A stretch of DNA of 64,000 nucleotides from NCBI GenBank assembly GCA_000002445.1, contig CP000070.1, positions 64,001 through 128,000 of the forward strand. Direction: 5' to 3'. The DNA is from Trypanosoma brucei (taxonomy: Eukaryota). The notes under the pieces were generated by a model. That model had not been told where the DNA came from and made no database searches. It saw only the letters and a list, made by a program, of their open reading frames with translations. Both the position numbers and the translations under genes were made by a program. Below are positions 1 through 64,000 of this stretch, one piece after another (position 1 is the stretch's first letter; each line of letters starts with the position of its first letter).

Positions 1-1971
1 GAAAGTTATAAAATGCCAACATCCCAACACCTGTTGGTTGCGCACCGCAGCGCGAAATAGTAATTATACCAAAAATATGCTTACCTTTCCCCCCTTACGA
101 TTCCTAATTTAAGAAACAATAATTCCCCCCTCCTCCAACCTGAGTGTGCTATTAATCAAATAAAAACAACAATAACAATAACATGAACATGAACACAATG
201 GAGTTGGTGACTGGTTAAGTAACACTGAGCCGCGTTACAGCCAACTTCGAACATAACAATGTAACAAGAGGCGCCGTATGGAAAGTGCCGTTTGTTGTCT
301 GAAATTACAGCCTAAGGATTGGCGCAGCACACATTACTCATATGATAATCTCACTTTTGCAATTCAGATATTGGGAAATGCAACCTTCCGCAAACCCCAT
401 CATCACGCATTTCCATTTAAAAAGGGGTTTAAACCTGATAAAAAAAAAAAAAGAAAGCAAAGAGAAAATGTTATCCTCCTCCACCCCTGTTGTGTGGAGA
501 CTAAAAAAGCGGACGTTACTGAAAAGCCATTGTTAGTTTCGTGACCAAACACGCATGATTAGAGAACCATTTACGCACCATTACGAACCGTCTCGCTTCA
601 CCGTGCAACAATTAAAGCTGCAAAGATATGAAAAAAAAAAATGAGTTCCAGAATTGCATTGCCACGGCGACGCGATAATGCGATGAAAGATAAATGTCTA
701 TAAAAAAAATATATGACCAAATCGGTATTAAAAATTTTAAAAACAGCGTACTTCATTACATAACATAACACTGCACTACAAAGCAACCCACCACCATAAT
801 GGAGCGAATGCAAAAACACAATGCCCAGTGAAAAAAAAAACGCAAGTGGAAAGACATTCTACAACAGCGACCAAATCATGCATTAAACAAATTCCTTTCC
901 CTCCAATAAAACTCACATTCGGTTAATTACACACCTGGCGCCCACAAGTCAAAATGTGCAATGCGCTAAAGATGTTGTGACTGCAGGATTGTACATCTCA
1001 AATAACATTCTCACAAGTATTGACTCTTCCGGCAGGTCTTCCAACTGAAGGTACGAATAATCAAACGCCGTCAACTCGCAACATTTAAAAGAAAATTATT
1101 TCTCTCCTTTCTTTCAGGGACTTTGAAATTGGAGGTTCTGCACAAATCCTCAATCCTCCGGCAGGTGTAAGCTCCACTTCATTTCAGTGGTCAGATACAT
1201 AACTAAATGAAAGTAAAGTATAACTAAACGACAGAGAGATTAAAGCAAAGGGGAAAACAAGTAACGACACTTACAAACAAGAAACAAGATAGTAAAATAA
1301 GTAAGTGGAAAGAAACTTAGGGAATCTAGAAGAAACATGCAGATGAAATAAAAAGAATATGGAGTCCCAAAACACATCACAACGATAAAAACTGAATACC
1401 CCATGACAATAAAAATGGAAACAATTGTGTGGAAGAAAACACTGACAAAATAAATAAAAATAAAATAACAATATCACTATTTGAAAAAAAAAAAGAATCA
1501 AGGGCAAAACGAGTCAGATAAAATAGCAGATGGGTATAGCCGCTATTTGAACACTTTCACAATAAATCCATCAACAAACGATGGGTAAGATGCGGTGTCT
1601 CAACAATGCAGCGTCTGCACACAGAAATCTCCAGTGTCATGTGCCCACCCGAATGTTTAAAGACGCCACACCAATAGGATAGCATTTAAAAAACAATAAT
1701 AACAGAAAAGATAAATATGTGGGAGACGTATGGTTTAAAAAAATGAGTAAAAAGACTTTTTTGTAGCACTGGTGCGGTACGTAAAAATTTAGTATACCAT
1801 TGAATTAAATAAGAATATAATAATGAAACGACCAGCGAAGAAAGCATAGGGGTGAGAAACGCCGTAAGTGGCCCCTCCCGTTGCAGTAGCGCCCTGTAAA
1901 CACGTGTTTAGCTAACGCCTAACTTCGACCTGTCGACACGGTAAGAGGATTAGGGAAACAGTTGACAGCTT

Positions 1972-3120
1972 TTAAAAATGTGCGGCAGCACTGTGAGAAA
2001 GTGCTGCAAGAAGGATCAGTAATGTGTATCCTCCTATAGATTCTGCATAGCTGCCGTCATTACCAACTTCTGCTTCCTCACCCTCATCGTCACCCAATTC
2101 CTGCACATGATCATCGTCAGAAATTTCCACTTTTCCTTCAGGATCCTTCTTCGGTACTTCCTCAACTTCCGTTCTTTCCGTCTTTTCCTTGTCCTCTGGA
2201 ACCTCCACGTTTCCTTCAGGATCCTTCTTCGGTACTTCCTCAACTTCCGTTCTTTCCGTCTTTTCCTTGTCCTCTGGAACCTCCACGTTTCCTTCAGGAT
2301 CCTTCTTCGGTACTTCCTCAACTTCCGTTCTTTCCGTCTTTTCCTTGTCCTCTGGAACCTCCACGTTTCCCTCAAATTCCTCCCTCGAAATCTCTTGAAC
2401 ATCCGCTTTTTCCGTCTCTGCCGTCCTTTCGGCTTCCTCAGCTGCCTTGTGTGCGTTGCTTTCAGCTGCCCTTGCTGCAACTCTTGCTTCGCTGGCACGC
2501 CGCACAGCAGCCTCTAATTGATCATATTCCGCCCTGAGATCAGCCATACCATCCGTCAAGATTTTGCAGATATCGCCAGTGAAGAACTCACACCCAAATT
2601 CCACAGCCTTTTTCAGCACCCAGGAGTTAACTCCTCTATTTGGGAGACTGCAGCCTCTCGCAATTCGTCTTGCAGTACTGGCGGCACTATTGTCCTCTGC
2701 AACACTTTTCAGATAATCATCAACCGGAGCGGTCTTTCCGGCTGCGAGCAGTGGGGCACGGGCCGCGTATTGCTCCACATCCGACAGGGCCGTCTTGGCG
2801 GCATTCTCCGCGCTCTCTGCTTCCTTTAGGGCAGCGCGAGCGCGTCCGACGGCCTCCTCCACCTTGGGAGTACTCGAAAAGGCATCCTCCGCTCGTCTCA
2901 CGGCATCTTGGCAACCTTCTCTCGCTTTAGAGGCATCCGAGACATTCGCTGCCGCCAACGCTTTGAGGGCCTTCACACCGAAGGGTATTCCATGCAGCGC
3001 TTCTGAAAAGAGACATGCCGCACTTACATGGCTCACTGTGTTTTGAGACCCTTCCTCAATTATGGAGTCGGCGGTGACATACGTAAGTATAGCAAGCAAG
3101 CACAAAAAACGGGCAGTCAT
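1972..3120 (-). CDS. Ala/Glu-rich GPI-anchored surface protein, copy 1, subtype A, with 3 x 26-aa EVPEDKEKTERTEVEEVPKKDPEGNV repeats. BARP/GARP-like, tentative.
   Basis: 382-aa ORF. N-terminal signal peptide MTARFLCLLAILTYVTA|DS. Ala/Glu-rich helical middle. Acidic 78-bp repeats. C-terminus ...SYAESIGGYTLLILLAALSHSAAAHF is hydrophobic and GPI-signal-like. Confidence 0.75.
   Translation of the reverse strand: MTARFLCLLAILTYVTADSIIEEGSQNTVSHVSAACLFSEALHGIPFGVKALKALAAANVSDASKAREGCQDAVRRAEDAFSSTPKVEEAVGRARAALKEAESAENAAKTALSDVEQYAARAPLLAAGKTAPVDDYLKSVAEDNSAASTARRIARGCSLPNRGVNSWVLKKAVEFGCEFFTGDICKILTDGMADLRAEYDQLEAAVRRASEARVAARAAESNAHKAAEEAERTAETEKADVQEISREEFEGNVEVPEDKEKTERTEVEEVPKKDPEGNVEVPEDKEKTERTEVEEVPKKDPEGNVEVPEDKEKTERTEVEEVPKKDPEGKVEISDDDHVQELGDDEGEEAEVGNDGSYAESIGGYTLLILLAALSHSAAAHF
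2140..2380 (-). repeat. In-frame 78-bp tandem repeat (3 copies) inside surface gene copy 1. Copy 2 has 2 copies at about 5300-5460. Copy 5 has 1 copy at about 14840-14920. Copies 3 and 4 have none.
   Basis: Period counted directly: cttcttcggtacttcctcaacttccgttctttccgtcttttccttgtcctctggaacctccacgtttccttcaggatc is 78 nt. The protein sizes step by about 26 aa: 303, 330, 356 and 382. Confidence 0.85.
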
Positions 3121-3394
3121 GATTATCCCGAATTGCTGTAGTGGTAGTTGTTAAAATGAATGTTAAGTCTAAATGCAGGCAACAGTAGGAAAGAGTGGGT
3201 AAATGTTTGTATTAATAATTTCCCCCCTCGTGGAAAGCAGTTGTAACATGGGAGGAGGCATGGATGTTGTTCTTTTTGTGATTTTTAAAATTTTTTGTGT
3301 TCAATTTTCTGAGCATTGCTTTATTGGAAGAGATGACGGGACTTATTGCTTTTTCACAGTTGCCGTCGCTAACGGTAGTTGCGTTTCACTATGG

Positions 3395-4071
3395 TTATTC
3401 TTTCGACTGTCCCTGTTCAGCTATAAGTTCTCGAATGGCGATTGTGCTTCCAGATTTTATACTTGCAGTTTTTAATCGGGAGAGAACGCTTTCCAGTCGC
3501 TCGAAAGGATCATCACTAACTGCAGCCAGAATGCTTTTCAAATAACTCAAGTCGGTTACAAGTTGTTCTACTGCAAGGGCCGCAGCATCGTCGCTATTAA
3601 GTGGGAAACACATTGTAATGTTTTGTCAGGAAAGAACTGAAGAACGGCCTTTACAGCTTCCATCAGTCCATTCATAACTACTTGAAATCGATCATACTTC
3701 ATGATAGATTGCGAATCCTTTAAGAGGTCTTCCACGCGCTCTGCTTCTCGCCGTGCAAATGATTCCAGCACCTTAGGTTGCTCGAATATGTGTGCAAGCT
3801 CAGTTTGAGTATAAAAATTAATTTGCTCTGCAATATCGTCCCGCCTACACAAACTGTTTTTAACGTTTCTTCCGTCCTCAGCACCAACACATACCTTCGG
3901 AGGAGTAGAATCAATTTTAATACTAAGCTGCCTTACTGCCTCAAAGCAGGAAATAAGCTCAACATTCCTCTCCACACACTGCAAAATGGGAGTTAAGCAA
4001 GTGGAAAGACATTCTACAACAGCGATCAAATCATGCATTAAACAAACTCCTTTCCCTCCAATAAAACTCAC
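3395..4071 (-). pseudogene. COG7-like gene 3' fragment, 5'-truncated and carrying a ~620-bp internal deletion (unit 1).
   Basis: ORFs 3568..4071 and 3395..3613 match the C-terminal third of the 784-aa protein at 15933..18287. The deletion junction at about 3613-3620 (cacattgtaatgttttgtcagg) shifts the frame. Confidence 0.8.
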
Positions 4072-5131
4072 ATTCGGTTAATTACACACCTGGCGCCCAC
4101 AAGTCAAAATGTGCAATGCGCTAAAGATGTTGTGACTGCAGGATTGTACATCTCAAATAATATTCTCACAAGTATTGACTCTTCCGGCAGGTCTTCCAAC
4201 TGAAGGTACGAATAATCAAACGCCGTCAACTCGCAACATTTAAAGGAAAATTATTTCTCTCCTTTCCTTCAGAGACTTTGAAATTGGAGGTTCTGCACAA
4301 ATCCTCAATCCTCCGGCAGGTGTAAGCTCCACTTCATTTCAGTGGTCAGATACATAACTAAATGAAAGTAAAGTATAACTAAACGACAGAGAGATTAAAG
4401 CAAAGGGGAAAACAAGCAACGACACTTACAAACAAGAAACAAGATAGTAAAATAAGTAAGTGGAAAGAAACTTAGGGAATCTAGAAGAAACATGCAGATG
4501 AAATAAAAAGAATATGGAGTCCCAAAACACATCGCAACGATAAAAACTGAATACCCCATGACAATAAAAATGGAAACAATTGTGTGGAGGGAAGGGTTAT
4601 AAAAGAAAAAAAATAATAATAATGTTATCGTCTTTTTTTATCAAAAAAAATAAATAAATAAAAATGAAGTGAAGCAGATAAAATAGCAGATGGGTATAGC
4701 CGCTATTTGAACACTTTCACAATAAATCCATCAACAAACGATGGGTAAGATGCGGTGTCTCGACAATGCAGCGTCTGCACACAGAAATCTACAGTGTCAT
4801 GCGCCCACCCGAATGTTTAAAGACGCCACACCAATAGGATAGCATTTAAAAAACAATAATAACAGAAAAGATAAATATGTGGGAGACGTATGGTTCAAAA
4901 AAATGAGTAAAAAGACTTTTTTGTAGCACTGGTGCGGTACGTAAAAATTTAGTATACCATTGAATTAAATAAGAATATAATAATGAAACGACCAGCGAAG
5001 AAAGCATAGGGGTGAGAAACGCCGTAAGTGGCCCCTCCCGTTGCAGTAGCGCCCTGTAAACACGTGTTTAGCTAACGCCTAACTTCGACCTGTCGACACG
5101 GTAAGAGGATTAGGGAAACAGTTGACAGCTT

Positions 5132-6202
5132 TTAAAAATGTGCGGCAGCACTGTGAAAAAGTGCTGCAAGAAGGATCAGTAATGTGTATCCTCCTATAGA
5201 TTCTGCATAGCTGCCGTCATTACCAACTTCTGCTTCCTCACCCTCATCGTCACCCAATTCCTGCACATGATCATCGTCAGAAATTTCCACTTTTCCCTCA
5301 GGATCCTTCTTCGGTACTTCCTCAACTTCCGTTCTTTCCGTCTTTTCCTTGTCCTCTGGAACCTCCACGTTTCCTTCAGGATCCTTCTTCGGCACTTCCT
5401 CAACTTCCGTTCTTCCCGTCTTTTCCTTGTCCTCTGGAACCTCCACGTTTCCCTCAAATTCCTCCCTCGAAATCTCTTGAACATCCGCTTCTTCCGTCTC
5501 TGCCGTCCTTTCGGCTTCCTCAGCTGCCTTGCGTGCGTTGCTTTCAGCTGCCCTTGCTGCAACTCTTGCTTCGCCGGCACGCCGCACAGCAGCCTCTAAT
5601 TGATCATATTCCGCCCTGAGATCAACCATACGCGTCCTCGCGATCCTACATATTTCACCCATGAAAATAGCACATGCGGATTCCACAGCCTGTGTCAGCA
5701 CCCAGGAGTTAACTCCTCTATTTGGGAGACTGCAGCCTCTCGCAATTCGTCTTGCAGTACTGGCGGCACTATTGTCCTCTGCAACACTTTTCAGATAATC
5801 ATCAATCGGAGCGGTCTTTCCGGCTGCGAGCAGTGGGGCACGGGCCGCGTATTGCTCCACATCCGACAGGGCCGTCTTGGCGGCATTCTCCGCGCTCTCT
5901 GCTTCCTTTAGGGCAGCGCGAGCGCGTCCGACGGCCTCCTCCGCTTTGGGATTATTCCAAGAGGCATCCTCCGCTCGTCTCACGGCATCTTGGCAACCTT
6001 CTCTCGCTTTAGAGGCATCCGAGACATTCGCTGCCGCCAACGCTTTGAGGGCCTTCACACCGAAGGGTATTCCATGCAGCGCTTCTGAAAAGAGACATGC
6101 CGCACTTACATGACTCACTGTGTTTTGAGACCCTTCCTCAATTATGGAGTCGGCGGTGACATACGTAAGTATAGCAAGCAAGCACAAAAAACGGGCAGTC
6201 AT
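5132..6202 (-). CDS. Ala/Glu-rich GPI-anchored surface protein, copy 2, subtype A, with 2 repeats.
   Basis: 356-aa ORF, more than 90% identical to copy 1. Same signal peptide and GPI-like tail. Confidence 0.75.
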   Translation of the reverse strand: MTARFLCLLAILTYVTADSIIEEGSQNTVSHVSAACLFSEALHGIPFGVKALKALAAANVSDASKAREGCQDAVRRAEDASWNNPKAEEAVGRARAALKEAESAENAAKTALSDVEQYAARAPLLAAGKTAPIDDYLKSVAEDNSAASTARRIARGCSLPNRGVNSWVLTQAVESACAIFMGEICRIARTRMVDLRAEYDQLEAAVRRAGEARVAARAAESNARKAAEEAERTAETEEADVQEISREEFEGNVEVPEDKEKTGRTEVEEVPKKDPEGNVEVPEDKEKTERTEVEEVPKKDPEGKVEISDDDHVQELGDDEGEEAEVGNDGSYAESIGGYTLLILLAALFHSAAAHF

Positions 6203-6476
6203 GATTATCCCGAGTTGCTGTAGTGGTAGTTGTTAAAATGAATGTTAAGTCTAAATGCAGGCAACAGTAGGAAAGAGTGGGTAAATGTTTGTATTAATAA
6301 TTTCCCCCCTCGTGGAAAGCAGTTGTAACATGGGAGGAGGCATGGATGTTGTTCTTTTTGTGATTTTTAAAATTTTTTGTGTTAAATTTTCTGAGCATTG
6401 CTTTATTGGAAGAGATGACGGGACTTATTGCTTTTTCACAGTTGCCGTCGCTAACGGTAGTTGCGTTTCACTATGG

Positions 6477-7775
6477 TTATTCTTTCGACTGTCCCTGTTC
6501 AGCTATAAGTTCTCGAATGGCGATTGTGCTTCCAGATTTTATACTTGCAGTTTTTAATCGGGAGAGAACGCTTTCCAGTCGCTCGAAAGGATCATCACTA
6601 ACTGCAGCCAGAATGCTTTTCAAATAACTCAAGTCGGTTACAAGTTGTTCTACTGCAAGGGCCGCAGCATCGTCGCTATTAAGTGGGAAACACATTATAA
6701 TGTTGGCCACTTTAGACTCAATAAAGTCCGATACCGCCGTGCGCACAATATCATCTAACCAATATTCCGTTACTTCTTCGAGTAACTCTTCAATGCCGTC
6801 GAACCGTCCCTCGCTGCCACCCCGTAATGATTCGAGTGCTAATGGTATTTCCACAATGGCTTCACCAAAGCCGCGCACCATTTCACTAGGCGCAAGATGT
6901 AATGGCGTGTGTAGCACAGAATTGGAAATCACAGCGCTTCCTCCGTTACTCGACTGTAACCTCCAGAGTGGTTGCGACTCATAACCGTCAGCTGTGGCAA
7001 TAACGGGAGCAATGACAGTTTGTTTTATAGCCTGCTGGCATTCAGCAGCACAAATCACCAGTACATTGTTTAGTGGCCGCCACAGCTGTTCACTTAGTTG
7101 ACTATTGATAGACTCAACCTCAGTTGGACGTAGTCGGCGCACCTCCGCAGATTTGACATAGTCTTCGCACATTTTCTGCGTAGACAGAAGCAATTGTTGA
7201 ACAATTTTGCGTAACGCTGAAAGGCGCTCTAACAACTCCGTCTGGTGCGTGTGAGGTGCGGGTTGAAAAAATGTCAGCGACTGGACGAGTGCCACCTTCC
7301 ATCGGCTCACACAGATCGGTAATGTTTTGTCAGGAAAGAACTGAAGAACGGCCTTTACAGCTTCCATCAGTCCATTCATAACTACTTGAAATCGATCATA
7401 CTTCATGATAGATTGCGAATCCTTTAAGAGGTCTTCCACGCGCTCTGCTTCTCGCCGTGCAAATGATTCCAGCACCTTAGGTTGCTCGAATATGTGTGCA
7501 AGCTCAGTTTGAGTATAAAAATTAATTTGCTCTGCAATATCGTCCCGCCTACACAAACTGTTTTTAACGTTTCTTCCGTCCTCAGCACCAACACATACCT
7601 TCGGAGGAGTAGAATCAATTTTAATACTAAGCTGCCTTACTGCCTCAAAGCAGGAAATAAGCTCAACATTCCTCTCCACACACTGCAAAATGGGAGTTAA
7701 GCAAGTGGAAAGACATTCTACAACAGCGACCAAATCATGCATTAAACAAATTCCTTTCCCTCCAATAAAACTCAC
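6477..7775 (-). pseudogene. COG7-like gene 3' fragment, 5'-truncated but otherwise the intact C-terminal 432 codons (unit 2).
   Basis: The 432-aa ORF is near-identical to residues ~353-784 of the full gene. It has no N-terminal half and begins at the array junction (~7723). Confidence 0.8.
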
Positions 7776-8834
7776 ATTCGGTTAATTACACACCTGGCGC
7801 CCACAAGTCAAAATGTGCAATGCGCTAAAGATGTTGTGACTGCAGGATTGTACATCTCAAATAATATTCTCACAAGTATTGACTCTTCCGGCAGGTTTTC
7901 CAACTGAAGGTACGAATAATCAAACGCCGTCAACTCGCAACATTTAAAAGAAAATTATTTCTCTCCTTTCTTTCAGGGACTTTGAAATTGGAGGTTCTGC
8001 ACAAATCCTCAATCCTCCGGCAGGTGTAAGCTCCACTTCATTTCAGTGGTCAGATACATAACTAAATGAAAGTAAAGTATAACTAAACGACAGAGAGATT
8101 AAAGCAAAGGGGAAAACAAGCAACGACACTTACAAACAAGAAACAAGATAGTAAAATAAGTAAGTGGAAAGAAACTTAGGGAATCTAGAAGAAACATGCA
8201 GATGAAATAAAAAGAATATGGAGTCCCAAAACACATCGCAACGATAAAAACTGAATACCCCATGACAATAAAAATGGAAACAATTGTGTGGAGGGAAGGG
8301 TTATAAAAGAAAAAAAATAATAATAATGTTATCGTCTTTTTTTATCAAAAAAAATAAATAAATAAAAATGAAGTGAAGCAGATAAAATAGCAGATGGGTA
8401 TAGCCGCTATTTGAACACTTTCACAATAAATCCATCAACAAACGATGGGTAAGATGCGGTGTCTCAACAATGCAGCGTCTGCACACAGAAATCTCCAGTG
8501 TCATGTGCCCACCCGAATGTTTAAAGACGCCACACCAATAGGATAGCATTTAAAAAACAATAATAACAGAAAAGATAAATATGTGGGAGACGTATGGTTT
8601 AAAAAAATGAGTAAAAAGACTTTTTTGTAGCACTGGTGCGGTACGTAAAAATTTAGTATACCATTGAATTAAATAAGAATATAATAATGAAACGACCAGC
8701 GAAGAAAGCATAGGGGTGAGAAACGCCGTAAGTGGCCCCTCCCGTTGCAGTAGCGCCCTGTAACACGTGTTTAGCTAACGCCTAACTTCGACCTGTCGAC
8801 ACGGTAAGAGGATTAGGGAAACAGTTGACAGCTT

Positions 8835-9746
8835 TTAAAAATGTGCGGCAGCACTGTGAAAAAGTGCTGCAAGAAGGATCAGTAATGTGTATCCTCCTAT
8901 AGATTCTGCATAGCTGCCGTCATTACCAACTTCTGCTTCCTCACCCTCATCGTCACCCAATTCCTGCACATGATCATCGTCAGAAATTTCCACTTTTCCT
9001 TCAGGATCCTTCTTCGGCACTTCCTTAACTTTCGCTTTTTCCGTCTCTGCCGTCCTTTCGGCTTCCTCAGCTGCCTTGTGTGCGTTGCTTTCAGCTGCCC
9101 TTGCTGCAACTCTTGCTTCGCTGGCACGCCGCACAGCAGCCTCTAATTGATCATATTCCGCCCTGAGATCAGCCATACGCGCCCTCGCAGTGTTGCAGAT
9201 AACTGTCATGAAAACGGCACAACCGGATTCCACAGCCTGTGTCAGTACCCAGGAACTAACTTCAAGTGGGGCATTGCAGTCTCTCGCAATTCGTCTTGCA
9301 GTACTGGCGGCACTATTGTCCTCTGCAACACTTTTCAGATAATCATCAACCAGAGCTACATTGTTGTTCGCGAGCGCTGAGGCATTGGCAGCGTATTGCT
9401 CCACATCCGACAGGGCCGTCTTGGCGGCATTCTCCGCGCTCTCTGCTTCCTTTAGGGCAGCGCGAGCGCGTCCGACGGCCTCCTCCACCTTGGGAGTACT
9501 CGAAAAGGCATCCTCCGCTCGTCTCACGGCATCTTGGCAACCTTCTCTCGCTTTAGAGGCATCCGAGACATTCGCTGCCGCCGACGTCTTGAACACTTTG
9601 ACACTGTTGGGTACTCCATGCAGCGCTTCCGACATGAGACATGCCGCACTTACATGACTCACTGTGTCTTGAAACCCTTCCCCACCTTTGGGACCGGTGG
9701 TGACATACATAAGTATAGCAAGCAAGCACAAAAAACGGGCAGTCAT
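8835..9746 (-). CDS. Ala/Glu-rich GPI-anchored surface protein, copy 3, subtype B, no 78-bp repeat.
   Basis: 303-aa ORF. The N-terminal domain is divergent (TGPKGGEGFQDTV..., GVPNSVKVFKTS, ANASALANNNVALV). Signal peptide and C-terminal half match subtype A. Confidence 0.75.
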   Translation of the reverse strand: MTARFLCLLAILMYVTTGPKGGEGFQDTVSHVSAACLMSEALHGVPNSVKVFKTSAAANVSDASKAREGCQDAVRRAEDAFSSTPKVEEAVGRARAALKEAESAENAAKTALSDVEQYAANASALANNNVALVDDYLKSVAEDNSAASTARRIARDCNAPLEVSSWVLTQAVESGCAVFMTVICNTARARMADLRAEYDQLEAAVRRASEARVAARAAESNAHKAAEEAERTAETEKAKVKEVPKKDPEGKVEISDDDHVQELGDDEGEEAEVGNDGSYAESIGGYTLLILLAALFHSAAAHF

Positions 9747-10020
9747 GATTATCCCGAATTGCTGTAGTGGTAGTTGTTAAAATGAATGTTAAGTCTAAAT
9801 GCAGGCAACAGTAGGAAAGAGTGGGTAAATGTTTGTATTAATAATTTCCCCCCTCGTGGAAAGCAGTTGTAACATGGGAGGAGGCATGGATGTTGTTCTT
9901 TTTGTGATTTTTAAAATTTTTTGTGTTCAATTTTCTGAGCATTGCTTTATTGGAAGAGATGACGGGACTTATTGCTTTTTCACAGTTGCCGTCGCTAACG
10001 GTAGTTGCGTTTCACTATGG

Positions 10021-10693
10021 TTATTCTTTCGACTGTCCCTGTTCAGCTATAAGTTCTCGAATGGCGATTGTGCTTCCAGATTTTATACTTGCACTTTTTA
10101 ATCGGGAGAGAACGCTTTCCAGTCGCTCGAAAGGATCATCACTAACTGCAGCCAGAATGCTTTTCAAATAACTCAAGTCGGTTACAAAATGACAGCGACT
10201 GGACGAGTGCCACCTTCCATCGGCTCACACAGATCGGTAATGTTTTGTCAGGAAAGAACTGAAGAACGGCCTTTACAGCTTCCATCAGTCCATTCATAAC
10301 TACTTGAAATCGATCATACTTCATGATAGATTGCGAATCCTTTAAGAGGTCTTCCACGCGCTCTGCTTCTCGCCGTGCAAATGATTTCAGCACCTTAGGT
10401 TGCTCGAATATGTGTGCAAGCTCAGTTTGAGTATAAAAATTAATTTGCTCTGCAATATCGTCCCGCCTACACAAACTGTTTTTAACGTTTCTTCCGTCCT
10501 CAGCACCAACACATACCTTCGGAGGAGTAGAATCAATTTTAATACTAAGCTGCCTTACTGCCTCAAAGCAGGAAATAAGCTCAACATTCCTCTCCACACA
10601 CTGCAAAATGGGAGTTAAGCAAGTGGAAAGACATTCTACAACAGCGACCAAATCATGCATTAAACAAATTCCTTTCCCTCCAATAAAACTCAC
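10021..10693 (-). pseudogene. COG7-like 3' fragment, 5'-truncated with a ~610-bp internal deletion (unit 3).
   Basis: ORF 10142..10693 ends in the novel tail ...SLSFCNRLELFEKHSGCS. The deletion junction near 10188 is ggttacaa|aatgacagcg. The unit-2 copy is continuous across this point. Confidence 0.75.
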
Positions 10694-11753
10694 ATTCGGT
10701 TAATTACACACCTGGCGCCCACAAGTCAAAATGTGCAATGCGCTAAAGATGTTGTGACTGCAGGATTGTACATCTCAAATAATATTCTCACAAGTATTGA
10801 CTCTTCCGGCAGGTCTTCCAACTGAAGGTACGAATAATCAAACGCCGTCAACTCGCAACATTTAAAAGAAAATTATTTCTCTCCTTTCTTTCAGGGACTT
10901 TGAAATTGGAGGTTCTGCACAAATCCTCAATCCTCCGGCAGGTGTAAGCTCCACTTCATTTCAGTGGTCAGATACATAACTAAATGAAAGTAAAGTATAA
11001 CTAAACGACAGAGAGATTAAAGCAAAGGGGAAAACAAGCAACGACACTTACAAACAAGAAACAAGATAGTAAAATAAGTAAGTGGAAAGAAACTTAGGGA
11101 ATCTAGAAGAAACATGCAGATGAAATAAAAAGAATATGGAGTCCCAAAACACATCGCAACGATAAAAACTGAATACCCCATGACAATAAAAATGGAAACA
11201 ATTGTGTGGAGGGAAGGGTTATAAAAGAAAAAAAATAATAATAATGTTATCGTCTTTTTTTATCAAAAAAAATAAATAAATAAAAATGAAGTGAAGCAGA
11301 TAAAATAGCAGATGGGTATAGCCGCTATTTGAACACTTTCACAATAAATCCATCAACAAACGATGGGTAAGATGCGGTGTCTCAACAATGCAGCGTCTGC
11401 ACACAGAAATCTCCAGTGTCATGTGCCCACCCGAATGTTTAAAGACGCCACACCAATAGGATAGCATTTAAAAAACAATAATAACAGAAAAGATAAATAT
11501 GTGGGAGACGTATGGTTTAAAAAAATGAGTAAAAAGACTTTTTTGTAGCACTGGTGCGGTACGTAAAAATTTAGTATACCATTGAATTAAATAAGAATAT
11601 AATAATGAAACGACCAGCGAAGAAAGCATAGGGGTGAGAAACGCCGTAAGTGGCCCCTCCCGTTGCAGTAGCGCCCTGTAAACACGTGTTTAGCTAACGC
11701 CTAACTTCGACCTGTCGACACGGTAAGAGGATTAGGGAAACAGTTGACAGCTT

Positions 11754-12665
11754 TTAAAAATGTGCGGCAGCACTGTGAGAAAGTGCTGCAAGAAGGATCA
11801 GTAATGTGTATCCTCCTATAGATTCTGCATAGCTGCCGTCATTACCAACTTCTGCTTCCTCACCCTCATCGTCACCCAATTCCTGCACATGATCATCGTC
11901 AGAAATTTCCACTTTTCCTTCAGGATCCTTCTTCGGCACTTCCTTAACTTTCGCTTTTTCCGTCTCTGCCGTCCTTTCGGCTTCCTCAGCTGCCTTGTGT
12001 GCGTTGCTTTCAGCTGCCCTTGCTGCAACTCTTGCTTCGCTGGCACGCCGCACAGCAGCCTCTAATTGATCATATTCCGCCCTGAGATCAGCCATACGCG
12101 TCCTCGCAGTGTTGCAGATAACTGTCATGAAAACGGCACAACCGGATTCCACAGCCTGTGTCAGTACCCAGGAACTAACTTCAAGTGGGGCATTGCAGTC
12201 TCTCGCAATTCGTCTTGCAGTACTGGCGGCACTATTGTCCTCTGCAACACTTTTCAGATAATCATCAACCAGAGCTACATTGTTGTTCGCGAGCGCTGAG
12301 GCATTGGCAGCGTATTGCTCCACATCCGACAGGGCCGTCTTGGCGGCATTCTCCGCGCTCTCTGCTTCCTTTAGGGCAGCGCGAGCGCGTCCGACGGCCT
12401 CCTCCACCTTGGGAGTACTCGAAAAGGCATCCTCCGCTCGTCTCACGGCATCTTGGCAACCTTCTCTCGCTTTAGAGGCATCCAAGACATTCGCTGCCGC
12501 CGACGTCTTGAACACTTTGACACTGTTGGGTACTCCATGCAGCGCTTCCGACATGAGACATGCCGCACTTACATGACTCACTGTGTCTTGAAACCCTTCC
12601 CCACCTTTGGGACCGGTGGTGACATACGTAAGTATAGCAAGCAAGCACAAAAAACGGGCAGTCAT
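11754..12665 (-). CDS. Ala/Glu-rich GPI-anchored surface protein, copy 4, subtype B, nearly identical to copy 3.
   Basis: 303-aa ORF. Only a few substitutions against copy 3 (M13T, S61L, A188T, F296S). Confidence 0.75.
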   Translation of the reverse strand: MTARFLCLLAILTYVTTGPKGGEGFQDTVSHVSAACLMSEALHGVPNSVKVFKTSAAANVLDASKAREGCQDAVRRAEDAFSSTPKVEEAVGRARAALKEAESAENAAKTALSDVEQYAANASALANNNVALVDDYLKSVAEDNSAASTARRIARDCNAPLEVSSWVLTQAVESGCAVFMTVICNTARTRMADLRAEYDQLEAAVRRASEARVAARAAESNAHKAAEEAERTAETEKAKVKEVPKKDPEGKVEISDDDHVQELGDDEGEEAEVGNDGSYAESIGGYTLLILLAALSHSAAAHF

Positions 12666-12939
12666 GATTATCCCGAATTGCTGTAGTGGTAGTTGTTAAA
12701 ATGAATGTTAAGTCTAAATGCAGGCAACAGTAGGAAAGAGTGGGTAAATGTTTGTATTAATAATTTCCCCCCTCGTGGAAAGCAGTTGTAACATGGGAGG
12801 AGGCATGGATGTTGTTCTTTTTGTGATTTTTAAAATTTTTTGTGTTCAATTTTCTGAGCATTGCTTTATTGGAAGAGATGACGGGACTTATTGCTTTTTC
12901 ACAGTTGCCGTCGCTAACGGTAGTTGCGTTTCACTATGG

Positions 12940-13612
12940 TTATTCTTTCGACTGTCCCTGTTCAGCTATAAGTTCTCGAATGGCGATTGTGCTTCCAGAT
13001 TTTATACTTGCAGTTTTTAATCGGGAGAGAACGCTTTCCAGTCGCTCGAAAGGATCATCACTAACTGCAGCCAGAATGCTTTTCAAATAACTCAAGTCGG
13101 TTACAAAATGACAGCGACTGGACGAGTGCCACCTTCCATCGGCTCACACAGATCGGTAATGTTTTGTCAGGAAAGAACTGAAGAACGGCCTTTACAGCTT
13201 CCATCAGTCCATTCATAACTACTTGAAATCGATCATACTTCATGATAGATTGCGAATCCTTTAAGAGGTCTTCCACGCGCTCTGCTTCTCGCCGTGCAAA
13301 TGATTCCAGCACCTTAGGTTGCTCGAATATGTGTGCAAGCTCAGTTTGAGTATAAAAATTAATTTGCTCTGCAATATCGTCCCGCCTACACAAACTGTTT
13401 TTAACGTTTCTTCCGTCCTCAGCACCAACACATACCTTCGGAGGAGTAGAATCAATTTTAATACTAAGCTGCCTTACTGCCTCAAAGCAGGAAATAAGCT
13501 CAACATTCCTCTCCACACACTGCAAAATGGGAGTTAAGCAAGTGGAAAGACATTCTACAACAGCGACCAAATCATGCATTAAACAAATTCCTTTCCCTCC
13601 AATAAAACTCAC
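12940..13612 (-). pseudogene. COG7-like 3' fragment with the same internal deletion as unit 3 (unit 4).
   Basis: ORF 13061..13612 is near-identical to 10142..10693. The deletion junction is near 13107. Confidence 0.75.
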
Positions 13613-14665
13613 ATTCGGTTAATTACACACCTGGCGCCCACAAGTCAAAATGTGCAATGCGCTAAAGATGTTGTGACTGCAGGATTGTACATCTCAAATA
13701 ATATTCTCACAAGTATTGACTCTTCCGGCAGGTTTTCCAACTGAAGGTACGAATAATCAAACGCCGTCAACTCGCAACATTTAAAAGAAAATTATTTCTC
13801 TCCTTTCTTTCAGGGACTTTGAAATTGGAGGTTCTGCACAAATCCTCAATCCTCCGGCAGGTGTAAGCTCCACTTCATTTCAGTGGTCAGATACATAACT
13901 AAATGAAAGTAAAGTATAACTAAACGACAGAGAGATTAAAGCAAAGGGGAAAACAAGCAACGACACTTACAAACAAGAAACAAGATAGTAAAATAAGTAA
14001 GTGGAAAGAAACTTAGGGAATCTAGAAGAAACATGCAGATGAAATAAAAAGAATATGGAGTCCCAAAACACATCGCAACGATAAAAACTGAATACCCCAT
14101 GACAATAAAAATGGAAACAATTGTGTGGAAGAAAACACTGACAAAATAAATAAAAATAAAATAACAATATCACTATTTGAAAAAAAAAAGAATCAAGGGC
14201 AAAACGAGTCAGATAAAATAGCAGATGGGTATAGCCGCTATTTGAACACTTTCACAATAAATCCATCAACAAACGATGGGTAAGATGCGGTGTCTCGACA
14301 ATGCAGCGTCTGCACACAGAAATCTACAGTGTCATGCGCCCACCCGAATGTTTAAAGACGCCACACCAATAGGATAGCATTTAAAAAACAATAATAACAG
14401 AAAAGATAAATATGTGGGAGACGTATGGTTCAAAAAATGAGTAAAAAGACTTTTTTGTAGCACTGGTGCGGTACGTAAAAATTTAGTATACCATTGAATT
14501 AAATAAGAATATAATAATGAAACGACCAGCGAAGAAAGCATAGGGGTGAGAAACGCCGTAAGTGGCCCCTCCCGTTGCAGTAGCGCCCTGTAAACACGTG
14601 TTTAGCTAACGCCTAACTTCGACCTGTCGACACGGTAAGAGGATTAGGGAAACAGTTGACAGCTT

Positions 14666-15658
14666 TTAAAAATGTGCGGCAGCACTGTGAAAAAGTGCTG
14701 CAAGAAGGATCAGTAATGTGTATCCTCCTATAGATTCTGCATAGCTGCCGTCATTACCAACTTCTGCTTCCTCACCCTCATCGTCACCCAATTCCTGCAC
14801 ATGATCATCGTCAGAAATTTCCACTTTTCCTTCAGGATCCTTCTTCGGCACTTCCTCAACTTCCGTTCTTCCCGTCTTTTCCTTGTCCTCTGGAACCTCC
14901 ACGTTTCCCTCAAATTCCTCCCTCGAAATCTCTTGAACATCCGCTTCTTCCGTCTCTGCCGTCCTTTCGGCTTCCTCAGCTGCCTTGCGTGCGTTGCTTT
15001 CAGCTGCCCTTGCTGCAACTCTTGCTTCGCTGGCACGCCGCACAGCAGCCTCTAATTGATCATATTCCGCCCTGAGATCAACCATACGCGTCCTCGCGAT
15101 CCTACATATTTCACCCATGAAAATAGCACATGCGGATTCCACAGCCTGTGTCAGCACCCAGGAGTTAACTCCTCTATTTGGGAGACTGCAGCCTCTCGCA
15201 ATTCGTCTTGCAGTACTGGCGGCACTATTGTCCTCTGCAACACTTTTCAGATAATCATCAATCGGAGCGGTCTTTCCGGCTGCGAGCAGTGGGGCACGGG
15301 CCGCGTATTGCTCCACATCCGACAGGGCCGTCTTGGCGGCATTCTCCGCGCTCTCTGCTTCCTTTAGGGCAGCGCGAGCGCGTCCGACGGCCTCCTCCAC
15401 CTTGGGAGTACTCGAAAAGGCATCCTCCGCTCGTCTCACGGCATCTTGGCAACCTTCTCTCGCTTTAGAGGCATCCGAGACATTCGCTGCCGCCGACGCT
15501 TTGAGGGCCTTCACACCGAAGGGTATTCCATGCAGCGCTTCTGAAAAGAGACATGCCGCACTTACATGACTCACTGTGTTTTGAGACCCTTCCTCAATTA
15601 TGGAGTCGGCGGTGACATACGTAAGTATAGCAAGCAAGCACAAAAAACGGGCAGTCAT
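14666..15658 (-). CDS. Ala/Glu-rich GPI-anchored surface protein, copy 5, subtype A, with 1 repeat.
   Basis: 330-aa ORF. It is the closest copy to the intact COG7-like gene. Confidence 0.75.
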   Translation of the reverse strand: MTARFLCLLAILTYVTADSIIEEGSQNTVSHVSAACLFSEALHGIPFGVKALKASAAANVSDASKAREGCQDAVRRAEDAFSSTPKVEEAVGRARAALKEAESAENAAKTALSDVEQYAARAPLLAAGKTAPIDDYLKSVAEDNSAASTARRIARGCSLPNRGVNSWVLTQAVESACAIFMGEICRIARTRMVDLRAEYDQLEAAVRRASEARVAARAAESNARKAAEEAERTAETEEADVQEISREEFEGNVEVPEDKEKTGRTEVEEVPKKDPEGKVEISDDDHVQELGDDEGEEAEVGNDGSYAESIGGYTLLILLAALFHSAAAHF

Positions 15659-15932
15659 GATTATCCCGAATTGCTGTAGTGGTAGTTGTTAAAATGAATG
15701 TTAAGTCTAAATGCAGGCAACAGTAGGAAAGAGTGGGTAAATGTTTGTATTAATAATTTCCCCCCTCGTGGAAAGCAGTTGTAACATGGGAGGAGGCATG
15801 GATGTTGTTCTTTTTGTGATTTTTAAAATTTTTTGTGTTCAATTTTCTGAGCATTGCTTTATTGGAAGAGATGACGGGACTTATTGCTTTTTCACAGTTG
15901 CCGTCGCTAACGGTAGTTGCGTTTCACTATGG

Positions 15933-18287
15933 TTATTCTTTCGACTGTCCCTGTTCAGCTATAAGTTCTCGAATGGCGATTGTGCTTCCAGATTTTATAC
16001 TTGCAGTTTTTAATCGGGAGAGAACGCTTTCCAGTCGCTCGAAAGGATCATCACTAACTGCAGCCAGAATGCTTTTCAAATAACTCAAGTCGGTTACAAG
16101 TTGTTCTACTGCAAGGGCCGCAGCATCGTCGCTATTAAGTGGGAAACACATTATAATGTTGGCCACTTTAGACTCAATAAAGTCCGATACCGCCGTGCGC
16201 ACAATATCATCTAACCAATATTCCGTTACTTCTTCGAGTAACTCTTCAATGCCGTCGAACCGTCCCTCGCTGCCACCCCGTAATGATTCGAGTGCTAATG
16301 GTATTTCCACAATGGCTTCACCAAAGCCGCGCACCATTTCACTAGGCGCAAGATGTAATGGCGTGTGTAGCACAGAATTGGAAATCACAGCGCTTCCTCC
16401 GTTACTCGACTGTAACCTCCAGAGTGGTTGCGACTCATAACCGTCAGCTGTGGCAATAACGGGAGCAATGACAGTTTGTTTTATAGCCTGCTGGCATTCA
16501 GCAGCACAAATCACCAGTACATTGTTTAGTGGCCGCCACAGCTGTTCACTTAGTTGACTATTGATAGACTCAACCTCAGTTGGACGTAGTCGGCGCACCT
16601 CCGCAGATTTGACATAGTCTTCGCACATTTTCTGCGTAGACAGAAGCAATTGTTGAACAATTTTGCGTAACGCTGAAAGGCGCTCTAACAACTCCGTCTG
16701 GTGCGTGTGAGGTGCGGGTTGAAAAAATGTCAGCGACTGGACGAGTGCCACCTTCCATCGGCTCACACAGATCGGTAATGTTTTGTCAGGAAAGAACTGA
16801 AGAACGGCCTTTACAGCTTCCATCAGTCCATTCATAACTACTTGAAATCGATCATACTTCATGATAGATTGCGAATCCTTTAAGAGGTCTTCCACGCGCT
16901 CTGCTTCTCGCCGTGCAAATGATTCCAGCACCTTAGGTTGCTCGAATATGTGTGCAAGCTCAGTTTGAGTATAAAAATTAATTTGCTCTGCAATATCGTC
17001 CCGCCTACACAAACTGTTTTTAACGTTTCTTCCGTCCTCAGCACCAACACATACCTTCGGAGGAGTAGAATCAATTTTAATACTAAGCTGCCTTACTGCC
17101 TCAAAGCAGGAAATAAGCTCAGGATTCCTCTCCACACACTGCAAAATGGGAGTTAAGCAAGTGGAAAGACATTCTACAATTTCATCTGCCATTAAACGCA
17201 AAACTTTCACGGGTTGCGACTCGGGCCCTTCAGAAATCTCCGCATTATCCGTGATATCGCGATTACCGCTGTAAACATGTGCCAACTGCATTAAATAGTC
17301 TAACTGGTCGGTGAGTGCACATCCTAAGGAAGGTATAAGTTGCGTTTTCAGCACCTCTGCCGCACGCACGGGAGAAATTGGATGCCTTGAAACTTTTGAC
17401 TCAGAGTGATGTAGCAGACAAAACACTTTTTCCTTTTCGGAGGCTATGCTCTCTGCGGAAAATTGCTGAAGAACAGCATCAGCCCTCCCAATAGTATCAA
17501 GTACCTTGAGGAGATGAGCAGCACGGTCTACTACTCTTCGGCGTAACTGTTCCATACATTCGGTCTCCACCACGCGTTGCAGGAGTTGTTCATGCCTCTC
17601 AACTGCTTCCAGCTGCTTTCCACCAAACGTTACCTCTAATTTCTGAAGGTCTGCGAGGTTTTGCCGCACCTCCCTAATAGACACCGCCACTAAGTCTATG
17701 TCCACCTCTGACACCGAAACACGAAGTTTCTCCATAATATCGTCCAATTGCTTCATATTGCTATCAACTTCCGATGCCTTCTTAAGTGTTTCAGAGCAGC
17801 GCATGAGCTTCTTCTGCGTTTTCTTCAGATCATTGAGCTGTGCAACGTATGGTTTGGAGATCATTTCTACCGCTGGTTGCGCCTCCTCTCTTATTTTGCA
17901 AAGTGCCTGTTGAAGTTGTTGAACTTCCGTAACCATACGGCCGACTTCCAGCCCAGTTCGGGGGAGCCGAACGAGCGCCTGTGTGATAGTGTCGTCAACA
18001 GAACTTGCAACCTCCTGTGAGTATGAATGCAATCTGCCGTACAAATTTGTGATGCGCCCTTCCAACTCCGCATCGGTTTCTACCCCATCAGGATTCGCCG
18101 AAGAAATACATTGCAAAGAGGTATTTATCCACTGAATAACGTCAAAGTTCTCACTTGCTAATTCATCTAACGAGAACGCGAACGACGCGGGATCAGTGGA
18201 AGGTGAAGTACCAATCGAAGGGTTTGGATTTGGTACGTCCTGCATTTTTGGGCTTAAAGAAGAAGGAAAGTTAAGGCAGCAGTGCAC
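15933..18287 (-). CDS. Conserved oligomeric Golgi complex subunit 7-like protein. This is the intact parent of the array fragments.
   Basis: 784-aa ORF. The N-terminal FSLDELASENFDVIQWINTSL resembles the COG7 N-terminal motif (LADDFDVKEWINAAF, recalled from memory). The protein is long and helical. A polypyrimidine tract on the coding strand lies just upstream of the ATG (revcomp of aaagaagaaggaaag at about 18250-18265). Confidence 0.5.
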   Translation of the reverse strand: MHCCLNFPSSLSPKMQDVPNPNPSIGTSPSTDPASFAFSLDELASENFDVIQWINTSLQCISSANPDGVETDAELEGRITNLYGRLHSYSQEVASSVDDTITQALVRLPRTGLEVGRMVTEVQQLQQALCKIREEAQPAVEMISKPYVAQLNDLKKTQKKLMRCSETLKKASEVDSNMKQLDDIMEKLRVSVSEVDIDLVAVSIREVRQNLADLQKLEVTFGGKQLEAVERHEQLLQRVVETECMEQLRRRVVDRAAHLLKVLDTIGRADAVLQQFSAESIASEKEKVFCLLHHSESKVSRHPISPVRAAEVLKTQLIPSLGCALTDQLDYLMQLAHVYSGNRDITDNAEISEGPESQPVKVLRLMADEIVECLSTCLTPILQCVERNPELISCFEAVRQLSIKIDSTPPKVCVGAEDGRNVKNSLCRRDDIAEQINFYTQTELAHIFEQPKVLESFARREAERVEDLLKDSQSIMKYDRFQVVMNGLMEAVKAVLQFFPDKTLPICVSRWKVALVQSLTFFQPAPHTHQTELLERLSALRKIVQQLLLSTQKMCEDYVKSAEVRRLRPTEVESINSQLSEQLWRPLNNVLVICAAECQQAIKQTVIAPVIATADGYESQPLWRLQSSNGGSAVISNSVLHTPLHLAPSEMVRGFGEAIVEIPLALESLRGGSEGRFDGIEELLEEVTEYWLDDIVRTAVSDFIESKVANIIMCFPLNSDDAAALAVEQLVTDLSYLKSILAAVSDDPFERLESVLSRLKTASIKSGSTIAIRELIAEQGQSKE

Positions 18288-18553
18288 ACCAAAGATGAAG
18301 AAGCCGGTTACGAACCCGGAGAAGGCGTATCACAACTACAGAGGAAGATCAAATGTATTGGGGTTCTGTTCCATCCTTTTCGCACTGAAGTTACATTCGC
18401 TGCCAATTATAAAAAATAGAAGTTGTATAGAGGTGTTTGTCACATGGAAACATTTACCACGCGACTCAACCCCGCTCTCCTCCCACTTTTTTTTTTTTGA
18501 TCGTCCCCAGACTGAATGTCTTCGGGGCACAACACTTTGAAATACCTTTAACG

Positions 18554-20329
18554 TCAGCACATGAAAGTCTTTGCGCCCCAAGTACGCAGTGCAAACAAAA
18601 CCTTTGACTGGTTGATGTTGAAAATGGGGTTTGTAGGGCGAAGACAGTTCTTGCTCAGGTGCAACTCACTACTAACACCACTACGTTCATCTGAAGGGAG
18701 GACAATTCCATAACTGTCCCTCCGCCCAGGAATATAACCCCGTGAGACCGCAGCTGCATAAAATGAGTTCCCACTCAAGTCACGGCCGTCTCTGTTGACT
18801 TGCATGCCTTGCAGATTTTGCGCGGAGCTCATCCCTGAAAGTGAATAACAAGTGTGATAAAAATCATTGGGATAGTTCGGTTTATCCATCAACCCACCTT
18901 CTTCCCTGTTTTGGCAGCACGCCAAAATGTAAAGTTGTAGCCGCCTCTGATTGAAGTAAAAGTCGCCCGCATCGTCGTCCAAAACGTTAGGTACACCTGA
19001 TGATGACCACGACGCTGCAAGTGGTGTAGCGCTAAGGTACGCTTCCACACGGCTGGCTCGTTCCTGTTTTTCTTCCTCATGTTGGGACCATGCCTCAAAA
19101 CTCTCTGGATGTAAGTTTGAGATGTCGACCAACTGCGCGTGGTCGAGCAAAAGCATTTCCCGTGATGTTAAGCTGCGTTTCGTTTCACCACAAGTCGTTA
19201 TTTTAGCAAGGCTCTCACCAACACGCAGTAACACGTGTGATGCGCCCACCCAGTGGGCGTAGCAAGAGTCCACCAGTTTATTTGTTCTTCCGTTAAAACC
19301 ACCTTCAAAACGCAGTTGACGCGCCGCTAGCCATCCTCTCAACGCCGTATAATTGCATAACTCTGGTCTCTTCATCAAAATCAGGGCAGCTAACCCGCAT
19401 TGAGTGTAGGCCCCGTGCGCTTCGCTGGCAAACCTCCCGCACGCAAATCCGCCCTCGTGTGTCTGACACGAAGCTACGAATTGCGCCTCCTGCTCTCTCA
19501 GAATATCTCCACTACTTGCATCCACGTCCTGGAGCTGTAGTAATGTGGTAATAACCGCGACACAATATGATGCGCGAATATCCGCCTCCCCGCCTATGTG
19601 CATGCGGAAACTGCCGTCGGCACAGCGAAGTGAGAGCAACCAGCGCTTAATGGCGGAACGTGGAAGAGCCTGAAGGTATTCTGGACATTCCAGGATGCAG
19701 AGCGAGCAAACTCCCGCGTACGATGTAGCCAAATGCGGAATCTGTCCATAGTTTCCCCCGGAGAACCCAATAGCACACGTATGATCAGCATCGCACCGAC
19801 GGAGAAAATCATACACATTGCCACATTGCTGAGGCATGCTTCCCTTTCCGTGCTTTCCCCCTTCTTCACTTCCCCAACAACCCTTCTGCTCATCTTCAAC
19901 AGGTTGTTCCTGCAAGCAGCTGAGTATGAACTCCCCTAATGCGTCTTGAGATATCTGCTCATACAATTTCTCTGTGATTCCGAGCATCTCAGCAGCCTGC
20001 AACGTCCAGTAAACCATCCACGGCTGCGCGTTGTACAGCCGTTGCGCATACTCAGGAAGCTTTACCAACCGACTCTTCAGGTACTTTTCGTGGCTCTCTC
20101 GGTTGAGAGAATGTACAATCCCCTCCTCGTTGTCTATAGTACACATTTCCTCTTCTTTCTCATTGGAATCGGCATGCAAATAGATGTTAGAGTGCGTACC
20201 CCAAAGATCGCAGACCTCCGGCCGGTATTTCTCTAAAAAACGTAAGAGAGTGAGCTCAACTTCCCGTTGAGCGTGAGTGGTGGATGATGCTGGAGGTGGT
20301 ACAAAAGACATTACTATGTATCGTTGCAC
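18554..20329 (-). CDS. Protein farnesyltransferase (CAAX prenyltransferase) beta subunit.
   Basis: 591-aa ORF. Prenyltransferase alpha-alpha toroid repeat motifs are present: GGFNGRTNKLVDSCYAHW, GSFRMHIGGEADIRASYCA and GGFACGRFASEAHGAYTQCGLAAL. The size and insertions fit the enlarged trypanosomatid PFT-beta. Confidence 0.7.
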   Translation of the reverse strand: MQRYIVMSFVPPPASSTTHAQREVELTLLRFLEKYRPEVCDLWGTHSNIYLHADSNEKEEEMCTIDNEEGIVHSLNRESHEKYLKSRLVKLPEYAQRLYNAQPWMVYWTLQAAEMLGITEKLYEQISQDALGEFILSCLQEQPVEDEQKGCWGSEEGGKHGKGSMPQQCGNVYDFLRRCDADHTCAIGFSGGNYGQIPHLATSYAGVCSLCILECPEYLQALPRSAIKRWLLSLRCADGSFRMHIGGEADIRASYCVAVITTLLQLQDVDASSGDILREQEAQFVASCQTHEGGFACGRFASEAHGAYTQCGLAALILMKRPELCNYTALRGWLAARQLRFEGGFNGRTNKLVDSCYAHWVGASHVLLRVGESLAKITTCGETKRSLTSREMLLLDHAQLVDISNLHPESFEAWSQHEEEKQERASRVEAYLSATPLAASWSSSGVPNVLDDDAGDFYFNQRRLQLYILACCQNREEGGLMDKPNYPNDFYHTCYSLSGMSSAQNLQGMQVNRDGRDLSGNSFYAAAVSRGYIPGRRDSYGIVLPSDERSGVSSELHLSKNCLRPTNPIFNINQSKVLFALRTWGAKTFMC

Positions 20330-21330
20330 TCCAGTGGAATGCGACAGCCTGCCGGCTTAACGTACTGAAACCAACTACAACTCGAGGTTCTTAAGCTCAA
20401 AGGAATATGAATGAAGGATATTTTTCCGTGCAGTAAAATAATAGTGACGGCTCAGTTACGAAACTCCAGGGTTTGGTTGAACACTAGGCAGAGAAACACT
20501 CCAAATTAAATACAACCAATGCAACTCCACGGGTAAGCGAAAGGGTCAAACTAAGTTTTACGTGTCTCTCTCCCCTGATATATAAACATAGTTTTATATA
20601 TAACTAATAAGGGAGAGCAACCATCATTTCAATCGGTTTCGTCATGTTCTCCCCTTCCCAACTTCCAAAAGAACAGCGTATTCACCACACAGCTAATCAC
20701 TTACCCTAGAAGCACAAAGTTCAATACGCCGAGCAAAGTTAAGGCGTCATGGGGAAGGCGCAGGAAGCAAAAAAAAAAAAGCAACCTATGATAGGAAATA
20801 CTTAATGTGCACCTTCAGAATAAACGCATTGAGATTCTTCCTGAACAAAACGGTTACTAAATAATGACTTTCACTCCACAGAGGAAATCGGTGAAAGGCG
20901 CATAATTGGGGAGAAATAAACACAACCCCTCCCCCTAAATTACACGCACACAGCAAATGTAGCAATTGGACTGATGGCGTCTCCTTCCTTTTGCCCTCTT
21001 AGCCCTCTTGAACGCCAGTTCTCCCATACCTCATCTCCTGCAACCTAGTATTTATTTTCCACACAACGGCACATTAAAAGAACATTTAAAAGATATCCAT
21101 GCAGAACCGCAAATACGTTACTCGTCACCTTATTTTAAACAGCGGGTCATCCGACAAAACAGAAACGCCGGGGAAGGTTTATGCACAAAGTGGACGACAC
21201 CGCTTCCACTTACGTTTTTTTTTCTTCGCTTTTCTTTTTCTCTGCCCTGCTATCGTATCCCATCCCTCCTCTCATTACACTGAAGTTGTTTTGTTATTTC
21301 ATATCATTGTAACATTCCTGACGCATTTAC

Positions 21331-22224
21331 TCATAGTTGCGTTGGTTTTTGCATTCCGCCATCCCTCCCGTCATTACAAGCCACTTCTCCACTTGCCATT
21401 CCTTCCCGAGACATTACATTTACTCTATTATGCGGATCCATGTCTTCCAACTCCACATTATAGGCATCAGATCCACACTTTTGTACGGTTTGACCGCTAG
21501 ACGCATACATCTCCGCACATTTCATATGCTGCCTGTACGCCAGTTCAGAGTTAATGGAATTGCGTAGGAATTCCACGCACTGTTTGTCGCGAATACGTTC
21601 CCTCGTGCACGAGGTTAATAGGTAATAAAAAAGCAAAATGGGATATAAGAAAAGGACTACAACCGCCACCACATCGAAGGTATTGTCGCTGTTCATCATC
21701 CTTTCAACGAAATGCTGCCTTTTGTCTGGAGGGAAAAGTGCAGGATCTTCCCCCTGAATGAAAGGAGGCAAAATAGCTGAGAGTGAGGAAAAGGAAAGCC
21801 TCTTTAGAGATTCTCCATCAACACCCGCCACACCAAAACGCACAAGAGTTTGAGCCGCATATGTGGGCCCCTCATCTTCTGCACCACAGAAAGATTTCTC
21901 ATCCGCAACCCTAGTATCCCAACTGCAGTATTCTAGTAGTTCAAATTGCGATGTTCGATTGAATTCCCCCTTGGGGAGTTGTGTGAGAATACCAAGTGCT
22001 TTCTCAATGAATTCGTCTGCATCGAATTGAGTAAATGGAGTGTCCACGATGCAAGCAAATAGGATTACATTTTGATTCAGCAACATGGTGTCACCGTCAA
22101 TGGGTGGTACACTTATTGTGTTTGATCCATTGCTTTCTTGAGGAGCGGCGGCAATCGGTCGTAAAAACACAACTGCAAAAACTAGAGAAAGCACCATGCA
22201 GAGGGCAAGTGAATATCGGGTCAT
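21331..22224 (-). CDS. Hypothetical type-I membrane protein with a signal peptide and a C-proximal TM helix.
   Basis: 297-aa ORF. N-terminal MTRYSLALCMVLSLVFAVVFLRPIAAAP. Hydrophobic segment VVAVVVLFLYPILLFYYLL. Confidence 0.5.
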   Translation of the reverse strand: MTRYSLALCMVLSLVFAVVFLRPIAAAPQESNGSNTISVPPIDGDTMLLNQNVILFACIVDTPFTQFDADEFIEKALGILTQLPKGEFNRTSQFELLEYCSWDTRVADEKSFCGAEDEGPTYAAQTLVRFGVAGVDGESLKRLSFSSLSAILPPFIQGEDPALFPPDKRQHFVERMMNSDNTFDVVAVVVLFLYPILLFYYLLTSCTRERIRDKQCVEFLRNSINSELAYRQHMKCAEMYASSGQTVQKCGSDAYNVELEDMDPHNRVNVMSREGMASGEVACNDGRDGGMQKPTQL

Positions 22225-22439
22225 TGCTTTTTTTTTTTTGAATATTGTTTTGTTATTATTTTATTGACTCCTTCCTCTTCCCCTTCCTTGTTCGCGTTGT
22301 ACCTTTACCCTCGCTGCTCTTTGTTTGTTTTGTGCCAGTGTTGTAACACATAAGCATACGAAAGTCGTAATGCGCCGGAGAAAAGTGAGCGGAAGGGAGA
22401 AGAAAAATTATATATAGCGAAGTAAAGTGGATAAGGGGT

Positions 22440-22900
22440 GAAAGGAAAGAATAGAAATAGAAGATGGAAAATAATGATGAGAATAATAACAATAACAATA
22501 ATAATAATAGAAAGCGGCTGCTCGAAACGTCACGAACAGAACACACACACACAAACACACAAACATACATACATAAATACAAGTACGCCTATATATATAT
22601 ATATGCTCACACCCAAGTTGCCGTCAACGATTTTTTCTTTTTTTCGCCCTTGAACGGAACAGCGATGGTTTTCAAAGATGGGGAAGGGGAACAGCAGCAG
22701 AAAGAAAGAAAAAAAACTTTCTACCTTTTCGGTGCTGCGCGCTACGACGACCCGTTACAAGGGAATTCGCAAAAAACAACAACAACAACAACAACAATAA
22801 CAAACAAACAAGCGGAAGGGCAACGTAAGTATTATTACAACAATGTAAACAAAAGACACAATCACAATCACAATCACAATGAGAAGACGAAGGTGACGAA
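22440..22900. repeat. Microsatellite-rich intergenic segment with (AAT/ATA)n, (CA)n/(ACA)n, (AT)8, (AAC)n and (CACAAT)4.
   Basis: Direct reading finds aataataacaataacaataataataat, cacacacacacaaacacacaaacatacatacat, atatatatatatat, aacaacaacaacaacaacaacaataacaaac and cacaatcacaatcacaatcacaatg. Confidence 0.85.
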
Positions 22901-23349
22901 ACGCACGAAAATGCGAAATATGAGGAAGGAAAAGAAGGAGCTGTTCCTTTGCGACAAATAAACAAAACAAACACATGCATCTAACACTTTTGCACCCAAC
23001 GCCACTACACTCCCCTTTATGCTTTGAAAAATAAAACAAGAAAAACAACGAAAACACAAGCACTCATGCTCAAGAGGATAAAAGGGAGCAAGGAGAAGTT
23101 TTTTAAATTTTTTTTTAAAGGTTCACTAACTTTATTAACTGCCAAAACATGGAGTTACAGAATACAGGCGCGCACACGAAGAAAGAAAACAAGTAACCCC
23201 TCTCCCACCCCCCACCCCCCAAAAAATACGTAACGTAGTGGTCACATTCCAATATATCCATACATTAATCCATCCTGTCATGCACGTGAATACATAACCA
23301 ACACCAATAACAACGAAAAAAAAAAAGGAGCTTCATTTAATCAACTTCA

Positions 23350-26154
23350 TCAACTGCCAATGCGGCTCCTTTCGAAGGCGTTTAGTTGCGATGTGGCTTC
23401 CATGGTCTTTTTCAATTGCGTGCAGAATAGATTAATACCAACAAGAATAGCAATGCTCATATTCATGTCGTGATTGATTGTAAAATCTTTTGGAGCAAGC
23501 AAGAAACTTGCATTACGCGGCGCTGTTAGCTCCTCACAATCAAGTAGTTCGTCCAATCGTAGCGTATCGCCAAAAGAAAGACTCATTTCATTTGCATCAT
23601 GCGCAAAACTCGCACCATCAAAAGTGCAGCTCATGTCCAGGAAATTATGGTTTGGAAACTTTCCAAGTTTTATCTGCACCGCATTTCTCCTCAATCCCGC
23701 AATAATATCCTCGTACACACTTTTAAAAGCGGCCCTCAACAGCACAGTTAACTCGCGGAGTTTCGAGTAGTGTTCCGCAGCCAAGTCATAAGACCATTCC
23801 ATTGGTTTGTGGACCGCGTCTACGAAGTCTTGCATCACATGAACGGAGTATTTGTCAATTTCCCGCACAACAGGTTGTATTGTTGCGAACACTTGCTGGA
23901 TCTCATGATCCATTCCCCCTGGCCGCTGCCTGTGTGTGTGTAATAATCCAAGTAAAATAATATCCACAGAGGCTGCGAGGCGCCGCAAGACGGGAACAAA
24001 CTCCTCTTGACCACGCGCAGGATACGGTATACCGTGAAGAATAGGTTCTGTTGCCGCTACTCCCATGCACACGCGTACCGATTTCAACGTTTCCCACACC
24101 GCCTCCCTCCGTCCCTTAATCCTTAGCAAAAGTGACATTATTTCACTTCCCTCATCGTCTCCTTCACCAACTGGGGGATGGACGAGTCCCATAAGTTCCG
24201 AAAAGTTCTCTGACAATGCTTTCACCACACATACTTCCGTATTGTGCAACACCTTGATTGGGTCTACAGGGAATATGAACACAACTATCGCGTAATATGA
24301 CATCACTGAAAATGCATTTGATACGAGTCGACTGAGTGTGAGACGGAAGTCAGAGACCACGTGCAGAGAAGGTGGAAGTGTTATTGCGCAATGAAGAGCA
24401 CAACTAGCATAGGCTGGAGCTACACGCGCAAAAAGTGCGATGAATACCCCAAAAAGCACGCAGACGAACGATTCCCAACCATGATGATAGTTCCGGTCGA
24501 CAGCATACGCCAGGGATGTGGAAAAGAGAAGTCCCGCAACACGCTGCACTCCACTCATTATAGACTCACCAGCTGTGGGTAAGCCCACACCCATGAGAAT
24601 AGTCATGCCGAAATAGTAAACATTCTCCTTGTCGATGTAAAGTGAATACGCACACCCAACAATATACGCACAAGCAATTTTAAAAGCGTTCTTGAATACG
24701 CGTACATCATGGGGTGTGGCTAATGTGAAACGATTTTTGATCATCTTAACGAAGCCGTGGAAGACATCTAAGAAGAAAAACTCAATGAAGCGTCGCGATC
24801 CCGATTTGAATCGCGAAGGGTCAAAATTTCGGAGGTTTTCCGCATATTTGTGGATTTCCTCGCCTAACAAGATCATCATATGATGGGCAAATACCAGGTG
24901 CATATACCAAACAGTATCCTCAGGTACAAAATCGTGCGCCATGGTGTCGTAGTGTAGCTTGTCAAGTGCTGATTGAAGGTTAGATGTTGCAGTGGCGAAT
25001 TCGTCGAAAGGAACCCGCTCGATAACATCACGGGGTTCGAGCACCGTAGAGAGCTGCTCCATAGTGTTACTCAAGGCATCACAAAAACAATTCACGGAGT
25101 CGTTGAGTCGCTCAAGCGCCGTGCTCATTATCGCGTCTTCGCCCATTTTTTCAGTGCTCCTGTGCCGGTGCTTTCGATATGCCCCTTCTGCACTCATTAT
25201 ACGCGCCACTGCTGTAAGGCCGTGTAACATAGGCATAACGTCCTGCAAAACCTTTAAGCGTTCCCTCCGCAATTCTAACTGACGCGTGGAAACCCACACC
25301 TCGTAGGAGACGTAGGTTAGTTGGCCGGGAATGGTAATGAAACAGTCTTGCAAGGGATCTGAGCTTAGCTTTGGGAGTGTTAATTGAACTTCTAACGGAT
25401 CCTTCGACCAACAAACCTTCGCTGCGTCGCGTACGATGGCGGCTAAATACCCGCAAGCCTTTGCCATCTCTCTGTCCACACGACGGTTCATACTTACTGG
25501 AAGAAGAATCGCCTGTAACTGTGCGAAAAATGCACTCATAATTATGTCACGCCCAACAAGCAAAGCTGTGAGGGCGCTCCACTCTTCTTTCGATCGCTGC
25601 ACTTCCATAACGATGATCGTAAACAAAACGGCCTGTCGCCTGCACCGCAAGTTACCCGTGAGTCCAACAGCAAAACAACCGAGGAAAGCTAAGGACCACC
25701 ACAGCGCTTCGTTTTTAGGTATATCAAACAAACTTAAGAAACTGCCCCATATCGTGCTCCAAACCCCGACTTGGACTAATGTGATGGTAAAGGAAACTTG
25801 TTCCCCGACGGTATCTTGGCTATTGGCCACACCTAAAAGCCCGAGGACAGCATACATGGGAAGTTTCTCCTTGTAGAAGTGTGAAATTAGCATCAGAGGG
25901 AGCGCAGCAACCAACGTGATGCGCAACGCCAGCATTGCGGAGTATCTACAATTGGGAGATTTTATGGTTTTCCAGAAGGAAGTGATTGTTCCTGAATCGT
26001 CGCCGAGGTTTTTCCATACATGAAGAACCGGTTTTTCAGCATCCGTTCCGCTAATTGGACCCGCCGATCGCGTAGAAGTGCTCTCCGGAAGTTTTTTCCC
26101 GTACACGTCCCCTTTTATTGGTTCGGCCGCGCTGCAACGCCTGGAGGGTCGCAT
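23350..26154 (-). CDS. Large multipass membrane protein, possibly ArAE/FUSC-like transporter family (weak).
   Basis: 934-aa ORF with multiple clustered hydrophobic helices near both ends and a long soluble middle. No catalytic motif recognised. Confidence 0.5.
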   Translation of the reverse strand: MRPSRRCSAAEPIKGDVYGKKLPESTSTRSAGPISGTDAEKPVLHVWKNLGDDSGTITSFWKTIKSPNCRYSAMLALRITLVAALPLMLISHFYKEKLPMYAVLGLLGVANSQDTVGEQVSFTITLVQVGVWSTIWGSFLSLFDIPKNEALWWSLAFLGCFAVGLTGNLRCRRQAVLFTIIVMEVQRSKEEWSALTALLVGRDIIMSAFFAQLQAILLPVSMNRRVDREMAKACGYLAAIVRDAAKVCWSKDPLEVQLTLPKLSSDPLQDCFITIPGQLTYVSYEVWVSTRQLELRRERLKVLQDVMPMLHGLTAVARIMSAEGAYRKHRHRSTEKMGEDAIMSTALERLNDSVNCFCDALSNTMEQLSTVLEPRDVIERVPFDEFATATSNLQSALDKLHYDTMAHDFVPEDTVWYMHLVFAHHMMILLGEEIHKYAENLRNFDPSRFKSGSRRFIEFFFLDVFHGFVKMIKNRFTLATPHDVRVFKNAFKIACAYIVGCAYSLYIDKENVYYFGMTILMGVGLPTAGESIMSGVQRVAGLLFSTSLAYAVDRNYHHGWESFVCVLFGVFIALFARVAPAYASCALHCAITLPPSLHVVSDFRLTLSRLVSNAFSVMSYYAIVVFIFPVDPIKVLHNTEVCVVKALSENFSELMGLVHPPVGEGDDEGSEIMSLLLRIKGRREAVWETLKSVRVCMGVAATEPILHGIPYPARGQEEFVPVLRRLAASVDIILLGLLHTHRQRPGGMDHEIQQVFATIQPVVREIDKYSVHVMQDFVDAVHKPMEWSYDLAAEHYSKLRELTVLLRAAFKSVYEDIIAGLRRNAVQIKLGKFPNHNFLDMSCTFDGASFAHDANEMSLSFGDTLRLDELLDCEELTAPRNASFLLAPKDFTINHDMNMSIAILVGINLFCTQLKKTMEATSQLNAFERSRIGS

Positions 26155-26639
26155 TACTCATGCAATGCAGGCAGCAGTCGCTTGCCCCGCGCACCAACGT
26201 TAACACGTATCACCCCAAGGGCCCTTCCAGTCCCCTCTTTTTTTTTTTTTGGTGCTTCCTTCACCTACACCAACCCTTTCATTGGGAAAGAGTTCACCTC
26301 GAAAGAAATGTGTGTGTTCATAAAGAACACAGAGAAGTATTGGAGAAAGGAAATGCTTGGGTAGTAACAAAAGTCTGAAAACAACAACAACAACATCAAC
26401 ATTATAGTATTTTCCATTCCAATAACAAATACGGCAAAGGAATAGTTATTATCACAATAGTGAGATAAACAAAAAGACGACGATGGCACATGTTTCAAAA
26501 TTACTGAGTGGGAGGGAGGACGAAGCCGGGTTGTGATATGGTGAACGAGCAAGGGACTCTTCAGTCTCCCATTCACCTACAACACAGCAACAAAACCCCA
26601 AAAACAAAAACAAAAACAAATAAACACACGTTTTGCCAG

Positions 26640-28334
26640 TTAATACGTGTGACCGTTGAGCACACTATTGTCTGCCAGCGCCGAGATTCTCATTTTCCTC
26701 GCATCGCCGCGACCGCTTTCCACGCATGAAAATAATTGCTCTCGCGCCCGTCGCTCCCTCGTAGATATTTGCTGCCGTTTCACGTGCTCCACGCGCTCGC
26801 AAATATAAACAGGAACTTCCCCGTGGTTCTGCAAGCGCAAGATATGCCTTTGTTCCGTTGTGAAACAGTGACCAGCTGTAACATGTTTAACGTTACGAGA
26901 AACAGCGAGAGTTGAAGGGTTGGAAGATAACGTACTTCCGTGGCTGGGCGTATCACCGCAGGAATGTGTGCTTTGAGTGGCGGGTGCATAAGGACTACTA
27001 CTGCAACTGCGTATGTCTCGCATGCTTGACAGTGTTCCATCACTTCGCGGTATAGGTATTTTCTGTTGTTTTGGGCACACCTTCCCTTCCACTGGTAGTT
27101 TAAAATCATTTATGTTTTCTATGAGTTCACGCATACACTCTTCTTCAGTTACCATTAGCGACTTACTCGTTATATGATGTATCATCAACTGGCGGTGAGC
27201 ATCAATAAGCTCCAACGACACGTGGGATTCCCTTTCAATTTGGGTGCGCTGTGTTGCTTCTGTTTCATACAATAATGTTTGAACGAAAGGTAACAAACGC
27301 ACGTGCTTTTTATACAAAATCGGGCTTTCCATATTTACACATACTGTCTTCACCGACCCTTTCACTACGGGAGAACACTCATCGCTGTCCGTGCTGCTAT
27401 CCTTTATGTAATTTCCGTTAACCCAAACCTTCTTCTTTTCTTCAATAAGTTTTTCTTGTGACTGCGCCACTAGAGTTTGGTTGTTGAGTTCTGATAACAC
27501 CGATGACGGTGTGTAATGTGGCGTGGCAGCGCTAATAACCGCGGTTACTTCTTCACGCGCGGCAACAACAAATGATGTAAAGTAAATTCGCTCCTCCGAA
27601 ACAATAACATACCGTTGAATTGTCTCCTCCGCGATACATCGCAGAAGCCACAAAAACTGCGTATCTTCGCGAGCTTCTATGAATATTTGTTCGGGTGTGC
27701 AACATTCACCCTTAAAATCGGAGGGCGATAGTTCATAATTGGACGGTCTCCGGGACATTCCGCTAAGAAGTGGTTTTGAGGGAACATCATTAGTTATTCC
27801 ATCATTTGTTAATAATTCTATACGTCCAGTTCCCAGGGCGTGTGGCATTAACTCCTCATGTATGGAACGTTGCTGACGGAAATGCATACCGGTATTTGAG
27901 GACGGGCATAACTGTTGTATAGCTGCTAATTTCCCTTCGCAGAATGCAATGGCGGCATCCACCTTGCCGACTAAACTCAGCGCTTCCACCAGTGGTGCTT
28001 CTTTTCCAGTGCCGCAGTTGCCTTTCCGTTGCGGTAATTTTCTTTCACGACTCGCATTCGCAGCAAATGCAACACCTGCGGAGAATTTCTTCCCACCACG
28101 TCGTTTCTTTTCCAAATCCACCAATTTCGTGTCTCCCGCAAGCAGTTGGTACGCCGTAATTATTCCTTCTCCAAATATTATCTGATCACCAGCGAGGCGA
28201 TGCACTATTGCCCTGTCGAGATTCCGTAAACGATGTGAATAAACCGCTGCATTTGCTTCTAATTTTGTCATTTCACTGCCTTTCAAAATATGCGCAAGGG
28301 GGACAAACCTCCTTTTCCTCTTCTTTTTTTCCAC
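26640..28334 (-). CDS. Hypothetical protein with a basic N-terminus (KKKRKRR).
   Basis: Uninterrupted 564-aa ORF in the same orientation as its neighbours. No motif recognised. Confidence 0.45.
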   Translation of the reverse strand: MEKKKRKRRFVPLAHILKGSEMTKLEANAAVYSHRLRNLDRAIVHRLAGDQIIFGEGIITAYQLLAGDTKLVDLEKKRRGGKKFSAGVAFAANASRERKLPQRKGNCGTGKEAPLVEALSLVGKVDAAIAFCEGKLAAIQQLCPSSNTGMHFRQQRSIHEELMPHALGTGRIELLTNDGITNDVPSKPLLSGMSRRPSNYELSPSDFKGECCTPEQIFIEAREDTQFLWLLRCIAEETIQRYVIVSEERIYFTSFVVAAREEVTAVISAATPHYTPSSVLSELNNQTLVAQSQEKLIEEKKKVWVNGNYIKDSSTDSDECSPVVKGSVKTVCVNMESPILYKKHVRLLPFVQTLLYETEATQRTQIERESHVSLELIDAHRQLMIHHITSKSLMVTEEECMRELIENINDFKLPVEGKVCPKQQKIPIPRSDGTLSSMRDIRSCSSSPYAPATQSTHSCGDTPSHGSTLSSNPSTLAVSRNVKHVTAGHCFTTEQRHILRLQNHGEVPVYICERVEHVKRQQISTRERRAREQLFSCVESGRGDARKMRISALADNSVLNGHTY

Positions 28335-29675
28335 TCGTTCCTTCTCAATGAAACGTTAAACAGCATGAAATGGGAAAAAGAGGAGAGGGAAAAAGAAAAA
28401 ATATATATAGAAACAGAAATGAGTTTGATGTAGAATTTCAAAATATTTCCCCCCCTTACACATTGCTAGAGGTTCTTAAAGAATAAATAATAGCAATAAT
28501 AGAAGACTATTGTGATACCATGAAAACATGCCGGCACGTGAACATACAAACACCGTCATCAAAACCCATACACACATACACATACACGCACATATAAATT
28601 TATAAATTTATTTATTTATTCAATACCGTACAAAATGAGCACACAAATACAGATCTCTTAAAGGTAATTTTATCTCTTTGGGTAAATGTGGCACGGGATA
28701 TGGCCTATGAAGACACAAGAAAAGAAGTGCTAGGTATGAAAAAAAAAATAGGCGAACGAAGTACCGCATAAGCAACTGAAAAAGTCAAAAAAAAAGAATA
28801 GGTGAAAGAAGAAGAAATAAGAAAACAAAATAAAGAAAGGTCCCTCACATATAAGAGGAACTGGAGGTGTTAAGTGTTACTTTCATCCCGAAACGGATAT
28901 GAGGTAAATGTAACACGAAAAGAAATAACCGTAAGAAAAGAGTGTTGGAACTATTGCCAACATCCCGTTGGGACTCATACAAATAATAAATAGCAACAAA
29001 GAAAAAGACGATAAGACAGAAATTGAAAGGAAAAGAGAGAGTAACAGATAAACTGCACCATCCCGTTAGATGGCGCCAGCAATCATGCCATAAACAAATC
29101 AAAATACAAAATGGAGAAGGAACGCGGGTGTCAAAAATATGAATTGGGGGTAATGGGAAACGGGAAGGAAAAAAAAAAAGAACATCATTCAATAAGGGGC
29201 TTTGCTGAGAGTCTTGGTTAAAAAAAAATAAAAAAACAAAAAGGAATAGCACCGTTAAACAGAACGAATCGTCCCTAATATCCGTCTATTCTTTTTTTGT
29301 CAACCCCCCCCAAAAAAAGATATTCAGTCACTACACCTTTTCCGAGATTTTAAAAGAATAAATAATACATATGTATGTATTTATTTATTCTTTCCTCTCT
29401 TGACTCTTTGTTTTATTAATGAACACTATCAAAGGCAATTGCGACCTTTTTTTCTCTTTTATTTTTTTTGTTGCTTCGACACTCAAATGGGTCTTACCTC
29501 TCTCCCCTCTGGCGATATAAAGTGCCCGTTAAAACAAAAGAGAGGAGGAGGGGAGGGAATAAATACAAAGAGCAAAATCTACACACATTCATTAGCAATA
29601 CACGATGGAAGGAAAAAAAAAGCACGCAACTTCATCAACAAATGATAACACCAATTCAAGCAACCACTGTAGGTT

Positions 29676-32600
29676 TTACTCGCCGTCAACGAAACGGACA
29701 TCCTTCTTTCCATACTTTTCACGTCTTCTTTGAATGGTTCGATGGAGGAAACTTTTCAACGCAGTCCTTATGGCGCTCTCGGCCTTTTCCACACTTATTC
29801 CCATGTCTTTAAGCAAATCATCTTGCTTGTAACCCATAGATCCCTCATTTCCAGCACATGGAAGAGAAATCTCCTGGTGTTTAGTTGTCATGAGTTTTTG
29901 CGGTTGCGGCCGTCCCGGATGGTCAACAGAAAATTGTTCAGCAAAGCAGATATCACCAATTGATACGACAACAGAGGCAGGAGGTGTAATGTACTGCACC
30001 CGATTGCTTAGCACCCAATAACTCAGAACCTCATCCATGGGGTATGATTTCACTTCATCAAGTAATTGAGGGGGTGGTGTGCCCTCAAAGAGAGCGAGCG
30101 CATACCTGCCAGTGCGAACCGCACCATCCTCAGGAAACATCTTCAACAACGTCCAACCCACTTGCTCGACAAGAAGTTGTCTGCCTTCGTATTTTGGTAT
30201 GGTGTCCAAGTTTGTTATTCTCAATAGATACTTTTCAGCAACGGTAAAAGGGTGCGCCTTCACCATCCTTATTGCTTTGATGGGGTCATCGAAGTGTGGT
30301 GCACCAACATCCGACGACCAGCGAAATTTTTTGGTGTATGCTATGTTATTATGACCATTTATGTTGATGGATGTAACGACAACGTAAAGAGCTTCCCTTG
30401 TGCACATACCATGTACAGCCTCCGTGAGAATAAAGAAACCACGATTGGGGTCGTACGGCACAATGCTGCTGAAGTCCCGAAAGGATTGTGACCTTTGCTG
30501 GCCAAATGCCCTCATGGGTTCACCAATATCAGTATAATGAAACGACTTGCTGGTGTCAAGTGCTTCGCGTACAGAAAACAACTCCACTTCTCCATTCGAT
30601 AGCGGAGGCTCTCCGGGGTACTCAAAGGACGGTGCGTTCGGGTCAGAACCGACACACCATGAAATAAATCCACATGGATGACATTCGGCACGTGACTTCA
30701 ACGGTTGCAGAAGCTTGTCGTAAAGCGCTGCTGCATCAAACTTTCCCTCTGCGACTGCATGTTGGCGCTGTTTGGAGCTCCTGTACGATGTAAGAATGGA
30801 GGTGGGGCCTGAGAGCCTGTCAACATGCACCGACCGCGCTTCGGGTTCTCGGGGATCGCCTAATCGGATGCGTGAAAGGAAGTTTCCGACCGGTGCTAGC
30901 GTATGGATGGGAAGACTGACGTGGCCAAACGTGGTGGGGCCACATTTTGGGTTTGTAATGTATTCGATGATAACAATGGCATAAGTGTTGTTAGTAACCA
31001 TAATATCATCAAATTTGATGTCAAAGGTTGGTGATGTACCATTCCCACCACTTTTCTGATAACCAATAGCATTTGGTGGTCTCATGAACAGCTCACAATC
31101 AGAGGAGTCATTCACCAGCCCCTTTGTTTGACGGCTGATATAGTTGACAAAGTAAACCAAAACGCGAGCACACAAACAGTTCGGTGGTAGTCCAACAATT
31201 TTGTTAACACGCAAATCCACAGACGCAAAAGCCTCCCTTTCACTTCCAATTTTACGAGAGCTCGGTGCATCGCCCTCACTGCGGAGACCAAGCAAAACAC
31301 AAGCAGATAGAGGTGAGACTCTCTCCTCCACTGGAAACCTCTGCGACCCCGAGCCACCAGTAATTTTGTCCCCATTTCCATCGTTGTTGCGACCGCGGTT
31401 ACGCGTACCCGAGGCACCATTGGTTTTGGTGTCGGAACGTTCACCTTTCGAGGAAACACAACCTCCATTTGATTGACATGTCACGGCACCGGTATGATCC
31501 CTACCATCCCTTCCGTCCATACCGCCACGTCGAAACCGCCTCAATGTTGCAGTTGAGTTCTGAGGATCTGAGGGAGATGTAGTTTCCCTTTCCTCCTTGT
31601 ATTCACGTGGATACGGCCTCAATGTTGCAGTTGAGTTCTGAGGATCTGAGGGAGATGTACTTTCCCTTTCCTCTCTGTATTCACGTGGATACGGCCTCAA
31701 TGTTGCAGTTGAGTTCTGAGGATCTGAGGGAGATGTAGTTTCCCTTTCCTCCTTGTATTCACGTGGATACGGCCTCAATGTTGCAGTTGAGTTCTGAGGA
31801 CCTGAGGGAGATGTAGTTTCCCTTTCCTCCTTGTATTCACGTGGATACGGCCTCAATGTTGCAGTTGAGTTCTGAGGATCTGAGGGAGATGTAGTTTCCC
31901 TTTCCTCCTTGTATTCACGTGGATACGGCCTCAATGTTGCAGTTGAGTTCTGAGGATCTGAGGGAGATGTAGTTTCCCTTTCCTCCTTGTATTCACGTGG
32001 ATACGGCCTCAATGTTGCAGTTGAGTTCTGAGGACCTGAGGGAGATGTAGTTTCCCTTTCCTCCTTGTATTCACGTGGATACGGCCTCAATGTTGCAGTT
32101 GAGTTCTGAGGATCTGAGGGAGATGTAGTTTCCCTTTCCTCCTTGTATTCACGTGGATACGGCCTCAATGTTGCAGTTGAGTTCTGAGGATCTGAGGGAG
32201 ATGTAGTTTCCCTTTCCTCCTTGTATTCACGTGGATACGGCCTCAATGTTGCAGTTGAGTTCTGAGGATCTGAGGGAGATGTAGTTTCCCTTTCCTCCTT
32301 GTATTCACGTGGATACGGCCTCAATGTTGCAGTTGAGTTCTGAGGATCTGAGGGAGATGTAGTTTCCCTTTCCTCCTTGTATTCACGTGGATACGGCCTC
32401 AATGTTGCAGTTGAGTTCTGAGGATCTGAGGGAGATGTACTTTCCCTTTCCTCTCTGTATTCACGTGGATACGGCCTCAATGTTGCAGTTGAGTTCTGAG
32501 GATCTGAGGGAGATGTAGTTTCCCTTTCCTCCTTGTATTCACGTGGATACGGCCTCAATGTTGCAGTTGAGTTCTGAGGACCTGAGGGAGATGTACTTTC

Positions 32601-34391
32601 CCTTTCCTCTCTGTATTCACGTGGATACGGCCTCAATGTTGCAGTTGAGTTCTGAGGACCTGAGGGAGATGTACTTTCCCTTTCCTCCTTGTATTCACGT
32701 GGATACGGCCTCAATGTTGCAGTTGAGTTCTGAGGACCTGAGGGAGATGTAGTTTCCCTTTCCTCTCTGTATTCACGTGGATACGGTTTCAATATTGCAG
32801 TTGAGTTCTGAGGACCTGAGGGAGATGTAGTTTCCCTTTCCTCCCTGTATTCACGTGGATACGGCCTCAATGTTGCAGTTGAGTTCTGAGGACCTGAGGG
32901 AGATGTAGTTTCCCTTTCCTCTCTGTATTCACGTGGATACGGTTTCAATATTGCAGTTGAGTTCTGAGGACCTGAGGGAGATGTACTTTCCCTTTCCTCC
33001 TTGTGTGAAAAACTTTTTTTTGTCACTGGCGGGACTGGGGAGGCTGCTAATACCACTTTTCCGTTTTCGTCATAATTTTGTCGTTGCGTTTTAGTGTGTT
33101 GAATTGTCTCAGATGCTTTATCGACCCCTGTTTTAGCAGACATGCGGGGTCTAAGGTTTACTGCAGAAACACTGGGATCGTTCATGTTTTCTACCGTTTT
33201 GTTCGCAGCTGGCGGTTGCGACTCGAGACGATTCAAGTACGCTTCAGCTTCGCCTAAATCATCTGATGCTTTATCGGATATAAACCCTCGGAGTATAGGA
33301 TCATCTAAATTTATGTGCTCCACGACCAACGCAACCGCCATATCCACCGGTGGTTTCCTAAGTTTGCTTACCCATGGTCCTTCATACAAAGCATTCACAG
33401 ATGACCATGCGAACAAGCGCCCGCGGTATAGCAAATGTATTATGAACACGTGTAAGTCGTTGCATTCCGTTACGAAGAATTCCACTGGTTGCCCGAAAGA
33501 GGCATCAAATGATTTATTGTGCTCGCGCTTCATGTTGATGCTTCTGTATAGCCTGTGCCTAACTTCATGCAGGACTCGGGGCCCTTGACTTGAAACTACC
33601 TTGTACTCTTCCACACAAACGGTAAATTCGGTAGCTGGTGCGGTGATATCCATATCCTCAATGCCTTTAATGTTTAAACCGTATTTTCCCACACACAGCG
33701 ATGAGGTTTTAACCATTCGATTGAACTCAATAACGCAAACCTCTTCCCTGTTCCGGTTCCGTGTTGCCTCTCCACTGTTTAGTAGTTGATCCACCGCATC
33801 CGCATCCGCAGCCTCACCGAAACCGTCAAACAGCTCTTTTTCCCACTTTCCCGTTTCCGCCTTTCTGACTTTTGCCGGTGGAAGAGTCTCATCGTGATTA
33901 GGTCTGTCGTGCTGCTTTTCTTTCAGAGGTCGAGCCGTTATCGCGGATCTAAGCATGTCTCGTATCAAAGCAATATCTTTTCTCGTGTCCGCAATCACCC
34001 TTTCGTTAAGGGCTGCAGACTCCATTTGCTGAAGTGCCCGCTCCCGCATGTAAAGTTCCCTCGATGGAAGAAAAAGATTCAACCTTTCATTGGGTAGAGG
34101 CCTCAAATGTAACTGGCTGCTGGTCGAACTCACATCACGTCGATTCGTAGAGTTGTGGTTTGCACCTCCAATAATCTTCGGTAAGTCGAATGTGACCTTC
34201 TGAGAAGTTTCCTCATTGTAAAAAGAAACATCACACGACTTAACGGGCGTGGAGACTGCGAAAAGTTGAGACGCCGGAGACTCTTGCAGGTATTTGCCTT
34301 CAATTAGTAAGAAGCACTGAGGGACATGCTGTTGAGGCTTTAAAAAGCGTGAGTCTTCACTTATTCTGCCACAGTTGTCGCATTCACGCAT
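29676..34391 (-). CDS. Large hypothetical protein with about 19 tandem 26-aa Ser/Thr/Pro-rich repeats (YPREYKEERETTSPSDPQNSTATLRP).
   Basis: 1571-aa ORF. The central ~1.5 kb is a near-perfect 78-bp tandem repeat. Unique N- and C-terminal domains flank it. Confidence 0.65.
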   Translation of the reverse strand: MRECDNCGRISEDSRFLKPQQHVPQCFLLIEGKYLQESPASQLFAVSTPVKSCDVSFYNEETSQKVTFDLPKIIGGANHNSTNRRDVSSTSSQLHLRPLPNERLNLFLPSRELYMRERALQQMESAALNERVIADTRKDIALIRDMLRSAITARPLKEKQHDRPNHDETLPPAKVRKAETGKWEKELFDGFGEAADADAVDQLLNSGEATRNRNREEVCVIEFNRMVKTSSLCVGKYGLNIKGIEDMDITAPATEFTVCVEEYKVVSSQGPRVLHEVRHRLYRSINMKREHNKSFDASFGQPVEFFVTECNDLHVFIIHLLYRGRLFAWSSVNALYEGPWVSKLRKPPVDMAVALVVEHINLDDPILRGFISDKASDDLGEAEAYLNRLESQPPAANKTVENMNDPSVSAVNLRPRMSAKTGVDKASETIQHTKTQRQNYDENGKVVLAASPVPPVTKKSFSHKEERESTSPSGPQNSTAILKPYPREYREERETTSPSGPQNSTATLRPYPREYREERETTSPSGPQNSTAILKPYPREYREERETTSPSGPQNSTATLRPYPREYKEERESTSPSGPQNSTATLRPYPREYREERESTSPSGPQNSTATLRPYPREYKEERETTSPSDPQNSTATLRPYPREYREERESTSPSDPQNSTATLRPYPREYKEERETTSPSDPQNSTATLRPYPREYKEERETTSPSDPQNSTATLRPYPREYKEERETTSPSDPQNSTATLRPYPREYKEERETTSPSDPQNSTATLRPYPREYKEERETTSPSGPQNSTATLRPYPREYKEERETTSPSDPQNSTATLRPYPREYKEERETTSPSDPQNSTATLRPYPREYKEERETTSPSGPQNSTATLRPYPREYKEERETTSPSDPQNSTATLRPYPREYREERESTSPSDPQNSTATLRPYPREYKEERETTSPSDPQNSTATLRRFRRGGMDGRDGRDHTGAVTCQSNGGCVSSKGERSDTKTNGASGTRNRGRNNDGNGDKITGGSGSQRFPVEERVSPLSACVLLGLRSEGDAPSSRKIGSEREAFASVDLRVNKIVGLPPNCLCARVLVYFVNYISRQTKGLVNDSSDCELFMRPPNAIGYQKSGGNGTSPTFDIKFDDIMVTNNTYAIVIIEYITNPKCGPTTFGHVSLPIHTLAPVGNFLSRIRLGDPREPEARSVHVDRLSGPTSILTSYRSSKQRQHAVAEGKFDAAALYDKLLQPLKSRAECHPCGFISWCVGSDPNAPSFEYPGEPPLSNGEVELFSVREALDTSKSFHYTDIGEPMRAFGQQRSQSFRDFSSIVPYDPNRGFFILTEAVHGMCTREALYVVVTSININGHNNIAYTKKFRWSSDVGAPHFDDPIKAIRMVKAHPFTVAEKYLLRITNLDTIPKYEGRQLLVEQVGWTLLKMFPEDGAVRTGRYALALFEGTPPPQLLDEVKSYPMDEVLSYWVLSNRVQYITPPASVVVSIGDICFAEQFSVDHPGRPQPQKLMTTKHQEISLPCAGNEGSMGYKQDDLLKDMGISVEKAESAIRTALKSFLHRTIQRRREKYGKKDVRFVDGE
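31511..32996 (-). repeat. 78-bp coding tandem repeat, about 19 copies, with minor D/G, K/R, S/T and TL/IL variants.
   Basis: Period counted directly: tgaggatctgagggagatgtagtttccctttcctccttgtattcacgtggatacggcctcaatgttgcagttgagttc is 78 nt. Confidence 0.9.
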
Positions 34392-35075
34392 TCCCCACCA
34401 GGCAAACAGTCAACTAACTAACTAACCAACCCCAGTTGCGTCCCTCGGTTCCACCAATTGCGTGCAAACCTATTACCAACGTTTGTTTTAACGTGCTCGA
34501 TCCTCACCCTACTACAATGTAAACAATAATAACAACGTCCGGGGAATGGAAACATCAATGTACGCAGGTAAAAATAGGCAATAACAATAACAATAAAAAA
34601 GAGATTTATGCGAGTTAGTGAGACAAAGACCCCATTCCACGTTACTTCCACTGCCACACGTACGGCATACAACCTGCACCGATATCAGCCCCCGCACACA
34701 CGCAGTTAAAATAACAACAGGAAAAAAAAGCGTGAATGGCCATAACAGTCATGGGTTAGGGCACGGCAGTTGCTCTCTCCGGCACGACAATAGACGGTGT
34801 GAGAATAGCCCAACTTCACCCAACAAAAGACAAACAAATTCAACTTTAGAGGGCCCCACCATTTCCCCCTCTTTAAGAGGTTAACGATATTAAATATTGA
34901 AACCGAGACCCGTAAGCAATAAAATAAACGAGCAAATAGAAGATAGCGCAATGTTATTACGATGTGGTCATTCTTCCCTTCTACCTTCCCCGTGTGCGTA
35001 TTTAAATGATTCCCCAAAGTCACTAAGCGGCAGCACTTGTGCCTGTGCAATCATCACCACCTTCATCCAACTCCG

Positions 35076-36146
35076 CTACCCGCCACTGTTCAAAGCAGAG
35101 AGCGGCCCATTTTCATCAAGCACATCAACTTTTGTAAGTTCAACACCGAAACATTCCATGAGCCGCCCCTCAAGCTCACTTCTGCGCTTTTTCCACGTAG
35201 AGGTAATGCGACAAAGTTTACGGTTGGGTGACTCGATTCGAGCCGCAAGTAACTCACCATCTATACGCTGCACTTCCCCTTCAGGGGCGAATGTGGCTTC
35301 CTTCGCCGCAGTGTTGTTAGCATCGAGAAGACGTTTAAGATCTATATGAAACGTACAAGCCCAATCAACCTCAAAACGGGGATGCGTGCTTCGCTCACTC
35401 TGCCCAACGTAGTGACGGAGAGTGTGCATATGTCGCAAAACTAAAATTTCATCACTGCTGTTTCTCTCCTTTCCACACGCACCTCCCTCGGTATAGACAT
35501 AAACTGCCCATGAAACATCTTGCATATGTTTGCACCATGAGAAACGGAGCGCATCAGTAACATGCTGTGTTGAAAAGAAAGCAACAGACTGCACCATGTA
35601 TTGCATCAAGCGCAACGCTTTGCTGTGAACTGTGTATTTGGGTGCATATCCGCCACCGCCGTTTTGGATATTTGTGACCGCATCCGTCTCGCCGCCCGCG
35701 CCACCATTTTCGGTATTTGCTTCAGTGGCACGCATCATGCCACTTTCAAGCAGCACAGTCATGAGAAGCGATGATGAGTCAGGGATGTCTTTTTGCTGCT
35801 TTTCCCATTCAGACTTTATGACGCTTGAGTCTTCCCCACACAACTCTACAAGTAACTCCAGGGATTCGCGAACGCGCTCATTTCTGTCCGAAAAATACTT
35901 GCTTTCGTCTTCCTTATCTTTCAGCACCAATACACTCACATGGTCCTGCTTTTCCCGATAGTAATTATTTCTGTTTGGGGCTGCCACATATACTTGCGTT
36001 CTGGGGAAGTCTCGCGTGACACCTGTGGGATCCTTTCCAATGTCTCCAAGAAGTCGCCCCCTCCAGGATTCCTTTTTTTCATCCATTAATCCAACGAAAC
36101 TGCAACGCACATCCGTTGAGCTTTCGGTTGAACATCCGCTTCCCAT
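35076..36146 (-). CDS. Hypothetical protein with a predicted N-myristoylation and palmitoylation signal (MGSGCS).
   Basis: 356-aa ORF. Gly2 followed by Cys5 gives an N-terminal dual acylation consensus. Gly-rich central segment. Confidence 0.45.
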   Translation of the reverse strand: MGSGCSTESSTDVRCSFVGLMDEKKESWRGRLLGDIGKDPTGVTRDFPRTQVYVAAPNRNNYYREKQDHVSVLVLKDKEDESKYFSDRNERVRESLELLVELCGEDSSVIKSEWEKQQKDIPDSSSLLMTVLLESGMMRATEANTENGGAGGETDAVTNIQNGGGGYAPKYTVHSKALRLMQYMVQSVAFFSTQHVTDALRFSWCKHMQDVSWAVYVYTEGGACGKERNSSDEILVLRHMHTLRHYVGQSERSTHPRFEVDWACTFHIDLKRLLDANNTAAKEATFAPEGEVQRIDGELLAARIESPNRKLCRITSTWKKRRSELEGRLMECFGVELTKVDVLDENGPLSALNSGG

Positions 36147-38081
36147 CGTAACCCTTTCAATACATCAACGAACGAACAAAAAAAAAAAAAGAGGATTCGG
36201 AGAAGACAAGAAGGAAAAAGGTAAGGAATAAAGTGACAAACCAACGTTTGCAAAACAAGTGCTCCTTCCCGTAGACACCCACGCACACAAACACACACAT
36301 GACTGACATGTGCAGCGGTGTTTGCCCCACAATCACGGGTAAAGTTCTTTTTTCCCCCTTTCTTTTCAACACGGATGCAATGTTAGCAAATCATGTTAAA
36401 ACTAAACAAATTGACATATATTTATATATTTATATATTTATTTATATTTATTTATTAAAGGAGGAACATGTACCGTATCGAGTAGAATGTGGTGGAAGGA
36501 AACGAAGTAGGAGGTGGAAGGTGGTGCCAAAAGAAAAACAACAGGCTACATGGAAACTGGCGCGGGACATAAATTAATCAAACATGAGAAGGAAGGAAAA
36601 TATTGTGGAAAACCAGGCAAAAAAAAATCTTTTTGTGGGCACGTGAGTGCGTTATTTACAAACATGTGGTGCTCGTGTCGAAAAGACAAAAACAAAAAGA
36701 AATTAAACAAAAAAACAAAAAAACAATACTAGTTATAATAGTAACAACATTTGTAACGGTAATAACCGAACATATTCTCTACAGGTTAAAGGGTGGAAAA
36801 AAGAGAGAGAGAGAACGTCGCACAGGAGTGAAAAAACAAAAAAAAAACAACTCGATCCGAAATTCACACAAGCAACAATGATAATAATAAAACATAATAA
36901 AAAAAAACAATATTAACTCAAAACGTTTTCGCATTCACCACCACCAAAACCGCCCTCTTTTCCTCGCTCCTTTTCCTCCTCTCGTCACATTATTGTAAAC
37001 GCCGTGAAATCAAACGCATTAAAATACGCGTAGGGGAGTTACATTCACCACCGTATGAACCGGCAGATATAAATAAAAACATATATATATATATATATAT
37101 GTTTTTATATATATTCATAAATATGTGTGTAAACATACAAACCAGTTACATTTCCAACGCCACACGTCCCAAAGCAATGCAACGGAGACAAAATGTGCAG
37201 AGGTGTCGTTGAGGCAGGGAAATATAAACTCAACACAAGTGAAAACAAGAAAAAAAAATCCGTAAACAACATGCTCAGCAGATAGCAAAGAGGACGAAAA
37301 TGAGCAACACAAATTAGAGGGAGGGGAGGAAGGAAAAAAAAAAGGGAAAACCGCGGAAGCTTATCTTACTTACTTACTTACCCCTTTTTTTTCCATCGGA
37401 TCATACAAAAGGAGCGTTTCAGCCGCCTCTTTTTTCCTTTTTGCTGCTTTGTTTCTCTCATGTAGAAGCTCAGTGCATTTAAGACAAAGAAAAAAGAATG
37501 CGAAAGGATGCATGTACGCATGCTTGTATGTGTGTGTGTGTGTGATTACGTAGCACCGATTCTATATGTCTCGTGGTCGCAAATGAGGAAGTAAACTTCA
37601 AACAATAACAAAAATAAAATAAAATAGAAATCCTAAACGAATAAAAGAAATTGATAGGAGACAGTATGATAACGAAAATGACAAAAATACAGTCCAACCA
37701 AACCAAAGAAGAAAAAAAAAAGAAAGTTTATACACCTTCGTGCCCCTTTTAAACATGTGAAAAAAGCCATTAGCCTCGTGTAACTAATGGTGCCTTCATG
37801 TAAGGGTTCACATTTATTGTGCCTCAACGGACCCGGAGTGCAATGAATACTCAAAATGTGCGCGCAACATTCGAAAAAAAAAATGAGACAACTGGTTCAG
37901 TACTACGTAATCCCGTGGTAGCTATCCACGATAGGGGTGAAAACTGGAAACAAAAAAGAAAACTATTAAAGTATCCAGATTTCAGTACAAAAAAAAAAAG
38001 AATGGGGAAAGGAATTAGAGTCGATGTAAGTCACCACCTCACTAATGGAACGTACCCACAACACACAACATATTACTTCCC

Positions 38082-38630
38082 TTAGCCGGGGCCTTTTTCT
38101 TTTTCTTTCTCCCTTTCTCCCCTCTCCTCATCCTCAGGTTTAACTAAACCCACAGCAAAGGGTTGAAGCATGCTTTCACATGATACCCATCGATGGTAAT
38201 AGTTGAATAGCTCCGTTGCGTCTCTCCCACCACAAAGCTGAAGCATCCGCTCCCCTCCCGGGTGAAAATGCTGAAACTTTGTGCAGTCATACACCACGGA
38301 ACCTATAACTATCCATAGATCATCAGGTGTGTTGTGTCTCCTGATTTCACTTATACTAAGGTACGGTAACTTTTTTTCATTAGTCTCCCGTTTCATCTTC
38401 CTCCATATGCTCTGCAATATTCCACCCCAGTCAACCATTGAGAAACCGGCTCTACATGAACTCTTCGCGCGCAACATAACATCCAACGTCTCACGGGTGA
38501 CTTCCATCCGAAACGGCTCATCATCCGCTGAACGCCCAGCCGTGGATGGATTTTGTGAAAACGCCTCCTTTTCTGAATCAGTGCTGAGCTCGTTGGGTGA
38601 TTCGGGGTTTCCTCCGTCAGGCAAAGACAT
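38082..38630 (-). CDS. Cytochrome b5-like heme-binding domain protein.
   Basis: 182-aa ORF. Motifs HNTPDDLWIVIGSVVYDCTKFQHFHPGGERMLQLCGGRDATELF, with the HPGG heme-ligand signature. Confidence 0.65.
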   Translation of the reverse strand: MSLPDGGNPESPNELSTDSEKEAFSQNPSTAGRSADDEPFRMEVTRETLDVMLRAKSSCRAGFSMVDWGGILQSIWRKMKRETNEKKLPYLSISEIRRHNTPDDLWIVIGSVVYDCTKFQHFHPGGERMLQLCGGRDATELFNYYHRWVSCESMLQPFAVGLVKPEDEERGEREKEKEKGPG

Positions 38631-39326
38631 GGGTTAAGCGTTGAACCTCTGCACTGCTAAACCTGAACGACCAGGCAATTATATTAAACGCTTCTTGTGT
38701 TAAAATTAAAACGAGATGTAGGGGTATTTAATTATTTAATTATGTACTCGACCCCACTCGAGCAGCGGGTGTGGGCGTTACCGTTCTTACTATAAGTTTC
38801 CAACTTCTACAGGAATGAACACGTCTAATTGAGTACGCAAAGGAATAAAAGACTGGGAACTTGGCCTAGGGAGAGGACGACCAAAAACAGGAACATAACA
38901 GATCCGCAAAGAACGAATGAAATAGGAAGGAAACAGGAAGGAAAAGGGGTTGATTTCGCAAAAGTAACAAGTGGACTCCACTGGAGGGATACGAGTTGAC
39001 GACAATCAACCATACACAAAAATGACTGTACAGATGCTCCTTGCAAAGTAGAAACAATGAGTGAGGCAAGCGGCTAGTCTCAAAACTACGCACGTATATA
39101 AATATATGTATGTGCGTGTTCGTACATGGCCAACAAGTAAAAAATATATATAATACCAAAAGGCAAACAGCCACACAAGTCATGGATACCGTGCGGCGAA
39201 GAAGGTGAGCAGGCGGCAACGGTAGCAAAAAAAAAAAAGGAAAAAAGAAGGTAAAGTAAAACACAAGCACCACAAAGCAAACATCCCATAAACCACCCCA
39301 ATGTGAAAGAAATCAACTTACGCCAC

Positions 39327-42300
39327 TCAACTTTCACTACTAGCTGGCTTACGGCCAAACAGCCGGTCCCGTTGCTGCACAATCACTTCTAGATTGGGAG
39401 CTTCATCTATTGTGAACTCTTGTGGACACTTAAATGGTTCGGGCCGCCAACGTCGCTCAGTGCCCAACACAACCCGGTCAGCATCGGGAACAACAGGGGG
39501 AACGAAGGAACATGCGAAGGGCACGTGATTAAGTTCTTCCGGCAGACGTGTTGAACTGCCAGTCCCCGAAAGGGCAGCGATGCCACCATACTTTGGAACT
39601 CGTCGTATTGCCCAGTCACTCCATACAATGCGGTCGTCCATACCAGAGGGTGGACACGCAGGCACAGGAGGCAGCAAATCTTTGCGAGTGTAACGTGAAG
39701 GAACTACGCTCTCTGTTGAGTCATCATCATCACCCAGAGGAGGGGAACCCAAGGGAAGCCTTTCCGCACATCTATCTACAATGCGGGAAAAGACACTTGT
39801 CTCTGTGATAACTGGCTTTTGTGGAGGCGCTGATTTCACTTCAGTCTTTTTCTTGAAATCATCCAGCGCAGGGAATGGCGGTGGGGGTGGAGGAATGGCA
39901 GGTCTGAAGTTCGCCGCTCGGACAGCAGCTGCATTGTCGTTCCCACCATCCAGCATTGAAAACAGGTTTGGTGCCCTGATATGTGGCGGGCGTGGAAGGG
40001 TGAAACTTTCGATAGGCTCTGTATTCAGTGGAACAGCGAGACCAATAACAGTTGACGTTACTTCCCACCAAAGTTTAAACGCCTCAACTTCAGCGTCTGG
40101 AGATGCGGGCAACTTCCGTAGTTCGTCAACAGGTGGTAAAGCCGCACACCCGTGTAATGCAAAAGAAGGCCCCTTTCCCATCCCATCTGTCGAGGGGTCA
40201 CAATCCAAAATGGGTCTACCGGCCATGTTTGTAACGATAACAGACCCATCTGCACGGCGGAATAAACCACGTGATACCCACTGACCCTGTGACCAGCAGC
40301 CGGCATACACTTCTCGATTTCTGCCGTAGCGCCTTATTGCAAGCATGCGGCCGCACTTCAACCTCTGGAAGCAGCGATCACACACGCGCTGCTGTCCGTC
40401 CATTTTGAAATGTGGGGGCATAGAGGCACGCGACTGTGAGCAAGCATCGCAAAAAACCTCACCACAAAGACGACAATGATGACGCCGAATGAAAAAGGTA
40501 AATGTAGCACTGCAGAGAGAACAGTGCGATGCCTTGTCGTCGTTCACCATTACAGGTAACATGAAGCAGTCGTCCCGCTCGTTTCCGTTGGCATATGTAG
40601 TTTCATACACAGATTCCGTGGCTGCATCATGAATTGCCACAGAACCACATAAAACACCATTACGCCATTCACCCACAACTGCACATTCACCTGAAAATAA
40701 CTCAAACCCATGACCATGTTGTTTACCGGCGACGAAGTTACCATAATAGACGCTACCTCCAAGAAGCAATTTCCCCATGCCTTCGATACGACCCGACGTG
40801 AACTCACCGCTGTACAAAAATCCGTCATCGTCCTGTAAAATCCCTGAACCGTGCCACACACCATGTTTCCACTCACCATTGTAGCGAGACTTTCCATCTT
40901 TACCACAACCGTATGACTGTCCACGGCCATGTTGACGACCCTTGGAGTCCAACTCTCCATGATATTTGATTGTCTTGAGGGCTCCGTTCTCCCACGTACC
41001 GGCGTAAGCAGTACCATCCGAGCAGCTGTACGCACCTTCACCGTGCCACTTGTCATCTGCAAACCCCCCAGTGTAGGTTTCACCGTTCCAAAGAATCTGC
41101 GTACCGAAACCATGCCTTCGACCCTCCTTGAACCCTCCTAGGTAGTATTCATTTTTTCCCCACCAAAGGGAACCGAAAATGTGTGGGATGGCGGAGGAAA
41201 TGTAACCCTCATAAATAATATACTCATCCTCCTTCGTTTGTGCCCGTGGGTCACAGGTCCCCTGCTCCGTGCCGGTAGTGCACCACAAATCTGGATTCAC
41301 ACTTTCTTCCTTGCCTTCTGGTGTGCTTGGAACTGGAGTTTTCCCATCTTCATCTTCACCACCACCAACAGCACCCGTTTCTTCACCCTCCTGTGAGGCA
41401 CAGTTACAATACCGCATGGGAAGCCAAAGTGTGATGAATTGGGCTTCGAGTTGCAACGTACTAATACAAGTTGTACATGCCTGTAACTGCGATGGAGAGT
41501 TAACTACAGCAGGTGCTTCTGCTTCACTGTCGCCAATAGGCGTTGCCTTACACTGTCGCATCAAAGCCTCCAGCTTCGGGTGATCGCGCAGGTCCAAAGT
41601 GTTGTAACAGGAGTTGCAGCAAACCCGATCACAAATAGCACATTTTAGTTCCTTACGAAAAAATGTGAAGGGTTTCTCGCACACGGCGCAGACTTTGCCA
41701 GTACCGCTTTCTGAGAGAGGTGCTTCACTAATATTTTTTTCGGCGTTCTGCTTTAGAATTTCCCCGTGGTACGGAGCATTAGCTCGATGAGGGAAAACGA
41801 GTTTTGGGTGGCTCTGCACCCAATCGGCACGCATACAGACTCCGGAGTTAAATAGGACAACCCCACTGCCCTCTTGCAGTCCAAGACACATCGTTACAGG
41901 TGGTTTCCCAATAACTACATCGTTCTGCTTTTTCTTCTTTACCTTTGCGACTACGGCAGTGACGTCTGGGGCACTAATGGCAGCTGCTGCACATTGAGCC
42001 ACAAGTAACTGGCATGACGAATAGGGAACGACGGTCGGCCTCCATTCACCACGAAGCAGATAATGCTCATGGCAAACAGTGGTCAGAACTTCACATTCCT
42101 TTTCCCCCTTTAAAGGTTCGTTGCGAAAGAAGCTCGTGAAGAGGGACATCAATGTGTTCGAGCCATCCCTCTGCTCCTCCTTCTGTGACTCAACCTGGTG
42201 TGCCGTATTGGCTGTAGCCAAACATTCCTCGGCAGGGTTGGTGACATTTTTCGTGCTGACGGCGTGGTAGAGCCCAACACCAATAGGAGAATCCAAGCGC

Positions 42301-44015
42301 CAGTCACCAGAAAAGTATGAACCGTCTGTGAACCACATACGACCACCAGGTCCATTGCGAAAACCGTCTTTGAAGCTCCCCACGTATAAATCACCGGATG
42401 GGAACTCCCACGAGCCGGAGTCGCACGAAAGTGTGTCATTTATCCAGTTGCCTATCAGGACGTGACCACACAACCGCAGGACTCCGGGCCCATGACGCAC
42501 GCCCTGGCAAAATACGCCAAAGTGCTCCAACAAAGGAGATGTAGTGACATCCCCAGAAGGGGCTCCATCTCCACTCTTACCAGAGTTACCACCTGCCGGC
42601 AAACTACCGGGAATGCCACCACCTTTACTACCCTTACCCTTATGCGCCAGCAAGTTGCGGAAGACTAAACTTCCAACACCATTGAAACTGACACCATCCC
42701 ATTCACCATCGTAGCCATCGACAAGAACGTCGTTGCGCCAGATTCCCGCCTGAATGGAGCCGTTCTTTCGTTGAAGGATTCCCTCACCCTCCCGGACGTC
42801 GTTAACAAAATTACCGCTATACTCCGAGCCATCGGCATACCGTAAATTTCCGCCCCCGTGACGCATGTTTTTCACGAACGAACCAAAGAAGAAATCACCG
42901 TTTTCGTACCAAACGAGGCCGCGCCCCTGCCGCATCTCACCAACCCACTCTCCCTGGTAGCATATTCCACCGTCGGCGGGCACCCGGTGCCAAAACATTG
43001 TTCCGTGCTTCCGCTCCCCGTTTTCGAAAACGCCCACAAACGTGGACACACCCGGGTACTTCACCACACCTTTGCCGTGTATGAGACCTTGCACAAAGTC
43101 TCCCTCTACAATCGCACCAAGTTTATGCAAGGTTGACTTACCTTCACCATGGCGTAGTCCACCTTTCCACATTCCTTCGTATATGTCACCATTCTTGTAG
43201 CGCATAGTGCCGCGCCCCTCGATCTTATCGTTACTGAAGTTGCCAAAGTATTCATCTCCATTGGGGTAACGCATGCAGCCTTCACCGTCACGCTTACCGC
43301 GCACCAACATCCCCTTAAACTCCCCACCATCCACATAACTAACCTTTCCGCCTCCATGCCGCTCATCCTTCAACCATTCACCGTCGTACACCTCGCCACT
43401 CGCACACTCAAGGCGCCCACGTCCGTGACGAGAATTCGAATTGAACTCCCCCTTGTAAACGTCTCCGTTAGCGTATCGCAAAATACCACGTCCGTGCCGG
43501 TGATAAGTGTGATGAAAATCCCCTTCATACTCCTTTGGTGGGTGGGTGAGTTCGTACTGTGAAACAGGAACAACACCGCGTTTGGATACTTCTCCCGGCC
43601 TGCGCTTATAAGTTATTTTTCCGCGACCGCACATCCTGCCACTGTTGAACTCACCCTCATATGTAAAACGGGTTGTATTAAGTACACCCTCTCCATGAAA
43701 AGCGCCGTTAGCCCAACGCCCCCCATACCGGTCCCCGCTGCCATATATGGATGAAGTATCCTTGAAGATAACAATTCCAAGACCGTGTGGTTTGTCGAGC
43801 AGCATGTCACCATAATATTCACTTCCATCCGGCAGTGTGTGGGGTGACAGGTTTTCTTGTTTTGCCGGATCAAACTCGGTTACCTTCTGAAGAGTCACTG
43901 GTAGGGTGAGGACAGGGGAGGCGTTAAAAAAAGCTGGCGGAGCAGGTGTGGGGTACTCGTTCCGTGTTAAAATCTCGGAATTATTACTACTACTATTGTT
44001 ATTGTTATCGGGCAT
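39327..44015 (-). CDS. FYVE zinc-finger and MORN-repeat giant protein.
   Basis: 1562-aa ORF. Two MORN blocks contain over 20 repeats (YEGEW/F..G..HG.G). FYVE-like Cys clusters CAVCEKPFTFFRKELKCAICDRVCCNSC and CSLCSATFTFFIRRHHCRLCGEVFCDAC lie between them. Confidence 0.7.
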   Translation of the reverse strand: MPDNNNNSSSNNSEILTRNEYPTPAPPAFFNASPVLTLPVTLQKVTEFDPAKQENLSPHTLPDGSEYYGDMLLDKPHGLGIVIFKDTSSIYGSGDRYGGRWANGAFHGEGVLNTTRFTYEGEFNSGRMCGRGKITYKRRPGEVSKRGVVPVSQYELTHPPKEYEGDFHHTYHRHGRGILRYANGDVYKGEFNSNSRHGRGRLECASGEVYDGEWLKDERHGGGKVSYVDGGEFKGMLVRGKRDGEGCMRYPNGDEYFGNFSNDKIEGRGTMRYKNGDIYEGMWKGGLRHGEGKSTLHKLGAIVEGDFVQGLIHGKGVVKYPGVSTFVGVFENGERKHGTMFWHRVPADGGICYQGEWVGEMRQGRGLVWYENGDFFFGSFVKNMRHGGGNLRYADGSEYSGNFVNDVREGEGILQRKNGSIQAGIWRNDVLVDGYDGEWDGVSFNGVGSLVFRNLLAHKGKGSKGGGIPGSLPAGGNSGKSGDGAPSGDVTTSPLLEHFGVFCQGVRHGPGVLRLCGHVLIGNWINDTLSCDSGSWEFPSGDLYVGSFKDGFRNGPGGRMWFTDGSYFSGDWRLDSPIGVGLYHAVSTKNVTNPAEECLATANTAHQVESQKEEQRDGSNTLMSLFTSFFRNEPLKGEKECEVLTTVCHEHYLLRGEWRPTVVPYSSCQLLVAQCAAAAISAPDVTAVVAKVKKKKQNDVVIGKPPVTMCLGLQEGSGVVLFNSGVCMRADWVQSHPKLVFPHRANAPYHGEILKQNAEKNISEAPLSESGTGKVCAVCEKPFTFFRKELKCAICDRVCCNSCYNTLDLRDHPKLEALMRQCKATPIGDSEAEAPAVVNSPSQLQACTTCISTLQLEAQFITLWLPMRYCNCASQEGEETGAVGGGEDEDGKTPVPSTPEGKEESVNPDLWCTTGTEQGTCDPRAQTKEDEYIIYEGYISSAIPHIFGSLWWGKNEYYLGGFKEGRRHGFGTQILWNGETYTGGFADDKWHGEGAYSCSDGTAYAGTWENGALKTIKYHGELDSKGRQHGRGQSYGCGKDGKSRYNGEWKHGVWHGSGILQDDDGFLYSGEFTSGRIEGMGKLLLGGSVYYGNFVAGKQHGHGFELFSGECAVVGEWRNGVLCGSVAIHDAATESVYETTYANGNERDDCFMLPVMVNDDKASHCSLCSATFTFFIRRHHCRLCGEVFCDACSQSRASMPPHFKMDGQQRVCDRCFQRLKCGRMLAIRRYGRNREVYAGCWSQGQWVSRGLFRRADGSVIVTNMAGRPILDCDPSTDGMGKGPSFALHGCAALPPVDELRKLPASPDAEVEAFKLWWEVTSTVIGLAVPLNTEPIESFTLPRPPHIRAPNLFSMLDGGNDNAAAVRAANFRPAIPPPPPPFPALDDFKKKTEVKSAPPQKPVITETSVFSRIVDRCAERLPLGSPPLGDDDDSTESVVPSRYTRKDLLPPVPACPPSGMDDRIVWSDWAIRRVPKYGGIAALSGTGSSTRLPEELNHVPFACSFVPPVVPDADRVVLGTERRWRPEPFKCPQEFTIDEAPNLEVIVQQRDRLFGRKPASSES

Positions 44016-44942
44016 AACCGCTCAATTTTCTTTTCCTCGCAGGCTTTCACAACACAAATGGAGGAAGAAGCTGAGGAGCATTTGGAGACGAAACATGTGA
44101 ATGAAGGGACAAATGTACAGACAATTTTGGAGAAAACCTTTTGCATATGTGTACTTGTCGGTTTTACATGAAGGCATGGGAATAACCAACACTGCTCAGC
44201 AGGAGCAGGTGGTTCAACACGTGTGTGTTTTGGGGCGGGGGGGGGGGGGGAGGGGGAAGATGAATCAACCCCACAAAGACGGAGAAAGAGACAGAGACAG
44301 AGATAGAAGCGGCCAATGGCAGCGACATTTCTTTTTTGGTTTCCCTTCTCTTTCCACCTCCTCAATTCTAGTCATCATTCCAACAAAGTATTTAAACGCT
44401 AAACCTTGAACACGTGCTGAGACAGCATTTCATAGGTTAACAAACGCATCCACATAAAATAACAATCCAACGTTACACGTACGTATTGATGTCACACTTC
44501 GACGATATCACCTTTACCTTTTTCTACTTTTCTTATTTTCTTTCCCTATATAATTTTTTTTGCGCGTGTGCGGACACAACTTGTTTCCTTCCCCACGACT
44601 TTCCCCCACTTCCGCGTACCCCCTTTTTTTTTACTTCTTTTTTTTCCTTCCTTCCTCCCTTCATACACCGAATAGGTTGCCGTCCCAACGGATGTACCTG
44701 CTGCAACCGTAGCAAACCCAATAAAGGCGGGCGGGGGGGGGGAGGGAGAGGACCCGAAACGCAAATAAAAAGCCTAGTAACTGCATTTTTTTAAAAAAAA
44801 TCGAAGTGTCACATTCATATAAATATATATATATATATATTTATAATTTTTTTCGTGCAATTCTCAATATAACTGATGCCCCTTTTTTTTTTCCACACAA
44901 CTTTTGTTGTTGTTTGCGTGGATTCGGGTACAACCATCTTAC

Positions 44943-46316
44943 TTACAGAAAACCAACATACCGCAATGGTCCTTTTCCAAGACCCGTTAACTCAAGAAAG
45001 GAAGAGTAATACTGCGCGTACGCAACAAATGATTTTACAACCAAAGATGCCACCGCAACCAACACGGTACTACCGTCGTGCGTTGACAACGGGAAATCGT
45101 TGAAACGACTAAATACCCCCGGAATTTGAATATTGGCACATGCCTGATCATATTTCCTACGCTTACTGTCCGTCCCTAACGTTTCGTATGCCTGGTTTAT
45201 TACTGCCATACGTTCCTGTGCCGCATTCTGAGCTTCCGCCTCCTTTGGCGCATGATCGGGGTGATTCTGAAGTGCTGCAGCGCGGTACGCCCGCTTAATG
45301 TCTTCAAGGCTCGCTGTGCGCTCCACTCCAAGCACTTCATAATAGTCAACAGTTGACAAGGTGGTGGGGTAAAAGAAACTGCCAGTATTCCAATCATCTT
45401 CACCATCATGTGCTGAAGATTCGGCGTTGGATCTGGCGTCATCGGCCCGTGCCTCCGCCTCAGTTGTTGGATGAAATCTCTCCAATTCTTGGAGCAACTT
45501 AACCCCCAACCTGCGACCCGATTTGCCAATGGCCGGTCCTAAAAGCAGAAGCAGTGTTCGTTCACACCAGAAAATACATCCAGAGCTGGGGTTACGAGAT
45601 ACCCGCCCACCAAACCAGGCCCCAACACTGCGTGCGCACACAATAAGCACTGAATGCGTAAGCGATTCAACTGTGGTAGACAAGTACCGTTTAACCATCG
45701 GCCACAGCGCATCCTTCTCATCGCGTGACCTGTAAAACAACACCGCCCAAGCTATTTGCTGAATGATGTGCTCAGTGATCTCACTGACCAGGCTACTGGC
45801 TACGACAGCCGTCGGTGTAGATGATGCGTAACTACTGTTGTAAAAGGAAATAGATTCACCGTAGTCGTTAACACCATCGGTACCGTCATCTCCCAAGGAA
45901 GGCAGGCCGACTATTGTATTCCTCACCCAGTTCCACAGGAACGACGGAACAAAAATCTTTGCCACGCTGCAAGGAAAGTGAGTGATCCAGCAATTAGTGA
46001 AACGGTAATGCTGAACGTAGGGGAAAGTGCAGTGAAGCACTGCGGCACGGTGAAGAAGTAAGGAGTTACTGCTAGTGAAATAGGCTACCACACACCATTC
46101 CACCACACGTTGGGATAGTTGCGCAATCACTATATTCACAGTGCGAGAAAACAATCCCAGCCCCTTACCACAGTTACTACCAGCTGTACCAATCGATCTG
46201 AAGATTGCCTTCAGCACATCGACGTTGAAGGCCGAACCGGCAAAATATTCGTAAAACAGCATTGGAATCAACCGGAAGCCATGCGGCACATCGGTTTTGG
46301 GATCTGCGGACGACAT
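44943..46316 (-). CDS. DnaJ (J-domain) protein.
   Basis: 457-aa ORF. Canonical J domain DYYEVLGVERTASLEDIKRAYRAAALQNHPDHAPKEAEAQ...YETLGTDSKRRKYD with an HPD tripeptide. Hydrophobic segments lie N-terminal of it. Confidence 0.65.
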   Translation of the reverse strand: MSSADPKTDVPHGFRLIPMLFYEYFAGSAFNVDVLKAIFRSIGTAGSNCGKGLGLFSRTVNIVIAQLSQRVVEWCVVAYFTSSNSLLLHRAAVLHCTFPYVQHYRFTNCWITHFPCSVAKIFVPSFLWNWVRNTIVGLPSLGDDGTDGVNDYGESISFYNSSYASSTPTAVVASSLVSEITEHIIQQIAWAVLFYRSRDEKDALWPMVKRYLSTTVESLTHSVLIVCARSVGAWFGGRVSRNPSSGCIFWCERTLLLLLGPAIGKSGRRLGVKLLQELERFHPTTEAEARADDARSNAESSAHDGEDDWNTGSFFYPTTLSTVDYYEVLGVERTASLEDIKRAYRAAALQNHPDHAPKEAEAQNAAQERMAVINQAYETLGTDSKRRKYDQACANIQIPGVFSRFNDFPLSTHDGSTVLVAVASLVVKSFVAYAQYYSSFLELTGLGKGPLRYVGFL

Positions 46317-47465
46317 AGTGTTGCCTCTTTTGCTTCTCTCCCTTGATTCCTCTCCCCAATGTGTAGAGAAAGGAAAATTAGAAAGTAGTTAAAGGGAAAT
46401 ACAAAATAAATAAATAAATAACGTACAGACTTGAGTCGGAGCGTGGAAATTTAGTTCCATCACCACCTTCCTCCACCGAATCGTTTTTTAGTTGTAAAAA
46501 GAAAGTTTCTGATAAGAGCAACAAAGCAAGTGTTGGTAATATCATCCATCCGTACTAATTCCTCCTTGCAAGTGACCTTATCTGTTTGCGAGGACTCGGG
46601 GAAAGGAAATGAAGCTCACGTCTCATTTTTTACTTTTTACACATCCTCCCAACCTGAGTCATATAAACGGTAAAGCTCAATATTTTGTTGCCGGCATTTT
46701 TCTTATGCGCTCGTAAATTGGTTTCTTATACGCTGTATTATTCCTTCTTCAGCAAAGTTATTTGCACACCACTGCAGTGAAGGTTACACGTTTTTTTTAT
46801 TTTTTGCGGACACACCGAAACAAACAAAAAAGGAGGGAAATGGGTGTAAGTTCCTGCGTAGCAACGAAGCGCACGACAGAAAGTGAAACATAATTAGAAA
46901 AGAGACAGCGAGAAGAGGTGGACAAAGATAAATAAATAAATAAATAATGATTTAATAACAGGATAATTAAACACGAGGAAATGATGATCCTGAAGAGGGA
47001 CACCAAACATTTCCTTCGTGTTAATCACATAACACACGCCCATAAAAAAAAAACTTCGTCCGCTTACCTTTTGTACTGCCCGACCGCTGTTGATGTTTTA
47101 CCCACTCGCGCCACTTCTTCAGCCTCTTTCACAATGTTTGTTGTGCGTAACTCACCTTTTTCTTTTATGTGCAAAGTTTCGGCTAACGTAGCGTTGGGTG
47201 AGTGGCAACCAATCGTGTATATATAAGAAGCTACTTTAGATTTGGATACCTATGCGTAGAAGGGTTAGAAACAATGTAGAACAAAGACACCGAAAAGGGA
47301 AAAACAAACACGCACATATCTTTCAATTTGTGCATGCTTCTATAAACTCTATGCCGTCATCCGTCCAAAATTTCTTTCACTGTTTTCGTCTTCCCCCCCC
47401 CCTCCCCAGCTTCCTCTATGTGAAGCAGAAGATGACAATAAGCGTTGTATGAAAGAAGGTTACTT

Positions 47466-48983
47466 TTACATTCTGTCAATGTAATCATAATTCCATACAT
47501 TTACCCGGTGATCACCACCAGAGGACAAAATAAATTTCTTTTCCTTGCTAAAGGCAATGCGATAAACAAACCTTCGGTGCGCCACGGCTCGCCAAAGCGG
47601 CTCTCCAGTCATGGCATCTGTGAGTCGCATGTTATCATCCCGTCCACATGAAAGTATAGCTCGACCTCTGGGAGTAAACTTAACCATATGAACTGGTTTT
47701 TCGTGGTGCCGCAGCAGCAGCGTTGGAGATGATGAGTTCCTAATGTCCCAAACACGTATGACACCGTCTATCCCGCAGGAAGCGAATACTTGCTCATCAT
47801 TACGGAGGGCGCAGCACCACACAGTAGATGCATGATCAATGAACCGATCTATGACACAGTCGCCGCCGCTGCGGAGATCATGAGCGTAAATTATGTTATC
47901 ATCCCCCGCAGAAAGGGCGAAGTGGTTGTTTAGATCAGATGTCACAACCGTAAACACGGAGGCGGCGCTACACCCAATGGTTTGTACGCATGTGCTGGTA
48001 GATGCATCCCATATACGGACCGTACAGTCCATAGACGCCGTCGCGACACGGTCATCGCCTAAAAGAAAGTCCACACCATACACTTTTCGTTGGTGCCCGG
48101 AGAATACGCAACTCGTGGATCCGTCAACGCTGTGCATTGACGCTGTACAGTCGGAGCGCCCAGCCACCACGTGCCTTTCGTCGTGCGAAAGCGCATTAGA
48201 TAAGACAACACTATCTTGTACATCGAATTCTGCAGTAACCTCGGCCGTTTTCAGATCCCACCGCAACATTTGTGCCTTCGTGCCAGAAAACACCGTTGTA
48301 CCATTGCTGGTGAGAGACATGGCATACGAAGTTGTCTTTTCTGTTAAAATAGAACGCACCAGGTTCGGTACCTTCTCTGGTTCTGCCTTGGTGGTGGTGG
48401 CACTCCCTACATCGTGGACGGCATTCTCTTCAGATTCGAACAATTCCATGGGTGAGGGTGTTTCACGTGGCGAGTCTTCCGCAAAGGGATCATTGGGCAC
48501 CTTACGCTTTTCCTGGTACGTTGTAGTGCCGTTGGATACTTCAACCTCCACTCGCTTGACTTGACGCGGGCGGGCATTACTTCCTGCACACAAGTGCTCC
48601 ATTTTAACCAAATTGACGGTACACATACGTTTTTTCACGACAACGAGACATTCCGTCATATTGGAGCGCCGGGCCTCATCGAGCCTCTCACAGGCATCAG
48701 GTGGGTACAGTTCCCATTCACCGGGCATGTCAAGATCCTCTACAAACCACGCGAATTTTCTCGTTGAATCGTCCGGCGCGTCGTCGTCTTCCGGTGGCGG
48801 TGGTAAATCCTCCTGAATACATAATGGGATGGTAACATATCCAATTCCATTAAAGCGAGGTTCACCAACACGTCGCTTCGTTTGAAGTCGCCGAACACTG
48901 CGGTCCGTGGAAACTTGCCTGGCGCTGGTTGCTTTTTTCCGCGGTATGCTTCCACCGCCACCCATTATTAGTAGTATACACAC
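47466..48983 (-). CDS. WD40-repeat protein with an N-terminal WWE-like domain.
   Basis: 505-aa ORF. FAWFVEDLDMPGEWELYPPDACERLDEA is WWE-like. Several WD repeats ending in VRIWD or IRVWD. Confidence 0.55.
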   Translation of the reverse strand: MCILLIMGGGGSIPRKKATSARQVSTDRSVRRLQTKRRVGEPRFNGIGYVTIPLCIQEDLPPPPEDDDAPDDSTRKFAWFVEDLDMPGEWELYPPDACERLDEARRSNMTECLVVVKKRMCTVNLVKMEHLCAGSNARPRQVKRVEVEVSNGTTTYQEKRKVPNDPFAEDSPRETPSPMELFESEENAVHDVGSATTTKAEPEKVPNLVRSILTEKTTSYAMSLTSNGTTVFSGTKAQMLRWDLKTAEVTAEFDVQDSVVLSNALSHDERHVVAGRSDCTASMHSVDGSTSCVFSGHQRKVYGVDFLLGDDRVATASMDCTVRIWDASTSTCVQTIGCSAASVFTVVTSDLNNHFALSAGDDNIIYAHDLRSGGDCVIDRFIDHASTVWCCALRNDEQVFASCGIDGVIRVWDIRNSSSPTLLLRHHEKPVHMVKFTPRGRAILSCGRDDNMRLTDAMTGEPLWRAVAHRRFVYRIAFSKEKKFILSSGGDHRVNVWNYDYIDRM

Positions 48984-50076
48984 GCCTCCTCTTAATCTTA
49001 CTCGCTAAATCCGATAGCCTTTCTGATCAAAAAATAAAAAAAAAATCCGTTCTCCTGCTGCTGCAAACAACTCAAAAAAGAAAAAAGTTCGTGATGCTTC
49101 CTCCCAGTTGGGTGAGAGCTGGAGAAACTCAGTTCTTAACAAGATGATATATAGAAGTTACGCGCATCCACAAAGTAGAATTCAATAAAGCATTTGTTCA
49201 TTCTACCGTCCTTTCTCAAGCCACGGGTGTAACGGCGGCAACAATGTCACCAGTACAAGAAATAGAGGGAAATAATGAGACGATGGCACCAACTTACACC
49301 AAATCGGTTACCCGAGCTGTTTTTTCTTTTTTTTTTGTTCTTTTAATCCTCCTACTGTTAGTTTCTTCCCTGTTATTTTCCCCCATTTTTGGAAAGTGTT
49401 TTAACACTAAGAGAAGAATGTGAGACATTACCTTTAATTTCTCTCATCTGTATCGTCGTTATTTCCCCCCTCTCATCACTGCTGGTTATTTCTGCATTGC
49501 GCCATGACACTTACGCAACTTTTAAACATTTGTCGCAAACTCAGTTCCCGCCTTCGCTGCGGCACACAATAAAAATTAGTTGGATAAAACACTGAAGAGG
49601 CGCCACACTGATCCAAATTTGATGCGCCTTGTCATGGGTCAGGTCACAGCGACAGAAGGACCCTTTTTCAACTTACACTATATTTCATATTTGCGCATCT
49701 AATGCCGATCTTGCTGTTGTACTTTTGATTGCTTTCGCTACGAAAAGTAACTTACTGCGTACCTCCAATATACCTCGATCTTCGCTACTTCACAGCATCC
49801 TTCAGTGAACAAACTGATGTTTGTGAGGTAAGGAAAAAAAAAACAACAGGCCCAAACGATAGTTTTCATTAAAAGAAGGCAAAAGGCGCGAGCACACAAA
49901 CCAAAACTAATATACACATATACATAAACGTGGACGTGCGTAAATGATAGCTGTAACAATTCGTTAAGAGTAAACAACCCGCTCGCAGAAAATGAAAACA
50001 ACCGGGTACTGCATATGTGATAACATATATATATATATTATGGGCGTTAAGAAACTGTAAAAAAAGGAGGAGAGGA

Positions 50077-52452
50077 CTAACGTAAAGTCGATCCCACTGC
50101 ATTTTTCGCATCAGTTAGGTCAGTAAGCCACTGCTTATTAGTGTCGACGCCCGTTCTGCGGAACACTTCATCGATTTGTGGGATAATTTCTTCTTTGATC
50201 ATCCGAGTCCATTCTTCCACGCAACGGCTCTCCACTTCACACACATCAGTGTTGACCCCATCCGTCTCCTCACACCCCTCATTTCTGGAAGAGCACATGT
50301 TGTGCTCAACAGCTTTAAGTGAAAGCAGTTGACGGAGCATATAAGCAACAGCAAGCGCGGCTGTGGCGGGGTCATCGTTTTTGCATGACGATTCAATGAT
50401 CATTTCGCAAGTACGTAAAGGAAGTGAGTATCCCTTCCAGCGAGTGGTGACTCCGCAATCCTCACTATTAATCTCCTCATCAGTGAGCTGCTTTTGTTCA
50501 TCAATGTTCCAACGACTTTCAGCATAACGGTATATATGGCTGAACACATCCTTCACCATATCATGCATACCCCAGGTGTACAAACACTCAACAAAGATAG
50601 ACACGGATGGATACCTCCAATCCCATTGATTATACGACTGGGTGAAAATGACCATAACAGGAGGGATGCCAGTTCCAGTTTCCCCTGTAATTTCCCCTTC
50701 GGCGGTTGCCGTATAGAACAAGCCATCGAGAACACCCTCAAACAACAAGCAAAACACTTCTTGTCTCACATTCACCTGATCCCTATTTCGTTGGCGTTTA
50801 CGATGACCACTACGCCCTTCTGGCAGCCGCAGAAGCAAATGCCGTAGGCATCGAAGCGCAGCCTCCGTCCCTTCCTTCCATATCTGTAATGAATCGTCAC
50901 CACAGGAATCCTTATAGTTACTTTTACAAACATCATTGGAGTTTGTACACATAAAAAACTTATCCTTTTCTACCCCACCCTTCGGACCTGTTGCCTTTTT
51001 CTGAAGATCGCGCTGTCGCCTTAATATGTGTCTAACCAACCAGACACACACATGAGAGGTTTTTACGTCCTGAGCAGTACCAGCGAGCCGCTGCCGCTGT
51101 GAAAGTATGCAGGGCCCCTCCAGTACATGAGAAATTGCGCTTCTACGCGTTAATTCAGATTGGAGCATGTCACTAATCCCGTTCAGAAATTGTATGTAGA
51201 GCTGGGGATTGAATTTCACACAAAACCCTTCAGGTGCTACAATGGAGGCAATGGAATGCCTACTTCGAAGGAAAGGATTGAGATGCACGGCTTGAAGTTG
51301 CATACCCACTGATATAAAGCGGCAGAACGCTTCCTGCGCTGTACCAATGGGCCCGTGGCACTGTACCACACGTAAACAGCAAGCCCGACCAGCGGCGAGT
51401 ATATCACTAATATGATGTGCAGGATCAAACTCCGACCATAACATATCGTTGACACCGTCGTGGCATCCATTTTCTTCCTGGGGCTCTATTTTGAGCGAAG
51501 GCACTTCCCCCGTGGTGATGCGGCGTAATATCTCAAGTATCATCAAATAACCGTCAGATCCTAGTGGTAATCCTCTTTCAGGACAATCCAGCAAAAGAAT
51601 CCGAAATGCATCTTTGTGCAAAGAGAGATCACACTCGCCGGTGCCTCCGCCCGAGGCACATTTAAGAAGATAACGCGCATATGACACATGCAGATGCGAT
51701 GACCTTCTTACAACCTCTTCAGGAAAATTTTCAGATGAGGTTGAGGAAGGCGGCATAAGCGAAGTATGAAGCGTTTGATAAGCAGCCTTGACCACATTCT
51801 GCGGCGCCCCAAAGTGAATAAGGCACTGCAAAAGACTCCCACATAAATCGATCTGTTGCTTAGCAGTAAGACTCACTCCCCCCTCTGATGAGGGAAGATT
51901 CAAAAACAGTCGTAATGCCAAATCCCATAGGACAACACCCTCCAGAGATGTTTTCGCCTTAATTTCACCTTTTTCTTTCGTTTCACACGGGCCATTAGAC
52001 GCACCTTCTCGATGCCGTCTTACACTGTCGAAACCCCTCTTGTTTACCTTCGCCAAAGCTGATATCAGTAATTGTGTTGCCCCCACCCTCTCGTCAGCCG
52101 ATAAATCCAGTAATTTATTCTCTTGACACATGTTCTCACAGCAGGCAATTAGTTGTGATGTCTCCAAGGTTGTTTGGCAATCGAATCCCTCGTCGTTCCC
52201 CTCATCACAAATATCGGAGGACACAACCTTCGTATTATGGGGGTTCTGTTGTCTCATATGCTGGCGCCTTAGCAAAGAGATTACGCCCCGCACATCACAA
52301 CATCTCCTCTGTTGCATCCCAAAGGTGTGCAAGTACCCAGAAGCAAATGAAACTCGAATTATTGCATGCCGCCTAAAGCCCCGGTGCAGTACAAACATAT
52401 CAGCTGAACTATAAGCAATGAACGATCCAGTTACTAACCGGTGCGGTGACAC
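50077..52452 (-). CDS. Hypothetical protein.
   Basis: Long 791-aa minus-strand ORF consistent with the cluster orientation. No motif recognised. Confidence 0.45.
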   Translation of the reverse strand: MSPHRLVTGSFIAYSSADMFVLHRGFRRHAIIRVSFASGYLHTFGMQQRRCCDVRGVISLLRRQHMRQQNPHNTKVVSSDICDEGNDEGFDCQTTLETSQLIACCENMCQENKLLDLSADERVGATQLLISALAKVNKRGFDSVRRHREGASNGPCETKEKGEIKAKTSLEGVVLWDLALRLFLNLPSSEGGVSLTAKQQIDLCGSLLQCLIHFGAPQNVVKAAYQTLHTSLMPPSSTSSENFPEEVVRRSSHLHVSYARYLLKCASGGGTGECDLSLHKDAFRILLLDCPERGLPLGSDGYLMILEILRRITTGEVPSLKIEPQEENGCHDGVNDMLWSEFDPAHHISDILAAGRACCLRVVQCHGPIGTAQEAFCRFISVGMQLQAVHLNPFLRSRHSIASIVAPEGFCVKFNPQLYIQFLNGISDMLQSELTRRSAISHVLEGPCILSQRQRLAGTAQDVKTSHVCVWLVRHILRRQRDLQKKATGPKGGVEKDKFFMCTNSNDVCKSNYKDSCGDDSLQIWKEGTEAALRCLRHLLLRLPEGRSGHRKRQRNRDQVNVRQEVFCLLFEGVLDGLFYTATAEGEITGETGTGIPPVMVIFTQSYNQWDWRYPSVSIFVECLYTWGMHDMVKDVFSHIYRYAESRWNIDEQKQLTDEEINSEDCGVTTRWKGYSLPLRTCEMIIESSCKNDDPATAALAVAYMLRQLLSLKAVEHNMCSSRNEGCEETDGVNTDVCEVESRCVEEWTRMIKEEIIPQIDEVFRRTGVDTNKQWLTDLTDAKNAVGSTLR

Positions 52453-52993
52453 CCCATGCTACAAAACAGAAAGGCAACAAGAATATTATCAGCTCTGCGA
52501 AAGAAGAGGGATACAGAGTAACTATTGAGTCGAGCGTGCGCGTATTTTGAGGGAAGTTTGATGTGATGGGGCACAGCACATCGATGAAGCACTCTGATGA
52601 GATTTTTAAAGAAAAAGAAAAGAGTAGAGGCAGGGCGACTTGTGGACGAGGGCTCATTTCAAAACTTCAGTAGTTTAGTCTATCATCATAGTGAAGCGAC
52701 CAGACACACTTCTGCAGGTGCATATAGGAGGAACAGTATGAGAAAAAGAGAGGGGATTCTATGCATCGCTTCGAAAAAGGGTTTTAAAAAAAATCACCCT
52801 GTATGTCCCTGTTTAATGTGTCCATCCACCTGATTCTCAATATATTTTATATTCCCTCCACTCTTCTCACTTACAGTTACCTCTTTCATTTAACCTGCAT
52901 TCGGCCACAGTGAGAAAACCCAAAACTTTGTGTCCCTCACCTTGTTTTAAAGCGTCCCCTCTCGTCACAATCCTCACCACAACGCCACTCACA

Positions 52994-53587
52994 TTATTTC
53001 TCTGAGGTTTCCTTCTTGTTATCTTTCGCCCGTTTGTTCTTCAGGTCGTAGTTGTACACCCGTGAAATATTGATCTGCAGGTTGGTTATTTGTTCCTGCA
53101 GCCACGCAAGGTCCTCTTTGGTATTACGCATATTGACCTCCGCGTTGCTGAGGTTCTTCTTAAGTAACGCTGATGCTTCTTCGAAGGTGTACTCAACCAT
53201 CACTTTGGCACCCATCCACAAATGAACAGTCTTCTGTGGCCTTACAATGGCTTCACCGAAGACAGAATCCGTAAGACAGTAATAAGAGCGAATACCGGCC
53301 CTTTTCCCGTCTTCCTCCTGTTGCTCTGCCTCCTCTAGCTGCTTCTGCAGAAACTCCAGTGAGTTTAGGGTTTTCTTAATAGTCGGTATTTTGTAATCAA
53401 GATTGGCAAGGCTGCTCACAAGGCGCTTTTCCATGTGCTCGTATTTTGAAGACTCCATCAGTAAGTTACTGATGACCGTGTCAGCGCCACCGCCATTGCT
53501 GACGTAAGCAGCAACGTCCGGTATGTACGCAATGCGCGGGATATTACGTGGATTCACGTAGTCCTCGGGAAATTCGTACTTTTCCAT
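52994..53587 (-). CDS. Prefoldin subunit 3 (alpha-type, VBP1-like).
   Basis: 197-aa ORF. VHLWMGAKVMVEYTFEEASALLKKNLSNAEVNMRNTKEDLAWLQEQITNLQINISRVYNYD matches the conserved core of prefoldin subunit 3, flanked by coiled coils. Confidence 0.65.
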   Translation of the reverse strand: MEKYEFPEDYVNPRNIPRIAYIPDVAAYVSNGGGADTVISNLLMESSKYEHMEKRLVSSLANLDYKIPTIKKTLNSLEFLQKQLEEAEQQEEDGKRAGIRSYYCLTDSVFGEAIVRPQKTVHLWMGAKVMVEYTFEEASALLKKNLSNAEVNMRNTKEDLAWLQEQITNLQINISRVYNYDLKNKRAKDNKKETSEK

Positions 53588-54593
53588 TACCTTCTTATCT
53601 GTTGACCCGTATTACCTTAAGAAACGCGAATGAGAGAATGAAGGAGAATACTAACAGCATGGGTGCCTGTTCACTATTAAGAGAAACCTTGGTTTTAACT
53701 ATTACGTTCCACTTACCCACAGGTACAGAAACAGGCATATATGTATTCGTATTCGCGACAATTTTTGTCCCTCCGCTCCCGCCAGCGCTATTCACAAGCA
53801 CACACACGCGCCTCCATTTTGAGTTTTCTTTTTTTTTTTCCTGCCGACAGCTGCCTCACTTCACTCGCCGCCCCCCCCCCCATAAAGTTATCTCTCACTT
53901 GGTACGTCAAAATGCGAGATATGGTTGGGCATGCATTTCCATCAATGCCACGTAAGGAAGGACAGCACTTGTATATTTCGGTTCCAAACGAGAATATACA
54001 CCTCTTCATGCCTGGAAAAACAATCAACGTGATAACACAACCCTCACAAGTGGTGAACGATAACCATTCCGGAACCCCAACTCCTGCTATTTCCTTTTAT
54101 CCCTTCCACAAGTATAAACCATTATATACAAATATTTATGTGTGTATTTGCATGTAGCCGAAAGCACGGATGACAAAAAGTTTCTCCCGTGGTCCATTAC
54201 ATTTCTTCCTTCACCTTTCAGTGTTTCACAATCACTGATAGTGTTTTAACCTTATACGCGTACGCTTTATTCTGTCGTCAATTTGATTAGGATCGCTTCT
54301 GCAAGGGATGAAAACGTGAGAATGGGGTGAGGCATTTGAAAGTCTAATGCAAATGCGTGTTTTCCCCATCTGTAGTAACTACAAGCACACAATCACAACT
54401 TTCAGGCGTATTGAGATATGACAGCCAATACAACCAAATGACATCCCGAGTGCTTGACGGCACGCCTGCTTGTAATACAAATCGCTTCTGACAGAGAACG
54501 CGGCTTTAAAAAAAAAAAAAGACGATGAGCTCCTTCGGGCACACGAATCTTCCTATTTTGCTTTCAAGCCTCATGCGCTGTCATTGCCATTTG

Positions 54594-56642
54594 TTACACT
54601 GAACTGGCCAATGGCATTACTCGAAGTAGCAGATACGGACGGACCTCATTGTTAAACTCACTACTCTGTAGCCACGACAATTCAGGTGGTGAAAGAAACA
54701 AAACCAAGCGACCTTCATATGCCTCTTGCAACAACTCAATCGCCCCACGATGAACATCAAGCGTTCCTTTTCCACGCTTCACGAAGTAACCCTTTTTTCG
54801 TGCGTAACTCTCACACAACTCATAGGGGGACCACACATTTGGTGCACCGCATGGACCGTGTCTCCTACTGCTTTTCTCATCATCATCATCATCGTCGTAA
54901 TAATCGCTTCTGGATAAACCGTATAAACGTTCGAGGTGCAGATGAGTTGCCAAATACGCCACGCCGCTTTGAGGGTCACGGGTTTGAGCTATTTGGTGCG
55001 TACCAAAAACGGCCTGTAAGGGACGTGGGAGACCAAAGACGGGAAAGGCGAGACCTGGAGAGTCAATAAGCACTACATTTTCCGATGGAATAGGGATCGT
55101 TTGCAGGTGTTTGGTGTGACCTGCTGTAGATGACACTGAAACCACCTTCGTTCCGCGAATGCAGTTGAGCAGACTTGACTTTCCAACATTTGGATGTCCG
55201 ACAAAACCAATCCGTATGTATTCGTCCTCCTCATCCTCTTCGTTGCCCCTTTCCCTGTCACATTTGTGAACAGTAACACTTGTATTTCCACTTCCCGCAC
55301 TTCGCCGCGAAAGGCCGATGTCACGGCATTGTTGCAGTAGCGAAGAAATCATGTTTGACACAATTTGCAGCTCTTTGTGATCTCGTCTGTCACGTTGAAG
55401 CTCCCGCTCCGCCTTTCGCATGCCTCTAAAGTTGTCTGTCTCCGCATACGACTCATCGTCACCACCCTTCACAATACCCTTAGCCACAGCAGCCGGAACC
55501 AACCTGCTAATCTCCTTTTCAAGGTCATCGCCATCGTCTTCTTCACCGTCGTCACTGCTATCATCTGTGCAAACTTGAAGCTTCCCCGTCCGTAGTTGCT
55601 CGTACAACTTATTACGTCGGTTTTTCTTCTTTCGCCGCTTCATTGCGTCACATGCCGTGTCGGTTCCAATTGCGGTTTCCTCCGATGGAAGGGCCGTAAA
55701 AGGGACAAGAGGAATCTCACGAACGATACCCGTGTCTGTCGCTTCTTCGTCGCTCGCTGCTACAACACCCATGGTCAGAAAGTATGATTGGAGGAATTCA
55801 CTCCATTTATTTAGTGTTTGAGGGGGCACGAGGTCAGCTTTGTTGAGTACAACGACACAAGCCTTCCTGCACTCCCGGACAATGTAATGCAGAAGTGAGA
55901 GCGGTAGGTGCACAACGGGATAGCGAGCATCGGTAACAATGATAACAACATCGCTCAGCTCAACCGTGCGCCATAGTTGCCTCCAAACATCGATATTGCG
56001 CTCATAGGAACTCACCTGTAGCTTCTGCATTTCTCCAGGGAGCGAATAATTGTCCAGAGCCCGAACATATTCCTTGAAGCGAGCCTGTTCACGAGCGTCC
56101 ACATGTGGGCCGTCGCGAAGGACATCACCTACTTCATCCACAACGTCATCTGTGTTGCTACTGTTGTTACAATCACTCATTGAGTCGCTCGCGTTGGGTT
56201 TAGACATAGGCACTCGGTCCACCGACCAGCCACGTGTTGGGATTTCAACAGAAAGGGGGATAATAGCGGCTTTGGTTGGACCCGGCATATTAAACCACGT
56301 ACCGAAAGGTATTCCCTCCGGTCCCATAAAATGGCGGTTGGCCAAACGCTCGTAGGAGAGTTTCTTCCGCTCCGCAACCTCCTCTGCAGTTTCCTTAAGA
56401 AACACACTGCGTATGCCAACGCGATCCGCACCGTATTTGTACTCCTCTTTCTCATGTTGGCTGTCACTGTTGTGTTCAGCACCACTCGAGCCCTCCTGAC
56501 GATATTTTTGTGTATTACACTCCTCAGTTGCACCATGTTCATCACGTTTTTTGCTTTCACTCTCCGTATTTTGTTGTTCCTTCTTCCGCTGGCGTTTCTC
56601 TTGCAGCTGCTTCTTCTTTTGTTTCCCGCTAAATGGTGCCAT
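54594..56642 (-). CDS. Circularly permuted GTPase, LSG1-like (large-subunit ribosome biogenesis GTPase).
   Basis: 682-aa ORF. G4 (VVLNKADLV) precedes G1 (GFVGHPNVGKSSLLN) and G3 (DSPGL), the permuted order typical of LSG1, NOG2 and GNL. Lys-rich N-terminus. Confidence 0.65.
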   Translation of the reverse strand: MAPFSGKQKKKQLQEKRQRKKEQQNTESESKKRDEHGATEECNTQKYRQEGSSGAEHNSDSQHEKEEYKYGADRVGIRSVFLKETAEEVAERKKLSYERLANRHFMGPEGIPFGTWFNMPGPTKAAIIPLSVEIPTRGWSVDRVPMSKPNASDSMSDCNNSSNTDDVVDEVGDVLRDGPHVDAREQARFKEYVRALDNYSLPGEMQKLQVSSYERNIDVWRQLWRTVELSDVVIIVTDARYPVVHLPLSLLHYIVRECRKACVVVLNKADLVPPQTLNKWSEFLQSYFLTMGVVAASDEEATDTGIVREIPLVPFTALPSEETAIGTDTACDAMKRRKKKNRRNKLYEQLRTGKLQVCTDDSSDDGEEDDGDDLEKEISRLVPAAVAKGIVKGGDDESYAETDNFRGMRKAERELQRDRRDHKELQIVSNMISSLLQQCRDIGLSRRSAGSGNTSVTVHKCDRERGNEEDEEDEYIRIGFVGHPNVGKSSLLNCIRGTKVVSVSSTAGHTKHLQTIPIPSENVVLIDSPGLAFPVFGLPRPLQAVFGTHQIAQTRDPQSGVAYLATHLHLERLYGLSRSDYYDDDDDDEKSSRRHGPCGAPNVWSPYELCESYARKKGYFVKRGKGTLDVHRGAIELLQEAYEGRLVLFLSPPELSWLQSSEFNNEVRPYLLLRVMPLASSV

Positions 56643-57220
56643 CTTCGACTTGGTGTAAGCTATTTCCTGTGTTCCTGCTGCCGTTACGAGTTATTACTTC
56701 TTCGCTCCACCTTCTTTCCTTCACCTTATGTTTACTCCTGCGCCTTACTTCAGTAACAAACGACTCAGATTGTCTCCCCTTCACTGTCGTGAAAAAAAAA
56801 AAAAACGGTTCCCCTAAGCAACATATATGCAAATAATAGAGCAAGAAGAGAAAGTGTGTTGACACGAAGTCAAAATTAGCGGAGAAAAAACTTTAAAATA
56901 GCTGTACAATTCCCTTTCCCCTTCCCAAAGAAAAAGAAATGCTTCGTGTCATGTGGTGCCCGCCCTTCCGCCCGCTCCATCGTTAAGTTACACAGAAACA
57001 CCCTCCGACCATTACAGTCACGGCAGCAAACAAACAACATTCAACGGAACAGGAAGTGTTAATAAGAGACGCCCAAACAACCGTTGCTACGTCCTCTCTC
57101 AGCAGTGGGGACAATAATTAGCAACGTGTTTCAGCTCACACTTGCCAACGAACAAGTAACGCTTTTGCTGCTTAGCGAAGAAGCACAACAAAACACCAGC
57201 CATGTACTCGCTGTAATACT

Positions 57221-58627
57221 TCAGTACAGAAGAGAGGAGAGGCGCAACCGGGCCTCTTGACTTTTTGGATCATCGTGAAACAGTTGCAACACACCCAGTA
57301 GACATGTTTTAACCTGACGGACACGCTTGGCACTGAGGCATTCCTCTTTATTCGAACCCTGTGCCCGCCGTGCCTGTGGAATGTATAACTTCAGTAGGTT
57401 AAACATTTCCTCAACTTCTGAACTGGGATACCGCTCCGGTACTAAGCGGGCGTCTACCAATTCGTCAATCCAACGAAGAAGCTTTGCAACATGCGCCTCG
57501 CCACCGCTTTCACTTTCCAATTTCCGCTCCAAGTGCAGCTCAGCACGAAGAACCAACGCCTCACACAACGATATGAGCCGCTTAACAGTGTTGTCACCCA
57601 ATGCAGGTTCAAAGTCTCGCTGAATAGCCTTTACTGCGAAGAGGACATTTTCTGCCGATATGTTGCCAATCGTTGCGTGAACACGCGCCAAAAACAATGC
57701 CTCCAGCCCCGATAATACCGCAGTAGCGCTATATTGTGAAGATTTGTAATACCGCTCCATCATTTCAGCTTCTCCAAGTCGCCGCACATCCACGCCAAGT
57801 TCCCTGCGAAGCTCCTGCAGCTCATCGAAGGCCTTTTTCTTGGCTTGTTGAATGGTTTTGCGTAGACCGTCCAGTTTCTCGCTTTCCTCCGGAAGTCGAA
57901 TGCACTCGGTACCGAGAAGCGCCGCCATAATTTGGTTCTGAAGGTATTGAGTAGAAGCACCGTGAAGAAGGTCTGCGCCTGCCGCAGCCGGTAAAGGGTT
58001 TTGTTTGTTAGGGGAACCTCCCATCAAGTCAACGTTCAACTGCTGTTGATAATGGTCCAAAAACTTGCGCAAGATGCCTTCGAGTCGAGTCTCAGTCACC
58101 TGGCCAGTGACCTTGTCAATTATTGTGCCCTGCATAATGAAGTACGTAATGGGCAACTTGGCACGCTCAACAGAAAAAGCGGACGCGAGGTTCCGGTTCT
58201 CGTCGGCGTTAATTGTGCAAAGTTTCAACCATGCCCGCTGCATTGATGCTTCTGTACCCTCTCCATTCTTACCCCCACATGCCTGCTCGTTCAGTCGATC
58301 AACCAGACGCTCCGTGTGAGCCAAATAAGCGTTGCAGCCACTGCTATCTGGCCTGTAGTATACAAGGCAAATAGCCTGTTGGGACTGAATAACTTCCCTC
58401 TCAAAAGAAGAAGCGTCAGTTTTGTACGCAATGCTCCGGGACGAAACACAAATGGGATTTCTTCCCATAATCTGTGCGCAGCGACTGCCTGATATGGAGC
58501 ATCTGATAAACCTATACGAGTATGTGCCAGAACAATGCGAGCCGCAAGCGCCGCCGAGGGCAGAAAGCCTAAAACCTGCTACCAAGTGACGGCGTCGTGG
58601 AGCAGACAACATATAAGCTTCACCCAC
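57221..58627 (-). CDS. Hypothetical protein with a possible thioredoxin-like fold, probably organellar.
   Basis: 468-aa ORF. Arg/Ser-rich N-terminus. The segment FEREVIQSQQAICLVYYRPDSSGCNAY...LPITYFIMQGTIIDKVTG looks thioredoxin-like but lacks a CxxC. Confidence 0.4.
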   Translation of the reverse strand: MGEAYMLSAPRRRHLVAGFRLSALGGACGSHCSGTYSYRFIRCSISGSRCAQIMGRNPICVSSRSIAYKTDASSFEREVIQSQQAICLVYYRPDSSGCNAYLAHTERLVDRLNEQACGGKNGEGTEASMQRAWLKLCTINADENRNLASAFSVERAKLPITYFIMQGTIIDKVTGQVTETRLEGILRKFLDHYQQQLNVDLMGGSPNKQNPLPAAAGADLLHGASTQYLQNQIMAALLGTECIRLPEESEKLDGLRKTIQQAKKKAFDELQELRRELGVDVRRLGEAEMMERYYKSSQYSATAVLSGLEALFLARVHATIGNISAENVLFAVKAIQRDFEPALGDNTVKRLISLCEALVLRAELHLERKLESESGGEAHVAKLLRWIDELVDARLVPERYPSSEVEEMFNLLKLYIPQARRAQGSNKEECLSAKRVRQVKTCLLGVLQLFHDDPKSQEARLRLSSLLY

Positions 58628-59399
58628 TATAAGGCATTTAAGAAAAAATACATATGAATAACAATGTTCGAAAGTAAGCCAATTCGCCAGCTACGAGAGA
58701 GGGAGAACGCGTGTTGACTGGAAATGTCACAGGATCAATGAAAAATGAGGGGAAGGTACGAGTAATCACACTACAAACGAGTCAACATATACAAAAGTAG
58801 AAACCACCGACATCATTTCCCCCCCCCATCGTCCACCCTTTTCTTGTTGCCGCTCATCATATTCATGGTCAATGAGATACTGAACACAATCGTCAACACG
58901 ACGAAAGCGTAAAAGAAGCTAAAGATTGAGCGAACAAGTCACGACAAATGCGGTTGGGTACGCTATAACGGTCGCTGCTGTAAAGACAACTGCGGCAGTT
59001 GTTCGCTTTGGTGCGGGTAAATCAGGAGGGAACGAAACTAAGAGAACGCTGAGTAGAGTCGACACAAATGACGGCGGTTACTGCAACCGATCGGAGGAAT
59101 CCGGTGCGGGTTAATTCTGCTAAGCCGAAGTGACTTCGACTATCGCCCTGGTTGTTGAGGATGACAATTACTGGAAGCCTCCTCGAGTACTTAACGATTT
59201 TGCTCTTGTTACCCTCTCTCCTCGAGGGAATATGCAATCGGCTGTGCGTGCTTAAACAAGAGCGTACGTAAAGACGGATATGTGGATTTTCCCATGAGGA
59301 ACCGCCCCCAAACGGAACAGTACGTAATGTATTATTTCCTTTTCCCTCTTCTCCATCAAGAGATGGCAGCCATCGCACCGATTTCGCATCTCATGTGGT

Positions 59400-61001
59400 T
59401 TAGAGCCAGTCCTTTTCGGACTCACCCCGAACGCATTTGGCTATCGGAAACCGCGGCACATCCTGTGACGAAAGTTCCTGATACTGAACTGTTAAATACT
59501 TACCTAGTAGACGGTCTCTTTCGGCCCATAGTTCCAACCGCCGCTTTGTTGTAGTCTTTGGTGTTGCATTGAAGCGAATCCCAGTTGATGTTTCACACAC
59601 AAACGCGCCGAGACCACCCTCAAACTTGCCATTGCCCGGAAGAAAGTCGACAATGCGGTACTCCGCATCATGCATGTACTTATACTTAAGAAGACCGAGA
59701 CTTCGTTTGCCATGTTCGTAAGGAAACTTTGGTCTACGAATGATTACCCCTTCATAACCTTGCGAACACGCCTTCTCCAATACACTCTCCACCTCATCTG
59801 GACTCACAAGTGTGGCGGGGACGTGGTAGAGTTTTGGTATCTTTTTCCTGCTCGACAATTCCTCCTTTTCAAGCTGATGGTTTCGCCTTCCGTTTGGTTT
59901 CATCGTATCAAAAACACGATCTGCGCCACTGTGAGGTATGAGTTCCTTCAGTAAACGGTAGCGTTCGCTAAAAGGGGCGTCCGGCGATGAGAGCTGATCT
60001 GAAGCCATGATGTCAAATGCAAAATATTCTAGGAGTTTCGCCTGTTTCCTCCGCGTTGTTTGTGTCGTAAACTTTTCCAAACGGCGCACAAGCCCACTAA
60101 GCCTCTCGAAACCGCAGTGTGGAGCAAACAGCTCCCCATCTAACAACAAAGATGGATCTGCCTTGAACAGCGGCATAGCGTGTGGCACCAAACCATGGCA
60201 ACACTCAAGAAGAATCCCACTCCGCGAAAAAAACTGCAATTTCTTTTGGGATTTATTGTAACCAATTAAACAGCGAATTCCATCTATCTTTGGTGAAACC
60301 AGAAGTGATTCCTGCTCCTCCGTGTCAGCCGGATGAAGTAGTTCCTCAGCAACTAGCTCCCATCTTTGTGCAAGCATGGGAAGAATGTTACGTCCCTCCC
60401 ACTCGGGGTTGCTGTGCAGAACACTTTTATAATTTGTGTGAGTCATTCGTGGTGCTCTCAAACTGTTCACATCCTCCAGCTCCAGATCCTCCTCATTTGT
60501 AGCATCCGTTGGTGAAGTTGTTATCCCCACATCTGTGTTATCTCCCTCGCTCATCTTGCCATTAATTCTTTCCGGACCTTCATTTCTAGTTGAACTGATC
60601 CGCCGCTGCTCTTTTCCGCACAATGGACACGTCCCATGCTGGTCAATAAATCTCGCAATACTCATCTCAAACTCCTGAAGGCACTGGCTGCAACGCCACA
60701 CCGCCGACTTTACACATGTCGGGGCCACGTGATGTGGAGTTAACATGACGGTTCCCCACGATGGACCCACCCAACAGGCTGCAAGATGGGGAAAAGCACT
60801 TTCAATGGTGGTATTTTTCATTGCGTGATACCGCTCCACCTGCTCTGGTGTACGCGGCCTCCCAACACCAAAAAAAAGCGAAGGATCCTTCGGAAGAGTT
60901 GTGAGCTGCGGACGCCGCCATAAATTAGAAATCCGCCACATGTCTAAAGGCGATGAGGTGACAAAAAAGGGAGGAGGGATTTCGAAAAGGTGTTTAAACA
61001 C
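59400..61001 (-). CDS. ATP-dependent DNA ligase, small kinetoplast-type (LIG k-like), paralogue 1.
   Basis: 533-aa ORF. Nucleotidyltransferase motif I SPKIDGIRCL, motif III LLDGELFA, motif IV YEGVIIRRP and motif V LLKYK. Upstream Cys4 cluster CSQC...CPLC. Confidence 0.65.
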   Translation of the reverse strand: MFKHLFEIPPPFFVTSSPLDMWRISNLWRRPQLTTLPKDPSLFFGVGRPRTPEQVERYHAMKNTTIESAFPHLAACWVGPSWGTVMLTPHHVAPTCVKSAVWRCSQCLQEFEMSIARFIDQHGTCPLCGKEQRRISSTRNEGPERINGKMSEGDNTDVGITTSPTDATNEEDLELEDVNSLRAPRMTHTNYKSVLHSNPEWEGRNILPMLAQRWELVAEELLHPADTEEQESLLVSPKIDGIRCLIGYNKSQKKLQFFSRSGILLECCHGLVPHAMPLFKADPSLLLDGELFAPHCGFERLSGLVRRLEKFTTQTTRRKQAKLLEYFAFDIMASDQLSSPDAPFSERYRLLKELIPHSGADRVFDTMKPNGRRNHQLEKEELSSRKKIPKLYHVPATLVSPDEVESVLEKACSQGYEGVIIRRPKFPYEHGKRSLGLLKYKYMHDAEYRIVDFLPGNGKFEGGLGAFVCETSTGIRFNATPKTTTKRRLELWAERDRLLGKYLTVQYQELSSQDVPRFPIAKCVRGESEKDWL

Positions 61002-62092
61002 CCTTCACTCCCCCAACCACCACGCAATCCGTCACGTATATCTATAAACGCCCCCGTTGCTTTGCGGGGTTATGCGCTTCAGAAGAAAATAATTATTATT
61101 ATTGTTATAGAAATGAGAAGGGGAAAGGGGAAAGAAGAAAGAAGGAAAGCAAGAAATGATATATTTGAAATATACTCCGTGTTTACACCCGCATGCAACT
61201 AGTCATTTCAGTTGATTTCGTTGTTGTATTGACCTACGCACTTTGGCAGTAAAGCCCCCTCGGAAGAAAATTTCTTTTTCTCCGTTGGTAGGAAAAAAAA
61301 GATGAGCAGGAAGGTACAAATAATAAAAAGTGGTACAAATATAACATAACTTAATAATAATGATAAAAAAGAAAAAGAGAAACAGTTGCTTCGGACTGTT
61401 AGAAAAAGTAACGTGCCGAGCACTCAATAATTTCTCTACCACTTCCGCACACAGTCACACAACAAACATATATGAAAAACCTTAGTGAAACGAATTGCGG
61501 TGCACAACCACAATGTCTTCAAAAGTCAACACATATAGTTTGGTCCACCGTGTAAACTTCTCTTCCCAATAATCTCGGCTCTCAAAATACCAATTAATAA
61601 TTGCATACGCTAAATTTTTCCCTTTAGCTGTCATTCCCTCTGTTGTCGTCCCTTCTTCGTTTGTTTTTTAAATTATGCTGCACAACTCCTGCTGCCATTT
61701 GTGAAGAAAAGAAAAACATATGAAGAGTGTGGCCAAACAACTTTCACTCGTGAGACAAAAACATGTGGGAATGACTGCAGGGGAATGAGATCATAGAGAC
61801 AATCAGTGAGAAAGTGGTCACGGAATACGGCGCCGGATTTAATTTTTGTAGTAAAAGAAAAGAGGAAGAAAAACGAGATCATACAAGCTGGACGTCATAG
61901 TTACGCAGCTACGAATACAGACAGGTACGTGAACATCCACGCGTGTTCATGCAAGTGGGTTTTAGAAATGGTACAAAATTTAATCATCAAAATCATTTAG
62001 CCACCATCTGCAACATATCATTGAGTAGTCACGAATGCACGTGTACACCAAGAAACACCCATTAAGTGAATGTATGAAACAACATACTGCTG

Positions 62093-63541
62093 TTAAACCC
62101 AATCACTACCAGTCTTTGTGCCTCGTACGCACTTCCCAATAGGAAACCGTGGGACACCATTTGTTGAAAGCTCTTGATACTGCACAGTGAGCATTTTCCC
62201 CTTGTACACATTCAGTCGATGCCACATCTCACGTTTCCTCTCTTCTGTCGTCGCTGGCGCTACGGTGAAGCGGTGACCGGCACGTGTTTGACAGACGAAT
62301 GCACCCAAGCAACCGCGCCACTTTCCCTTCCCTTCCACGCCGTCAACAATAATATATTCGCTGTCTTGCATAAGTTTGTACTTCAGCAAGTTGGGCGAGC
62401 GGGCCCCATATGCGTAACCAGGCACTGCAGCTGAGGCGCCACCACTACTCGAAACAGAAGTCATGCATTTATTGTCCTCAATACCATTACGGCGAATCAT
62501 GATACCTTCATACCCTCGATCAACATTGAGTCTCAGCAGACGGTCTATATCCGATTTTTTTGCCGACATGACGGGAACTAATTTGACTACTTTTCTGCGG
62601 CCCTGTCCCTTTCCGGAGTTGATCTTTTGCATCAAGTCACAAAGATGTTTGTAGCGCTGTCCAAAGGGCACTACCGTCATGTGAGGAAATTCTTTTGCGT
62701 AAAGAAGATCGAATACATGATATTGCAACTGCTGCTGCACCTTCTCAATTCCCGCTGTGCGGTGTTGCCTCGTTGTTCGTATGGCTGATGTCAGCTGTTC
62801 AAAGTCACTTGCATCATGATTGTACAATTCACCATCTAACACTAACATATTGTCCTTTTCGAATAGAGGTCGCAGCTGCGGTTCAATGTGATCACAACAA
62901 TCAAATAACATCCCGGAACGGCTAAAGAAACTCAAGCACCTATCTCTCAAATTCCACGCAACGACACAGCGTACGCCGTCGAGTTTGGGGGAGACAAAAA
63001 GCTGTTCATCATTTGATATCCTTTTAACCTCTTTATCATAATTGCGCGCCAGCATTGGAAGAAGGTTTCGTGTTTCCGATACACGCAGGTATCCGTTATC
63101 GGCAATACTATTCTTTACCCTACTAGCATTCGGTGCATCGAGTATTGCGAGAGAATTATCGGGTCTACAACGATGTTTAACTGTTGCTGCTAATGTGTTG
63201 TCTGACGTTCTGGAACTACTGGCGCTTCTTTTTCTTGAACACGTCAATGTTGGCATGCGGGAACACTTCGGGCAGGCACCACCGGCAGCCACGTGGAGGT
63301 CAATACGTTTCGGGTGTTGATGCTCACAATAAGGACAGCGCCACCACGCTAGTTTACGGCTAGAAGGCAACACATGTTGGGGTTGCAGTAACTTATTGCA
63401 GGCAGCTGTGATCCACGTTTGCGCAATGGTGGGGTGAAACTGTGCCAAGTTTTTCGCCAATGATGCGCTGCGGGAGGAGCGGGAGAGGAAGGGCACCGTG
63501 GTGGCGAAGAGTGACGACAAACATGGGCGACTAAACCGCAT
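62093..63541 (-). CDS. ATP-dependent DNA ligase, small kinetoplast-type (LIG k-like), paralogue 2.
   Basis: 482-aa ORF. Motif I SPKLDGVRCV, motif III LDGELYN, motif IV YEGIMIRRN and motif V LLKYK. Upstream Cys4 cluster CPYC...CPKC. About 35-40% identical to its neighbour across the catalytic core. Confidence 0.65.
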   Translation of the reverse strand: MRFSRPCLSSLFATTVPFLSRSSRSASLAKNLAQFHPTIAQTWITAACNKLLQPQHVLPSSRKLAWWRCPYCEHQHPKRIDLHVAAGGACPKCSRMPTLTCSRKRSASSSRTSDNTLAATVKHRCRPDNSLAILDAPNASRVKNSIADNGYLRVSETRNLLPMLARNYDKEVKRISNDEQLFVSPKLDGVRCVVAWNLRDRCLSFFSRSGMLFDCCDHIEPQLRPLFEKDNMLVLDGELYNHDASDFEQLTSAIRTTRQHRTAGIEKVQQQLQYHVFDLLYAKEFPHMTVVPFGQRYKHLCDLMQKINSGKGQGRRKVVKLVPVMSAKKSDIDRLLRLNVDRGYEGIMIRRNGIEDNKCMTSVSSSGGASAAVPGYAYGARSPNLLKYKLMQDSEYIIVDGVEGKGKWRGCLGAFVCQTRAGHRFTVAPATTEERKREMWHRLNVYKGKMLTVQYQELSTNGVPRFPIGKCVRGTKTGSDWV

Positions 63542-64000
63542 TATTCACTATCCATATATTAATGTATAAATGTACGCGCTTGTACAGTGCCTCTGTCTTT
63601 GAAGCTATGAGATGTGCTGTCGCTTAGTCCCCCTGCGTTGCTGTTATAACAGCTATTCGATTCAATTGTCTTTCTTTACTTTCCGGTCCTTAGATGTATA
63701 CGGCGCTCGTCGATATATCCAGCAGATTCCGCTCAGTTGGATAAGTAAGTGGTCTTATAAGACCCTGGTAGAAGCCTACCTTTCCCTGGAAATGAGAATA
63801 TCCACATTATTGAACCCCAACACGGGAGTTGGTTATGCAAGCCGAGAGAAAAGGATGGCGAAGAGGAAAGCAAAAATAAATAAATAAGGTGCCTTGGTGC
63901 AGTGCGGCTCGGTAAGTTGCGCCTCGATAGTCGCTCATACTACATTTTGATTCAAACAGAAAGGAAGGGAAGGCGTTAGACGACATTGGTATAAATAATC

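What the first reader, a model, noticed from the sequence alone, without database searches (positions are those of the whole stretch)
845..18287. Surface-protein tandem array built by duplication across a gene boundary, leaving serial COG7-like pseudogene fragments
Each unit carries the 3' part of the upstream COG7-like gene as well as a surface-protein gene. The intact parent (15933-18287) survives only beside the last unit. All fragments share the same 5' breakpoint, ...gacattctacaa|cagcgacc, at about 4020, 7723, 10641 and 13560. In the parent the same sequence runs straight on, ...gacattctacaatttcatctgcc, at about 17179. So one original duplication breakpoint was propagated by unequal crossing-over. 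In trypanosomes such fragments would still be transcribed within the polycistron, and each copy supplies the 5' flank and probable splice-acceptor region of the following surface gene.
Basis: seen in the sequence. Interest (0 to 1): 0.7.

Follow-up and report, generated by a model that had tools for sequence, protein, structure and literature searches.

The report
MISP array spaced by COG7 fragments
This is the published five-gene MISP surface-protein array on Trypanosoma brucei chromosome 7; its repeat unit starts inside the upstream Golgi gene COG7, so a headless COG7 copy sits before four of the five MISP genes, which is a tidy but ordinary case of partial-gene tandem duplication.

Summary
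The window matches T. b. brucei TREU927 chromosome 7 (Tb927.7.360-.450). Five head-to-tail units of 2.9-3.7 kb lie on the minus strand. Each holds the 3' part of COG7 from codon 356, a 274-nt spacer, a MISP gene and a 1.1-kb 3' flank.

All four internal junctions are the same. A fifth copy of the junction closes the array at 842-864, keeping only 23 nt of COG7.

- Three fragments carry two independent frameshifting deletions of 622 and 626 nt.
- The junction supplies an in-frame ATG, and the fragments are annotated genes (Tb927.7.370/390/410/430).
- Fragments and spacer are 99.6-100% identical across units, while MISP N-terminal domains differ at dS about 0.12. This indicates gene conversion rather than decay.
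- The likely MISP splice acceptor lies after the COG7 stop codon, not in COG7-derived sequence.

The junction is shared with T. b. gambiense and T. equiperdum. T. congolense has intact COG7 followed by a single MISP. Published RNA-seq shows two fragments rising about 12-fold in salivary glands, as MISP does.

The array is already in the literature, but its spacers are called "unrelated". Interest is low to moderate.

The parts
842..17179 (-). Whole tandem array: five units (U1 865-4019, U2 4020-7723, U3 7724-10641, U4 10642-13560, U5 13561-17179) plus a terminal 23-nt partial unit at 842-864
15933..18245 (-). Intact parent COG7 gene (Tb927.7.450, 770 aa from the ATG at 18245). The mechanical ORF reaches a GTG at 18287
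   Evidence: Pfam COG7 PF10191 at 9e-19. Exact match to AAZ12110. Orthologues of about 50% identity across Trypanosoma
17157..17179 (-). 23-mer TTGTAGAATGTCTTTCCACTTGC in the parent. This is the first sequence shared with the units; the proximal breakpoint lies after nt 1066 of the CDS (codon 356)
13538..13580 (-). Junction U5/U4: MISP 3' flank ...ATGCATGATTTGGTCGCTG joined to TTGTAGAATG... of COG7. The ATG at 13579 opens the chimeric ORF MHDLVAV|VECLST. The same junction occurs at 10619-10661 and 7701-7743, and at 3997-4039 with one mismatch
842..872 (-). Distal end of the array: a fifth junction copy followed by only 23 nt of COG7, then unique flank (gttttttttttcactggg...)
   Evidence: Also conserved in T. 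b. gambiense and T. equiperdum
13061..13579 (-). COG7 fragment Tb927.7.430 (172 aa), with the 626-nt frameshifting deletion between 13107 and 13106
10142..10660 (-). COG7 fragment Tb927.7.410 (172 aa), with the same 626-nt deletion between 10188 and 10187
6477..7742 (-). COG7 fragment Tb927.7.390 (421 aa): the complete C-terminal half through the native stop codon, 99.8% identical to the parent
3568..4038 (-). COG7 fragment Tb927.7.370 (156 aa), with an independent 622-nt deletion between 3615 and 3614 flanked in the parent by a 7-nt microhomology AACATTA
   Evidence: The same deletion is on an independent read assembly, ERR034315
16100..16774 (-). Zone of the parent COG7 that is missing from the fragments: 16153-16774 in U1, 16100-16725 in U3 and U4
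14666..15658 (-). MISP440 (330 aa, one 26-aa repeat)
   Evidence: PMC10089363
11754..12665 (-). MISP420 (303 aa, MISP-B, no repeat)
8835..9746 (-). MISP400 (303 aa, MISP-B, no repeat)
5132..6202 (-). MISP380 (356 aa, two 26-aa repeats; 78-nt repeat at 5286-5456)
1972..3120 (-). MISP360 (382 aa, three 26-aa repeats; 78-nt repeat at 2126-2374)
   Evidence: PDB 5VTL match at 1.4e-123; Pfam GARP
15659..15932 (-). 274-nt spacer between the COG7 stop codon and the MISP ATG. It differs at 0-2 positions between units. It holds the candidate polypyrimidine tract (15737-15725) and AG (about 15707) for MISP trans-splicing
   Evidence: signal assignment is inferred
13561..14665 (-). 1.1-kb MISP 3' flank inside the unit. 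It includes pyrimidine-rich tracts (14192-14179, 13953-13938) that could direct MISP polyadenylation and trans-splicing of the following fragment, and an approximately 85-nt two-version cassette at about 14209-14130

Best explanation
The region is the MISP (Fam50 subfamily iv) tandem array of T. brucei chromosome 7.

Origin. In the ancestor, COG7 was followed by a single MISP gene, as T. congolense still shows. Before the T. brucei subspecies split, one segmental duplication copied a block. The block ran from codon 356 of COG7, through the spacer and MISP, to about 1.1 kb past the MISP stop codon. This created the novel joint ...GGTCGCTG|TTGTAGAATG....

Expansion. Unequal crossing-over or gene conversion between units then expanded and reshuffled the array to five units.

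Consequences:
- Every MISP copy keeps its native upstream spacer, which holds the probable splice acceptor.
- Every unit except the first begins with a headless COG7 copy.
- By chance the joint supplies an in-frame ATG, so the fragments are called as genes (Tb927.7.370/390/410/430).
- Later events include two independent frameshifting deletions in the fragments. At least the 622-nt one is flanked by a 7-nt microhomology, typical of microhomology-mediated joining.
- The number of 78-nt repeats in MISP changed between copies.
- An approximately 85-nt cassette was swapped in the 3' flank.
- Continuing gene conversion keeps the COG7-derived and spacer DNA almost identical to the parent.

Function (inferred). 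The benefit is MISP dosage and isoform diversity in a genome that lacks gene-specific promoters. The COG7 fragments are hitch-hiking passengers. They are transcribed within the polycistron and appear in RNA in step with MISP.

Status of each step. Shown: the anatomy, the shared junction, the comparative states and the homogenisation. Inferred: the recombination mechanism, the RNA-processing sites and the lack of fragment function.
For: Identity of the genes:
- Exact matches to TREU927 proteins AAZ12102/04/06/08/10.
- PDB 5VTL (MISP360) at 1.4e-123.
- Pfam GARP and COG7.
- Five tandem MISP paralogues on chromosome 7 are described in PMC10089363. The array is listed as 50bi, with a significant recombination test, in PMC2854126.

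Anatomy:
- Unit alignment and deletions.
- Junctions.
- The N-terminal half of COG7 is present only once.

Age and polarity:
- The same junction, the same terminal 23-mer and the same 626-nt deletion joint occur in T. b. gambiense and T. b. equiperdum.
- T. congolense has COG7 followed by one GARP-family gene with 35% identity to MISP, and no COG7 fragment in the next 1 kb. A single-copy orthologue is also stated in PMC3605285.
- T. theileri has COG7 without MISP.

Homogenisation:
- COG7-derived parts differ at 0-3 of 405 positions (5' segment) and 0-1 of 167 positions (3' end). The spacer differs at 0-2 of 274.
- By contrast, the MISP N-terminal domain differs at 30-79 of 709 positions, with dS about 0.12 and dN/dS about 0.9 between MISP-A and MISP-B.
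- T. b. gambiense-specific variants are shared by its parent and its fragment. The gambiense parent also carries the fragment-type GT at 17123/17122.

Mosaicism: the 3'-flank cassette groups units as {U1,U5} against {U2,U3,U4}, whereas the coding sequence groups them as {U1,U2,U5} against {U3,U4}.

RNA: Tb927.7.410 and .430 rise from 2.1-2.4 to 26-31 RPKM (about 12-13-fold) between blood and salivary-gland parasites. MISP360/380/440 rise 12.6-12.9-fold (Table S4 of PMC3998935).
Against: - A simple one-step tandem duplication predicts no COG7 sequence at the distal end. The 23-nt terminal copy needs either an improbable pre-existing 23-nt homology or an extra event, such as a truncated sixth unit or a short templated synthesis during break repair. 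I could not tell which.
- The near-identity of the fragments to the parent could also reflect selection on the fragment ORFs. With 0-3 substitutions, dN/dS cannot be tested.
- RNA-seq read assignment among near-identical copies is ambiguous.
- The two-unit T. b. gambiense array may be an assembly collapse.
- No splice-leader or poly(A) mapping was available, so the processing sites are guesses from sequence.
Confidence: 0.88

Rival explanations
1. The fragments are functional genes in their own right. They would encode truncated COG7 C-terminal proteins, or RNAs, kept by selection and expressed with MISP in salivary-gland stages.
For: - The ORFs are open and start at a conserved in-frame ATG in three subspecies.
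- They are 99.6-100% identical to the parent.
- Two of them are detected by RNA-seq and regulated like MISP.
Against: - Three of the four copies in TREU927, and all in the IVM-t1 assembly, carry frameshifting deletions that remove about 210 conserved codons. The two deletions are independent.
- The non-coding spacer is conserved just as well (0-2 of 274), so gene conversion explains the identity without selection.
- The fragments lack the Pfam-recognised N-terminal COG7 region. The 432-aa mechanical ORF of the complete fragment gives no Pfam hit.
Confidence: 0.07
2. The fragments are functional parts of the MISP expression unit rather than passengers. The COG7-derived stretch would serve as an extended 3' UTR of the preceding MISP mRNA, or as a processing spacer that sets MISP polyadenylation and trans-splicing. 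It would be retained for that reason.
For: - Fragment RNA shows the same fold-change as MISP, at about 8-10% of its level. This is unexpected for an independent mRNA ending in the housekeeping COG7 3' UTR.
- Both independent deletions spared the first 405-454 nt and the last 167-220 nt of the fragment.
- This part of the unit is the most strongly homogenised.
Against: - Candidate polypyrimidine/AG signals exist both in the MISP 3' flank and in the spacer, so no COG7-derived sequence is needed.
- The first MISP in the array (MISP440) lies behind the intact gene, and the last one (MISP360) is followed by unique flank, yet both are regulated like the others.
- About 620 nt of the fragment are clearly dispensable.
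Confidence: 0.15
3. The repeat is an assembly artefact: a mis-joined or over-expanded repeat in the reference.
For: - Copy number differs between assemblies, with 5, 2 and 5 units.
- Draft assemblies often mis-handle arrays.
Against: - The same junction is found in three independently produced assemblies and on a Logan read assembly.
- The units are distinguishable by MISP isoform, deletion type and 3' cassette.
- RT-PCR in PMC10089363 resolves size classes of paralogue transcripts 78 bp apart.
Confidence: 0.01
4. The common 'breakpoint' is not a duplication breakpoint. It would be the edge of a recent gene-conversion tract from the parent over older, larger, decayed COG7 copies.
For: Short strings such as GTTTAATG occur on both sides just upstream of the joint (seen).
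Against: - Local alignment of the 1.1-kb flank against the COG7 5' part scores no better than shuffled sequence. 89 of 100 shuffles of the whole flank, and 75 of 500 shuffles of the last 120 nt, reach the observed score.
- The region left of 842 has no similarity to the unit.
Confidence: 0.02

Closest known systems
MISP / Fam50 subfamily iv gene array of T. brucei chromosome 7 (Tb927.7.360-.440): Casas-Sanchez et al. 2023, PMC10089363; Jackson et al. 2013, PMC3605285; array 50bi in Jackson et al. 2010, PMC2854126
   Same: It is this locus. It has five paralogues, split into MISP-A (1-3 repeats of 26 aa) and MISP-B (none), and a single-copy orthologue in T. congolense. Recombination within the array is documented.
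   Different: The 2023 paper calls the intervening genes 'unrelated genes encoding hypothetical proteins'. Here they are shown to be 3' copies of the adjacent COG7 with one shared breakpoint. UniRef already auto-names them COG7. I found no description of the unit boundary, the deletions or the terminal 23-mer in the papers I could search.
Partial and chimeric gene duplicates made by tandem segmental duplication with a breakpoint inside a gene (general phenomenon, from my own knowledge of work in nematodes, flies and mammals)
   Same: The duplicate lacks the 5' part of the gene. It gains a few new N-terminal codons from foreign flank, and it accumulates disabling deletions.
   Different: Transcription does not need a captured promoter because trypanosome genes are transcribed polycistronically. 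The partial copy is multiplied four-fold as a passenger of an array and is kept homogenised with its parent.
T. brucei tandem gene arrays evolving in concert (Jackson 2007, PMC1855330)
   Same: Head-to-tail units, gene conversion and unequal exchange, sequence mosaics, copy-number differences between subspecies, and the dosage rationale under polycistronic transcription.
   Different: One end of the unit lies inside a neighbouring single-copy housekeeping gene. The array therefore remains in recombinational contact with that gene.

Membership tests
MISP (Fam50 subfamily iv; Pfam GARP PF16731) | N-terminal triple-helical-bundle domain homologous to the solved MISP360 structure | tested here: met
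   PDB 5VTL at 1.4e-123 over residues 26-234. Pfam GARP at 5.8e-51 and 1.1e-44, well above the cut-off.
MISP (Fam50 subfamily iv; Pfam GARP PF16731) | Zero to three 26-residue charged C-terminal repeats, an N-terminal signal peptide and a hydrophobic GPI-signal tail | tested here: met
   The translations show 3, 2, 0, 0 and 1 repeats and a shared hydrophobic C-terminus. 78-nt tandem repeats are found. The repeat motif matches the one printed in PMC10089363. Signal peptide and GPI signal were judged by eye only.
COG7 (conserved oligomeric Golgi complex subunit 7, PF10191): parent gene | Pfam COG7 domain above the gathering score, and full-length orthology across the genus | tested here: met
   67.7 bits against a cut-off of 33.9. 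Orthologues of 750-780 aa at 46-53% identity in eight Trypanosoma species.
COG7: the four fragments | Presence of the N-terminal region that Pfam recognises as COG7 | tested here: not met
   The fragments begin at codon 356. The 432-aa mechanical ORF of the complete fragment (Tb927.7.390) gives no Pfam hit. They are copies of part of COG7, not COG7 genes.
Partial-duplicate pseudogene | Derived from a parent gene, lacks part of it, and carries disabling lesions | tested here: met
   All four lack the 5' 1066 nt. Three have frameshifting deletions of 622 or 626 nt. Tb927.7.390 has no lesion other than the truncation.
Partial-duplicate pseudogene | No protein product or function | not testable with these tools
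   RNA is detected for two fragments. No proteomic data were examined.
Tandem array shaped by unequal crossing-over and gene conversion | Identical unit junctions, copy-number variation between relatives, mosaic units and concerted evolution | tested here: met
   Junctions. Five, two and five units in three assemblies. Discordant groupings of coding sequence, 3' cassette and deletion type. Subspecies-specific variants shared by parent and fragment. Published PHI test p<0.001.

The most novel reading that the evidence does not exclude
The COG7-derived spacers are not inert. Because they stay in recombinational contact with the single functional COG7, the array could overwrite the parent with a deleted copy, as the T. 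b. equiperdum IVM-t1 assembly suggests. There, every unit including the 5'-complete gene carries the 626-nt deletion, leaving only a 521-aa COG7. In addition, the spacers may be carried on MISP transcripts and contribute to their salivary-gland-specific regulation.
Probability: 0.2. Interest if true: 0.45.

Novelty: new member of a known kind. Interest (0 to 1): 0.25.

Why it matters
- It corrects a detail of the published description of a candidate transmission-blocking antigen locus. The 'unrelated hypothetical genes' between MISP genes are headless copies of the neighbouring COG7.
- It explains why the upstream spacer is nearly identical between paralogues.
- Four gene models (Tb927.7.370/390/410/430) should be treated as partial duplicates in expression, RNAi and proteomic analyses. 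Reads or RNAi triggers for COG7 (Tb927.7.450) will cross-map to them.
- It gives a clean example of how an array boundary inside a housekeeping gene exposes that gene to conversion by its own damaged copies.
- None of this changes current understanding of trypanosome genome evolution.

Tried and rejected
- Hidden homology upstream of the breakpoint. I aligned the MISP 3' flank against the COG7 5' part. The score was no better than shuffles, so the idea is rejected.
- Similarity of the unique left flank (1-841) to any part of the unit. A word-7 blastn found only the 23-mer and junction. The distal end is therefore not a recognisable decayed unit.
- Polarising the parent/fragment difference at 17123/17122 (P versus V) with outgroups. 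The site is variable in other species (A, Q, E), so it is uninformative.
- dN/dS on the fragments. There are too few substitutions (0-3) to be meaningful.
- Look-ups of the TREU927 proteins P0017 and P0018 to find further assemblies. Neither is on record.
- tRNA scan found none.
- I did not use the promoter/terminator scan because bacterial consensus signals do not apply to trypanosomes.
- Structure prediction and the large protein searches beyond one call were not needed.
Full report
**What the region is**

All sizeable ORFs in 1-22,000 lie on the minus strand.

- The five alanine-rich ORFs at 1972-3120, 5132-6202, 8835-9746, 11754-12665 and 14666-15658 match the solved structure of T. brucei MISP360. 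PDB 5VTL scores 1.4e-123, and Pfam GARP also hits.
- The 784-aa mechanical ORF at 15933-18287 carries the Pfam COG7 domain. It has full-length orthologues of about 50% identity across Trypanosoma.
- Exact-sequence look-ups tie the window to T. b. brucei TREU927 chromosome 7. AAZ12102, AAZ12104, AAZ12106, AAZ12108 and AAZ12110 correspond to Tb927.7.370.390.410.430 and .450, and all translate exactly from the window.
- The MISP array (Tb927.7.360/380/400/420/440) is published (PMC10089363). It is listed as tandem array 50bi, with significant evidence of recombination (PMC2854126). It has a single-copy orthologue in T. congolense (PMC3605285).

**Checking the observation**

Self-alignment gives five head-to-tail units:

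| Unit | Window coordinates | Length (nt) |
|---|---|---|
| U1 | 865-4019 | 3155 |
| U2 | 4020-7723 | 3704 |
| U3 | 7724-10641 | 2918 |
| U4 | 10642-13560 | 2919 |
| U5 | 13561-17179 | 3619 |

- Read on the transcribed strand, a unit has four parts: the COG7 3' part from codon 356, a 274-nt spacer, MISP, and a 1.1-kb 3' flank.
- The quoted joint is present exactly at three unit boundaries and with one mismatch at the fourth. The parent reads straight through at 17168-17190.
- The N-terminal half of COG7 occurs once in the window. The C-terminal half occurs five times.

- *A fifth copy of the joint.* It lies at 853-872. After it only 23 nt of COG7 (TTGTAGAATGTCTTTCCACTTGC, 842-864) remain before unique sequence begins. 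The array thus ends with a 23-nt partial unit.
- *The fragments differ from each other.* The U2 fragment (Tb927.7.390) runs to the native stop codon. The U1 fragment has a 622-nt deletion flanked in the parent by AACATTA on both sides. U3 and U4 share a different 626-nt deletion. Both deletions shift the frame.
- *A new start codon.* The MISP-flank side of the joint supplies an in-frame ATG (ATGCATGATTTGGTCGCTG|TTGTAGAA, read as MHDLVAV|VE...). That is why the fragments are annotated as genes of 156, 421, 172 and 172 aa.

**Comparative evidence**

- T. b. gambiense DAL972 has the intact COG7, two MISP genes and one fragment. It shows the same joint, the same 626-nt deletion joint and the same terminal 23-mer. 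The array may be collapsed in that draft assembly.
- The T. b. equiperdum IVM-t1 assembly has five units with the same joint and the same end.
- In T. congolense IL3000, an intact COG7 is followed directly by a single GARP-family gene that is 35% identical to MISP. No COG7-like sequence occurs in the next 1 kb.
- In T. theileri, COG7 closes its gene cluster and no MISP follows.
- The duplication across the COG7 boundary therefore arose once. It happened after the split from T. congolense and before the T. brucei subspecies diverged.

**Is the breakpoint real?**

I tested whether the 'breakpoint' could be only the edge of a conversion tract over an older, larger copy. The MISP 3' flank shows no similarity to the COG7 5' half beyond what shuffled sequence gives. 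The breakpoint is real.

**Evolution within the array**

| Segment | Differences between units |
|---|---|
| COG7-derived, 5' part | 0-3 of 405 |
| COG7-derived, 3' end | 0-1 of 167 |
| Spacer | 0-2 of 274 |
| MISP N-terminal domain | 30-79 of 709 (8/709 and 3/706 for the closest pairs, U2-U5 and U3-U4) |

- Between MISP-A and MISP-B, dS is about 0.12 and dN/dS about 0.9.
- T. b. gambiense-specific variants are shared by the gambiense parent and its fragment. The gambiense parent also carries the fragment-type bases at 17123/17122.
- The groupings of units disagree with each other:
  - The coding sequence groups {360, 380, 440} against {400, 420}.
  - An approximately 85-nt replacement cassette in the 3' flank groups {360, 440} against {380, 400, 420}.
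  - The deletion types group {370}, {410, 430} and undeleted {390, parent}.
- These are the marks of unequal exchange and gene conversion. The fragments are being homogenised with the parent rather than decaying freely.

**RNA**

- The candidate polypyrimidine tract and AG for MISP trans-splicing (15737-15725 and about 15707) lie in the spacer, downstream of the COG7 stop codon. Pyrimidine-rich tracts in the MISP 3' flank could serve the following fragment. These assignments are inferred from sequence only.
- Published RNA-seq (Table S4 of PMC3998935) lists Tb927.7.410 and .430 among the genes more than 5-fold higher in salivary-gland parasites than in blood forms.
  - They rise from 2.1-2.4 to 26-31 RPKM, which is 12.2- and 12.9-fold.
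  - MISP360, 380 and 440 rise 12.6-12.9-fold in the same table.
- The fragments are therefore represented in RNA and track MISP, at roughly a tenth of its level.
- An mRNA ending in the housekeeping COG7 3' UTR would not be expected to behave this way. Some fragment signal may come from 3'-extended MISP transcripts or unprocessed precursors.
- Read assignment among near-identical copies is a caveat.

**Mechanism and open point**

- The best-supported account is as follows:
  - A single segmental duplication occurred, with one end in COG7.
  - Unequal recombination then amplified it.
  - Selection acted on MISP dosage and isoform variety, in a genome that relies on copy number rather than promoters. 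That rationale is given in PMC1855330.
  - The COG7 fragments are passengers.
- The terminal 23-mer is not explained by a simple one-step duplication. A chance 23-nt homology is very unlikely.
- A truncated sixth unit, or a short templated synthesis during repair of a break at the array end, would account for it. The data do not discriminate between these.

**Verdict**

However, the locus is a known array and the phenomenon, partial-gene tandem duplication, is a known kind.

The new content is modest:
- It defines the unit boundary, the deletions and the homogenisation.
- It shows that the published label 'unrelated genes' is inaccurate. UniRef already auto-names the fragments COG7.

The most interesting by-product is the T. 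b. equiperdum assembly, in which even the 5'-complete COG7 carries the 626-nt deletion. That needs checking against reads.

Noticed in passing
L003:52-1617 and L003:1560, 4551, 7549, 10462, 13377 (T. b. equiperdum IVM-t1, GCA_003543875.1): In this assembly all five units carry the 626-nt deletion joint, including the one with the COG7 5' half. The only 5'-complete COG7 is therefore a 521-aa truncation that lacks a C-terminal region highly conserved across Trypanosoma. No annotated protein from this assembly contains that region. A contig from T. equiperdum OVI (L008) keeps it. This is either a real fragment-to-parent transfer or an assembly collapse.
   Followed up: partly
L003:4132-4160: One T. 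equiperdum fragment has three clustered substitutions just after the 23-mer (TTTTGCAGTGTG becomes TTTTTCACTGGG). They create a 12-mer identical to the unique flank that follows the 23-mer at the distal end of the array. This looks like a short templated patch but is unexplained, and it comes from a single PacBio assembly.
   Followed up: no
window 14130-14209, with equivalents in the other four units: An approximately 85-nt non-homologous replacement cassette lies about 460-535 nt after the MISP stop codon. It exists in two versions, one after MISP360 and MISP440 and the other after MISP380, 400 and 420. PMC10089363 reports >99.7% conservation of UTR and intergenic sequences and is puzzled by unequal paralogue expression. 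This cassette is a candidate difference.
   Followed up: partly
window 31526-33004, inside ORF 29676-34391 (-): Nineteen tandem copies of a 78-nt unit (97% matches) encode 26-aa repeats in a 1571-aa protein with no Pfam hit. The period is the same as the MISP repeat, but the sequence is unrelated.
   Followed up: no
L006 (T. theileri) compared with L004 (T. b. gambiense): Downstream of COG7 the gene order and orientation differ. The RRM and GST-like genes are convergent with COG7 in T. theileri but co-directional in T. brucei. The 3' side of COG7 is therefore a synteny break where the MISP gene sits.
   Followed up: no
L007 (Logan assembly of run ERR034315): An independent short-read assembly carries the array joint together with the 622-nt (Tb927.7.370-type) deletion, at 99% identity to the window. 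That deletion is therefore not peculiar to the reference assembly.
   Followed up: partly
window 17122-17123: The parent COG7 of TREU927 and of T. equiperdum has CC here (Pro). All fragments, and the T. b. gambiense parent, have GT (Val). This suggests fragment-to-parent conversion in gambiense, or the reverse in the other two. Outgroups do not polarise it.
   Followed up: partly

What the first reader, a model, noticed from the sequence alone, without database searches (positions are those of the whole stretch)
1972..15658. Two N-terminal subtypes and 0-3 copies of a 26-aa acidic repeat among five otherwise conserved surface genes
Copies 1, 2 and 5 form subtype A (ADSIIEEGSQNTV, GIPFGVKALKA, ARAPLLAAGKTAP). 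Copies 3 and 4 form subtype B (TGPKGGEGFQDTV, GVPNSVKVFKTS, ANASALANNNVALV). The signal peptide, the Ala/Glu-rich core and the GPI-like tail are almost invariant. Repeat number of EGNVEVPEDKEKTERTEVEEVPKKDP is 3, 2, 0, 0 and 1. Conserved termini with a diversified exposed N-domain and a variable membrane-proximal repeat suggest mosaic gene conversion or diversifying selection on a surface coat. The overall features resemble the T. brucei BARP and T. congolense GARP families. I recall those only by properties and not by sequence, so the identity is tentative.
Basis: partly seen in the sequence, partly recalled or inferred. Interest (0 to 1): 0.65.

Follow-up and report, generated by a model that had tools for sequence, protein, structure and literature searches.

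The report
Known trypanosome MISP surface-gene array
The five genes are the already published MISP surface-protein family of Trypanosoma brucei (chromosome 7, Tb927.7.360-440), whose two subtypes, 26-residue repeats and GPI anchoring were described in 2023, so the finding is correct but not new.

Summary
Five minus-strand ORFs sit at the stated coordinates, 84-94% identical. They fall into two N-terminal subtypes and carry 3, 2, 0, 0 and 1 copies of a 26-aa (78-nt) acidic repeat.

All five proteins are exact matches to T. b. brucei TREU927 XP_845660/662/664/666/668. This is the MISP family (Fam50 subfamily iv, also called SGE1; genes Tb927.7.360-440). Copy 1 is about 98% identical to the MISP360 crystal structure 5VTL.

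Casas-Sanchez et al. 2023 (PMC10089363) already describe the array, the MISP-A/MISP-B split, the 26-residue repeats, the signal peptide, the GPI omega site and salivary-gland/metacyclic surface expression.

They are neither BARP nor GARP.

What I add is minor:
- Each repeat unit carries a truncated COG7 fragment.
- Synonymous divergence is confined to three short cassettes at the inferred membrane-distal end (dS 0.25-0.45, against about 0 elsewhere).
- These cassettes and the repeat number re-assort between paralogues and between subspecies, which supports mosaic gene conversion.
- Pooled dN/dS in the cassettes is about 1, so positive selection is not shown.
- The closest non-self structure is the T. 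brucei factor H receptor.

The parts
1972..3120 (-). MISP360 (Tb927.7.360, XP_845660), 382 aa, MISP-A, 3 repeats
   Evidence: ORF. Exact match to the TREU927 protein. About 98% identical to PDB 5VTL over aa 26-234. Pfam GARP E=6e-51.
5132..6202 (-). MISP380 (XP_845662), 356 aa, MISP-A, 2 repeats; private SWNNPKA patch at aa 81-87
8835..9746 (-). MISP400 (XP_845664), 303 aa, MISP-B, no repeat; extra N121 sequon
11754..12665 (-). MISP420 (XP_845666), 303 aa, MISP-B, no repeat; lacks the N59 sequon (NVL)
14666..15658 (-). MISP440 (XP_845668), 330 aa, MISP-A, 1 repeat; lies next to the intact COG7 gene
2140..2373 (-). Three 78-nt / 26-aa acidic repeats of MISP360 (aa 250-327)
   Evidence: Tandem Repeats Finder: 2126-2374, period 78, 3.2 copies, 98% match; alignment. 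Predicted disordered, pLDDT about 30.
5300..5455 (-). Two 78-nt repeats of MISP380 (aa 250-301)
14834..14911 (-). Single 78-nt repeat of MISP440 (aa 250-275)
2956..3072 (-). Variable cassette 1 (aa 17-55, mature N-terminus and first half of helix 1), shown for copy 1; same codons in the other copies
   Evidence: A versus B: dS 0.25-0.31, dN 0.24-0.25. 24 consecutive sites with the A|B partition.
2722..2760 (-). Variable cassette 3 (aa 121-133, distal part of helix 2), shown for copy 1
   Evidence: dS about 0.23, dN 0.82-0.93
2542..2655 (-). Variable cassette 4 (aa 156-193, apical loop and start of helix 3), shown for copy 1; three types
   Evidence: dS 0.42-0.45 between types; alignment
3568..4038 (-). 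Truncated COG7 fragment (XP_845661, 156 aa; Tb927.7.370) with an internal deletion of about 614 bp
   Evidence: Exact match, named COG7 by UniRef. BLAST segments 3615-4019 = 16775-17179 and 2282-3622 = 14820-16160.
6477..7742 (-). Long COG7 3' fragment (XP_845663, 421 aa; Tb927.7.390)
10142..10660 (-). Truncated COG7 fragment (XP_845665, 172 aa; Tb927.7.410) with a deletion of about 617 bp
13061..13579 (-). Truncated COG7 fragment (172 aa, AAZ12108; Tb927.7.430) with the same deletion as the previous unit
15933..18245 (-). Intact COG7 gene (XP_845669, 770 aa), source of the fragments; the duplicated segment starts at about 17179
   Evidence: Pfam COG7; exact match; junction alignment
842..866 (-). 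Left end of the array: 22-nt identity (TGTAGAATGTCTTTCCACTTGC) with the COG7 interior, i.e. the duplication junction
   Evidence: BLAST repeat boundaries at 842 and 17179

Best explanation
The region is the MISP (Metacyclic Invariant Surface Protein; Fam50 subfamily iv; SGE1) tandem array of Trypanosoma brucei brucei TREU927 chromosome 7, genes Tb927.7.360/380/400/420/440. Each gene encodes four parts. First, a cleaved signal peptide (aa 1-16 or 17). Second, a three-helix-bundle ectodomain of about 210 aa. Third, an acidic, disordered stalk whose length (41, 68, 94 or 120 aa) is set by 0-3 copies of a 26-aa repeat. Fourth, a C-terminal GPI-addition signal (omega Ser, 25 residues from the end). 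According to the literature the proteins coat salivary-gland epimastigotes and metacyclic forms alongside BARP and mVSG, and the stalk length is proposed to decide whether the head sits below or above the mVSG coat. Their ligand is unknown, and the genes are dispensable in the tsetse fly. Shown here: the array arose by tandem duplication of a 2.9-3.7 kb unit, joined at a 22-nt identity between the COG7 interior and the MISP downstream flank, so a COG7 3' fragment travels with each copy. Inferred: concerted evolution (gene conversion or unequal crossing-over) homogenises the flanks and most of the coding sequence. Three short cassettes, placed by helix register at the membrane-distal end of the bundle, keep old, divergent haplotypes that re-assort among paralogues and subspecies. 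Unequal exchange between 78-nt units changes the repeat number.
For: Identity. All five proteins are exact matches to TREU927 XP_845660/662/664/666/668 on the 2.2-Mb contig. PDB 5VTL 'Tb427.07.360 metacyclic invariant surface protein' matches at E=1e-123. Pfam GARP is hit above its cutoff. The neighbours are COG7 and the prenyltransferase beta subunit, and the same context is found in T. b. gambiense. Literature. PMC10089363 describes the five paralogues, MISP-A/B, the 26-residue motifs, the signal peptide, the GPI omega site, the expression pattern, the structure and the knockout. PMC3605285 defines Fam50 subfamily iv. Anatomy. N- and C-terminal hydrophobic segments are present with no internal one, and the tail carries net charge -10 to -29. 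The AlphaFold2 model has helices 23-79, 85-142 and 183-251, with the tail at pLDDT about 30. The model superposes on 5VTL with TM 0.94. Array history. Repeat boundaries and the junction alignment. Mosaicism. Substitutions are clustered: synonymous differences are 16.6 per 65.5 sites inside the cassettes against 1.0 per 107.5 outside, p=2e-7. Partitions are incompatible and the PHI-type permutation gives 16/2000. Cassettes swap type as blocks, synonymous sites included, in the equiperdum 381-aa and gambiense 337-aa genes, and an all-B equiperdum gene carries one repeat.
Against: Nothing contradicts the identification. For the mosaic part, the recombinant genes in other subspecies come from assemblies of near-identical tandem copies and could be consensus chimeras; the two-copy gambiense array is the most suspect. 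No dedicated GPI or signal-peptide predictor was run here. The placement of the variable cassettes at the distal end rests on helix register in a model whose apex (aa 150-190) has only pLDDT 54-56, together with the paper's statement about the pocket; it is not based on coordinates I could measure. The biological function remains unknown, and the knockout has no tsetse phenotype.
Confidence: 0.93

Rival explanations
1. The genes are members of the BARP (T. brucei) or GARP (T. congolense) families proper, as the first reader tentatively proposed.
For: Pfam GARP domain hit. Fold match to GARP 2Y44 with TM 0.85. Ala/Glu-rich, GPI-type architecture.
Against: The proteins are exact matches to chromosome 7 genes that the literature treats as a separate Fam50 clade, subfamily iv or MISP. 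BARP is a 14-gene chromosome 9 array whose proteins mostly lack the C-terminal domain. GARP is reached only at E=2.6 by a sequence profile and at 26% identity in structural alignment.
Confidence: 0.03
2. The N-terminal subtypes are the product of positive, immune-driven diversifying selection on an exposed coat, that is, antigenic diversification, rather than retention and shuffling of old haplotypes.
For: Variation is concentrated in the inferred membrane-distal region. The paper reports that 51% of non-conserved residues lie near the apical pocket. The patch at aa 121-133 has dN/dS 3.5-3.9.
Against: Pooled over the cassettes, pN is 0.260 and pS is 0.253 (p=1.0). Synonymous divergence is as elevated as non-synonymous, so the signal is old haplotypes rather than excess amino-acid change. 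The patch-3 result rests on 13 codons (uncorrected p=0.04). The same cassette haplotypes are shared across subspecies, and the proteins are described as invariant.
Confidence: 0.15
3. The apparent five-copy array with differing repeat numbers is an assembly artefact of fewer real genes.
For: Flanks are above 99% identical, which makes such arrays hard to assemble. T. b. gambiense shows only two copies.
Against: Each copy has private substitutions, and there are distinct COG7-fragment deletions. The published RT-PCR resolves products differing by 78 bp, and the knockout removed ten alleles. The equiperdum chromosome-scale contig also carries several copies within the 21-kb stretch read: three called GARP-domain genes plus four short ORFs, 164-172 aa, of COG7-fragment length.
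Confidence: 0.02

Closest known systems
T. brucei MISP family (Tb927.7.360-440; Fam50 subfamily iv; SGE1), Casas-Sanchez et al. 2023, PDB 5VTL
   Same: Everything: exact protein sequences, the five-gene chromosome 7 array, the A/B sub-families, 0-3 repeats of 26 residues, the signal peptide, the GPI signal and the three-helix bundle.
   Different: Nothing essential. Minor additions and corrections follow. The 'unrelated hypothetical genes' between the copies are COG7 fragments. A divergent segment of about 90 nt exists in the 3' flank, despite the stated >99.7% conservation. TREU927 MISP420 lacks the Asn59 sequon. The A/B cassettes and the repeat number are uncoupled in other subspecies.
T. 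brucei factor H receptor (Tb927.5.4020, Fam50 subfamily iii), PDB 6XZ6
   Same: It is the closest non-self solved structure (Foldseek E=8e-8, TM 0.85 over 209 columns). It is a GPI-anchored three-helix bundle of about 90 A. Its ligand pocket is formed by the membrane-distal ends of helices 2 and 3, which is the region where MISP cassettes 3 and 4 lie by helix register.
   Different: Only 22% identity. FHR is single-copy, has no repeat stalk, and has a known ligand (factor H domain 5). No ligand is known for MISP.
T. congolense GARP (PDB 2Y44) and T. brucei BARP
   Same: Same Pfam family (PF16731) and same Fam50 superfamily; Ala/Glu-rich three-helix bundle; GPI-anchored; expressed in insect stages.
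   Different: GARP is 26% identical in structural alignment. BARP is a chromosome 9 array, expressed mainly in epimastigotes, and mostly lacks the C-terminal tail. Neither has the 26-aa repeat stalk.
Haptoglobin-haemoglobin receptor and ISG65 (trypanosome three-helix-bundle receptors)
   Same: Same general fold (E=2e-6 to 7e-3); they bind ligands at the membrane-distal part.
   Different: Much lower structural similarity (TM 0.3-0.7); different life-cycle stage; ISG65 is transmembrane.

Membership tests
MISP (Fam50 subfamily iv, Tb927.7.360-440) | Sequence identity to the named genes | tested here: met
   All five ORFs are exact matches to TREU927 XP_845660/662/664/666/668. Copy 1 is about 98% identical to 5VTL.
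MISP (Fam50 subfamily iv, Tb927.7.360-440) | Five-gene tandem array on chromosome 7, with copies separated by one hypothetical gene each | tested here: met
   four intervening ORFs, three of them matched to XP_845661/663/665 and the fourth listed as AAZ12108 (the even/odd accession series implies XP_845667). Flanked by COG7 and prenyltransferase beta.
MISP (Fam50 subfamily iv, Tb927.7.360-440) | Three-helix-bundle N-terminal domain | tested here: met
   The AlphaFold2 model superposes on 5VTL with TM 0.94 and rmsd 1.7 A.
MISP (Fam50 subfamily iv, Tb927.7.360-440) | C-terminal 26-residue repeats: 1-3 in MISP-A, none in MISP-B | tested here: met
   3, 2, 0, 0 and 1 repeats. However, an all-B equiperdum gene carries one repeat.
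MISP (Fam50 subfamily iv, Tb927.7.360-440) | N-terminal signal peptide and C-terminal GPI omega site | tested here: met
   Rule-based check only. The hydrophobic core at aa 6-15 has Kyte-Doolittle score 2.6-2.9. The C-terminus reads small residue Ser, then spacer YAESIGG, then a hydrophobic tail (score 2.6-2.9). There is no internal transmembrane segment. Dedicated predictors were run by the paper, not here.
MISP (Fam50 subfamily iv, Tb927.7.360-440) | Surface expression on salivary-gland epimastigotes and metacyclic forms | not testable with these tools
   Literature only (PMC10089363; PMC3605285).
Pfam GARP PF16731 / Fam50 superfamily | HMM match above the gathering score | tested here: met
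   173.2 and 152.7 bits against a cutoff of 27.4, covering positions 2-193 of the 193-position model.
BARP (T. brucei, chromosome 9) | Member of the Tb927.9.155xx-156xx array; mature protein essentially without a C-terminal domain | tested here: not met
   The locus is chromosome 7. The tails are 41-120 aa long.
GARP sensu stricto (T. congolense) | Close sequence similarity to GARP (2Y44) | tested here: not met
   The profile search reaches 2Y44 only at E=2.6. The structural alignment gives 26% identity and TM 0.85. The fold is homologous but the clade and species differ.
Factor H receptor-like ligand-binding receptors | Binding of a host ligand in a membrane-distal pocket | not testable with these tools
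   Only fold similarity was shown. An apical pocket is reported for MISP360.

The most novel reading that the evidence does not exclude
The MISP-A/MISP-B dichotomy may be an oversimplification. The head would instead be built from at least three or four independently re-assorting cassettes, plus a separately variable stalk. These cassettes lie where the nearest functional relative, the factor H receptor, forms its ligand pocket. On this reading the array is a small combinatorial set of receptors or adhesins for host or vector ligands (for example complement regulators at the bite site). Gene conversion would homogenise the scaffold while selection preserves alternative binding-site haplotypes. 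A divergent T-rich segment in the 3' flank might contribute to the unexplained differential expression of the paralogues.
Probability: 0.2. Interest if true: 0.45.

Novelty: already known. Interest (0 to 1): 0.1.

Why it matters
MISP proteins are candidate transmission-blocking antigens on the infective metacyclic form of the sleeping-sickness parasite, so the family matters. The residual value of this analysis has three parts. The variable residues behave as shuffled old haplotypes, not as fast-evolving sites. The array's origin can be read from the COG7 fragments. The factor H receptor is the closest structural relative, which suggests a ligand pull-down experiment.

Tried and rejected
- The database homologue search with copy 1 returned only five clusters, all MISP of the T. 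brucei group. The word pre-filter did not reach BARP, GARP or CESP, so it gave no direct test of distance to BARP.
- Sequence and profile searches of the PDB reach GARP (2Y44) and the factor H receptor (6XZ6) only at non-significant E-values of 2.6 and 6.5. The relationship had to come from Pfam and the fold search.
- The first exact look-up of the intervening ORFs failed because the ORF listing starts them at bacterial GTG codons. Re-querying from the first ATG found them.
- The AlphaFold2 model, built from only five near-identical sequences, has mean pLDDT 60 and an uncertain apex (54-56).
- The extra ORFs over the repeats (2034-2498, 2107-2517, 5194-5580) are alternative-frame or antisense shadows of the 78-nt repeat, not genes.
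- Positive selection was considered as the explanation for the subtypes and rejected as unproven.
- Assembly artefact was considered and rejected.
- Not used: the search of protein representatives, Rfam, and the phage, plasmid and E. coli collections. None is relevant to a trypanosome nuclear locus.
Full report
**1. Observation**

| Copy | Window coordinates | Length |
|---|---|---|
| 1 | 1972-3120 | 382 aa |
| 2 | 5132-6202 | 356 aa |
| 3 | 8835-9746 | 303 aa |
| 4 | 11754-12665 | 303 aa |
| 5 | 14666-15658 | 330 aa |

The protein alignment shows 84-94% identity to copy 1. It shows the two N-terminal types (copies 1, 2 and 5 against copies 3 and 4). The signal peptide, the Ala/Glu-rich core and the C-terminal 64 residues are nearly invariant.

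The 26-aa unit EGNVEVPEDKEKT[E/G]RTEVEEVPKKDP occurs 3, 2, 0, 0 and 1 times. Tandem Repeats Finder finds a 78-nt period, with 3.2 copies at 98% match in copy 1 and 2.2 copies in copy 2.

Residues 170-193 come in three types, not two. Copy 2 has a private patch at residues 81-87.

**2. Identity**

- Copy 1 matches PDB 5VTL, 'Tb427.07.360 putative uncharacterized metacyclic invariant surface protein from Trypanosoma brucei', at E=1e-123 and about 98% identity over residues 26-234.
- Copies 1 and 3, one of each subtype, were scanned against Pfam. Both hit Pfam GARP PF16731 far above the gathering score.
- All five proteins are exact matches to T. b. brucei TREU927 XP_845660, 662, 664, 666 and 668, on the 2,205,233-bp contig.
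- The neighbouring ORFs are COG7 and the prenyltransferase beta subunit. The same gene order is seen in T. b. gambiense.

The window is therefore TREU927 chromosome 7, and the genes are Tb927.7.360, 380, 400, 420 and 440.

**3. What is already published**

Casas-Sanchez et al. 2023 (PMC10089363) name this family MISP. They describe:

- the five paralogues and their map;
- the sub-families MISP-A (one to three 26-residue motifs) and MISP-B (none);
- signal peptides (Met1 to Ala/Thr17), a GPI omega site and N-glycosylation sites;
- the 5VTL three-helix bundle with an apical pocket surrounded by non-conserved residues;
- an unstructured C-terminal stalk whose length may lift the head above the mVSG coat;
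- expression on salivary-gland and metacyclic forms;
- a non-protective vaccination trial, and a CRISPR knockout with no tsetse phenotype.

Jackson et al. 2013 (PMC3605285) had already placed these genes in Fam50 as subfamily 'iv'. That family also contains BARP, GARP, CESP and Tb927.5.4020.

**4. Anatomy checked here**

- Hydropathy shows an N-terminal hydrophobic core and a C-terminal hydrophobic tail. The tail is preceded by Ser and a short polar spacer (GNDGS|YAESIGG-YTLLILLAAL...). There is no internal transmembrane segment.
- The stalk between the bundle and the omega site is 41, 68, 94 or 120 residues long, with net charge -10 to -29.
- An AlphaFold2 model of copy 1 has helices 23-79, 85-142 and 183-251. 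It has a less confident head at residues 143-182 and a tail at pLDDT about 30.
- The model superposes on 5VTL with TM 0.94.
- The next-best matches are the T. brucei factor H receptor 6XZ6 (E=8e-8, TM 0.85, 22% identity) and GARP 2Y44 (TM 0.85, 26% identity). The haptoglobin-haemoglobin receptors and ISG65 follow.
- The phrases 'factor H' and 'FHR' do not occur in the MISP paper's main text. In that receptor the ligand pocket is made by the splayed membrane-distal ends of helices 2 and 3 (PMC7067766).

**5. Array architecture**

Self-BLAST and repeat finding show five tandem units of 2.9-3.7 kb, spanning window positions about 842 to 17179.

Each unit holds a MISP gene, about 1.1 kb of downstream flank, and a 3' fragment of COG7. 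From their first ATG, the intervening ORFs are exact matches to TREU927 proteins: XP_845661, XP_845663 and XP_845665, plus a fourth listed as AAZ12108. UniRef labels them COG7. The MISP paper calls them unrelated hypothetical genes.

The junction is a 22-nt identity, TGTAGAATGTCTTTCCACTTGC. It is shared by the COG7 interior and the flank at the left end of the array. This is consistent with duplication by exchange at a short homology.

Units 3 and 4 share a COG7 deletion of about 617 bp. Unit 1 has a different deletion of about 614 bp. In both cases the flanking BLAST segments overlap by 8 nt.

**6. Pattern of divergence**

Along the aligned units, substitutions are strongly clustered. Between subtypes A and B:

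| Region (aa) | dS |
|---|---|
| 17-55 | 0.25-0.31 |
| 121-133 | about 0.23 |
| 156-193 | 0.42-0.45 |
| 56-120 | 0.02-0.04 |
| 134-155 and 194-239 | 0 |

Synonymous differences are 16.6 per 65.5 sites inside the cassettes, against 1.0 per 107.5 sites outside (Fisher p=2e-7). Within the cassettes pN is 0.260 and pS is 0.253 (p=1.0). Only the 13-codon cassette at residues 121-133 shows dN/dS of 3.5-3.9, with uncorrected p=0.04.

The signal is therefore old haplotypes embedded in a homogenised background. It is not demonstrable positive selection.

By helix register, all three cassettes fall in the membrane-distal half of the bundle. This is an inference, and it agrees with the paper's statement about residues near the pocket.

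**7. Mosaicism**

Informative sites fall into mutually incompatible partitions: {400,420}, {380,440} and {380,400,420}, each against the remaining copies. They occur in contiguous runs. A PHI-type permutation gives 16 of 2000 shuffles at or below the observed value.

The relatives from other subspecies recombine the cassettes as blocks, synonymous markers included:

| Gene | aa 17-54 | aa 81-87 | aa 119-165/168 | aa 170-193 | Repeats |
|---|---|---|---|---|---|
| T. b. equiperdum, 381 aa | A | common (non-380) type | B (119-165) | 360 type (170-191) | 3 |
| T. b. gambiense, 337 aa | B | 380 type | A (119-168) | 380/440 type (176-193) | 1 |
| T. b. equiperdum, 329 aa | B | common (non-380) type | B | B | 1 |

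The Lister 427 protein in 5VTL carries Val51 and Asn121, as in type B.

The caveat is that assemblies of near-identical tandem copies can produce chimeric consensus sequences. The two-copy gambiense array is the most suspect.

**8. Comparison and verdict**

Membership in MISP and in the Pfam GARP / Fam50 superfamily is met on every feature I could test. Membership in BARP, or in GARP in the strict sense, is not met.

Novelty: already known. The added observations are small refinements:

- the COG7-fragment origin of the intervening genes;
- the duplication junction;
- the confinement of synonymous divergence to cassettes;
- the uncoupling of cassettes and repeat number across subspecies;
- a divergent 3' flank segment;
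- the factor H receptor as nearest structural relative.

Interest is low.

Noticed in passing
window 3568-4038, 6477-7742, 10142-10660, 13061-13579 (minus strand): The ORFs between the MISP genes (Tb927.7.370/390/410/430), which the MISP paper calls 'unrelated hypothetical' genes, are 3' fragments of the adjacent intact COG7 gene (15933-18245). They are nearly identical in DNA to it. Two independent internal deletions of about 615 bp are present: one shared by units 3 and 4, another in unit 1. In each case the flanking BLAST segments overlap by 8 nt.
   Followed up: yes
window 842-866 and about 17158-17179: A 22-nt identity (TGTAGAATGTCTTTCCACTTGC) between the COG7 interior and the flank downstream of the last MISP gene marks the boundary of the tandem unit. 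It is the likely site of the founding unequal exchange.
   Followed up: partly
window 1433-1514, 4588-4674, 8292-8378, 11210-11296, 14129-14209: A sharply bounded, T-rich segment of about 90 nt, 457-545 nt downstream of each MISP stop codon, exists in two very different versions: {360,440} against {380,400,420}, with 32 substitutions plus indels. This partition is incompatible with the coding-region partitions. It also conflicts with the published statement of >99.7% conservation of UTRs and intergenic sequence. It could bear on polyadenylation or on the differential expression of the paralogues. Whether it lies inside the 3' UTR is unknown.
   Followed up: partly
window 11754-12665 (aa 59-61): TREU927 MISP420 reads NVL instead of NVS, so it lacks the Asn59 N-glycosylation sequon that the paper says all isoforms share. 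It keeps the Asn121 sequon.
   Followed up: partly
L001 1174-2163, 7125-7994, 10001-11146; L002 10001-11014: MISP genes of T. b. equiperdum and T. b. gambiense combine A and B cassettes and repeat numbers differently from TREU927, including a B-type head with one repeat. The gambiense 337-aa product also runs 7 residues (KSCQLFP) past the usual C-terminus, and the equiperdum 289-aa product has an aberrant N-terminus. Assembly or annotation artefacts are not excluded.
   Followed up: partly
model of window 1972-3120 compared with the PDB: The closest non-self solved structure is the T. brucei factor H receptor (6XZ6, Tb927.5.4020), slightly ahead of GARP. 'Factor H' and 'FHR' do not occur in the MISP paper's main text.
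   Followed up: partly
window 2034-2498, 2107-2517, 5194-5580: Long alternative-frame and antisense ORFs over the 78-nt repeats are shadows of the repeat, not genes.
   Followed up: yes
window 18554-64000: The rest of the window is a single minus-strand run of ordinary genes, typical of a trypanosome polycistronic unit. It includes prenyltransferase beta, a MORN/FYVE protein, a DnaJ protein, a WD40 protein, a GTPase and several ORFs with no Pfam hit.
   Followed up: partly

What the first reader, a model, noticed from the sequence alone, without database searches (positions are those of the whole stretch)
3600..3625. Independent internal deletions in the pseudogene fragments, one at a 7-bp microhomology
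Unit 1 has lost about 620 bp between two taatgtt copies. In unit 2 these sit at about 6693 (cacattataatgttggcc) and about 7318 (ggtaatgttttgtcagg), and the result in unit 1 is cacattgtaatgttttgtcagg. Units 3 and 4 share a different ~610-bp deletion, ggttacaa|aatgacagcg at about 10188 and 13107. Unit 2 retains the whole 1.3 kb. The fragments are therefore decaying independently, which fits non-functional relics. The shared deletion also marks units 3 and 4 as a recent duplicate pair.
Basis: seen in the sequence. Interest (0 to 1): 0.55.

Follow-up and report, generated by a model that had tools for sequence, protein, structure and literature searches.

The report
Deletions in relic COG7 gene fragments
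The two internal deletions are real, but they lie in leftover 3' pieces of the neighbouring COG7 gene that were copied along with each unit of a known Trypanosoma brucei surface-protein (MISP) gene array, and they look like ordinary repair scars rather than anything new.

Summary
The window is T. b. brucei TREU927 chromosome 7 (Tb927.7.360-.470). Five MISP genes alternate with 3' fragments of the adjacent COG7 gene (Tb927.7.450).

**Observation confirmed.**
- Unit 1 lacks 622 bp (delA). TAATGTT flanks the lost segment, and chance gives such a repeat in about 5 of 10,000 possible deletions. The base next to the repeat comes from the "wrong" side.
- Units 3 and 4 share a 626-bp deletion (delB, not ~610). 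It has only a 2-bp AA overlap, which is not significant, plus a linked substitution.

**Interpretation partly supported.**
- The fragments are truncated, frameshifted relics.
- They are not decaying independently by mutation: there are 0-4 substitutions against the parent, and sequence moves between fragments and parent.
- delB is not recent. The identical junction is in every fragment of T. b. gambiense DAL972 and T. b. equiperdum IVM-t1, and in IVM-t1 it is also in the COG7 gene itself.
- delA also occurs in another isolate (ERR034315).
- Units 3 and 4 are a recent pair, but whole-unit identity shows this (7 differences in 2,941), not the deletion.
- Unit 2's full fragment matches the parent at every site except one adjacent 2-bp change, so it is probably a recent copy rather than a retained original.

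**Mechanism:** microhomology-mediated end joining plus unequal recombination or gene conversion. Ordinary; low interest.

The parts
842..864 (-). 23-nt COG7-derived remnant (GCAAGTGGAAAGACATTCTACAA on +) at the distal end of the array. It is the same 23 nt that begin every fragment.
   Evidence: It is also at the array end in DAL972 and IVM-t1. There is no further COG7 homology beyond it.
1972..3120 (-). MISP gene Tb927.7.360 (A type, 382 aa, about 3 copies of the 78-bp C-terminal repeat).
   Evidence: Pfam GARP 5.8e-51; exact match to AAZ12101; repeats.
3395..4019 (-). COG7 3' fragment of unit 1 carrying delA. Annotated as Tb927.7.370 (156-aa ORF, 3568-4038).
3614..3622 (.). delA junction: T|G, then the single remaining TAATGTT (3616-3622).
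   Evidence: The identical junction is in Logan contig ERR034315.
5132..6202 (-). MISP gene Tb927.7.380 (A type, 356 aa).
6477..7723 (-). Full-length COG7 3' fragment of unit 2 (1,247 nt, Tb927.7.390, 421-aa in-frame ORF). It differs from the parent only at 7666-7667.
6697..7318 (.). The 622-bp segment missing in unit 1 (delA). It is flanked by TAATGTT at 6698-6704 and 7320-7326.
6642..7267 (.). The 626-bp segment missing in units 3 and 4 (delB). The junction is ambiguous by 2 nt (AA).
8835..9746 (-). MISP gene Tb927.7.400 (B type, 303 aa).
10021..10641 (-). COG7 3' fragment of unit 3 with delB (Tb927.7.410, 172 aa). Junction at 10185|10186; linked A at 10192.
11754..12665 (-). MISP gene Tb927.7.420 (B type, 303 aa).
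12940..13560 (-). COG7 3' fragment of unit 4 with delB (Tb927.7.430, 172 aa; the same protein occurs in DAL972 and IVM-t1). Junction at 13104|13105; linked A at 13111.
14666..15658 (-). MISP gene Tb927.7.440 (A type, 330 aa).
15933..18245 (-). Intact parent gene COG7 (Tb927.7.450, 770 aa). The part duplicated into the array is 15933-17179.
   Evidence: Pfam COG7 9e-19; exact match to AAZ12110; single full-length orthologues in other Trypanosoma species.

Best explanation
**What it is.** The "pseudogene fragments" are 3' pieces of COG7, the gene for conserved oligomeric Golgi complex subunit 7. The repeat unit of the MISP surface-protein array has one boundary inside COG7, so each unit duplication carried a COG7 piece with it. 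The pieces have no evident function.

**Step 1 (junction shown, timing inferred).** One fragment lost 626 bp early (delB) through an end-joining event with almost no microhomology. A nearby substitution arose with it or soon after. This allele then spread through the array by unit duplication and gene conversion. It is now the common form in several T. brucei lineages.

**Step 2 (inferred).** In the TREU927 lineage, recombination or gene conversion with the intact COG7/MISP-440 unit produced a full-length fragment, that of unit 2.

**Step 3 (junction shown, pathway inferred).** A full-length copy suffered a double-strand break that was repaired by microhomology-mediated end joining across the two TAATGTT copies. 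This removed 622 bp (delA). One flap nucleotide was retained and extended, or a later A-to-G change occurred, which accounts for the G at 3615.

**Step 4 (shown by identity).** Units 3 and 4 duplicated, or were homogenised, recently.

**Step 5 (shown).** Exchange between fragments and parent continues. It can move relic sequence, including delB, into the functional gene.
For: **Identity of the locus**
- The proteins match TREU927 AAZ12101-AAZ12113 exactly.
- Pfam finds COG7 for the parent and GARP for the array genes.
- The MISP array is described in PMC10089363.

**Fragment structure**
- Every fragment starts at the same 23-nt junction, at nt 1109 of the COG7 ORF.
- The statistics of the 7-bp repeat are.

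**Mechanism in this organism**
[quoted passage not shown] Microhomologies were typically 5-20 bp and could be imperfect.
- Total deletions ranged from 81 to 948 bp, and no NHEJ was seen (Glover et al. 2011, PMC3045614). Both deletions here fall in that size range.

**Age of the alleles**
- The identical delB junction and its linked substitution are in DAL972 and IVM-t1.
- delA is in ERR034315, together with 5 private SNPs.

**Exchange between fragments and parent**
- Columns 59-60 read CC in the parent genes of 927 and IVM-t1. They read GT in all fragments and also in the DAL972 parent.
- The IVM-t1 parent is parent-type at columns 59-60 but carries delB. TREU927 unit 2 is fragment-type at 59-60 but full-length. 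These are reciprocal configurations, with the exchange lying in the same 390-bp interval.

**Relative ages of the units**
- Unit 2 against the parent unit: identical over columns 61-1341, with about 5 events up to column 3208. Orthologous 927 and DAL972 units show about 15 events over the same span.
- Units 3 and 4 differ at 7 of 2,941 positions.
Against: - delB has only 2 bp of microhomology (probability 0.16). That is below the 5-20 bp typical of experimental T. brucei MMEJ, so its pathway is not established.
- The delA junction is not the textbook product, because the base beside the repeat is from the right-hand copy.
- The COG7 part has too few variable sites (12 columns) to date events firmly. 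The order of steps rests on three assemblies and one short contig.
- The DAL972 array may be collapsed in assembly.
- delA and delB nearly coincide (571-bp overlap, 622 against 626 bp). Two fully independent breaks do not explain this.
- Whether the fragments are expressed was not tested.
Confidence: 0.75

Rival explanations
1. All fragments began full-length. Unit 2 simply retains the ancestral state, units 1 and 3/4 lost sequence independently and recently, and the shared delB shows that units 3 and 4 are a recent duplicate.
For: The endpoints differ. Units 3 and 4 are nearly identical. Some full-length fragment must have existed at some time for delA and delB to arise.
Against: delB is the only fragment form in two other subspecies assemblies, with the same linked substitution, so it predates the unit 3/4 pair. 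Unit 2's fragment has no differences from the parent over about 1,280 columns, and its MISP gene is the one most like the parent-adjacent MISP. delA is shared with another isolate.
Confidence: 0.25
2. delA is not an independent deletion of a full-length copy. It arose from a delB copy through a break near the delB junction. One end invaded a full-length template and copied about 55 nt (6642-6696 and beyond). The other end was captured at TAATGTT, which cost about 51 nt (7268-7318). This is the RAD51-dependent "one-sided MMEJ gene conversion" described in T. brucei.
For: It explains why the two deletions overlap by 571 bp and differ by only 4 bp in length. By my own rough estimate, such a coincidence has a chance of about 1% for uniformly placed endpoints. 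The distal unit that carries delA in TREU927 carries delB in its positional counterpart in IVM-t1. The pathway exists in T. brucei (PMC3045614).
Against: No marker distinguishes it, because the delB-linked site lies inside the delA gap. TREU927 also holds a full-length fragment next door, from which a simple deletion could have come. The model needs more steps.
Confidence: 0.25
3. The fragments are functional and the deletions were selected. For example, they might be needed as spacers or RNA-processing context for MISP mRNAs. Alternatively, removing the middle might avoid a dominant-negative COG7 C-terminal protein.
For: Both deletions remove the same core and keep the same two ends. The fragments are annotated as genes. 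The COG7 C-terminus is conserved, so a 421-aa C-terminal product could plausibly interfere with the complex.
Against: The full-length in-frame fragment persists in TREU927. The fragments occur only in the T. brucei group, while other species have a single COG7. The low divergence is explained by recent copying and conversion, and there are no data on expression or phenotype. The MISP paper treats them as unrelated hypothetical genes and reports the MISP family itself as dispensable in tsetse (and the paper's title).
Confidence: 0.07
4. The deletion variants are assembly artefacts of a repetitive array.
For: Tandem arrays are often mis-assembled, and the DAL972 array has only two units.
Against: Both junctions are seen in independent data: delB in two other assemblies and delA in an unrelated read set.
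Confidence: 0.02

Closest known systems
MMEJ-based chromosomal deletions in T. brucei (Glover, Jun and Horn 2011, PMC3045614)
   Same: delA has a direct repeat at both edges of the lost segment, with one copy kept. Both deletions fall within the experimental size range of 81-948 bp, and neither has inserted bases. The organism has no reported NHEJ.
   Different: These are natural, fixed events, not induced ones. delA keeps one base from the "wrong" side. delB has only 2 bp of overlap, below the typical 5-20 bp.
MISP (metacyclic invariant surface protein) gene array, T. brucei chromosome 7 (Casas-Sanchez et al. 2023, PMC10089363)
   Same: This is that locus: five paralogues, Tb927.7.360/.380/.400/.420/.440, separated by Tb927.7.370/.390/.410/.430.
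   Different: The paper calls the intervening genes "unrelated genes encoding hypothetical proteins". Here they are shown to be 3' fragments of the flanking COG7 gene, in three length forms. UniProt's automatic names already say COG7.
Concerted evolution of tandem gene arrays by unequal crossing-over and gene conversion, with partial flanking-gene copies at the unit boundaries
   Same: There are patchy mosaic differences between units, near-identity of the fragments to the parent, and exchange in both directions between relic and functional gene.
   Different: Nothing in kind. The particular outcome in IVM-t1, where the functional COG7 carries the relic's deletion, is unusual but rests on one assembly.

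Membership tests
MMEJ (microhomology-mediated end-joining) deletion | A direct repeat of about 5-20 bp at both edges of the deleted segment in the undeleted reference. | tested here: met
   delA: TAATGTT at 6698-6704 and 7320-7326. Probability of 7 bp or more is 4e-4.
MMEJ (microhomology-mediated end-joining) deletion | The same feature, tested for delB. | tested here: not met
   Only a 2-bp AA overlap, probability 0.16. There is no in-register imperfect block. The best is 6 of 8 matches, one base out of register.
MMEJ (microhomology-mediated end-joining) deletion | The product keeps exactly one repeat copy, with each flank coming from its own side. | tested here: inconclusive
   One copy is kept (3616-3622). 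The base 5' of it on the + strand is G, as at the right-hand copy, and not A. A retained flap nucleotide or a later substitution would explain this.
MMEJ (microhomology-mediated end-joining) deletion | Deletion size within the observed range, with no filler DNA. | tested here: met
   622 and 626 bp, against 81-948 bp in PMC3045614. No inserted bases.
MMEJ (microhomology-mediated end-joining) deletion | Initiated by a double-strand break; independent of RAD51. | not testable with these tools
   This needs genetics.
Unprocessed (duplicated) pseudogene fragment of COG7 | Nucleotide homology to a parent gene, co-linear and truncated. | tested here: met
   99.1-99.8% identity to COG7 ORF nt 1109-2355. 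All copies start at the same junction.
Unprocessed (duplicated) pseudogene fragment of COG7 | A disabled reading frame. | tested here: met
   Units 1, 3 and 4: frameshifting deletions, with ORFs ending at 3568, 10142 and 13061. Unit 2 is truncated at the 5' end but in frame (421 aa), so for that copy only the truncation applies.
Unprocessed (duplicated) pseudogene fragment of COG7 | No functional product. | not tested
   No expression or phenotype data were available here.
COG7 (Pfam PF10191), for the parent gene | A match above the Pfam gathering score. | tested here: met
   67.7 bits against a cut-off of 33.9, residues 42-280. Orthologues 46-53% identical occur across Trypanosoma. The fragments lack the matched region.
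MISP / GARP family (Pfam PF16731, Fam50) | A GARP-domain match and identity to the named MISP genes. | tested here: met
   E-values 5.8e-51 and 1.1e-44. Exact matches to the TREU927 proteins. The cluster also holds PDB 5VTL, Tb427.07.360.

The most novel reading that the evidence does not exclude
The relic fragments are not inert. They act as recombination partners that can overwrite the functional COG7. In T. b. equiperdum IVM-t1 this has put the 626-bp relic deletion into the only assembled COG7 copy, removing its conserved C-terminal 250 residues. In addition, delA may be a natural footprint of one-sided MMEJ gene conversion acting on a delB copy.
Probability: 0.25. Interest if true: 0.4.

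Novelty: new member of a known kind. Interest (0 to 1): 0.2.

Why it matters
The result mainly tidies up annotation.
- Tb927.7.370, .390, .410 and .430 are described in the MISP literature as unrelated hypothetical genes. They are in fact COG7 3' relics that mark the boundary of the array's repeat unit.
- The locus gives natural examples of repair outcomes known from T. brucei experiments: an MMEJ deletion, and exchange between relic and parent.
- It also gives length markers (full, delA, delB) that could be used to trace how the MISP array expanded in different isolates.
- If the truncated COG7 of T. b. equiperdum IVM-t1 is real, it would show a cost of carrying such relics next to a conserved gene.
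- None of this changes what is known about mechanism.

Tried and rejected
- **Diverged older fragment beyond the 23-nt remnant.** Rejected. The local alignment score was 16 against a shuffle mean of 15.5, and tblastn found nothing.
- **Hairpin or long repeat inside the commonly deleted core that could explain a break hot spot.** I found only short repeats at chance level.
- **Imperfect microhomology for delB at offsets 624-628.** Nothing convincing.
- **Exact look-ups of the 156-aa and 421-aa products in public assemblies.** Not on record. Only the variant 156-aa protein from ERR034315 was found.
- **T. congolense.** COG7 is followed by one GARP-domain gene. The contig ends 1,055 nt after that gene, about where a junction would lie, so the absence of a fragment there is inconclusive.
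- **Literature search by gene ID and run accession.** Only the MISP papers refer to these genes. The other hits are longer IDs that share the prefix. ERR034315 was not identified.
- **The AATGACAG 8-mer created by the delB-linked substitution.** It also occurs at 7011-7018. I judged this compatible with chance and did not pursue it.

Full report
**Where the window comes from.** Eight proteins encoded in the window match GenBank entries AAZ12101-AAZ12113 of Trypanosoma brucei brucei TREU927 exactly. The window is therefore the Tb927.7.360-.470 region of chromosome 7, and all genes discussed here are on the minus strand. The five array genes hit Pfam GARP:
- 1972-3120
- 5132-6202
- 8835-9746
- 11754-12665
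- 14666-15658

They are the MISP genes Tb927.7.360.380.400.420 and .440. One cluster also contains PDB 5VTL, Tb427.07.360. The 770-aa gene at 15933-18245 hits Pfam COG7. It has single full-length orthologues in other trypanosomes, 46-53% identical.

**What the "pseudogene fragments" are.** Each array unit contains a copy of the 3' part of COG7, starting at nt 1109 of the ORF that begins at 18287. Every copy begins with the same 23 nt, GCAAGTGGAAAGACATTCTACAA on the plus strand. These 23 nt lie at 3997-4019, 7701-7723, 10619-10641 and 13538-13560, and in the parent at 17157-17179.

The same 23 nt, and nothing more of COG7, also sit at the distal end of the array at 842-864. This is also true in two other subspecies.

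The fragments are annotated genes: Tb927.7.370 (156 aa).390 (421 aa), and .410 and .430 (172 aa each). The MISP paper calls them "unrelated genes encoding hypothetical proteins" (PMC10089363).

**Checking the observation.** I aligned each fragment to unit 2.
- *Unit 1* lacks 6697-7318, which is 622 bp. I call this delA.
- *Units 3 and 4* lack 6642-7267, which is 626 bp. I call this delB. Their junctions are identical.
- *The delA repeat.* TAATGTT lies at 6698-6704 and 7320-7326, and one copy remains at 3616-3622.
- *The odd base.* The base just before the repeat in unit 1 is G, as at the right-hand copy (7319), not A as at the left-hand copy (6697). The junction is therefore 1 nt outside the repeat.
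- *Chance for delA.* Among all 613,278 possible deletions in the fragment, 4.3e-4 have at least 7 bp of microhomology. A further 8e-5 have a 7-bp run offset by one base.
- *Chance for delB.* It has only a 2-bp AA overlap, with probability 0.16, and no better imperfect match in register.
- *Linked substitution.* A T-to-A change 6 nt from the delB junction (10192 and 13111) is shared by both units.
- *Reading frame.* Neither 622 nor 626 is a multiple of three, so both deletions shift the frame. The ORFs end at 3568, 10142 and 13061.

The size of delB and the exact relation of the delA junction to the repeat needed refining.

**Other genomes.** The 172-aa product led to the same locus in two other assemblies: T. 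b. gambiense DAL972 (L002) and T. b. equiperdum IVM-t1 (L001).
- *DAL972:* COG7, MISP, a delB fragment, MISP, then the 23-nt remnant.
- *IVM-t1:* five units. All four fragments carry delB, and so does the COG7 gene itself, which is annotated as 521 aa.
- *Linked substitution:* every delB copy in all three genomes carries it, at alignment column 452. delB therefore arose once and is older than the TREU927 unit 3/4 pair.
- *delA elsewhere:* it was found with exactly the same junction, G included, in a 1,112-nt Logan contig from run ERR034315. That contig differs from TREU927 at 11 positions, and 5 of these are found in no TREU927 copy. delA is therefore also shared between isolates.

**Concerted evolution, not independent decay.** Over the COG7-derived part there are only 12 variable alignment columns among 12 copies from the three genomes. 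In TREU927 only two substitutions are private to one fragment.

Sequence moves between parent and fragments.
- Columns 59-60 read CC in the parents of TREU927 and IVM-t1. They read GT in every fragment and also in the DAL972 parent.
- The IVM-t1 parent is parent-type at these columns but carries delB. TREU927 unit 2 is fragment-type there but full-length. These are reciprocal configurations, with the exchange lying between columns 61 and 451.
- The rest of each unit is a mosaic of clustered differences, as expected from patchy gene conversion.

**Unit 2.** Its fragment is identical to the parent over columns 61-1341. Up to column 3208 it differs from the parent unit by about five events. Orthologous TREU927 and DAL972 units differ by about fifteen events over the same span. 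I infer that the present full-length fragment is a fairly recent copy of the parent, made when delB already existed. With so few sites this is likely rather than proven.

**Units 3 and 4.** They differ at 7 of 2,941 positions and share many TREU927-specific variants. The evidence for this is whole-unit identity, not the deletion.

**Mechanism.** In T. brucei, chromosomal end joining was found to be exclusively microhomology-mediated. Microhomologies were typically 5-20 bp and could be imperfect, deletions totalled 81-948 bp, and there was no NHEJ. A RAD51-dependent "one-sided MMEJ" gene conversion was also described (PMC3045614).
- *delA* fits this pathway. By my inference, the stray G could be a retained flap nucleotide extended from a mismatch, or a later A-to-G change that predates the split from ERR034315.
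- *delB* fits in size but not in microhomology, so its pathway is open.

**An unexplained coincidence.** delA and delB overlap by 571 bp and differ by 4 bp in length. By my rough estimate, the chance of this is about 1% for uniformly placed endpoints.

The distal unit that carries delA in TREU927 has a positional counterpart in IVM-t1 that carries delB. One-sided MMEJ acting on a delB copy, with a full-length copy as template, would explain both facts. No marker can test this, because the delB-linked site lies inside the delA gap.

**Origin of the arrangement.**
- T. congolense has COG7 followed by one GARP-domain gene that is 35% identical to MISP. The COG7-MISP adjacency therefore predates T. 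brucei. That contig is too short to show whether a fragment follows.
- T. theileri has COG7 as the last gene before a convergent strand switch, with no MISP.

**Verdict.** The thing itself is ordinary: relic gene fragments in a known tandem array, carrying two old deletion alleles. One allele has a clear MMEJ signature, and both are shuffled by recombination. Interest is low. The only mildly surprising items are the relic deletion inside COG7 in one T. b. equiperdum assembly and the near-coincidence of the two deletions.

Noticed in passing
L001:10-1738 (T. b. equiperdum IVM-t1 chromosome 7, CM010678.1): The COG7 gene at the head of the array carries the same 626-bp delB deletion as the relic fragments, giving a 521-aa product. 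That product lacks the C-terminal ~250 residues that are well conserved across Trypanosoma. No intact COG7 from this assembly was in the protein cluster.
   Followed up: partly
window 842-864; also L001:16082-16104 and L002:12939-12961: The array ends distally with just the first 23 nt of a COG7 fragment, followed by unrelated T-rich sequence. This is the same in three subspecies. It is too long to be chance microhomology. It may be the stump of a third, larger deletion or a trace of how the first duplication formed.
   Followed up: partly
window 6642-7318: delA and delB remove almost the same segment: 571 bp in common, and 622 against 626 bp in length. This is unexpected for two independent breaks.
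   Followed up: partly
L001:4132-4160 (second unit of IVM-t1): Three clustered substitutions just after the 23-nt junction turn GCAGTGT into TCACTGG. This creates a 12-nt match (TTTTTCACTGGG) to the sequence that follows the 23-nt remnant at the distal end of the array. It looks like a very short templated conversion patch.
   Followed up: no
window 17122-17123 versus 7666-7667 and equivalents; L002 parent COG7: The COG7 codon is Pro in TREU927 and IVM-t1. It is Val in every fragment and in the DAL972 functional gene, which suggests conversion of the functional gene by a relic (or the reverse). The residue is variable in other species, so the direction is unknown.
   Followed up: partly
window 2126-2374, 5286-5456, and the equivalent part of 14666-15658: The 78-bp (26-aa) C-terminal repeat of MISP varies among paralogues: about 3 copies in .360, about 2 in .380, 1 in .440, and none in the B-type genes .400 and .420.
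   Followed up: no
window 5930-5960 (alignment columns 1766-1784 of unit 2's MISP gene): A six-substitution patch (SWNNPKAEE instead of FSSTPKVEE) is shared by TREU927 MISP-380 and the DAL972 COG7-adjacent MISP, but not by the other TREU927 A-type genes. This is an example of patchy gene conversion within the array.
   Followed up: no
L005 (T. theileri) versus L002 (DAL972), downstream of COG7: In T. theileri the genes after COG7 (GST-like, RRM) are on the opposite strand and in reverse order compared with T. brucei. The MISP array therefore sits at an inversion or strand-switch boundary.
   Followed up: no

What the first reader, a model, noticed from the sequence alone, without database searches (positions are those of the whole stretch)
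31511..32996. About 19 near-perfect 78-bp repeats encoding a Ser/Thr/Pro-rich 26-mer in a 1571-aa protein
The repeat is YPREYKEERETTSPSDPQNSTATLRP, with NST sequons and S/T/P runs. Patterned variants (SGPQN or SDPQN, EYKEE or EYREE, TATLRP or TAILKP) form a partial 156-bp higher-order repeat at the N-proximal end. Such highly homogenised repeats in trypanosomatid proteins are typically immunodominant antigens or cytoskeletal or flagellar linkers. They are also frequent sites of assembly collapse, so the true copy number may be larger. The 78-bp period matches the surface-gene repeat, but the sequences are unrelated, so I take that as coincidence.
Basis: seen in the sequence. Interest (0 to 1): 0.5.

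Follow-up and report, generated by a model that had tools for sequence, protein, structure and literature searches.

The report
Species-specific repeat linker in trypanosome protein
A real run of 19 near-identical 26-amino-acid repeats sits in the flexible linker of an uncharacterised but conserved Trypanosoma brucei protein; it is a recent, fast-changing, brucei-only insertion of a familiar kind, not a new kind of element.

Summary
Tandem Repeats Finder gives 31526-33004, period 78, 19.0 copies, 97% matches. The array lies in the only open frame, inside the 1571-aa minus-strand ORF 29676-34391.

The protein is XP_845674.1 / Q57U04, a "hypothetical protein, conserved" of T. b. brucei TREU927 chromosome 7. 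By gene counting it is probably Tb927.7.500.

The array is a T. brucei-lineage insertion in a variable linker between a conserved N-terminal beta-sandwich and a conserved C-terminal module. The T. congolense, T. cruzi, Leishmania and Phytomonas orthologues lack it. T. vivax has an unrelated 39-aa repeat in the same linker.

Copy number and dominant variant differ between assemblies: 19 in TREU927, 15.8 in T. b. gambiense, 6.7 in T. b. equiperdum. The flanks stay about 99% identical, so the array evolves in concert. A T. equiperdum OVI contig ends inside the array, so the count of 19 is not independently verified.

There is no signal peptide or membrane segment, so the NST sequons are probably irrelevant.

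The array is most likely a disordered, tolerated spacer. An antigenic role is untested. The C-terminal module resembles proteins of flagellated eukaryotes that are auto-annotated as CCDC17; this is a lead only.

Ordinary kind, modest interest.

The parts
29676..34391 (-). ORF of 1571 aa. It is XP_845674.1 / UniProt Q57U04, 'hypothetical protein, conserved', T. b. brucei TREU927 chromosome 7. Probably Tb927.7.500, inferred by counting genes from two anchors.
   Evidence: The ORF is listed. It is an exact-sequence match to the public protein. The anchors for the gene number are Tb927.7.360-440 = the MISP genes and Tb927.7.530 = the FYVE protein, with the intervening ORFs.
31536..33017 (-). Tandem array of 19 units of 78 bp (26 aa), aa 459-952. 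Unit 0 is degenerate in its first 5 codons. The last unit ends ...TLRR.
   Evidence: TRF gives 31526-33004, 19.0 copies, 97% matches. The units are listed in register. This is the only open frame of six.
34314..34382 (-). N-terminal Cys-X2-Cys-X14-His-X3-Cys motif (aa 4-26). It is a degenerate copy of a C-X2-C-X12-H-X4-C/H finger found at the extreme N-terminus of relatives.
   Evidence: The motif is found at the N-terminus of kinetoplastid orthologues and of remote homologues P0082, P0044, P0064 and P0107. The relatives give sub-threshold zf-C2H2 hits, but the T. brucei copy gives none.
33351..33707 (-). Conserved N-terminal all-beta domain (aa ~229-347), with a C2-like beta-sandwich fold in a moderate-confidence model.
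33018..33071 (-). Short conserved linker motif D-x-N/D-G-x-x-[IV]-[IVL]...P-x-x-[YFT]-K (aa 441-458). The array starts directly after it.
   Evidence: Shown by alignments.
31272..31535 (-). Non-repetitive Gly/Arg/Asp/Asn-rich remainder of the linker (aa 953-~1040).
   Evidence: Poorly conserved in the alignments. The model has low pLDDT and no secondary structure here.
29679..31271 (-). Conserved C-terminal module (aa ~1040-1571), present in all kinetoplastid orthologues.
   Evidence: Identity is 51% to T. congolense and 35% to T. cruzi. Invariant columns are listed. The profile search found 78 relatives.
29931..30707 (-). Segment aa 1229-1487, homologous to the C-terminal domain of chytrid proteins annotated 'CCDC17'. 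It contains a PI3K_C2/DOCK-C2-type beta domain with the GW...GRY.LPLF.G.PP signature.
   Evidence: hhalign gives probability 97%, E 4.9e-11 over 251 columns. The remote hit P0064 scores above the Pfam PI3K_C2 threshold at the matched position, as does P0075.

Best explanation
The array is a young insertion specific to the T. brucei lineage. It lies in the intrinsically disordered, length-variable linker of a conserved, cytosolic, multi-domain kinetoplastid protein. That protein has an N-terminal zinc-finger-like motif, a coiled coil, a C2-like beta-sandwich, the linker, and a C-terminal module with a PI3K-type C2-like domain.

The array arose by duplication of a 78-bp linker segment. It is kept homogeneous, and changes in copy number, through unequal recombination, slippage or gene conversion (concerted evolution).

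At the protein level it most likely acts as a flexible, hydrophilic Pro/Ser/Thr/Glu/Arg-rich spacer. It lengthens the tether between the two conserved parts from about 220 to about 716 residues. Its exact sequence and length are tolerated rather than required. As a by-product it offers 19 copies of an S-P site and of a linear epitope.

Shown: the repeat exists, its reading frame, its position, its restriction to the T. brucei lineage, its copy-number variation, and its concerted evolution.
Inferred: disorder, the spacer role, and the lack of a requirement for the exact sequence.
For: Reality and frame:
- 19.0 copies at 97% identity, in the only open frame.

Lineage restriction:
- The T. congolense, T. 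cruzi, T. c. marinkellei, Leishmania and Phytomonas orthologues have no internal repeat.
- The distance between two conserved anchors is 716 aa in T. brucei. It is 144-203 aa in most orthologues, including T. congolense (179) and T. cruzi (176); 259-321 aa in three others, including Phytomonas (288); and about 440 aa of non-repeat sequence in Leishmania.

Linker tolerance:
- T. vivax carries an unrelated 39-aa repeat of about 7.5 copies in the same linker.

Concerted evolution:
- TREU927 units carry T23/R25 in 17 of 18 units.
- DAL972 units carry I23 in 13 of 15 and K25 in 14 of 15.
- T. b. equiperdum units carry T23/K25 in 5 of 6.
- The flanks differ between TREU927 and DAL972 by only 5 of 458 and 6 of 619 residues.

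Relaxed constraint:
- All 8 variable DNA columns within the TREU927 array change the amino acid.
- The flanks show 17 synonymous against 11 non-synonymous codon differences.

Disorder-like composition:
- E, P, T, S and R make up 70% of the array, mean hydropathy is -1.87, and there are no hydrophobic runs.

Cytosolic location:
- No signal peptide or TM-like segment.
Against: - No experimental data on expression, localisation, phosphorylation or antigenicity were found.
- Disorder is inferred from composition only.
- Two independent expansions (T. brucei and T. vivax) plus a long Leishmania linker could mean that selection favours a longer tether, not mere tolerance.
- Copy-number differences between assemblies may partly be assembly artefacts. 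The OVI contig breaks in the array, and the T. b. gambiense genome paper warns that assembled repeat numbers can be arbitrary (PMC2854126).
- The structure models were too poor to define domain boundaries: C-terminal pLDDT 29, N-terminal 44.
Confidence: 0.65

Rival explanations
1. The array is a functional length-setting or multivalent element of a flagellum- or cytoskeleton-associated protein. The repeats act as a ruler or tether, or as a 19-fold docking or phosphorylation platform (TSPS[DG]P, YPREY). Selection favoured a longer linker independently in T. brucei, T. vivax and Leishmania.
For: - There are independent expansions in the same linker: a 39-aa repeat in T. vivax and about 440 aa of non-repeat linker in Leishmania.
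- The C-terminal module is homologous to proteins auto-annotated as CCDC17. Relatives occur in lineages I know to be flagellated: chytrids, an oomycete and Chromera. They also occur in an ichthyosporean and Picozoa.
- CCDC17 is a marker of human multiciliated cells and is listed as a ciliary tip protein (PMC13096173, PMC12700831).
- There is one S-P site per unit.
Against: - Copy number ranges from 6.7 to 19 among very close subspecies. That argues against a tight length requirement.
- Within-array variants are all non-synonymous.
- The CCDC17 link rests on automated names of chytrid proteins. No comparison with human CCDC17 was possible.
- No localisation data were found.
Confidence: 0.2
2. 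The array is mainly relevant as an immunodominant B-cell epitope (a tandem-repeat antigen) released from lysed parasites.
For: - The array is a high-scoring, highly homogenised tandem repeat (TRF score 2727).
- From my own knowledge, not tested here: many trypanosomatid tandem-repeat proteins, such as GM6, MARP and the T. cruzi repeat antigens, are strong serological targets even though they are intracellular.
- The repeat is hydrophilic and proline-rich.
Against: - No serological data could be found or produced here.
- The protein is not predicted to be surface-exposed or secreted.
- Expression level is unknown.
- Antigenicity would be a consequence of the repeat, not a cellular mechanism, so it is compatible with the best explanation.
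Confidence: 0.1
3. The array, or its copy number, is an assembly artefact, through either collapse or over-expansion.
For: - A T. equiperdum OVI contig ends inside the last unit.
- Assembled copy numbers differ.
- At 1.48 kb with eight identical units, the array is longer than a Sanger read (own knowledge).
- The T. b. gambiense genome paper cautions that assembled repeat numbers can be arbitrary.
Against: - The same unit, in frame and at the same position, occurs in three independent assemblies, each with its own dominant variant.
- The array as such is therefore real. Only the exact number, 19, is uncertain.
Confidence: 0.05

Closest known systems
Trypanosomatid intracellular tandem-repeat proteins and antigens (for example T. 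brucei GM6, MARP, FAZ1 and T. cruzi repeat antigens; named from my own knowledge)
   Same: Long, almost perfectly homogenised, in-frame tandem repeats inside large non-secreted proteins. They are hydrophilic and low in complexity, and their copy number varies between strains.
   Different: The unit sequence has no relationship to any of them that I could detect. No cytoskeletal localisation or antigenicity has been shown for this protein. Here the repeat is an insertion in a linker between conserved globular parts; it does not make up the bulk of the protein.
MISP (Tb927.7.360-440) C-terminal 26-residue motifs, in the same window (PMC10089363)
   Same: The period is the same, 78 bp or 26 aa. 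The motifs are charged and probably unstructured, and their copy number varies between paralogues (1-3 motifs).
   Different: The sequences are unrelated: 31/78 identity, the same as shuffled controls. MISP proteins have a signal peptide and a GPI anchor and sit on the cell surface. This protein has neither signal. Copy number here is 19, against 1-3.
T. vivax orthologue (UniProt G0TXI6), with its own array of about 7.5 copies of a 39-aa repeat
   Same: The protein family and the inter-domain linker are the same. It too is a homogenised tandem repeat rich in S, P, N, Q and G.
   Different: The unit sequence and period (117 bp) are different. The array lies N-terminal to the short D-x-x-G...P-x-x-Y-K motif, whereas in T. 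brucei it lies C-terminal to it. The origin is therefore independent.
CCDC17-like proteins of flagellated eukaryotes (chytrid proteins named 'Coiled-coil domain-containing protein 17' by NCBI; relatives in oomycete, Chromera, ichthyosporean and Picozoa)
   Same: The C-terminal ~260 residues are homologous (hhalign 97%, E 4.9e-11). This includes a PI3K_C2-type beta domain with the GW...G.YQLPLF.G signature. Several remote relatives share the extreme N-terminal C-X2-C-X12-H-X4-C finger.
   Different: Only the C-terminal module aligns. The middle of the protein, the N-terminal beta-sandwich and the repeats are kinetoplastid- or species-specific. Human CCDC17 itself was not compared. The T. brucei finger is degenerate.

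Membership tests
Trypanosomatid tandem-repeat (TR) proteins / TR antigens | Long in-frame tandem repeat with a high Tandem Repeats Finder score inside a protein-coding gene | tested here: met
   TRF score 2727, 19.0 copies, 97% matches. The frame is open and in phase with the flanks.
Trypanosomatid tandem-repeat (TR) proteins / TR antigens | Recognition by sera of infected hosts | not testable with these tools
C2 domain superfamily, PI3K_C2 / DOCK-C2 type | Match to the Pfam model above the curated threshold in the protein itself | tested here: not met
   The full protein has no Pfam family even at E <= 1. Three of 13 orthologues give sub-threshold PI3K_C2 hits, best E 0.006.
C2 domain superfamily, PI3K_C2 / DOCK-C2 type | Transitive homology: the family profile hits proteins whose matched segment is a Pfam PI3K_C2 domain | tested here: met
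   P0064 is matched at aa 1344-1491 (E 7.6e-6). Pfam PI3K_C2 covers aa 1379-1481 of it at 38.2 bits, above the cutoff of 26.4. P0075 is matched at aa 1739-1940. Pfam PI3K_C2 covers aa 1833-1885 of it at 28.6 bits.
C2 domain superfamily, PI3K_C2 / DOCK-C2 type | Eight-stranded beta-sandwich fold | tested here: inconclusive
CCDC17 family | Sequence homology to proteins annotated as CCDC17 | tested here: met
   hhalign of the orthologue profile against chytrid P0061 ('Coiled-coil domain-containing protein 17'): 97% probability, E 4.9e-11, 251 columns, C-terminal module only. The name is an automated annotation.
CCDC17 family | Homology to, and reciprocal best match with, human or animal CCDC17 | not tested
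CCDC17 family | Association with motile cilia or flagella | not testable with these tools
   Only indirect evidence exists. Relatives occur in lineages I know to be flagellated (chytrids, oomycete, Chromera), and also in an ichthyosporean and Picozoa. Human CCDC17 is used as a ciliated-cell marker and listed as a ciliary tip protein.
MISP / Fam50 surface-protein repeats | Sequence similarity to the MISP 26-residue motif, plus a signal peptide and GPI signal | tested here: not met
   Identity is 31/78, against 30.2 +/- 1.7 for shuffles. No hydrophobic N- or C-terminal segment is present.
Secreted or surface N-glycosylated mucin-like repeat proteins | Entry into the secretory pathway (signal peptide or TM segment), so that the NST sequons and S/T/P runs can be glycosylated | tested here: not met
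   The highest 19-residue hydropathy mean is 1.36. The N-terminus MRECDNCGRISEDSRF is polar. This used a simple hydropathy scan, not a dedicated predictor.

The most novel reading that the evidence does not exclude
The protein is the kinetoplastid representative of an ancient cilium-associated family: CCDC17-like, with an N-terminal C2HC finger and a C-terminal PI3K-type C2 module. Its inter-domain tether is under recurrent selection for greater length in trypanosomatids. That selection has been met three times independently: a 26-aa repeat in T. brucei, a 39-aa repeat in T. vivax, and non-repetitive expansion in Leishmania. The repeat array would then be an adaptive, tunable spacer in a flagellar structure, not neutral junk.
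Probability: 0.12. Interest if true: 0.55.

Novelty: new member of a known kind. Interest (0 to 1): 0.3.

Why it matters
For annotation: a 'hypothetical protein, conserved' gains a domain map. That map is a degenerate zinc-finger-like N-terminus, a C2-like beta-sandwich, a disordered linker carrying the brucei-specific repeat, and a C-terminal module shared with proteins of other, largely flagellated, eukaryotes.

For genomics: the array is a concrete locus where short-read assemblies break. Subspecies differ there in copy number and in dominant variant. It could therefore serve as a strain or subspecies typing marker and as a check on assembly quality.

For diagnostics: a 19-fold 26-mer restricted to the T. 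brucei group is a cheap candidate peptide antigen, but this is untested.

None of this changes current understanding of trypanosome biology unless the flagellar-tether reading proves true.

Tried and rejected
- Pfam on the whole protein gave no hit at E <= 1.
- PDB sequence searches found nothing useful. I tried the N and C parts, the orthologue profile, the last-domain profile (spurious MBP matches only), and remote relatives P0082 and P0061.
- AlphaFold2 on 4-5-sequence alignments gave poor models. The C-terminal model had pLDDT 29 and is unusable. The N-terminal model had pLDDT 44, with only the beta domain near 70.
- A third protein-database search, using a 26-sequence alignment of the last domain, returned nothing new.
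- The afdb50 fold library was unavailable.
- hhalign found no internal homology between the three beta-rich regions.
- Literature searches found nothing on the gene. I searched for Tb927.7.470-540, Q57U04 and XP_845674, and the supplements of the TrypTag and structure-annotation papers. Apparent hits were longer gene IDs such as Tb927.7.5300 and Tb927.7.4700.
- A search for tandem-repeat-antigen screens found nothing relevant.
- Relationship to the MISP 78-bp repeat was rejected: identity equals shuffled controls.
- Glycosylated surface mucin was rejected: no signal peptide or TM segment.
- The repeat's YPREYK resembles the conserved P-x-x-[YF]-K linker motif of orthologues (PRNFK, PDDYK, PVNYK). 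I noted this as a possible origin of the unit, but the alignment does not settle it.
Full report
**1. The observation**

Tandem Repeats Finder reports one array at 31526-33004. It has period 78, 19.0 copies, 97% matches, no indels and score 2727.

The array lies inside a 1571-aa ORF on the minus strand, 29676..34391. In codon register it occupies residues 459-952, which is window 31536-33017. There are 18 full units beginning YPREY. They are preceded by a first unit whose five N-terminal codons differ (KSFSH), and the last unit ends TLRR.

The consensus unit is YPREYKEERETTSPSDPQNSTATLRP. Eight units are identical to it at the DNA level. Only eight nucleotide columns vary among the full units, giving K/R at position 6, T/S at 11, D/G at 16, T/I at 23, R/K at 25 and P/R at 26.

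Of the six reading frames across the array, only this one is open. The others have 14-39 stops.

The 'partial 156-bp higher-order repeat' is weakly real. In units 1-8, units two apart differ by 1.5 nt on average and neighbours by 3.3 nt (from the matrix). TRF reports no 156-bp period here.

**2. Where the window comes from**

The ORF product is identical to XP_845674.1 / UniProt Q57U04, 'hypothetical protein, conserved', on T. brucei brucei TREU927 chromosome 7.

All ORFs of at least 200 aa but one lie on the minus strand, as expected for a trypanosomatid polycistron. The single plus-strand ORF overlaps a longer minus-strand one.

The window starts with five GARP-family genes. These are the MISP genes Tb927.7.360-440; MISP360 is 382 aa, as here (PMC10089363). 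The window also contains the MORN-FYVE protein. I take this to be Tb927.7.530, the FYVE-domain protein cited in PMC3593210.

Counting ORFs from both anchors makes the gene Tb927.7.500. This is an inference. I found no paper that mentions this gene or its neighbours, and nothing in the supplements of the TrypTag paper or of a structure-based annotation paper.

**3. The protein around the repeat**

The whole protein has no Pfam hit, and there is no relative of known structure by sequence.

Orthologues exist in:
- T. congolense (878 aa, 51% identity over the C-terminal part), T. cruzi (1003 aa) and T. c. marinkellei;
- T. vivax, Leishmania (1374 aa) and Phytomonas.

Alignments show two conserved parts. 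The first is an all-beta domain at about aa 229-347. The second is a large C-terminal module from about aa 1040 to the end. A poorly conserved linker separates them.

A profile search of 1.8 billion representative proteins found 78 relatives. The distant ones match only the last beta-rich region, roughly aa 1300-1450 of the T. brucei protein. In two of them that segment scores above the Pfam PI3K_C2 threshold. This segment is therefore a PI3K/DOCK-type C2-like domain by transitive homology.

Named distant relatives are chytrid proteins that NCBI calls 'Coiled-coil domain-containing protein 17'. Others come from an oomycete, Chromera, an ichthyosporean and Picozoa. Profile-to-sequence comparison with one chytrid protein gives 97% probability, E 4.9e-11, over T. 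brucei aa 1229-1487.

A C-X2-C-X12-H-X4-C finger sits at the extreme N-terminus of kinetoplastid orthologues and of several distant relatives. It gives sub-threshold C2H2 zinc-finger hits. The T. brucei copy has altered spacing (C-X2-C-X14-H-X3-C) and hits nothing.

Human CCDC17 is used as a marker of multiciliated cells (PMC13096173). It is also listed among ciliary tip proteins (PMC12700831). I could not compare the protein with an animal CCDC17, so this remains a lead and not a membership claim.

**4. The repeat is a recent, lineage-specific linker insertion**

None of the T. congolense, T. cruzi, Leishmania or Phytomonas orthologues has an internal repeat.

I measured the distance between two conserved anchors, the PPVD motif ending the N-terminal domain and an invariant Gly at the start of the C-terminal module:

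| Species | Linker length |
|---|---|
| T. brucei | 716 aa, of which 494 are repeat |
| T. congolense | 179 aa |
| T. cruzi | 176 aa |
| Four unnamed orthologues (P0010, P0011, P0021, P0023) | 144-203 aa |
| Two further unnamed relatives (P0020; P0016, which lacks the N-terminal anchor) | 259 and 321 aa |
| Phytomonas | 288 aa |
| Leishmania | about 440 aa, non-repetitive |
| T. vivax | 478 aa |

The T. vivax protein (G0TXI6) has its own array of about 7.5 copies of an unrelated 39-aa unit, MVNDQMGLQQSQGILQRGNAVSPNASGTRYPDVSLVGSA. That array lies N-terminal to a short conserved motif (D-x-x-G...P-x-x-Y-K). The T. brucei array starts directly C-terminal to the same motif. The linker has therefore been expanded by tandem duplication at least twice, independently.

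**5. Concerted evolution and copy number**

| Assembly | Copies | Dominant variant (positions 23/25) |
|---|---|---|
| T. b. brucei TREU927 | 19.0 | T/R in 17 of 18 units |
| T. b. gambiense DAL972, 1493 aa | 15.8 | I in 13 of 15, K in 14 of 15 units |
| T. b. equiperdum GCA_003543875.1 | 6.7 | T/K in 5 of 6 units |

In the T. b. equiperdum assembly the gene is split into three ORFs.

Between TREU927 and DAL972 the flanks differ at only 5 of 458 and 6 of 619 residues. Units are thus more alike within a genome than between genomes. This is the signature of unequal exchange or gene conversion.

Within the TREU927 array every variable column changes the amino acid. The flanks show 17 synonymous against 11 non-synonymous codon differences. 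This weakly indicates relaxed constraint on the repeat sequence.

In the T. equiperdum OVI assembly the contig ends inside the last unit. Assemblers clearly struggle here. The T. b. gambiense genome paper itself warns that assembled repeat numbers can be arbitrary (PMC2854126). The array is real, but the number 19 is not independently verified.

**6. Properties of the repeat**

E, P, T, S and R make up 70% of the array. Mean hydropathy is -1.87, against about -0.5 in the flanks. Each unit has one NST sequon, one S-P site and two tyrosines, and a net charge of -1.

The protein has no hydrophobic stretch that could be a signal peptide or membrane segment; the highest 19-residue mean is 1.36. N-glycosylation of the sequons is therefore unlikely.

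The 78-bp MISP repeat in the same window is unrelated in sequence: 31/78 identity, against 30.2 +/- 1.7 for shuffles.

**7. Interpretation**

The best-supported reading is a young, rapidly turning-over, disordered spacer inserted in a tolerant linker of a conserved cytosolic multi-domain protein.

Whether the added length is used is open. It might serve as a tether in a flagellar or cytoskeletal assembly, or as a multivalent phospho-site array. The independent T. vivax expansion, the long Leishmania linker and the CCDC17-like relatives hint at such a use. The three-fold copy-number range among near-identical subspecies argues against it.

Antigenicity is plausible by analogy with other trypanosomatid repeat proteins (my own knowledge), but it is untested.

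The feature belongs to a well-known class. It is an undescribed member of that class and not a new kind of element.

Noticed in passing
window 1972-15658 (minus strand); TRF arrays at 2126-2417 and 5286-5499: Five GARP-family genes are the MISP surface-protein genes Tb927.7.360-440. Their 78-bp repeats encode the published 26-residue motif EVEEVPKKDPEGNVEVPEDKEKTERT. They are unrelated in sequence to the array studied here.
   Followed up: yes
P0085 (T. vivax Y486, UniProt G0TXI6) aa ~339-633; also P0012 and P0028: The T. vivax orthologue of the studied gene has its own tandem array of about 7.5 copies of an unrelated 39-aa unit, in the same inter-domain linker. In two T. vivax gene models the gene is truncated or split at the array.
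   Followed up: partly
L003 1-180 (T. equiperdum OVI contig CZPT02000146.1): The contig ends inside the last repeat unit, so this assembly breaks exactly at the array.
   Followed up: yes
L002 5264-9042 (T. b. equiperdum GCA_003543875.1): The orthologous gene is annotated as three consecutive ORFs of 238, 529 and 469 aa. This suggests frameshifts from sequencing errors or a pseudogene. I did not resolve which.
   Followed up: no
window 35076-36146 (minus strand): The neighbouring 356-aa ORF has no Pfam hit and starts MGSGCS, a candidate N-myristoylation plus palmitoylation signal.
   Followed up: no
window 38082-38630 (minus strand): A 182-aa ORF lies between the 356-aa gene and the MORN-FYVE gene. 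The T. b. equiperdum locus has a 185-aa gene with a Cyt-b5 Pfam hit in the corresponding position.
   Followed up: partly
window 59400-61001 and 62093-63541 (minus strand): Two tandem ATP-dependent DNA ligase genes, each with a treble-clef zinc-finger domain. From memory these are probably the kinetoplast DNA ligases k-alpha and k-beta. Not checked.
   Followed up: no
P0002 and P0003 (T. cruzi and T. c. marinkellei orthologues), first ~30-42 residues: The annotated N-termini (..VVVFFLFLCVFVFVL.. and ..FLFFFFLFSFPFLSFFLL..) look like a translated polypyrimidine tract. The real start is probably the MFYCTVCG methionine that opens the zinc-finger motif.
   Followed up: no
window 22775-22803: An (AAC)n microsatellite of 9.7 copies lies between ORFs.
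   Followed up: no

What the first reader, a model, noticed from the sequence alone, without database searches (positions are those of the whole stretch)
59400..63541. Adjacent paralogous small ATP-dependent DNA ligases with N-terminal Cys4 zinc-ribbon-like modules
Both ORFs have ligase motifs I (KxDGxR), III (DGEL), IV (EGxxxR) and V (LLKYK). Each has a C-x2-C...C-x2-C cluster upstream of the adenylation domain (CSQC...CPLC and CPYC...CPKC). This tandem pair resembles the kinetoplast mitochondrial ligases LIG k-alpha and k-beta described in Crithidia and T. brucei, which supports a kinetoplastid origin. The two N-terminal regions have diverged, which suggests sub-functionalisation.
Basis: partly seen in the sequence, partly recalled or inferred. 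Interest (0 to 1): 0.5.

Follow-up and report, generated by a model that had tools for sequence, protein, structure and literature searches.

The report
Known trypanosome mitochondrial DNA ligase pair

Summary
Two minus-strand ORFs encode proteins identical, residue for residue, to T. b. brucei TREU927 XP_845684.1 (59400-60941, 513 aa) and XP_845685.1 (62093-63541, 482 aa). T. equiperdum records name the same or near-identical proteins LIG k-beta and LIG k-alpha. Published gene IDs are Tb927.7.600 and Tb927.7.610.

Both proteins have the same layout: a basic N-terminus, a DUF4379 Cys4 "treble-clef" zinc module, a linker (predicted disordered in k-alpha), an ATP-dependent DNA ligase adenylation domain and an OB_2 domain. 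They are invariant in 33 kinetoplastid homologues. The AlphaFold model's best structural matches are all DNA ligases, not RNA ligases or capping enzymes.

The alpha-then-beta tandem is conserved in T. cruzi and Leptomonas. The k-alpha 3' spacer carries three copies of UUGUACC, the published PUF9 motif.

Two corrections. k-beta starts at ATG 60941, not the mechanical GTG at 61001. The zinc modules are conserved between the paralogues; only the presequences and linkers have diverged.

This is already known and of low interest. The one open point is what the DUF4379 module does.

The parts
62093..63541 (-). LIG k-alpha coding sequence (482 aa plus stop), Tb927.7.610
   Evidence: ORF. It is 482/482 identical to TREU927 XP_845685.1. 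The T. equiperdum protein differing at one residue is annotated LIG k-alpha.
59400..60941 (-). LIG k-beta coding sequence (513 aa plus stop), Tb927.7.600. The mechanical ORF extends to a GTG at 61001, but the annotated start is ATG 60941.
   Evidence: Exact look-up matches XP_845684.1 / AAZ12125.1 / SCU65942.1, annotated 'LIG k-beta'. ORF.
63458..63541 (-). k-alpha N-terminal basic segment (about residues 1-28), a putative mitochondrial presequence
   Evidence: 5 K/R, 0 D/E and 10 S/T in the first 30 residues; the first acidic residue is at position 73. pLDDT is below 50 for residues 1-26. Targeting itself is inferred from composition and published localisation.
63257..63427 (-). k-alpha DUF4379 Cys4 zinc module (residues 39-95; C69, C72, C90, C93)
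   Evidence: PF14311 scores 48.6 bits, E=1e-12. The four Cys plus W67 and G88 are invariant in 33 homologues. pLDDT is about 87-95. There is a sequence match to T. brucei mt-SAF33, 6sga_Fd.
63119..63241 (-). k-alpha linker (residues 101-141), predicted disordered
   Evidence: Most of residues 101-141 have pLDDT below 50. The longer motif-defined linker (68 aa, between the last zinc cysteine and the P-x-L-A motif) has net charge +7, and this linker is net basic in all 28 alpha-type sequences measured.
62489..63058 (-). k-alpha adenylation (nucleotidyltransferase) domain, residues 162-351. The motif I lysine K186 is at 62984-62986.
   Evidence: PF01068 E=1.4e-17. Motifs located. K186, D188, G189 and R191 are invariant.
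62123..62335 (-). k-alpha OB-fold domain (residues 403-473)
   Evidence: PF14743 DNA_ligase_OB_2 E=1e-20. Fold matches to ASFV, Pmar, Chlorella virus and Lig E ligases.
60612..60746 (-). k-beta DUF4379 Cys4 zinc module (C84, C87, C105, C108 in 513-aa numbering)
   Evidence: PF14311 scores 30.8 bits against a cut-off of 24.5. It aligns with the k-alpha module.
59679..60380 (-). k-beta adenylation domain. The motif I lysine K218 is at 60288-60290.
   Evidence: PF01068 E=3.3e-21, covering the full profile 1-204. Motifs located.
59427..59639 (-). k-beta OB-fold domain
   Evidence: PF14743 E=3.3e-19.
61970..61976 (-). UUGUACC (PUF9 recognition motif), copy 1, in the k-alpha 3' spacer
   Evidence: The motif is defined in PMC2727004.
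61313..61338 (-). UUGUACC copies 2 and 3 (61332-61338 and 61313-61319) in the k-alpha 3' spacer
   Evidence: Three sense copies lie in 1091 nt against 0.06 expected, Poisson P about 4e-5.
61077..61157 (-). Polypyrimidine tract followed by the first AG (61077-61078) upstream of k-beta; a candidate trans-splice acceptor region
   Evidence: Read directly from the sequence. The function is inferred from general kinetoplastid mRNA processing and was not tested.

Best explanation
The region holds the two nuclear-encoded kinetoplast (mitochondrial) DNA ligase genes of Trypanosoma brucei, arranged head to tail in one polycistronic unit: LIG k-alpha (Tb927.7.610) upstream and LIG k-beta (Tb927.7.600) downstream. 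Each protein is a minimal, phage/Lig E-like two-domain ATP-dependent DNA ligase. The motif I lysine is adenylated, AMP is transferred to the 5' phosphate at a nick, and the 3' OH attacks to seal it; the OB domain closes over the DNA. This core is joined by a linker (predicted disordered in k-alpha) to an N-terminal DUF4379 Cys4 zinc module and a basic presequence for mitochondrial import. According to the literature, k-beta acts at the antipodal sites, sealing most nicks in newly replicated minicircles. k-alpha acts across the kDNA disc, closing the last nicks late in S phase, and its mRNA is stabilised by PUF9 through UUGUACC elements in the 3'UTR. Shown here: gene identity, domain architecture, catalytic motifs, fold, conserved synteny and the PUF9 motifs. 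Taken from the literature: localisation, the RNAi phenotype and PUF9 regulation. Inferred: the zinc module is a tethered nucleic-acid-binding (or localisation) module that stands in for the DNA-binding domain these minimal ligases lack.
For: Both products match TREU927 proteins exactly. The T. equiperdum names LIG k-alpha and k-beta appear. The domain architecture PF14311 + PF01068 + PF14743 is present in both. Catalytic motifs were located and are invariant in 33 homologues. The AlphaFold model has pLDDT 82 and pTM 0.77, and its top 50 PDB matches are all DNA ligases: ASFV E=3e-22, Pmar-Lig, Chlorella virus, Lig E, T4. The core is about 30% identical over 96% of its length to phage two-domain ligases, with 332 phage records matched. 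The alpha-then-beta tandem is conserved in Leptomonas pyrrhocoris and T. cruzi. All 22 ORFs of 200 aa or more lie on one strand, and the MISP array lies upstream as published for chromosome 7. Three UUGUACC copies lie in the k-alpha 3' spacer, P about 4e-5, matching the published PUF9 target LIGKA/Tb927.7.610. For the zinc module, a related DUF4379 protein, mt-SAF33, binds immature 9S rRNA helices in the same organelle. Multi-copy DUF4379 proteins sometimes carry HTH or endonuclease-like domains, though apart from one HTH_3 match these hits are weak.
Against: Nothing argues against the identity. The primary biochemical papers (Downey 2005; Sinha 2004, 2006) are not in the held library, so enzymatic activity and localisation are cited second-hand from a review and the PUF9 paper. 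No targeting predictor was available. The k-beta N-terminus has an acidic residue at position 19, so its presequence is less classical. The DNA-binding role of the zinc module is pure inference. In mt-SAF33 the same module sits in a ribonucleoprotein, so it could equally mediate protein contacts.
Confidence: 0.97

Rival explanations
1. The ORFs encode RNA ligases or mRNA capping enzymes rather than DNA ligases.
For: Weak secondary Pfam hits on k-beta only: mRNA_cap_enzyme at 28.9 bits and RNA_ligase at 23.3 bits. These are expected cross-hits within the covalent nucleotidyltransferase superfamily.
Against: Both hits fall below the curated cut-offs (29.6 and 27). DNA_ligase_A_M and DNA_ligase_OB_2 are far above theirs. 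All sequence matches to solved ligase-type structures are DNA ligases, as are the top 50 fold matches. Published RNAi of k-alpha causes kDNA loss.
Confidence: 0.01
2. One member of the pair is a degenerating, catalytically dead duplicate.
For: The paralogues are only 34% identical. k-alpha carries a 20-residue insertion between motifs IV and V, of which residues 356-370 have pLDDT below 50.
Against: Both keep every catalytic motif, including the motif I lysine. Both types are conserved as intact ORFs in tandem from Trypanosoma to Leptomonas. The literature gives each a distinct localisation and cell-cycle expression.
Confidence: 0.02
3. The DUF4379 zinc module is not a nucleic-acid-binding element. 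Instead it is a protein-protein docking or localisation module that places each ligase in its sub-kinetoplast compartment.
For: mt-SAF33, the solved DUF4379 protein of the same organelle, is one of many assembly factors packed into a large protein-rich complex. The module is joined to the core by a linker of about 40-110 residues, predicted disordered in k-alpha, as a docking domain often is.
Against: The module is conserved between alpha and beta, which localise differently, so it cannot by itself specify the compartment. mt-SAF33 is listed among the factors bound to rRNA helices h22/h23. One multi-copy DUF4379 protein carries an HTH_3 domain, and others have weak endonuclease-like matches.
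Confidence: 0.35

Closest known systems
Trypanosoma brucei LIG k-alpha (Tb927.7.610) and LIG k-beta (Tb927.7.600); Crithidia fasciculata LIG k-alpha and k-beta
   Same: These are the same genes. The protein sequences are identical to the TREU927 records. The tandem order and the PUF9 motifs in the k-alpha 3'UTR also match.
   Different: Nothing differs. The only addition here is an explicit description of the DUF4379 module and linker, which the held literature does not discuss.
Minimal two-domain ATP-dependent DNA ligases with the OB_2 domain: bacterial Lig E (6gdr, 4d05, 8u6x), Chlorella virus ligase (2q2t) and phage ligases such as Salmonella phage 7-11
   Same: They share the NTase + OB_2 core, all catalytic motifs and the fold (Foldseek E about 1e-16 to 1e-18). 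Identity to phage ligases is about 30% over the whole core.
   Different: Those enzymes have no N-terminal domain. LIG k adds a presequence, a Cys4 DUF4379 module and a long flexible linker. k-alpha also has a 20-residue insertion between motifs IV and V.
ASFV DNA ligase (6imj/6imk), Prochlorococcus Pmar-Lig (6rar) and T4 DNA ligase (6dt1)
   Same: These are the best structural matches (E=3e-22 to 5e-17). Each is a small ligase core with an extra N-terminal DNA-binding domain that helps encircle the nick (the role of those domains is from my own knowledge of the structures).
   Different: Their N-terminal domains are helical or mixed DNA-binding domains packed against the core. They are not a zinc module on a disordered tether. 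No homology between those domains and DUF4379 was detected.
Human DNA ligase III (the mitochondrial ligase of animals), with its N-terminal PARP-like zinc finger
   Same: It is a functional analogue: a mitochondrial DNA ligase with an N-terminal zinc finger that senses nicks. This comparison is from my own knowledge and was not tested.
   Different: The zinc-finger family is unrelated (PARP-type versus DUF4379). The core is a three-domain DBD-NTase-OB type. Eukaryotic Lig I and Lig IV appear only as lower-ranked fold matches, and Lig III does not appear in the top 50.
T. brucei mt-SAF33 (6sga chain Fd), a DUF4379 protein of the mitoribosomal small-subunit assemblosome
   Same: It has the same zinc module family (phmmer E=1.8e-5 to k-alpha and 1.4e-3 to k-beta) and works in the same organelle.
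   Different: It is a 143-residue stand-alone protein with no ligase domains, and it acts in ribosome assembly.

Membership tests
ATP-dependent DNA ligase (covalent nucleotidyltransferase superfamily) | Motif I KxDGxR with the adenylatable lysine | tested here: met
   KLDGVR at residue 186 (k-alpha) and KIDGIR at 218 (k-beta). K, D, G and R are invariant in 33 homologues.
ATP-dependent DNA ligase (covalent nucleotidyltransferase superfamily) | Motifs III, IIIa, IV and V in the canonical order | tested here: met
   DGEL, F-D (F277/D278 in k-alpha; FAFD in k-beta), EGxxxRR and LLKYK are all present and invariant or nearly so.
ATP-dependent DNA ligase (covalent nucleotidyltransferase superfamily) | Adenylation domain plus C-terminal OB fold, scoring above curated thresholds | tested here: met
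   PF01068 scores 76.4 and 64.5 bits (cut-off 26.2). PF14743 scores 69.1 and 74.0 bits (cut-off 28).
ATP-dependent DNA ligase (covalent nucleotidyltransferase superfamily) | Three-dimensional fold matches solved DNA ligases better than RNA ligases or capping enzymes | tested here: met
   k-alpha model pLDDT 82. The top 50 Foldseek PDB hits are all DNA ligases. The model was built on the T. equiperdum sequence, which differs at one residue (I360 versus M360) in a low-confidence loop.
ATP-dependent DNA ligase (covalent nucleotidyltransferase superfamily) | ATP-dependent self-adenylation and nick sealing | not testable with these tools
   This is biochemistry. To my knowledge it is reported in Sinha 2004 and Downey 2005, but those papers are not held.
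Kinetoplastid mitochondrial ligases LIG k-alpha / LIG k-beta | Orthology or identity with the characterised T. brucei genes | tested here: met
   Exact matches to XP_845684.1 and XP_845685.1. Gene IDs are given.
Kinetoplastid mitochondrial ligases LIG k-alpha / LIG k-beta | Conserved alpha-then-beta tandem on one strand | tested here: met
   Found in the window, in Leptomonas pyrrhocoris L001 and in T. cruzi L002. In the second T. cruzi locus, L003, no Pfam hits are on record for the downstream gene.
Kinetoplastid mitochondrial ligases LIG k-alpha / LIG k-beta | N-terminal mitochondrial targeting signal | tested here: inconclusive
   The k-alpha N-terminus is basic, S/T-rich and free of acidic residues. 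The k-beta N-terminus is basic but has D19. No targeting predictor was available.
Kinetoplastid mitochondrial ligases LIG k-alpha / LIG k-beta | Localisation to the kDNA disc (alpha) or the antipodal sites (beta) | not testable with these tools
   Published (review PMC10719067).
PUF9 regulon (applies to k-alpha mRNA) | UUGUACC in the 3'UTR | tested here: met
   Three sense copies lie in the 1091-nt spacer against 0.06 expected. The motif and the LIGKA target are described in PMC2727004. The poly(A) site was not mapped, so whether all three copies fall within the UTR is inferred.
DUF4379 (PF14311), probable treble-clef zinc finger | Profile match above the gathering score | tested here: met
   48.6 bits (alpha) and 30.8 bits (beta) against a cut-off of 24.5. 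An exhaustive search with the module alone finds 5,887 representative proteins. All eight top hits that were scanned are DUF4379 repeat proteins.
DUF4379 (PF14311), probable treble-clef zinc finger | Four zinc-ligand cysteines (CxxC ... CxxC) | tested here: met
   C69, C72, C90 and C93 are invariant in 33 of 33 homologues.
DUF4379 (PF14311), probable treble-clef zinc finger | Treble-clef fold and actual zinc binding | tested here: inconclusive
   The model gives a confident beta-hairpin followed by a helix (E64-68, E75-79, H80-85; pLDDT about 90), which is compatible with a treble clef. The module alone was not compared with known treble-clef structures, and metal binding cannot be tested.
RNA ligase / mRNA capping enzyme | Profile match above the curated threshold | tested here: not met
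   PF09414 scores 23.3 bits (below 27) and PF01331 scores 28.9 bits (below 29.6), on k-beta only; k-alpha has neither.

The most novel reading that the evidence does not exclude
The conserved DUF4379 Cys4 module may be a zinc-dependent nick, gap or kDNA-binding domain. It would functionally replace the DNA-binding domain or latch of other small ligases. Together with the linker, which is net basic in every alpha-type sequence measured, it would determine whether the ligase works on the kDNA disc or at the antipodal sites. That would give DUF4379, a widespread domain of unknown function, its first assigned activity.
Probability: 0.3. Interest if true: 0.3.

Novelty: already known. Interest (0 to 1): 0.08.

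Why it matters
These ligases matter biologically. k-alpha depletion causes loss of kinetoplast DNA, and both enzymes are highly divergent from host ligases, so they have been discussed as drug targets. All of that is established, and finding the genes again in the reference sequence adds nothing. The only forward-looking point is that the N-terminal DUF4379 zinc module and the alpha-specific basic linker have no tested function in the literature I could search. Working that out would explain how a minimal phage-like ligase core is adapted to a catenated DNA network, and it would annotate a domain found in thousands of uncharacterised proteins.

Tried and rejected
1. I looked for the S-phase cycling octamer (C/A)AUAGAA(G/A), reported for the early-cycling group that includes LIGKB. 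There are no copies in the flanks of either ligase gene, and the window-wide count is at chance (9 against 9.6 expected). It gives no support for that element here, in T. brucei, in this exact form.

2. I tried to read the primary papers (Downey 2005, PMC1087824; Sinha 2004, PMC384752). Neither is held, so function is cited through PMC10719067 and PMC2727004.

3. I tested whether linker charge separates the paralogues, basic for alpha and acidic for beta. It is only partly upheld. All 28 alpha-type linkers are basic. The beta linkers are -8 to -1 in four Trypanosoma sequences but +6 in Leptomonas. It is therefore not a general rule for beta.

4. I tried to name the multi-repeat DUF4379 proteins. 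All eight looked up are anonymous metagenomic sequences.

5. I first read the top hit P0001 (T. equiperdum) as 100% identical. It is actually 481/482 (I360 versus M360). The exact match is TREU927 P0126.

6. A literature search for DUF4379, and for 'zinc finger' together with LIG k, found no discussion of this module on the ligases.


Full report
**Observation.** The window holds two long minus-strand ORFs at exactly the reported coordinates: 62093-63541 (482 aa, ATG start) and 59400-61001 (533 aa, from a mechanically chosen GTG).
- In the 482-aa protein: KLDGVR (residue 186), DGEL (236), EGIMIRR (345), LLKYK (385), CPYC (69) and CPKC (90).
- In the other protein (513-aa numbering): KIDGIR (218), DGEL (268), FAFD (307), EGVIIRR (397), LLKYK (417), CSQC (84) and CPLC (105).

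Pfam places three domains in both proteins, all above their curated thresholds:
- DUF4379, "probable treble clef zinc finger": 48.6 and 30.8 bits, cut-off 24.5.
- DNA_ligase_A_M: E=1.4e-17 and 3.3e-21.
- DNA_ligase_OB_2: E=1e-20 and 3e-19.

The two proteins are 34% identical over nearly their full length, E=4e-77.

**Identity.**
- The 513-aa product that starts at ATG 60941 is an exact match to T. b. brucei TREU927 XP_845684.1/AAZ12125.1. It also matches T. equiperdum SCU65942.1, annotated "mitochondrial DNA ligase homolog, LIG k-beta".
- The 482-aa product is 482/482 identical to TREU927 XP_845685.1/AAZ12126.1. It differs at one residue (M360 versus I360) from the T. equiperdum protein annotated "LIG k-alpha".
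- A recent review and the PUF9 paper give the gene IDs as Tb927.7.610 (LIG k-alpha) and Tb927.7.600 (LIG k-beta).

The context agrees with this.
- All 22 ORFs of 200 aa or more are on the minus strand, as in a kinetoplastid polycistronic unit.
- The low-coordinate end of the window carries five GARP-family paralogues. These correspond to the published MISP array Tb927.7.360-440 on chromosome 7. One is a 382-aa first member, the published length of MISP360.

The window is therefore T. brucei chromosome 7, from about Tb927.7.360 to Tb927.7.610.

**Anatomy.** An alignment of 33 kinetoplastid homologues shows the following residues to be invariant (k-alpha numbering):
- the four cysteines C69, C72, C90 and C93, plus W67 and G88;
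- motif I: K186, D188, G189 and R191;
- motif III: D236, G237, E238 and L239;
- F277 and D278;
- E345 and G346;
- L385, K387 and K389;
- a C-terminal P464-R465-F466 ... R473-G474 segment.

The set is mostly alpha-type, with three clear beta-type members.

An AlphaFold2 model of k-alpha built on this alignment is confident overall: pLDDT 82, pTM 0.77. Its parts are:
- residues 1-26, low confidence, the putative presequence;
- a well-folded zinc module at about 30-100, with a beta-hairpin at 64-79 followed by a helix at 80-85;
- a linker at 101-141, most of it low confidence and likely disordered;
- a folded NTase + OB core from about residue 148;
- a low-confidence loop at 356-370, which is part of a 20-residue insertion relative to k-beta.

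The k-alpha N-terminus has 5 K/R, no D/E and 10 S/T in its first 30 residues. The k-beta N-terminus is basic but has an Asp at position 19. This composition is compatible with mitochondrial presequences, but no targeting predictor was available.

It is not met.
- RNA_ligase and mRNA_cap_enzyme appear only as sub-threshold secondary hits, and only on k-beta.
- Apart from the hit of the zinc module to mt-SAF33, all PDB sequence matches are ATP-dependent DNA ligases.
- The top 50 Foldseek matches of the model are all DNA ligases. ASFV ligase leads (E=3e-22), followed by Prochlorococcus Pmar-Lig, Chlorella virus ligase, Lig E and T4 ligase.
- The k-alpha core (residues 150-482) aligns over about 96% of its length at about 30% identity to two-domain ligases of many phages; 332 records match.

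The core thus belongs to the minimal NTase + OB_2 class, not the three-domain Lig I/III/IV class.

**Conservation of the pair.** In Leptomonas pyrrhocoris and in T. cruzi the alpha gene is followed directly, on the same strand, by a second DUF4379 + ligase + OB_2 gene of beta size (498 and 510 aa). The duplication therefore predates the split between Trypanosoma and the Leishmaniinae, and gene order has been kept.

**Regulation.** PUF9 binds and stabilises LIGKA (Tb927.7.610) mRNA in S phase, and UUGUACC is the enriched 3'UTR motif (PMC2727004). The 1091-nt spacer downstream of k-alpha holds three sense-strand UUGUACC copies, at 61970-61976, 61332-61338 and 61313-61319. The whole window has eight on both strands, which is the chance level. 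The expectation for the spacer is 0.06 copies, giving a Poisson P of about 4e-5. None occurs in the k-beta 3' spacer or in the k-alpha 5' flank. A long polypyrimidine tract followed by an AG at about 61157-61077 is the likely trans-splice acceptor region for k-beta. I read this from the sequence and the function is inferred. The exact Crithidia-type cycling octamer was not found near either gene.

**How it works.**
- Shown here: both genes encode intact, catalytically complete ATP-dependent DNA ligases of the minimal type, each with an added conserved zinc module.
- From the literature: k-beta localises to the antipodal sites and is thought to seal most minicircle gaps together with Pol beta. 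k-alpha localises across the kDNA disc and is thought to close the final nicks together with Pol beta-PAK. k-alpha depletion shrinks and then eliminates the kDNA. The two mRNAs peak at different times.
- Inferred: the DUF4379 module, on its flexible tether, provides extra nucleic-acid contact, or docking, for a core that has no DNA-binding domain.

The hints for that last inference are indirect.
- The only solved relative of the module, mt-SAF33 of the same organelle, is listed among factors bound to immature 9S rRNA helices.
- An exhaustive search with the module alone finds 5,887 representative proteins. The best carry 6-16 tandem copies. One carries an HTH_3 domain, and three have weak restriction-endonuclease-like matches (MTES_1575, DUF559).
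- The linker is net basic in all 28 alpha-type sequences measured. It is acidic or neutral in four Trypanosoma beta sequences but +6 in Leptomonas beta, so charge is not a clean discriminator.

It is supported. "Resembles LIG k-alpha/k-beta, kinetoplastid origin" is correct, and in fact understated. Sub-functionalisation is documented in the literature. Three corrections apply:
- The k-beta start is ATG 60941, not the GTG at 61001.
- The Cys4 module is classed as a treble-clef domain (DUF4379), not a zinc ribbon.
- The module is conserved between the paralogues; the presequence and linker are what diverged.

**Novelty and verdict.** This is already known. These are annotated, experimentally characterised genes in a reference genome. 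Interest is low. One modest open point remains. In the literature I could search, nobody discusses the DUF4379 module on these ligases, and its function is untested.

Noticed in passing
window 1972-15658, minus strand: There are five paralogous GARP-family (PF16731) ORFs, 64-99% identical to one another: 1972-3120 (382 aa), 5132-6202, 8835-9746, 11754-12665 and 14666-15658. Unrelated ORFs lie between them. This matches the published MISP array (Tb927.7.360-440) of metacyclic invariant surface proteins.
   Followed up: partly
window 6477-7775 versus 15933-18287, minus strand: The 432-aa ORF at 6477-7775 is 98% identical to the C-terminal 427 residues of the 784-aa COG7-like ORF at 15933-18287. 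It is a truncated recent duplicate embedded in the MISP array, presumably carried along by the array's segmental duplication.
   Followed up: no
whole window: All 22 ORFs of 200 aa or more are on the minus strand, and GC skew is negative in all but one 2-kb bin. The window is a single directional (polycistronic) gene cluster with no strand switch.
   Followed up: partly
window 62432-62491, minus strand (k-alpha residues 351-370): k-alpha has a 20-residue insertion between motifs IV and V that is absent from k-beta. Residues 356-370 of it have pLDDT below 50. The single difference from the T. equiperdum protein (M360 versus I360) lies in this stretch.
   Followed up: partly
k-alpha 63119-63241; k-beta about 60390-60611, minus strand: The linker between the zinc module and the ligase core is net basic in all 28 alpha-type homologues measured (+1 to +21). 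It is acidic or neutral in four Trypanosoma beta-type proteins (-8 to -1) but +6 in Leptomonas beta. This may relate to the disc versus antipodal localisation, but that was not tested.
   Followed up: partly
proteins P0128-P0275 (hits to window 63242-63457): The DUF4379 module occurs in 5,887 representative proteins. The top hits are anonymous metagenomic proteins with 6-16 tandem copies. One carries an HTH_3 domain, and three have weak MTES_1575 or DUF559 endonuclease-like matches. This repeat-protein class appears uncharacterised.
   Followed up: partly
window 57221-58627, minus strand: The gene immediately downstream of k-beta (468 aa) has only sub-threshold thioredoxin (18.6 bits, cut-off 23.5) and leucine-zipper matches. 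Its function is unknown.
   Followed up: no
window 39327-44015, minus strand: A 1562-aa ORF combines many MORN repeats with FYVE zinc fingers. The similarly sized neighbour at 29676-34391 (1571 aa) has no Pfam match and is not a paralogue of it by BLASTP.
   Followed up: no
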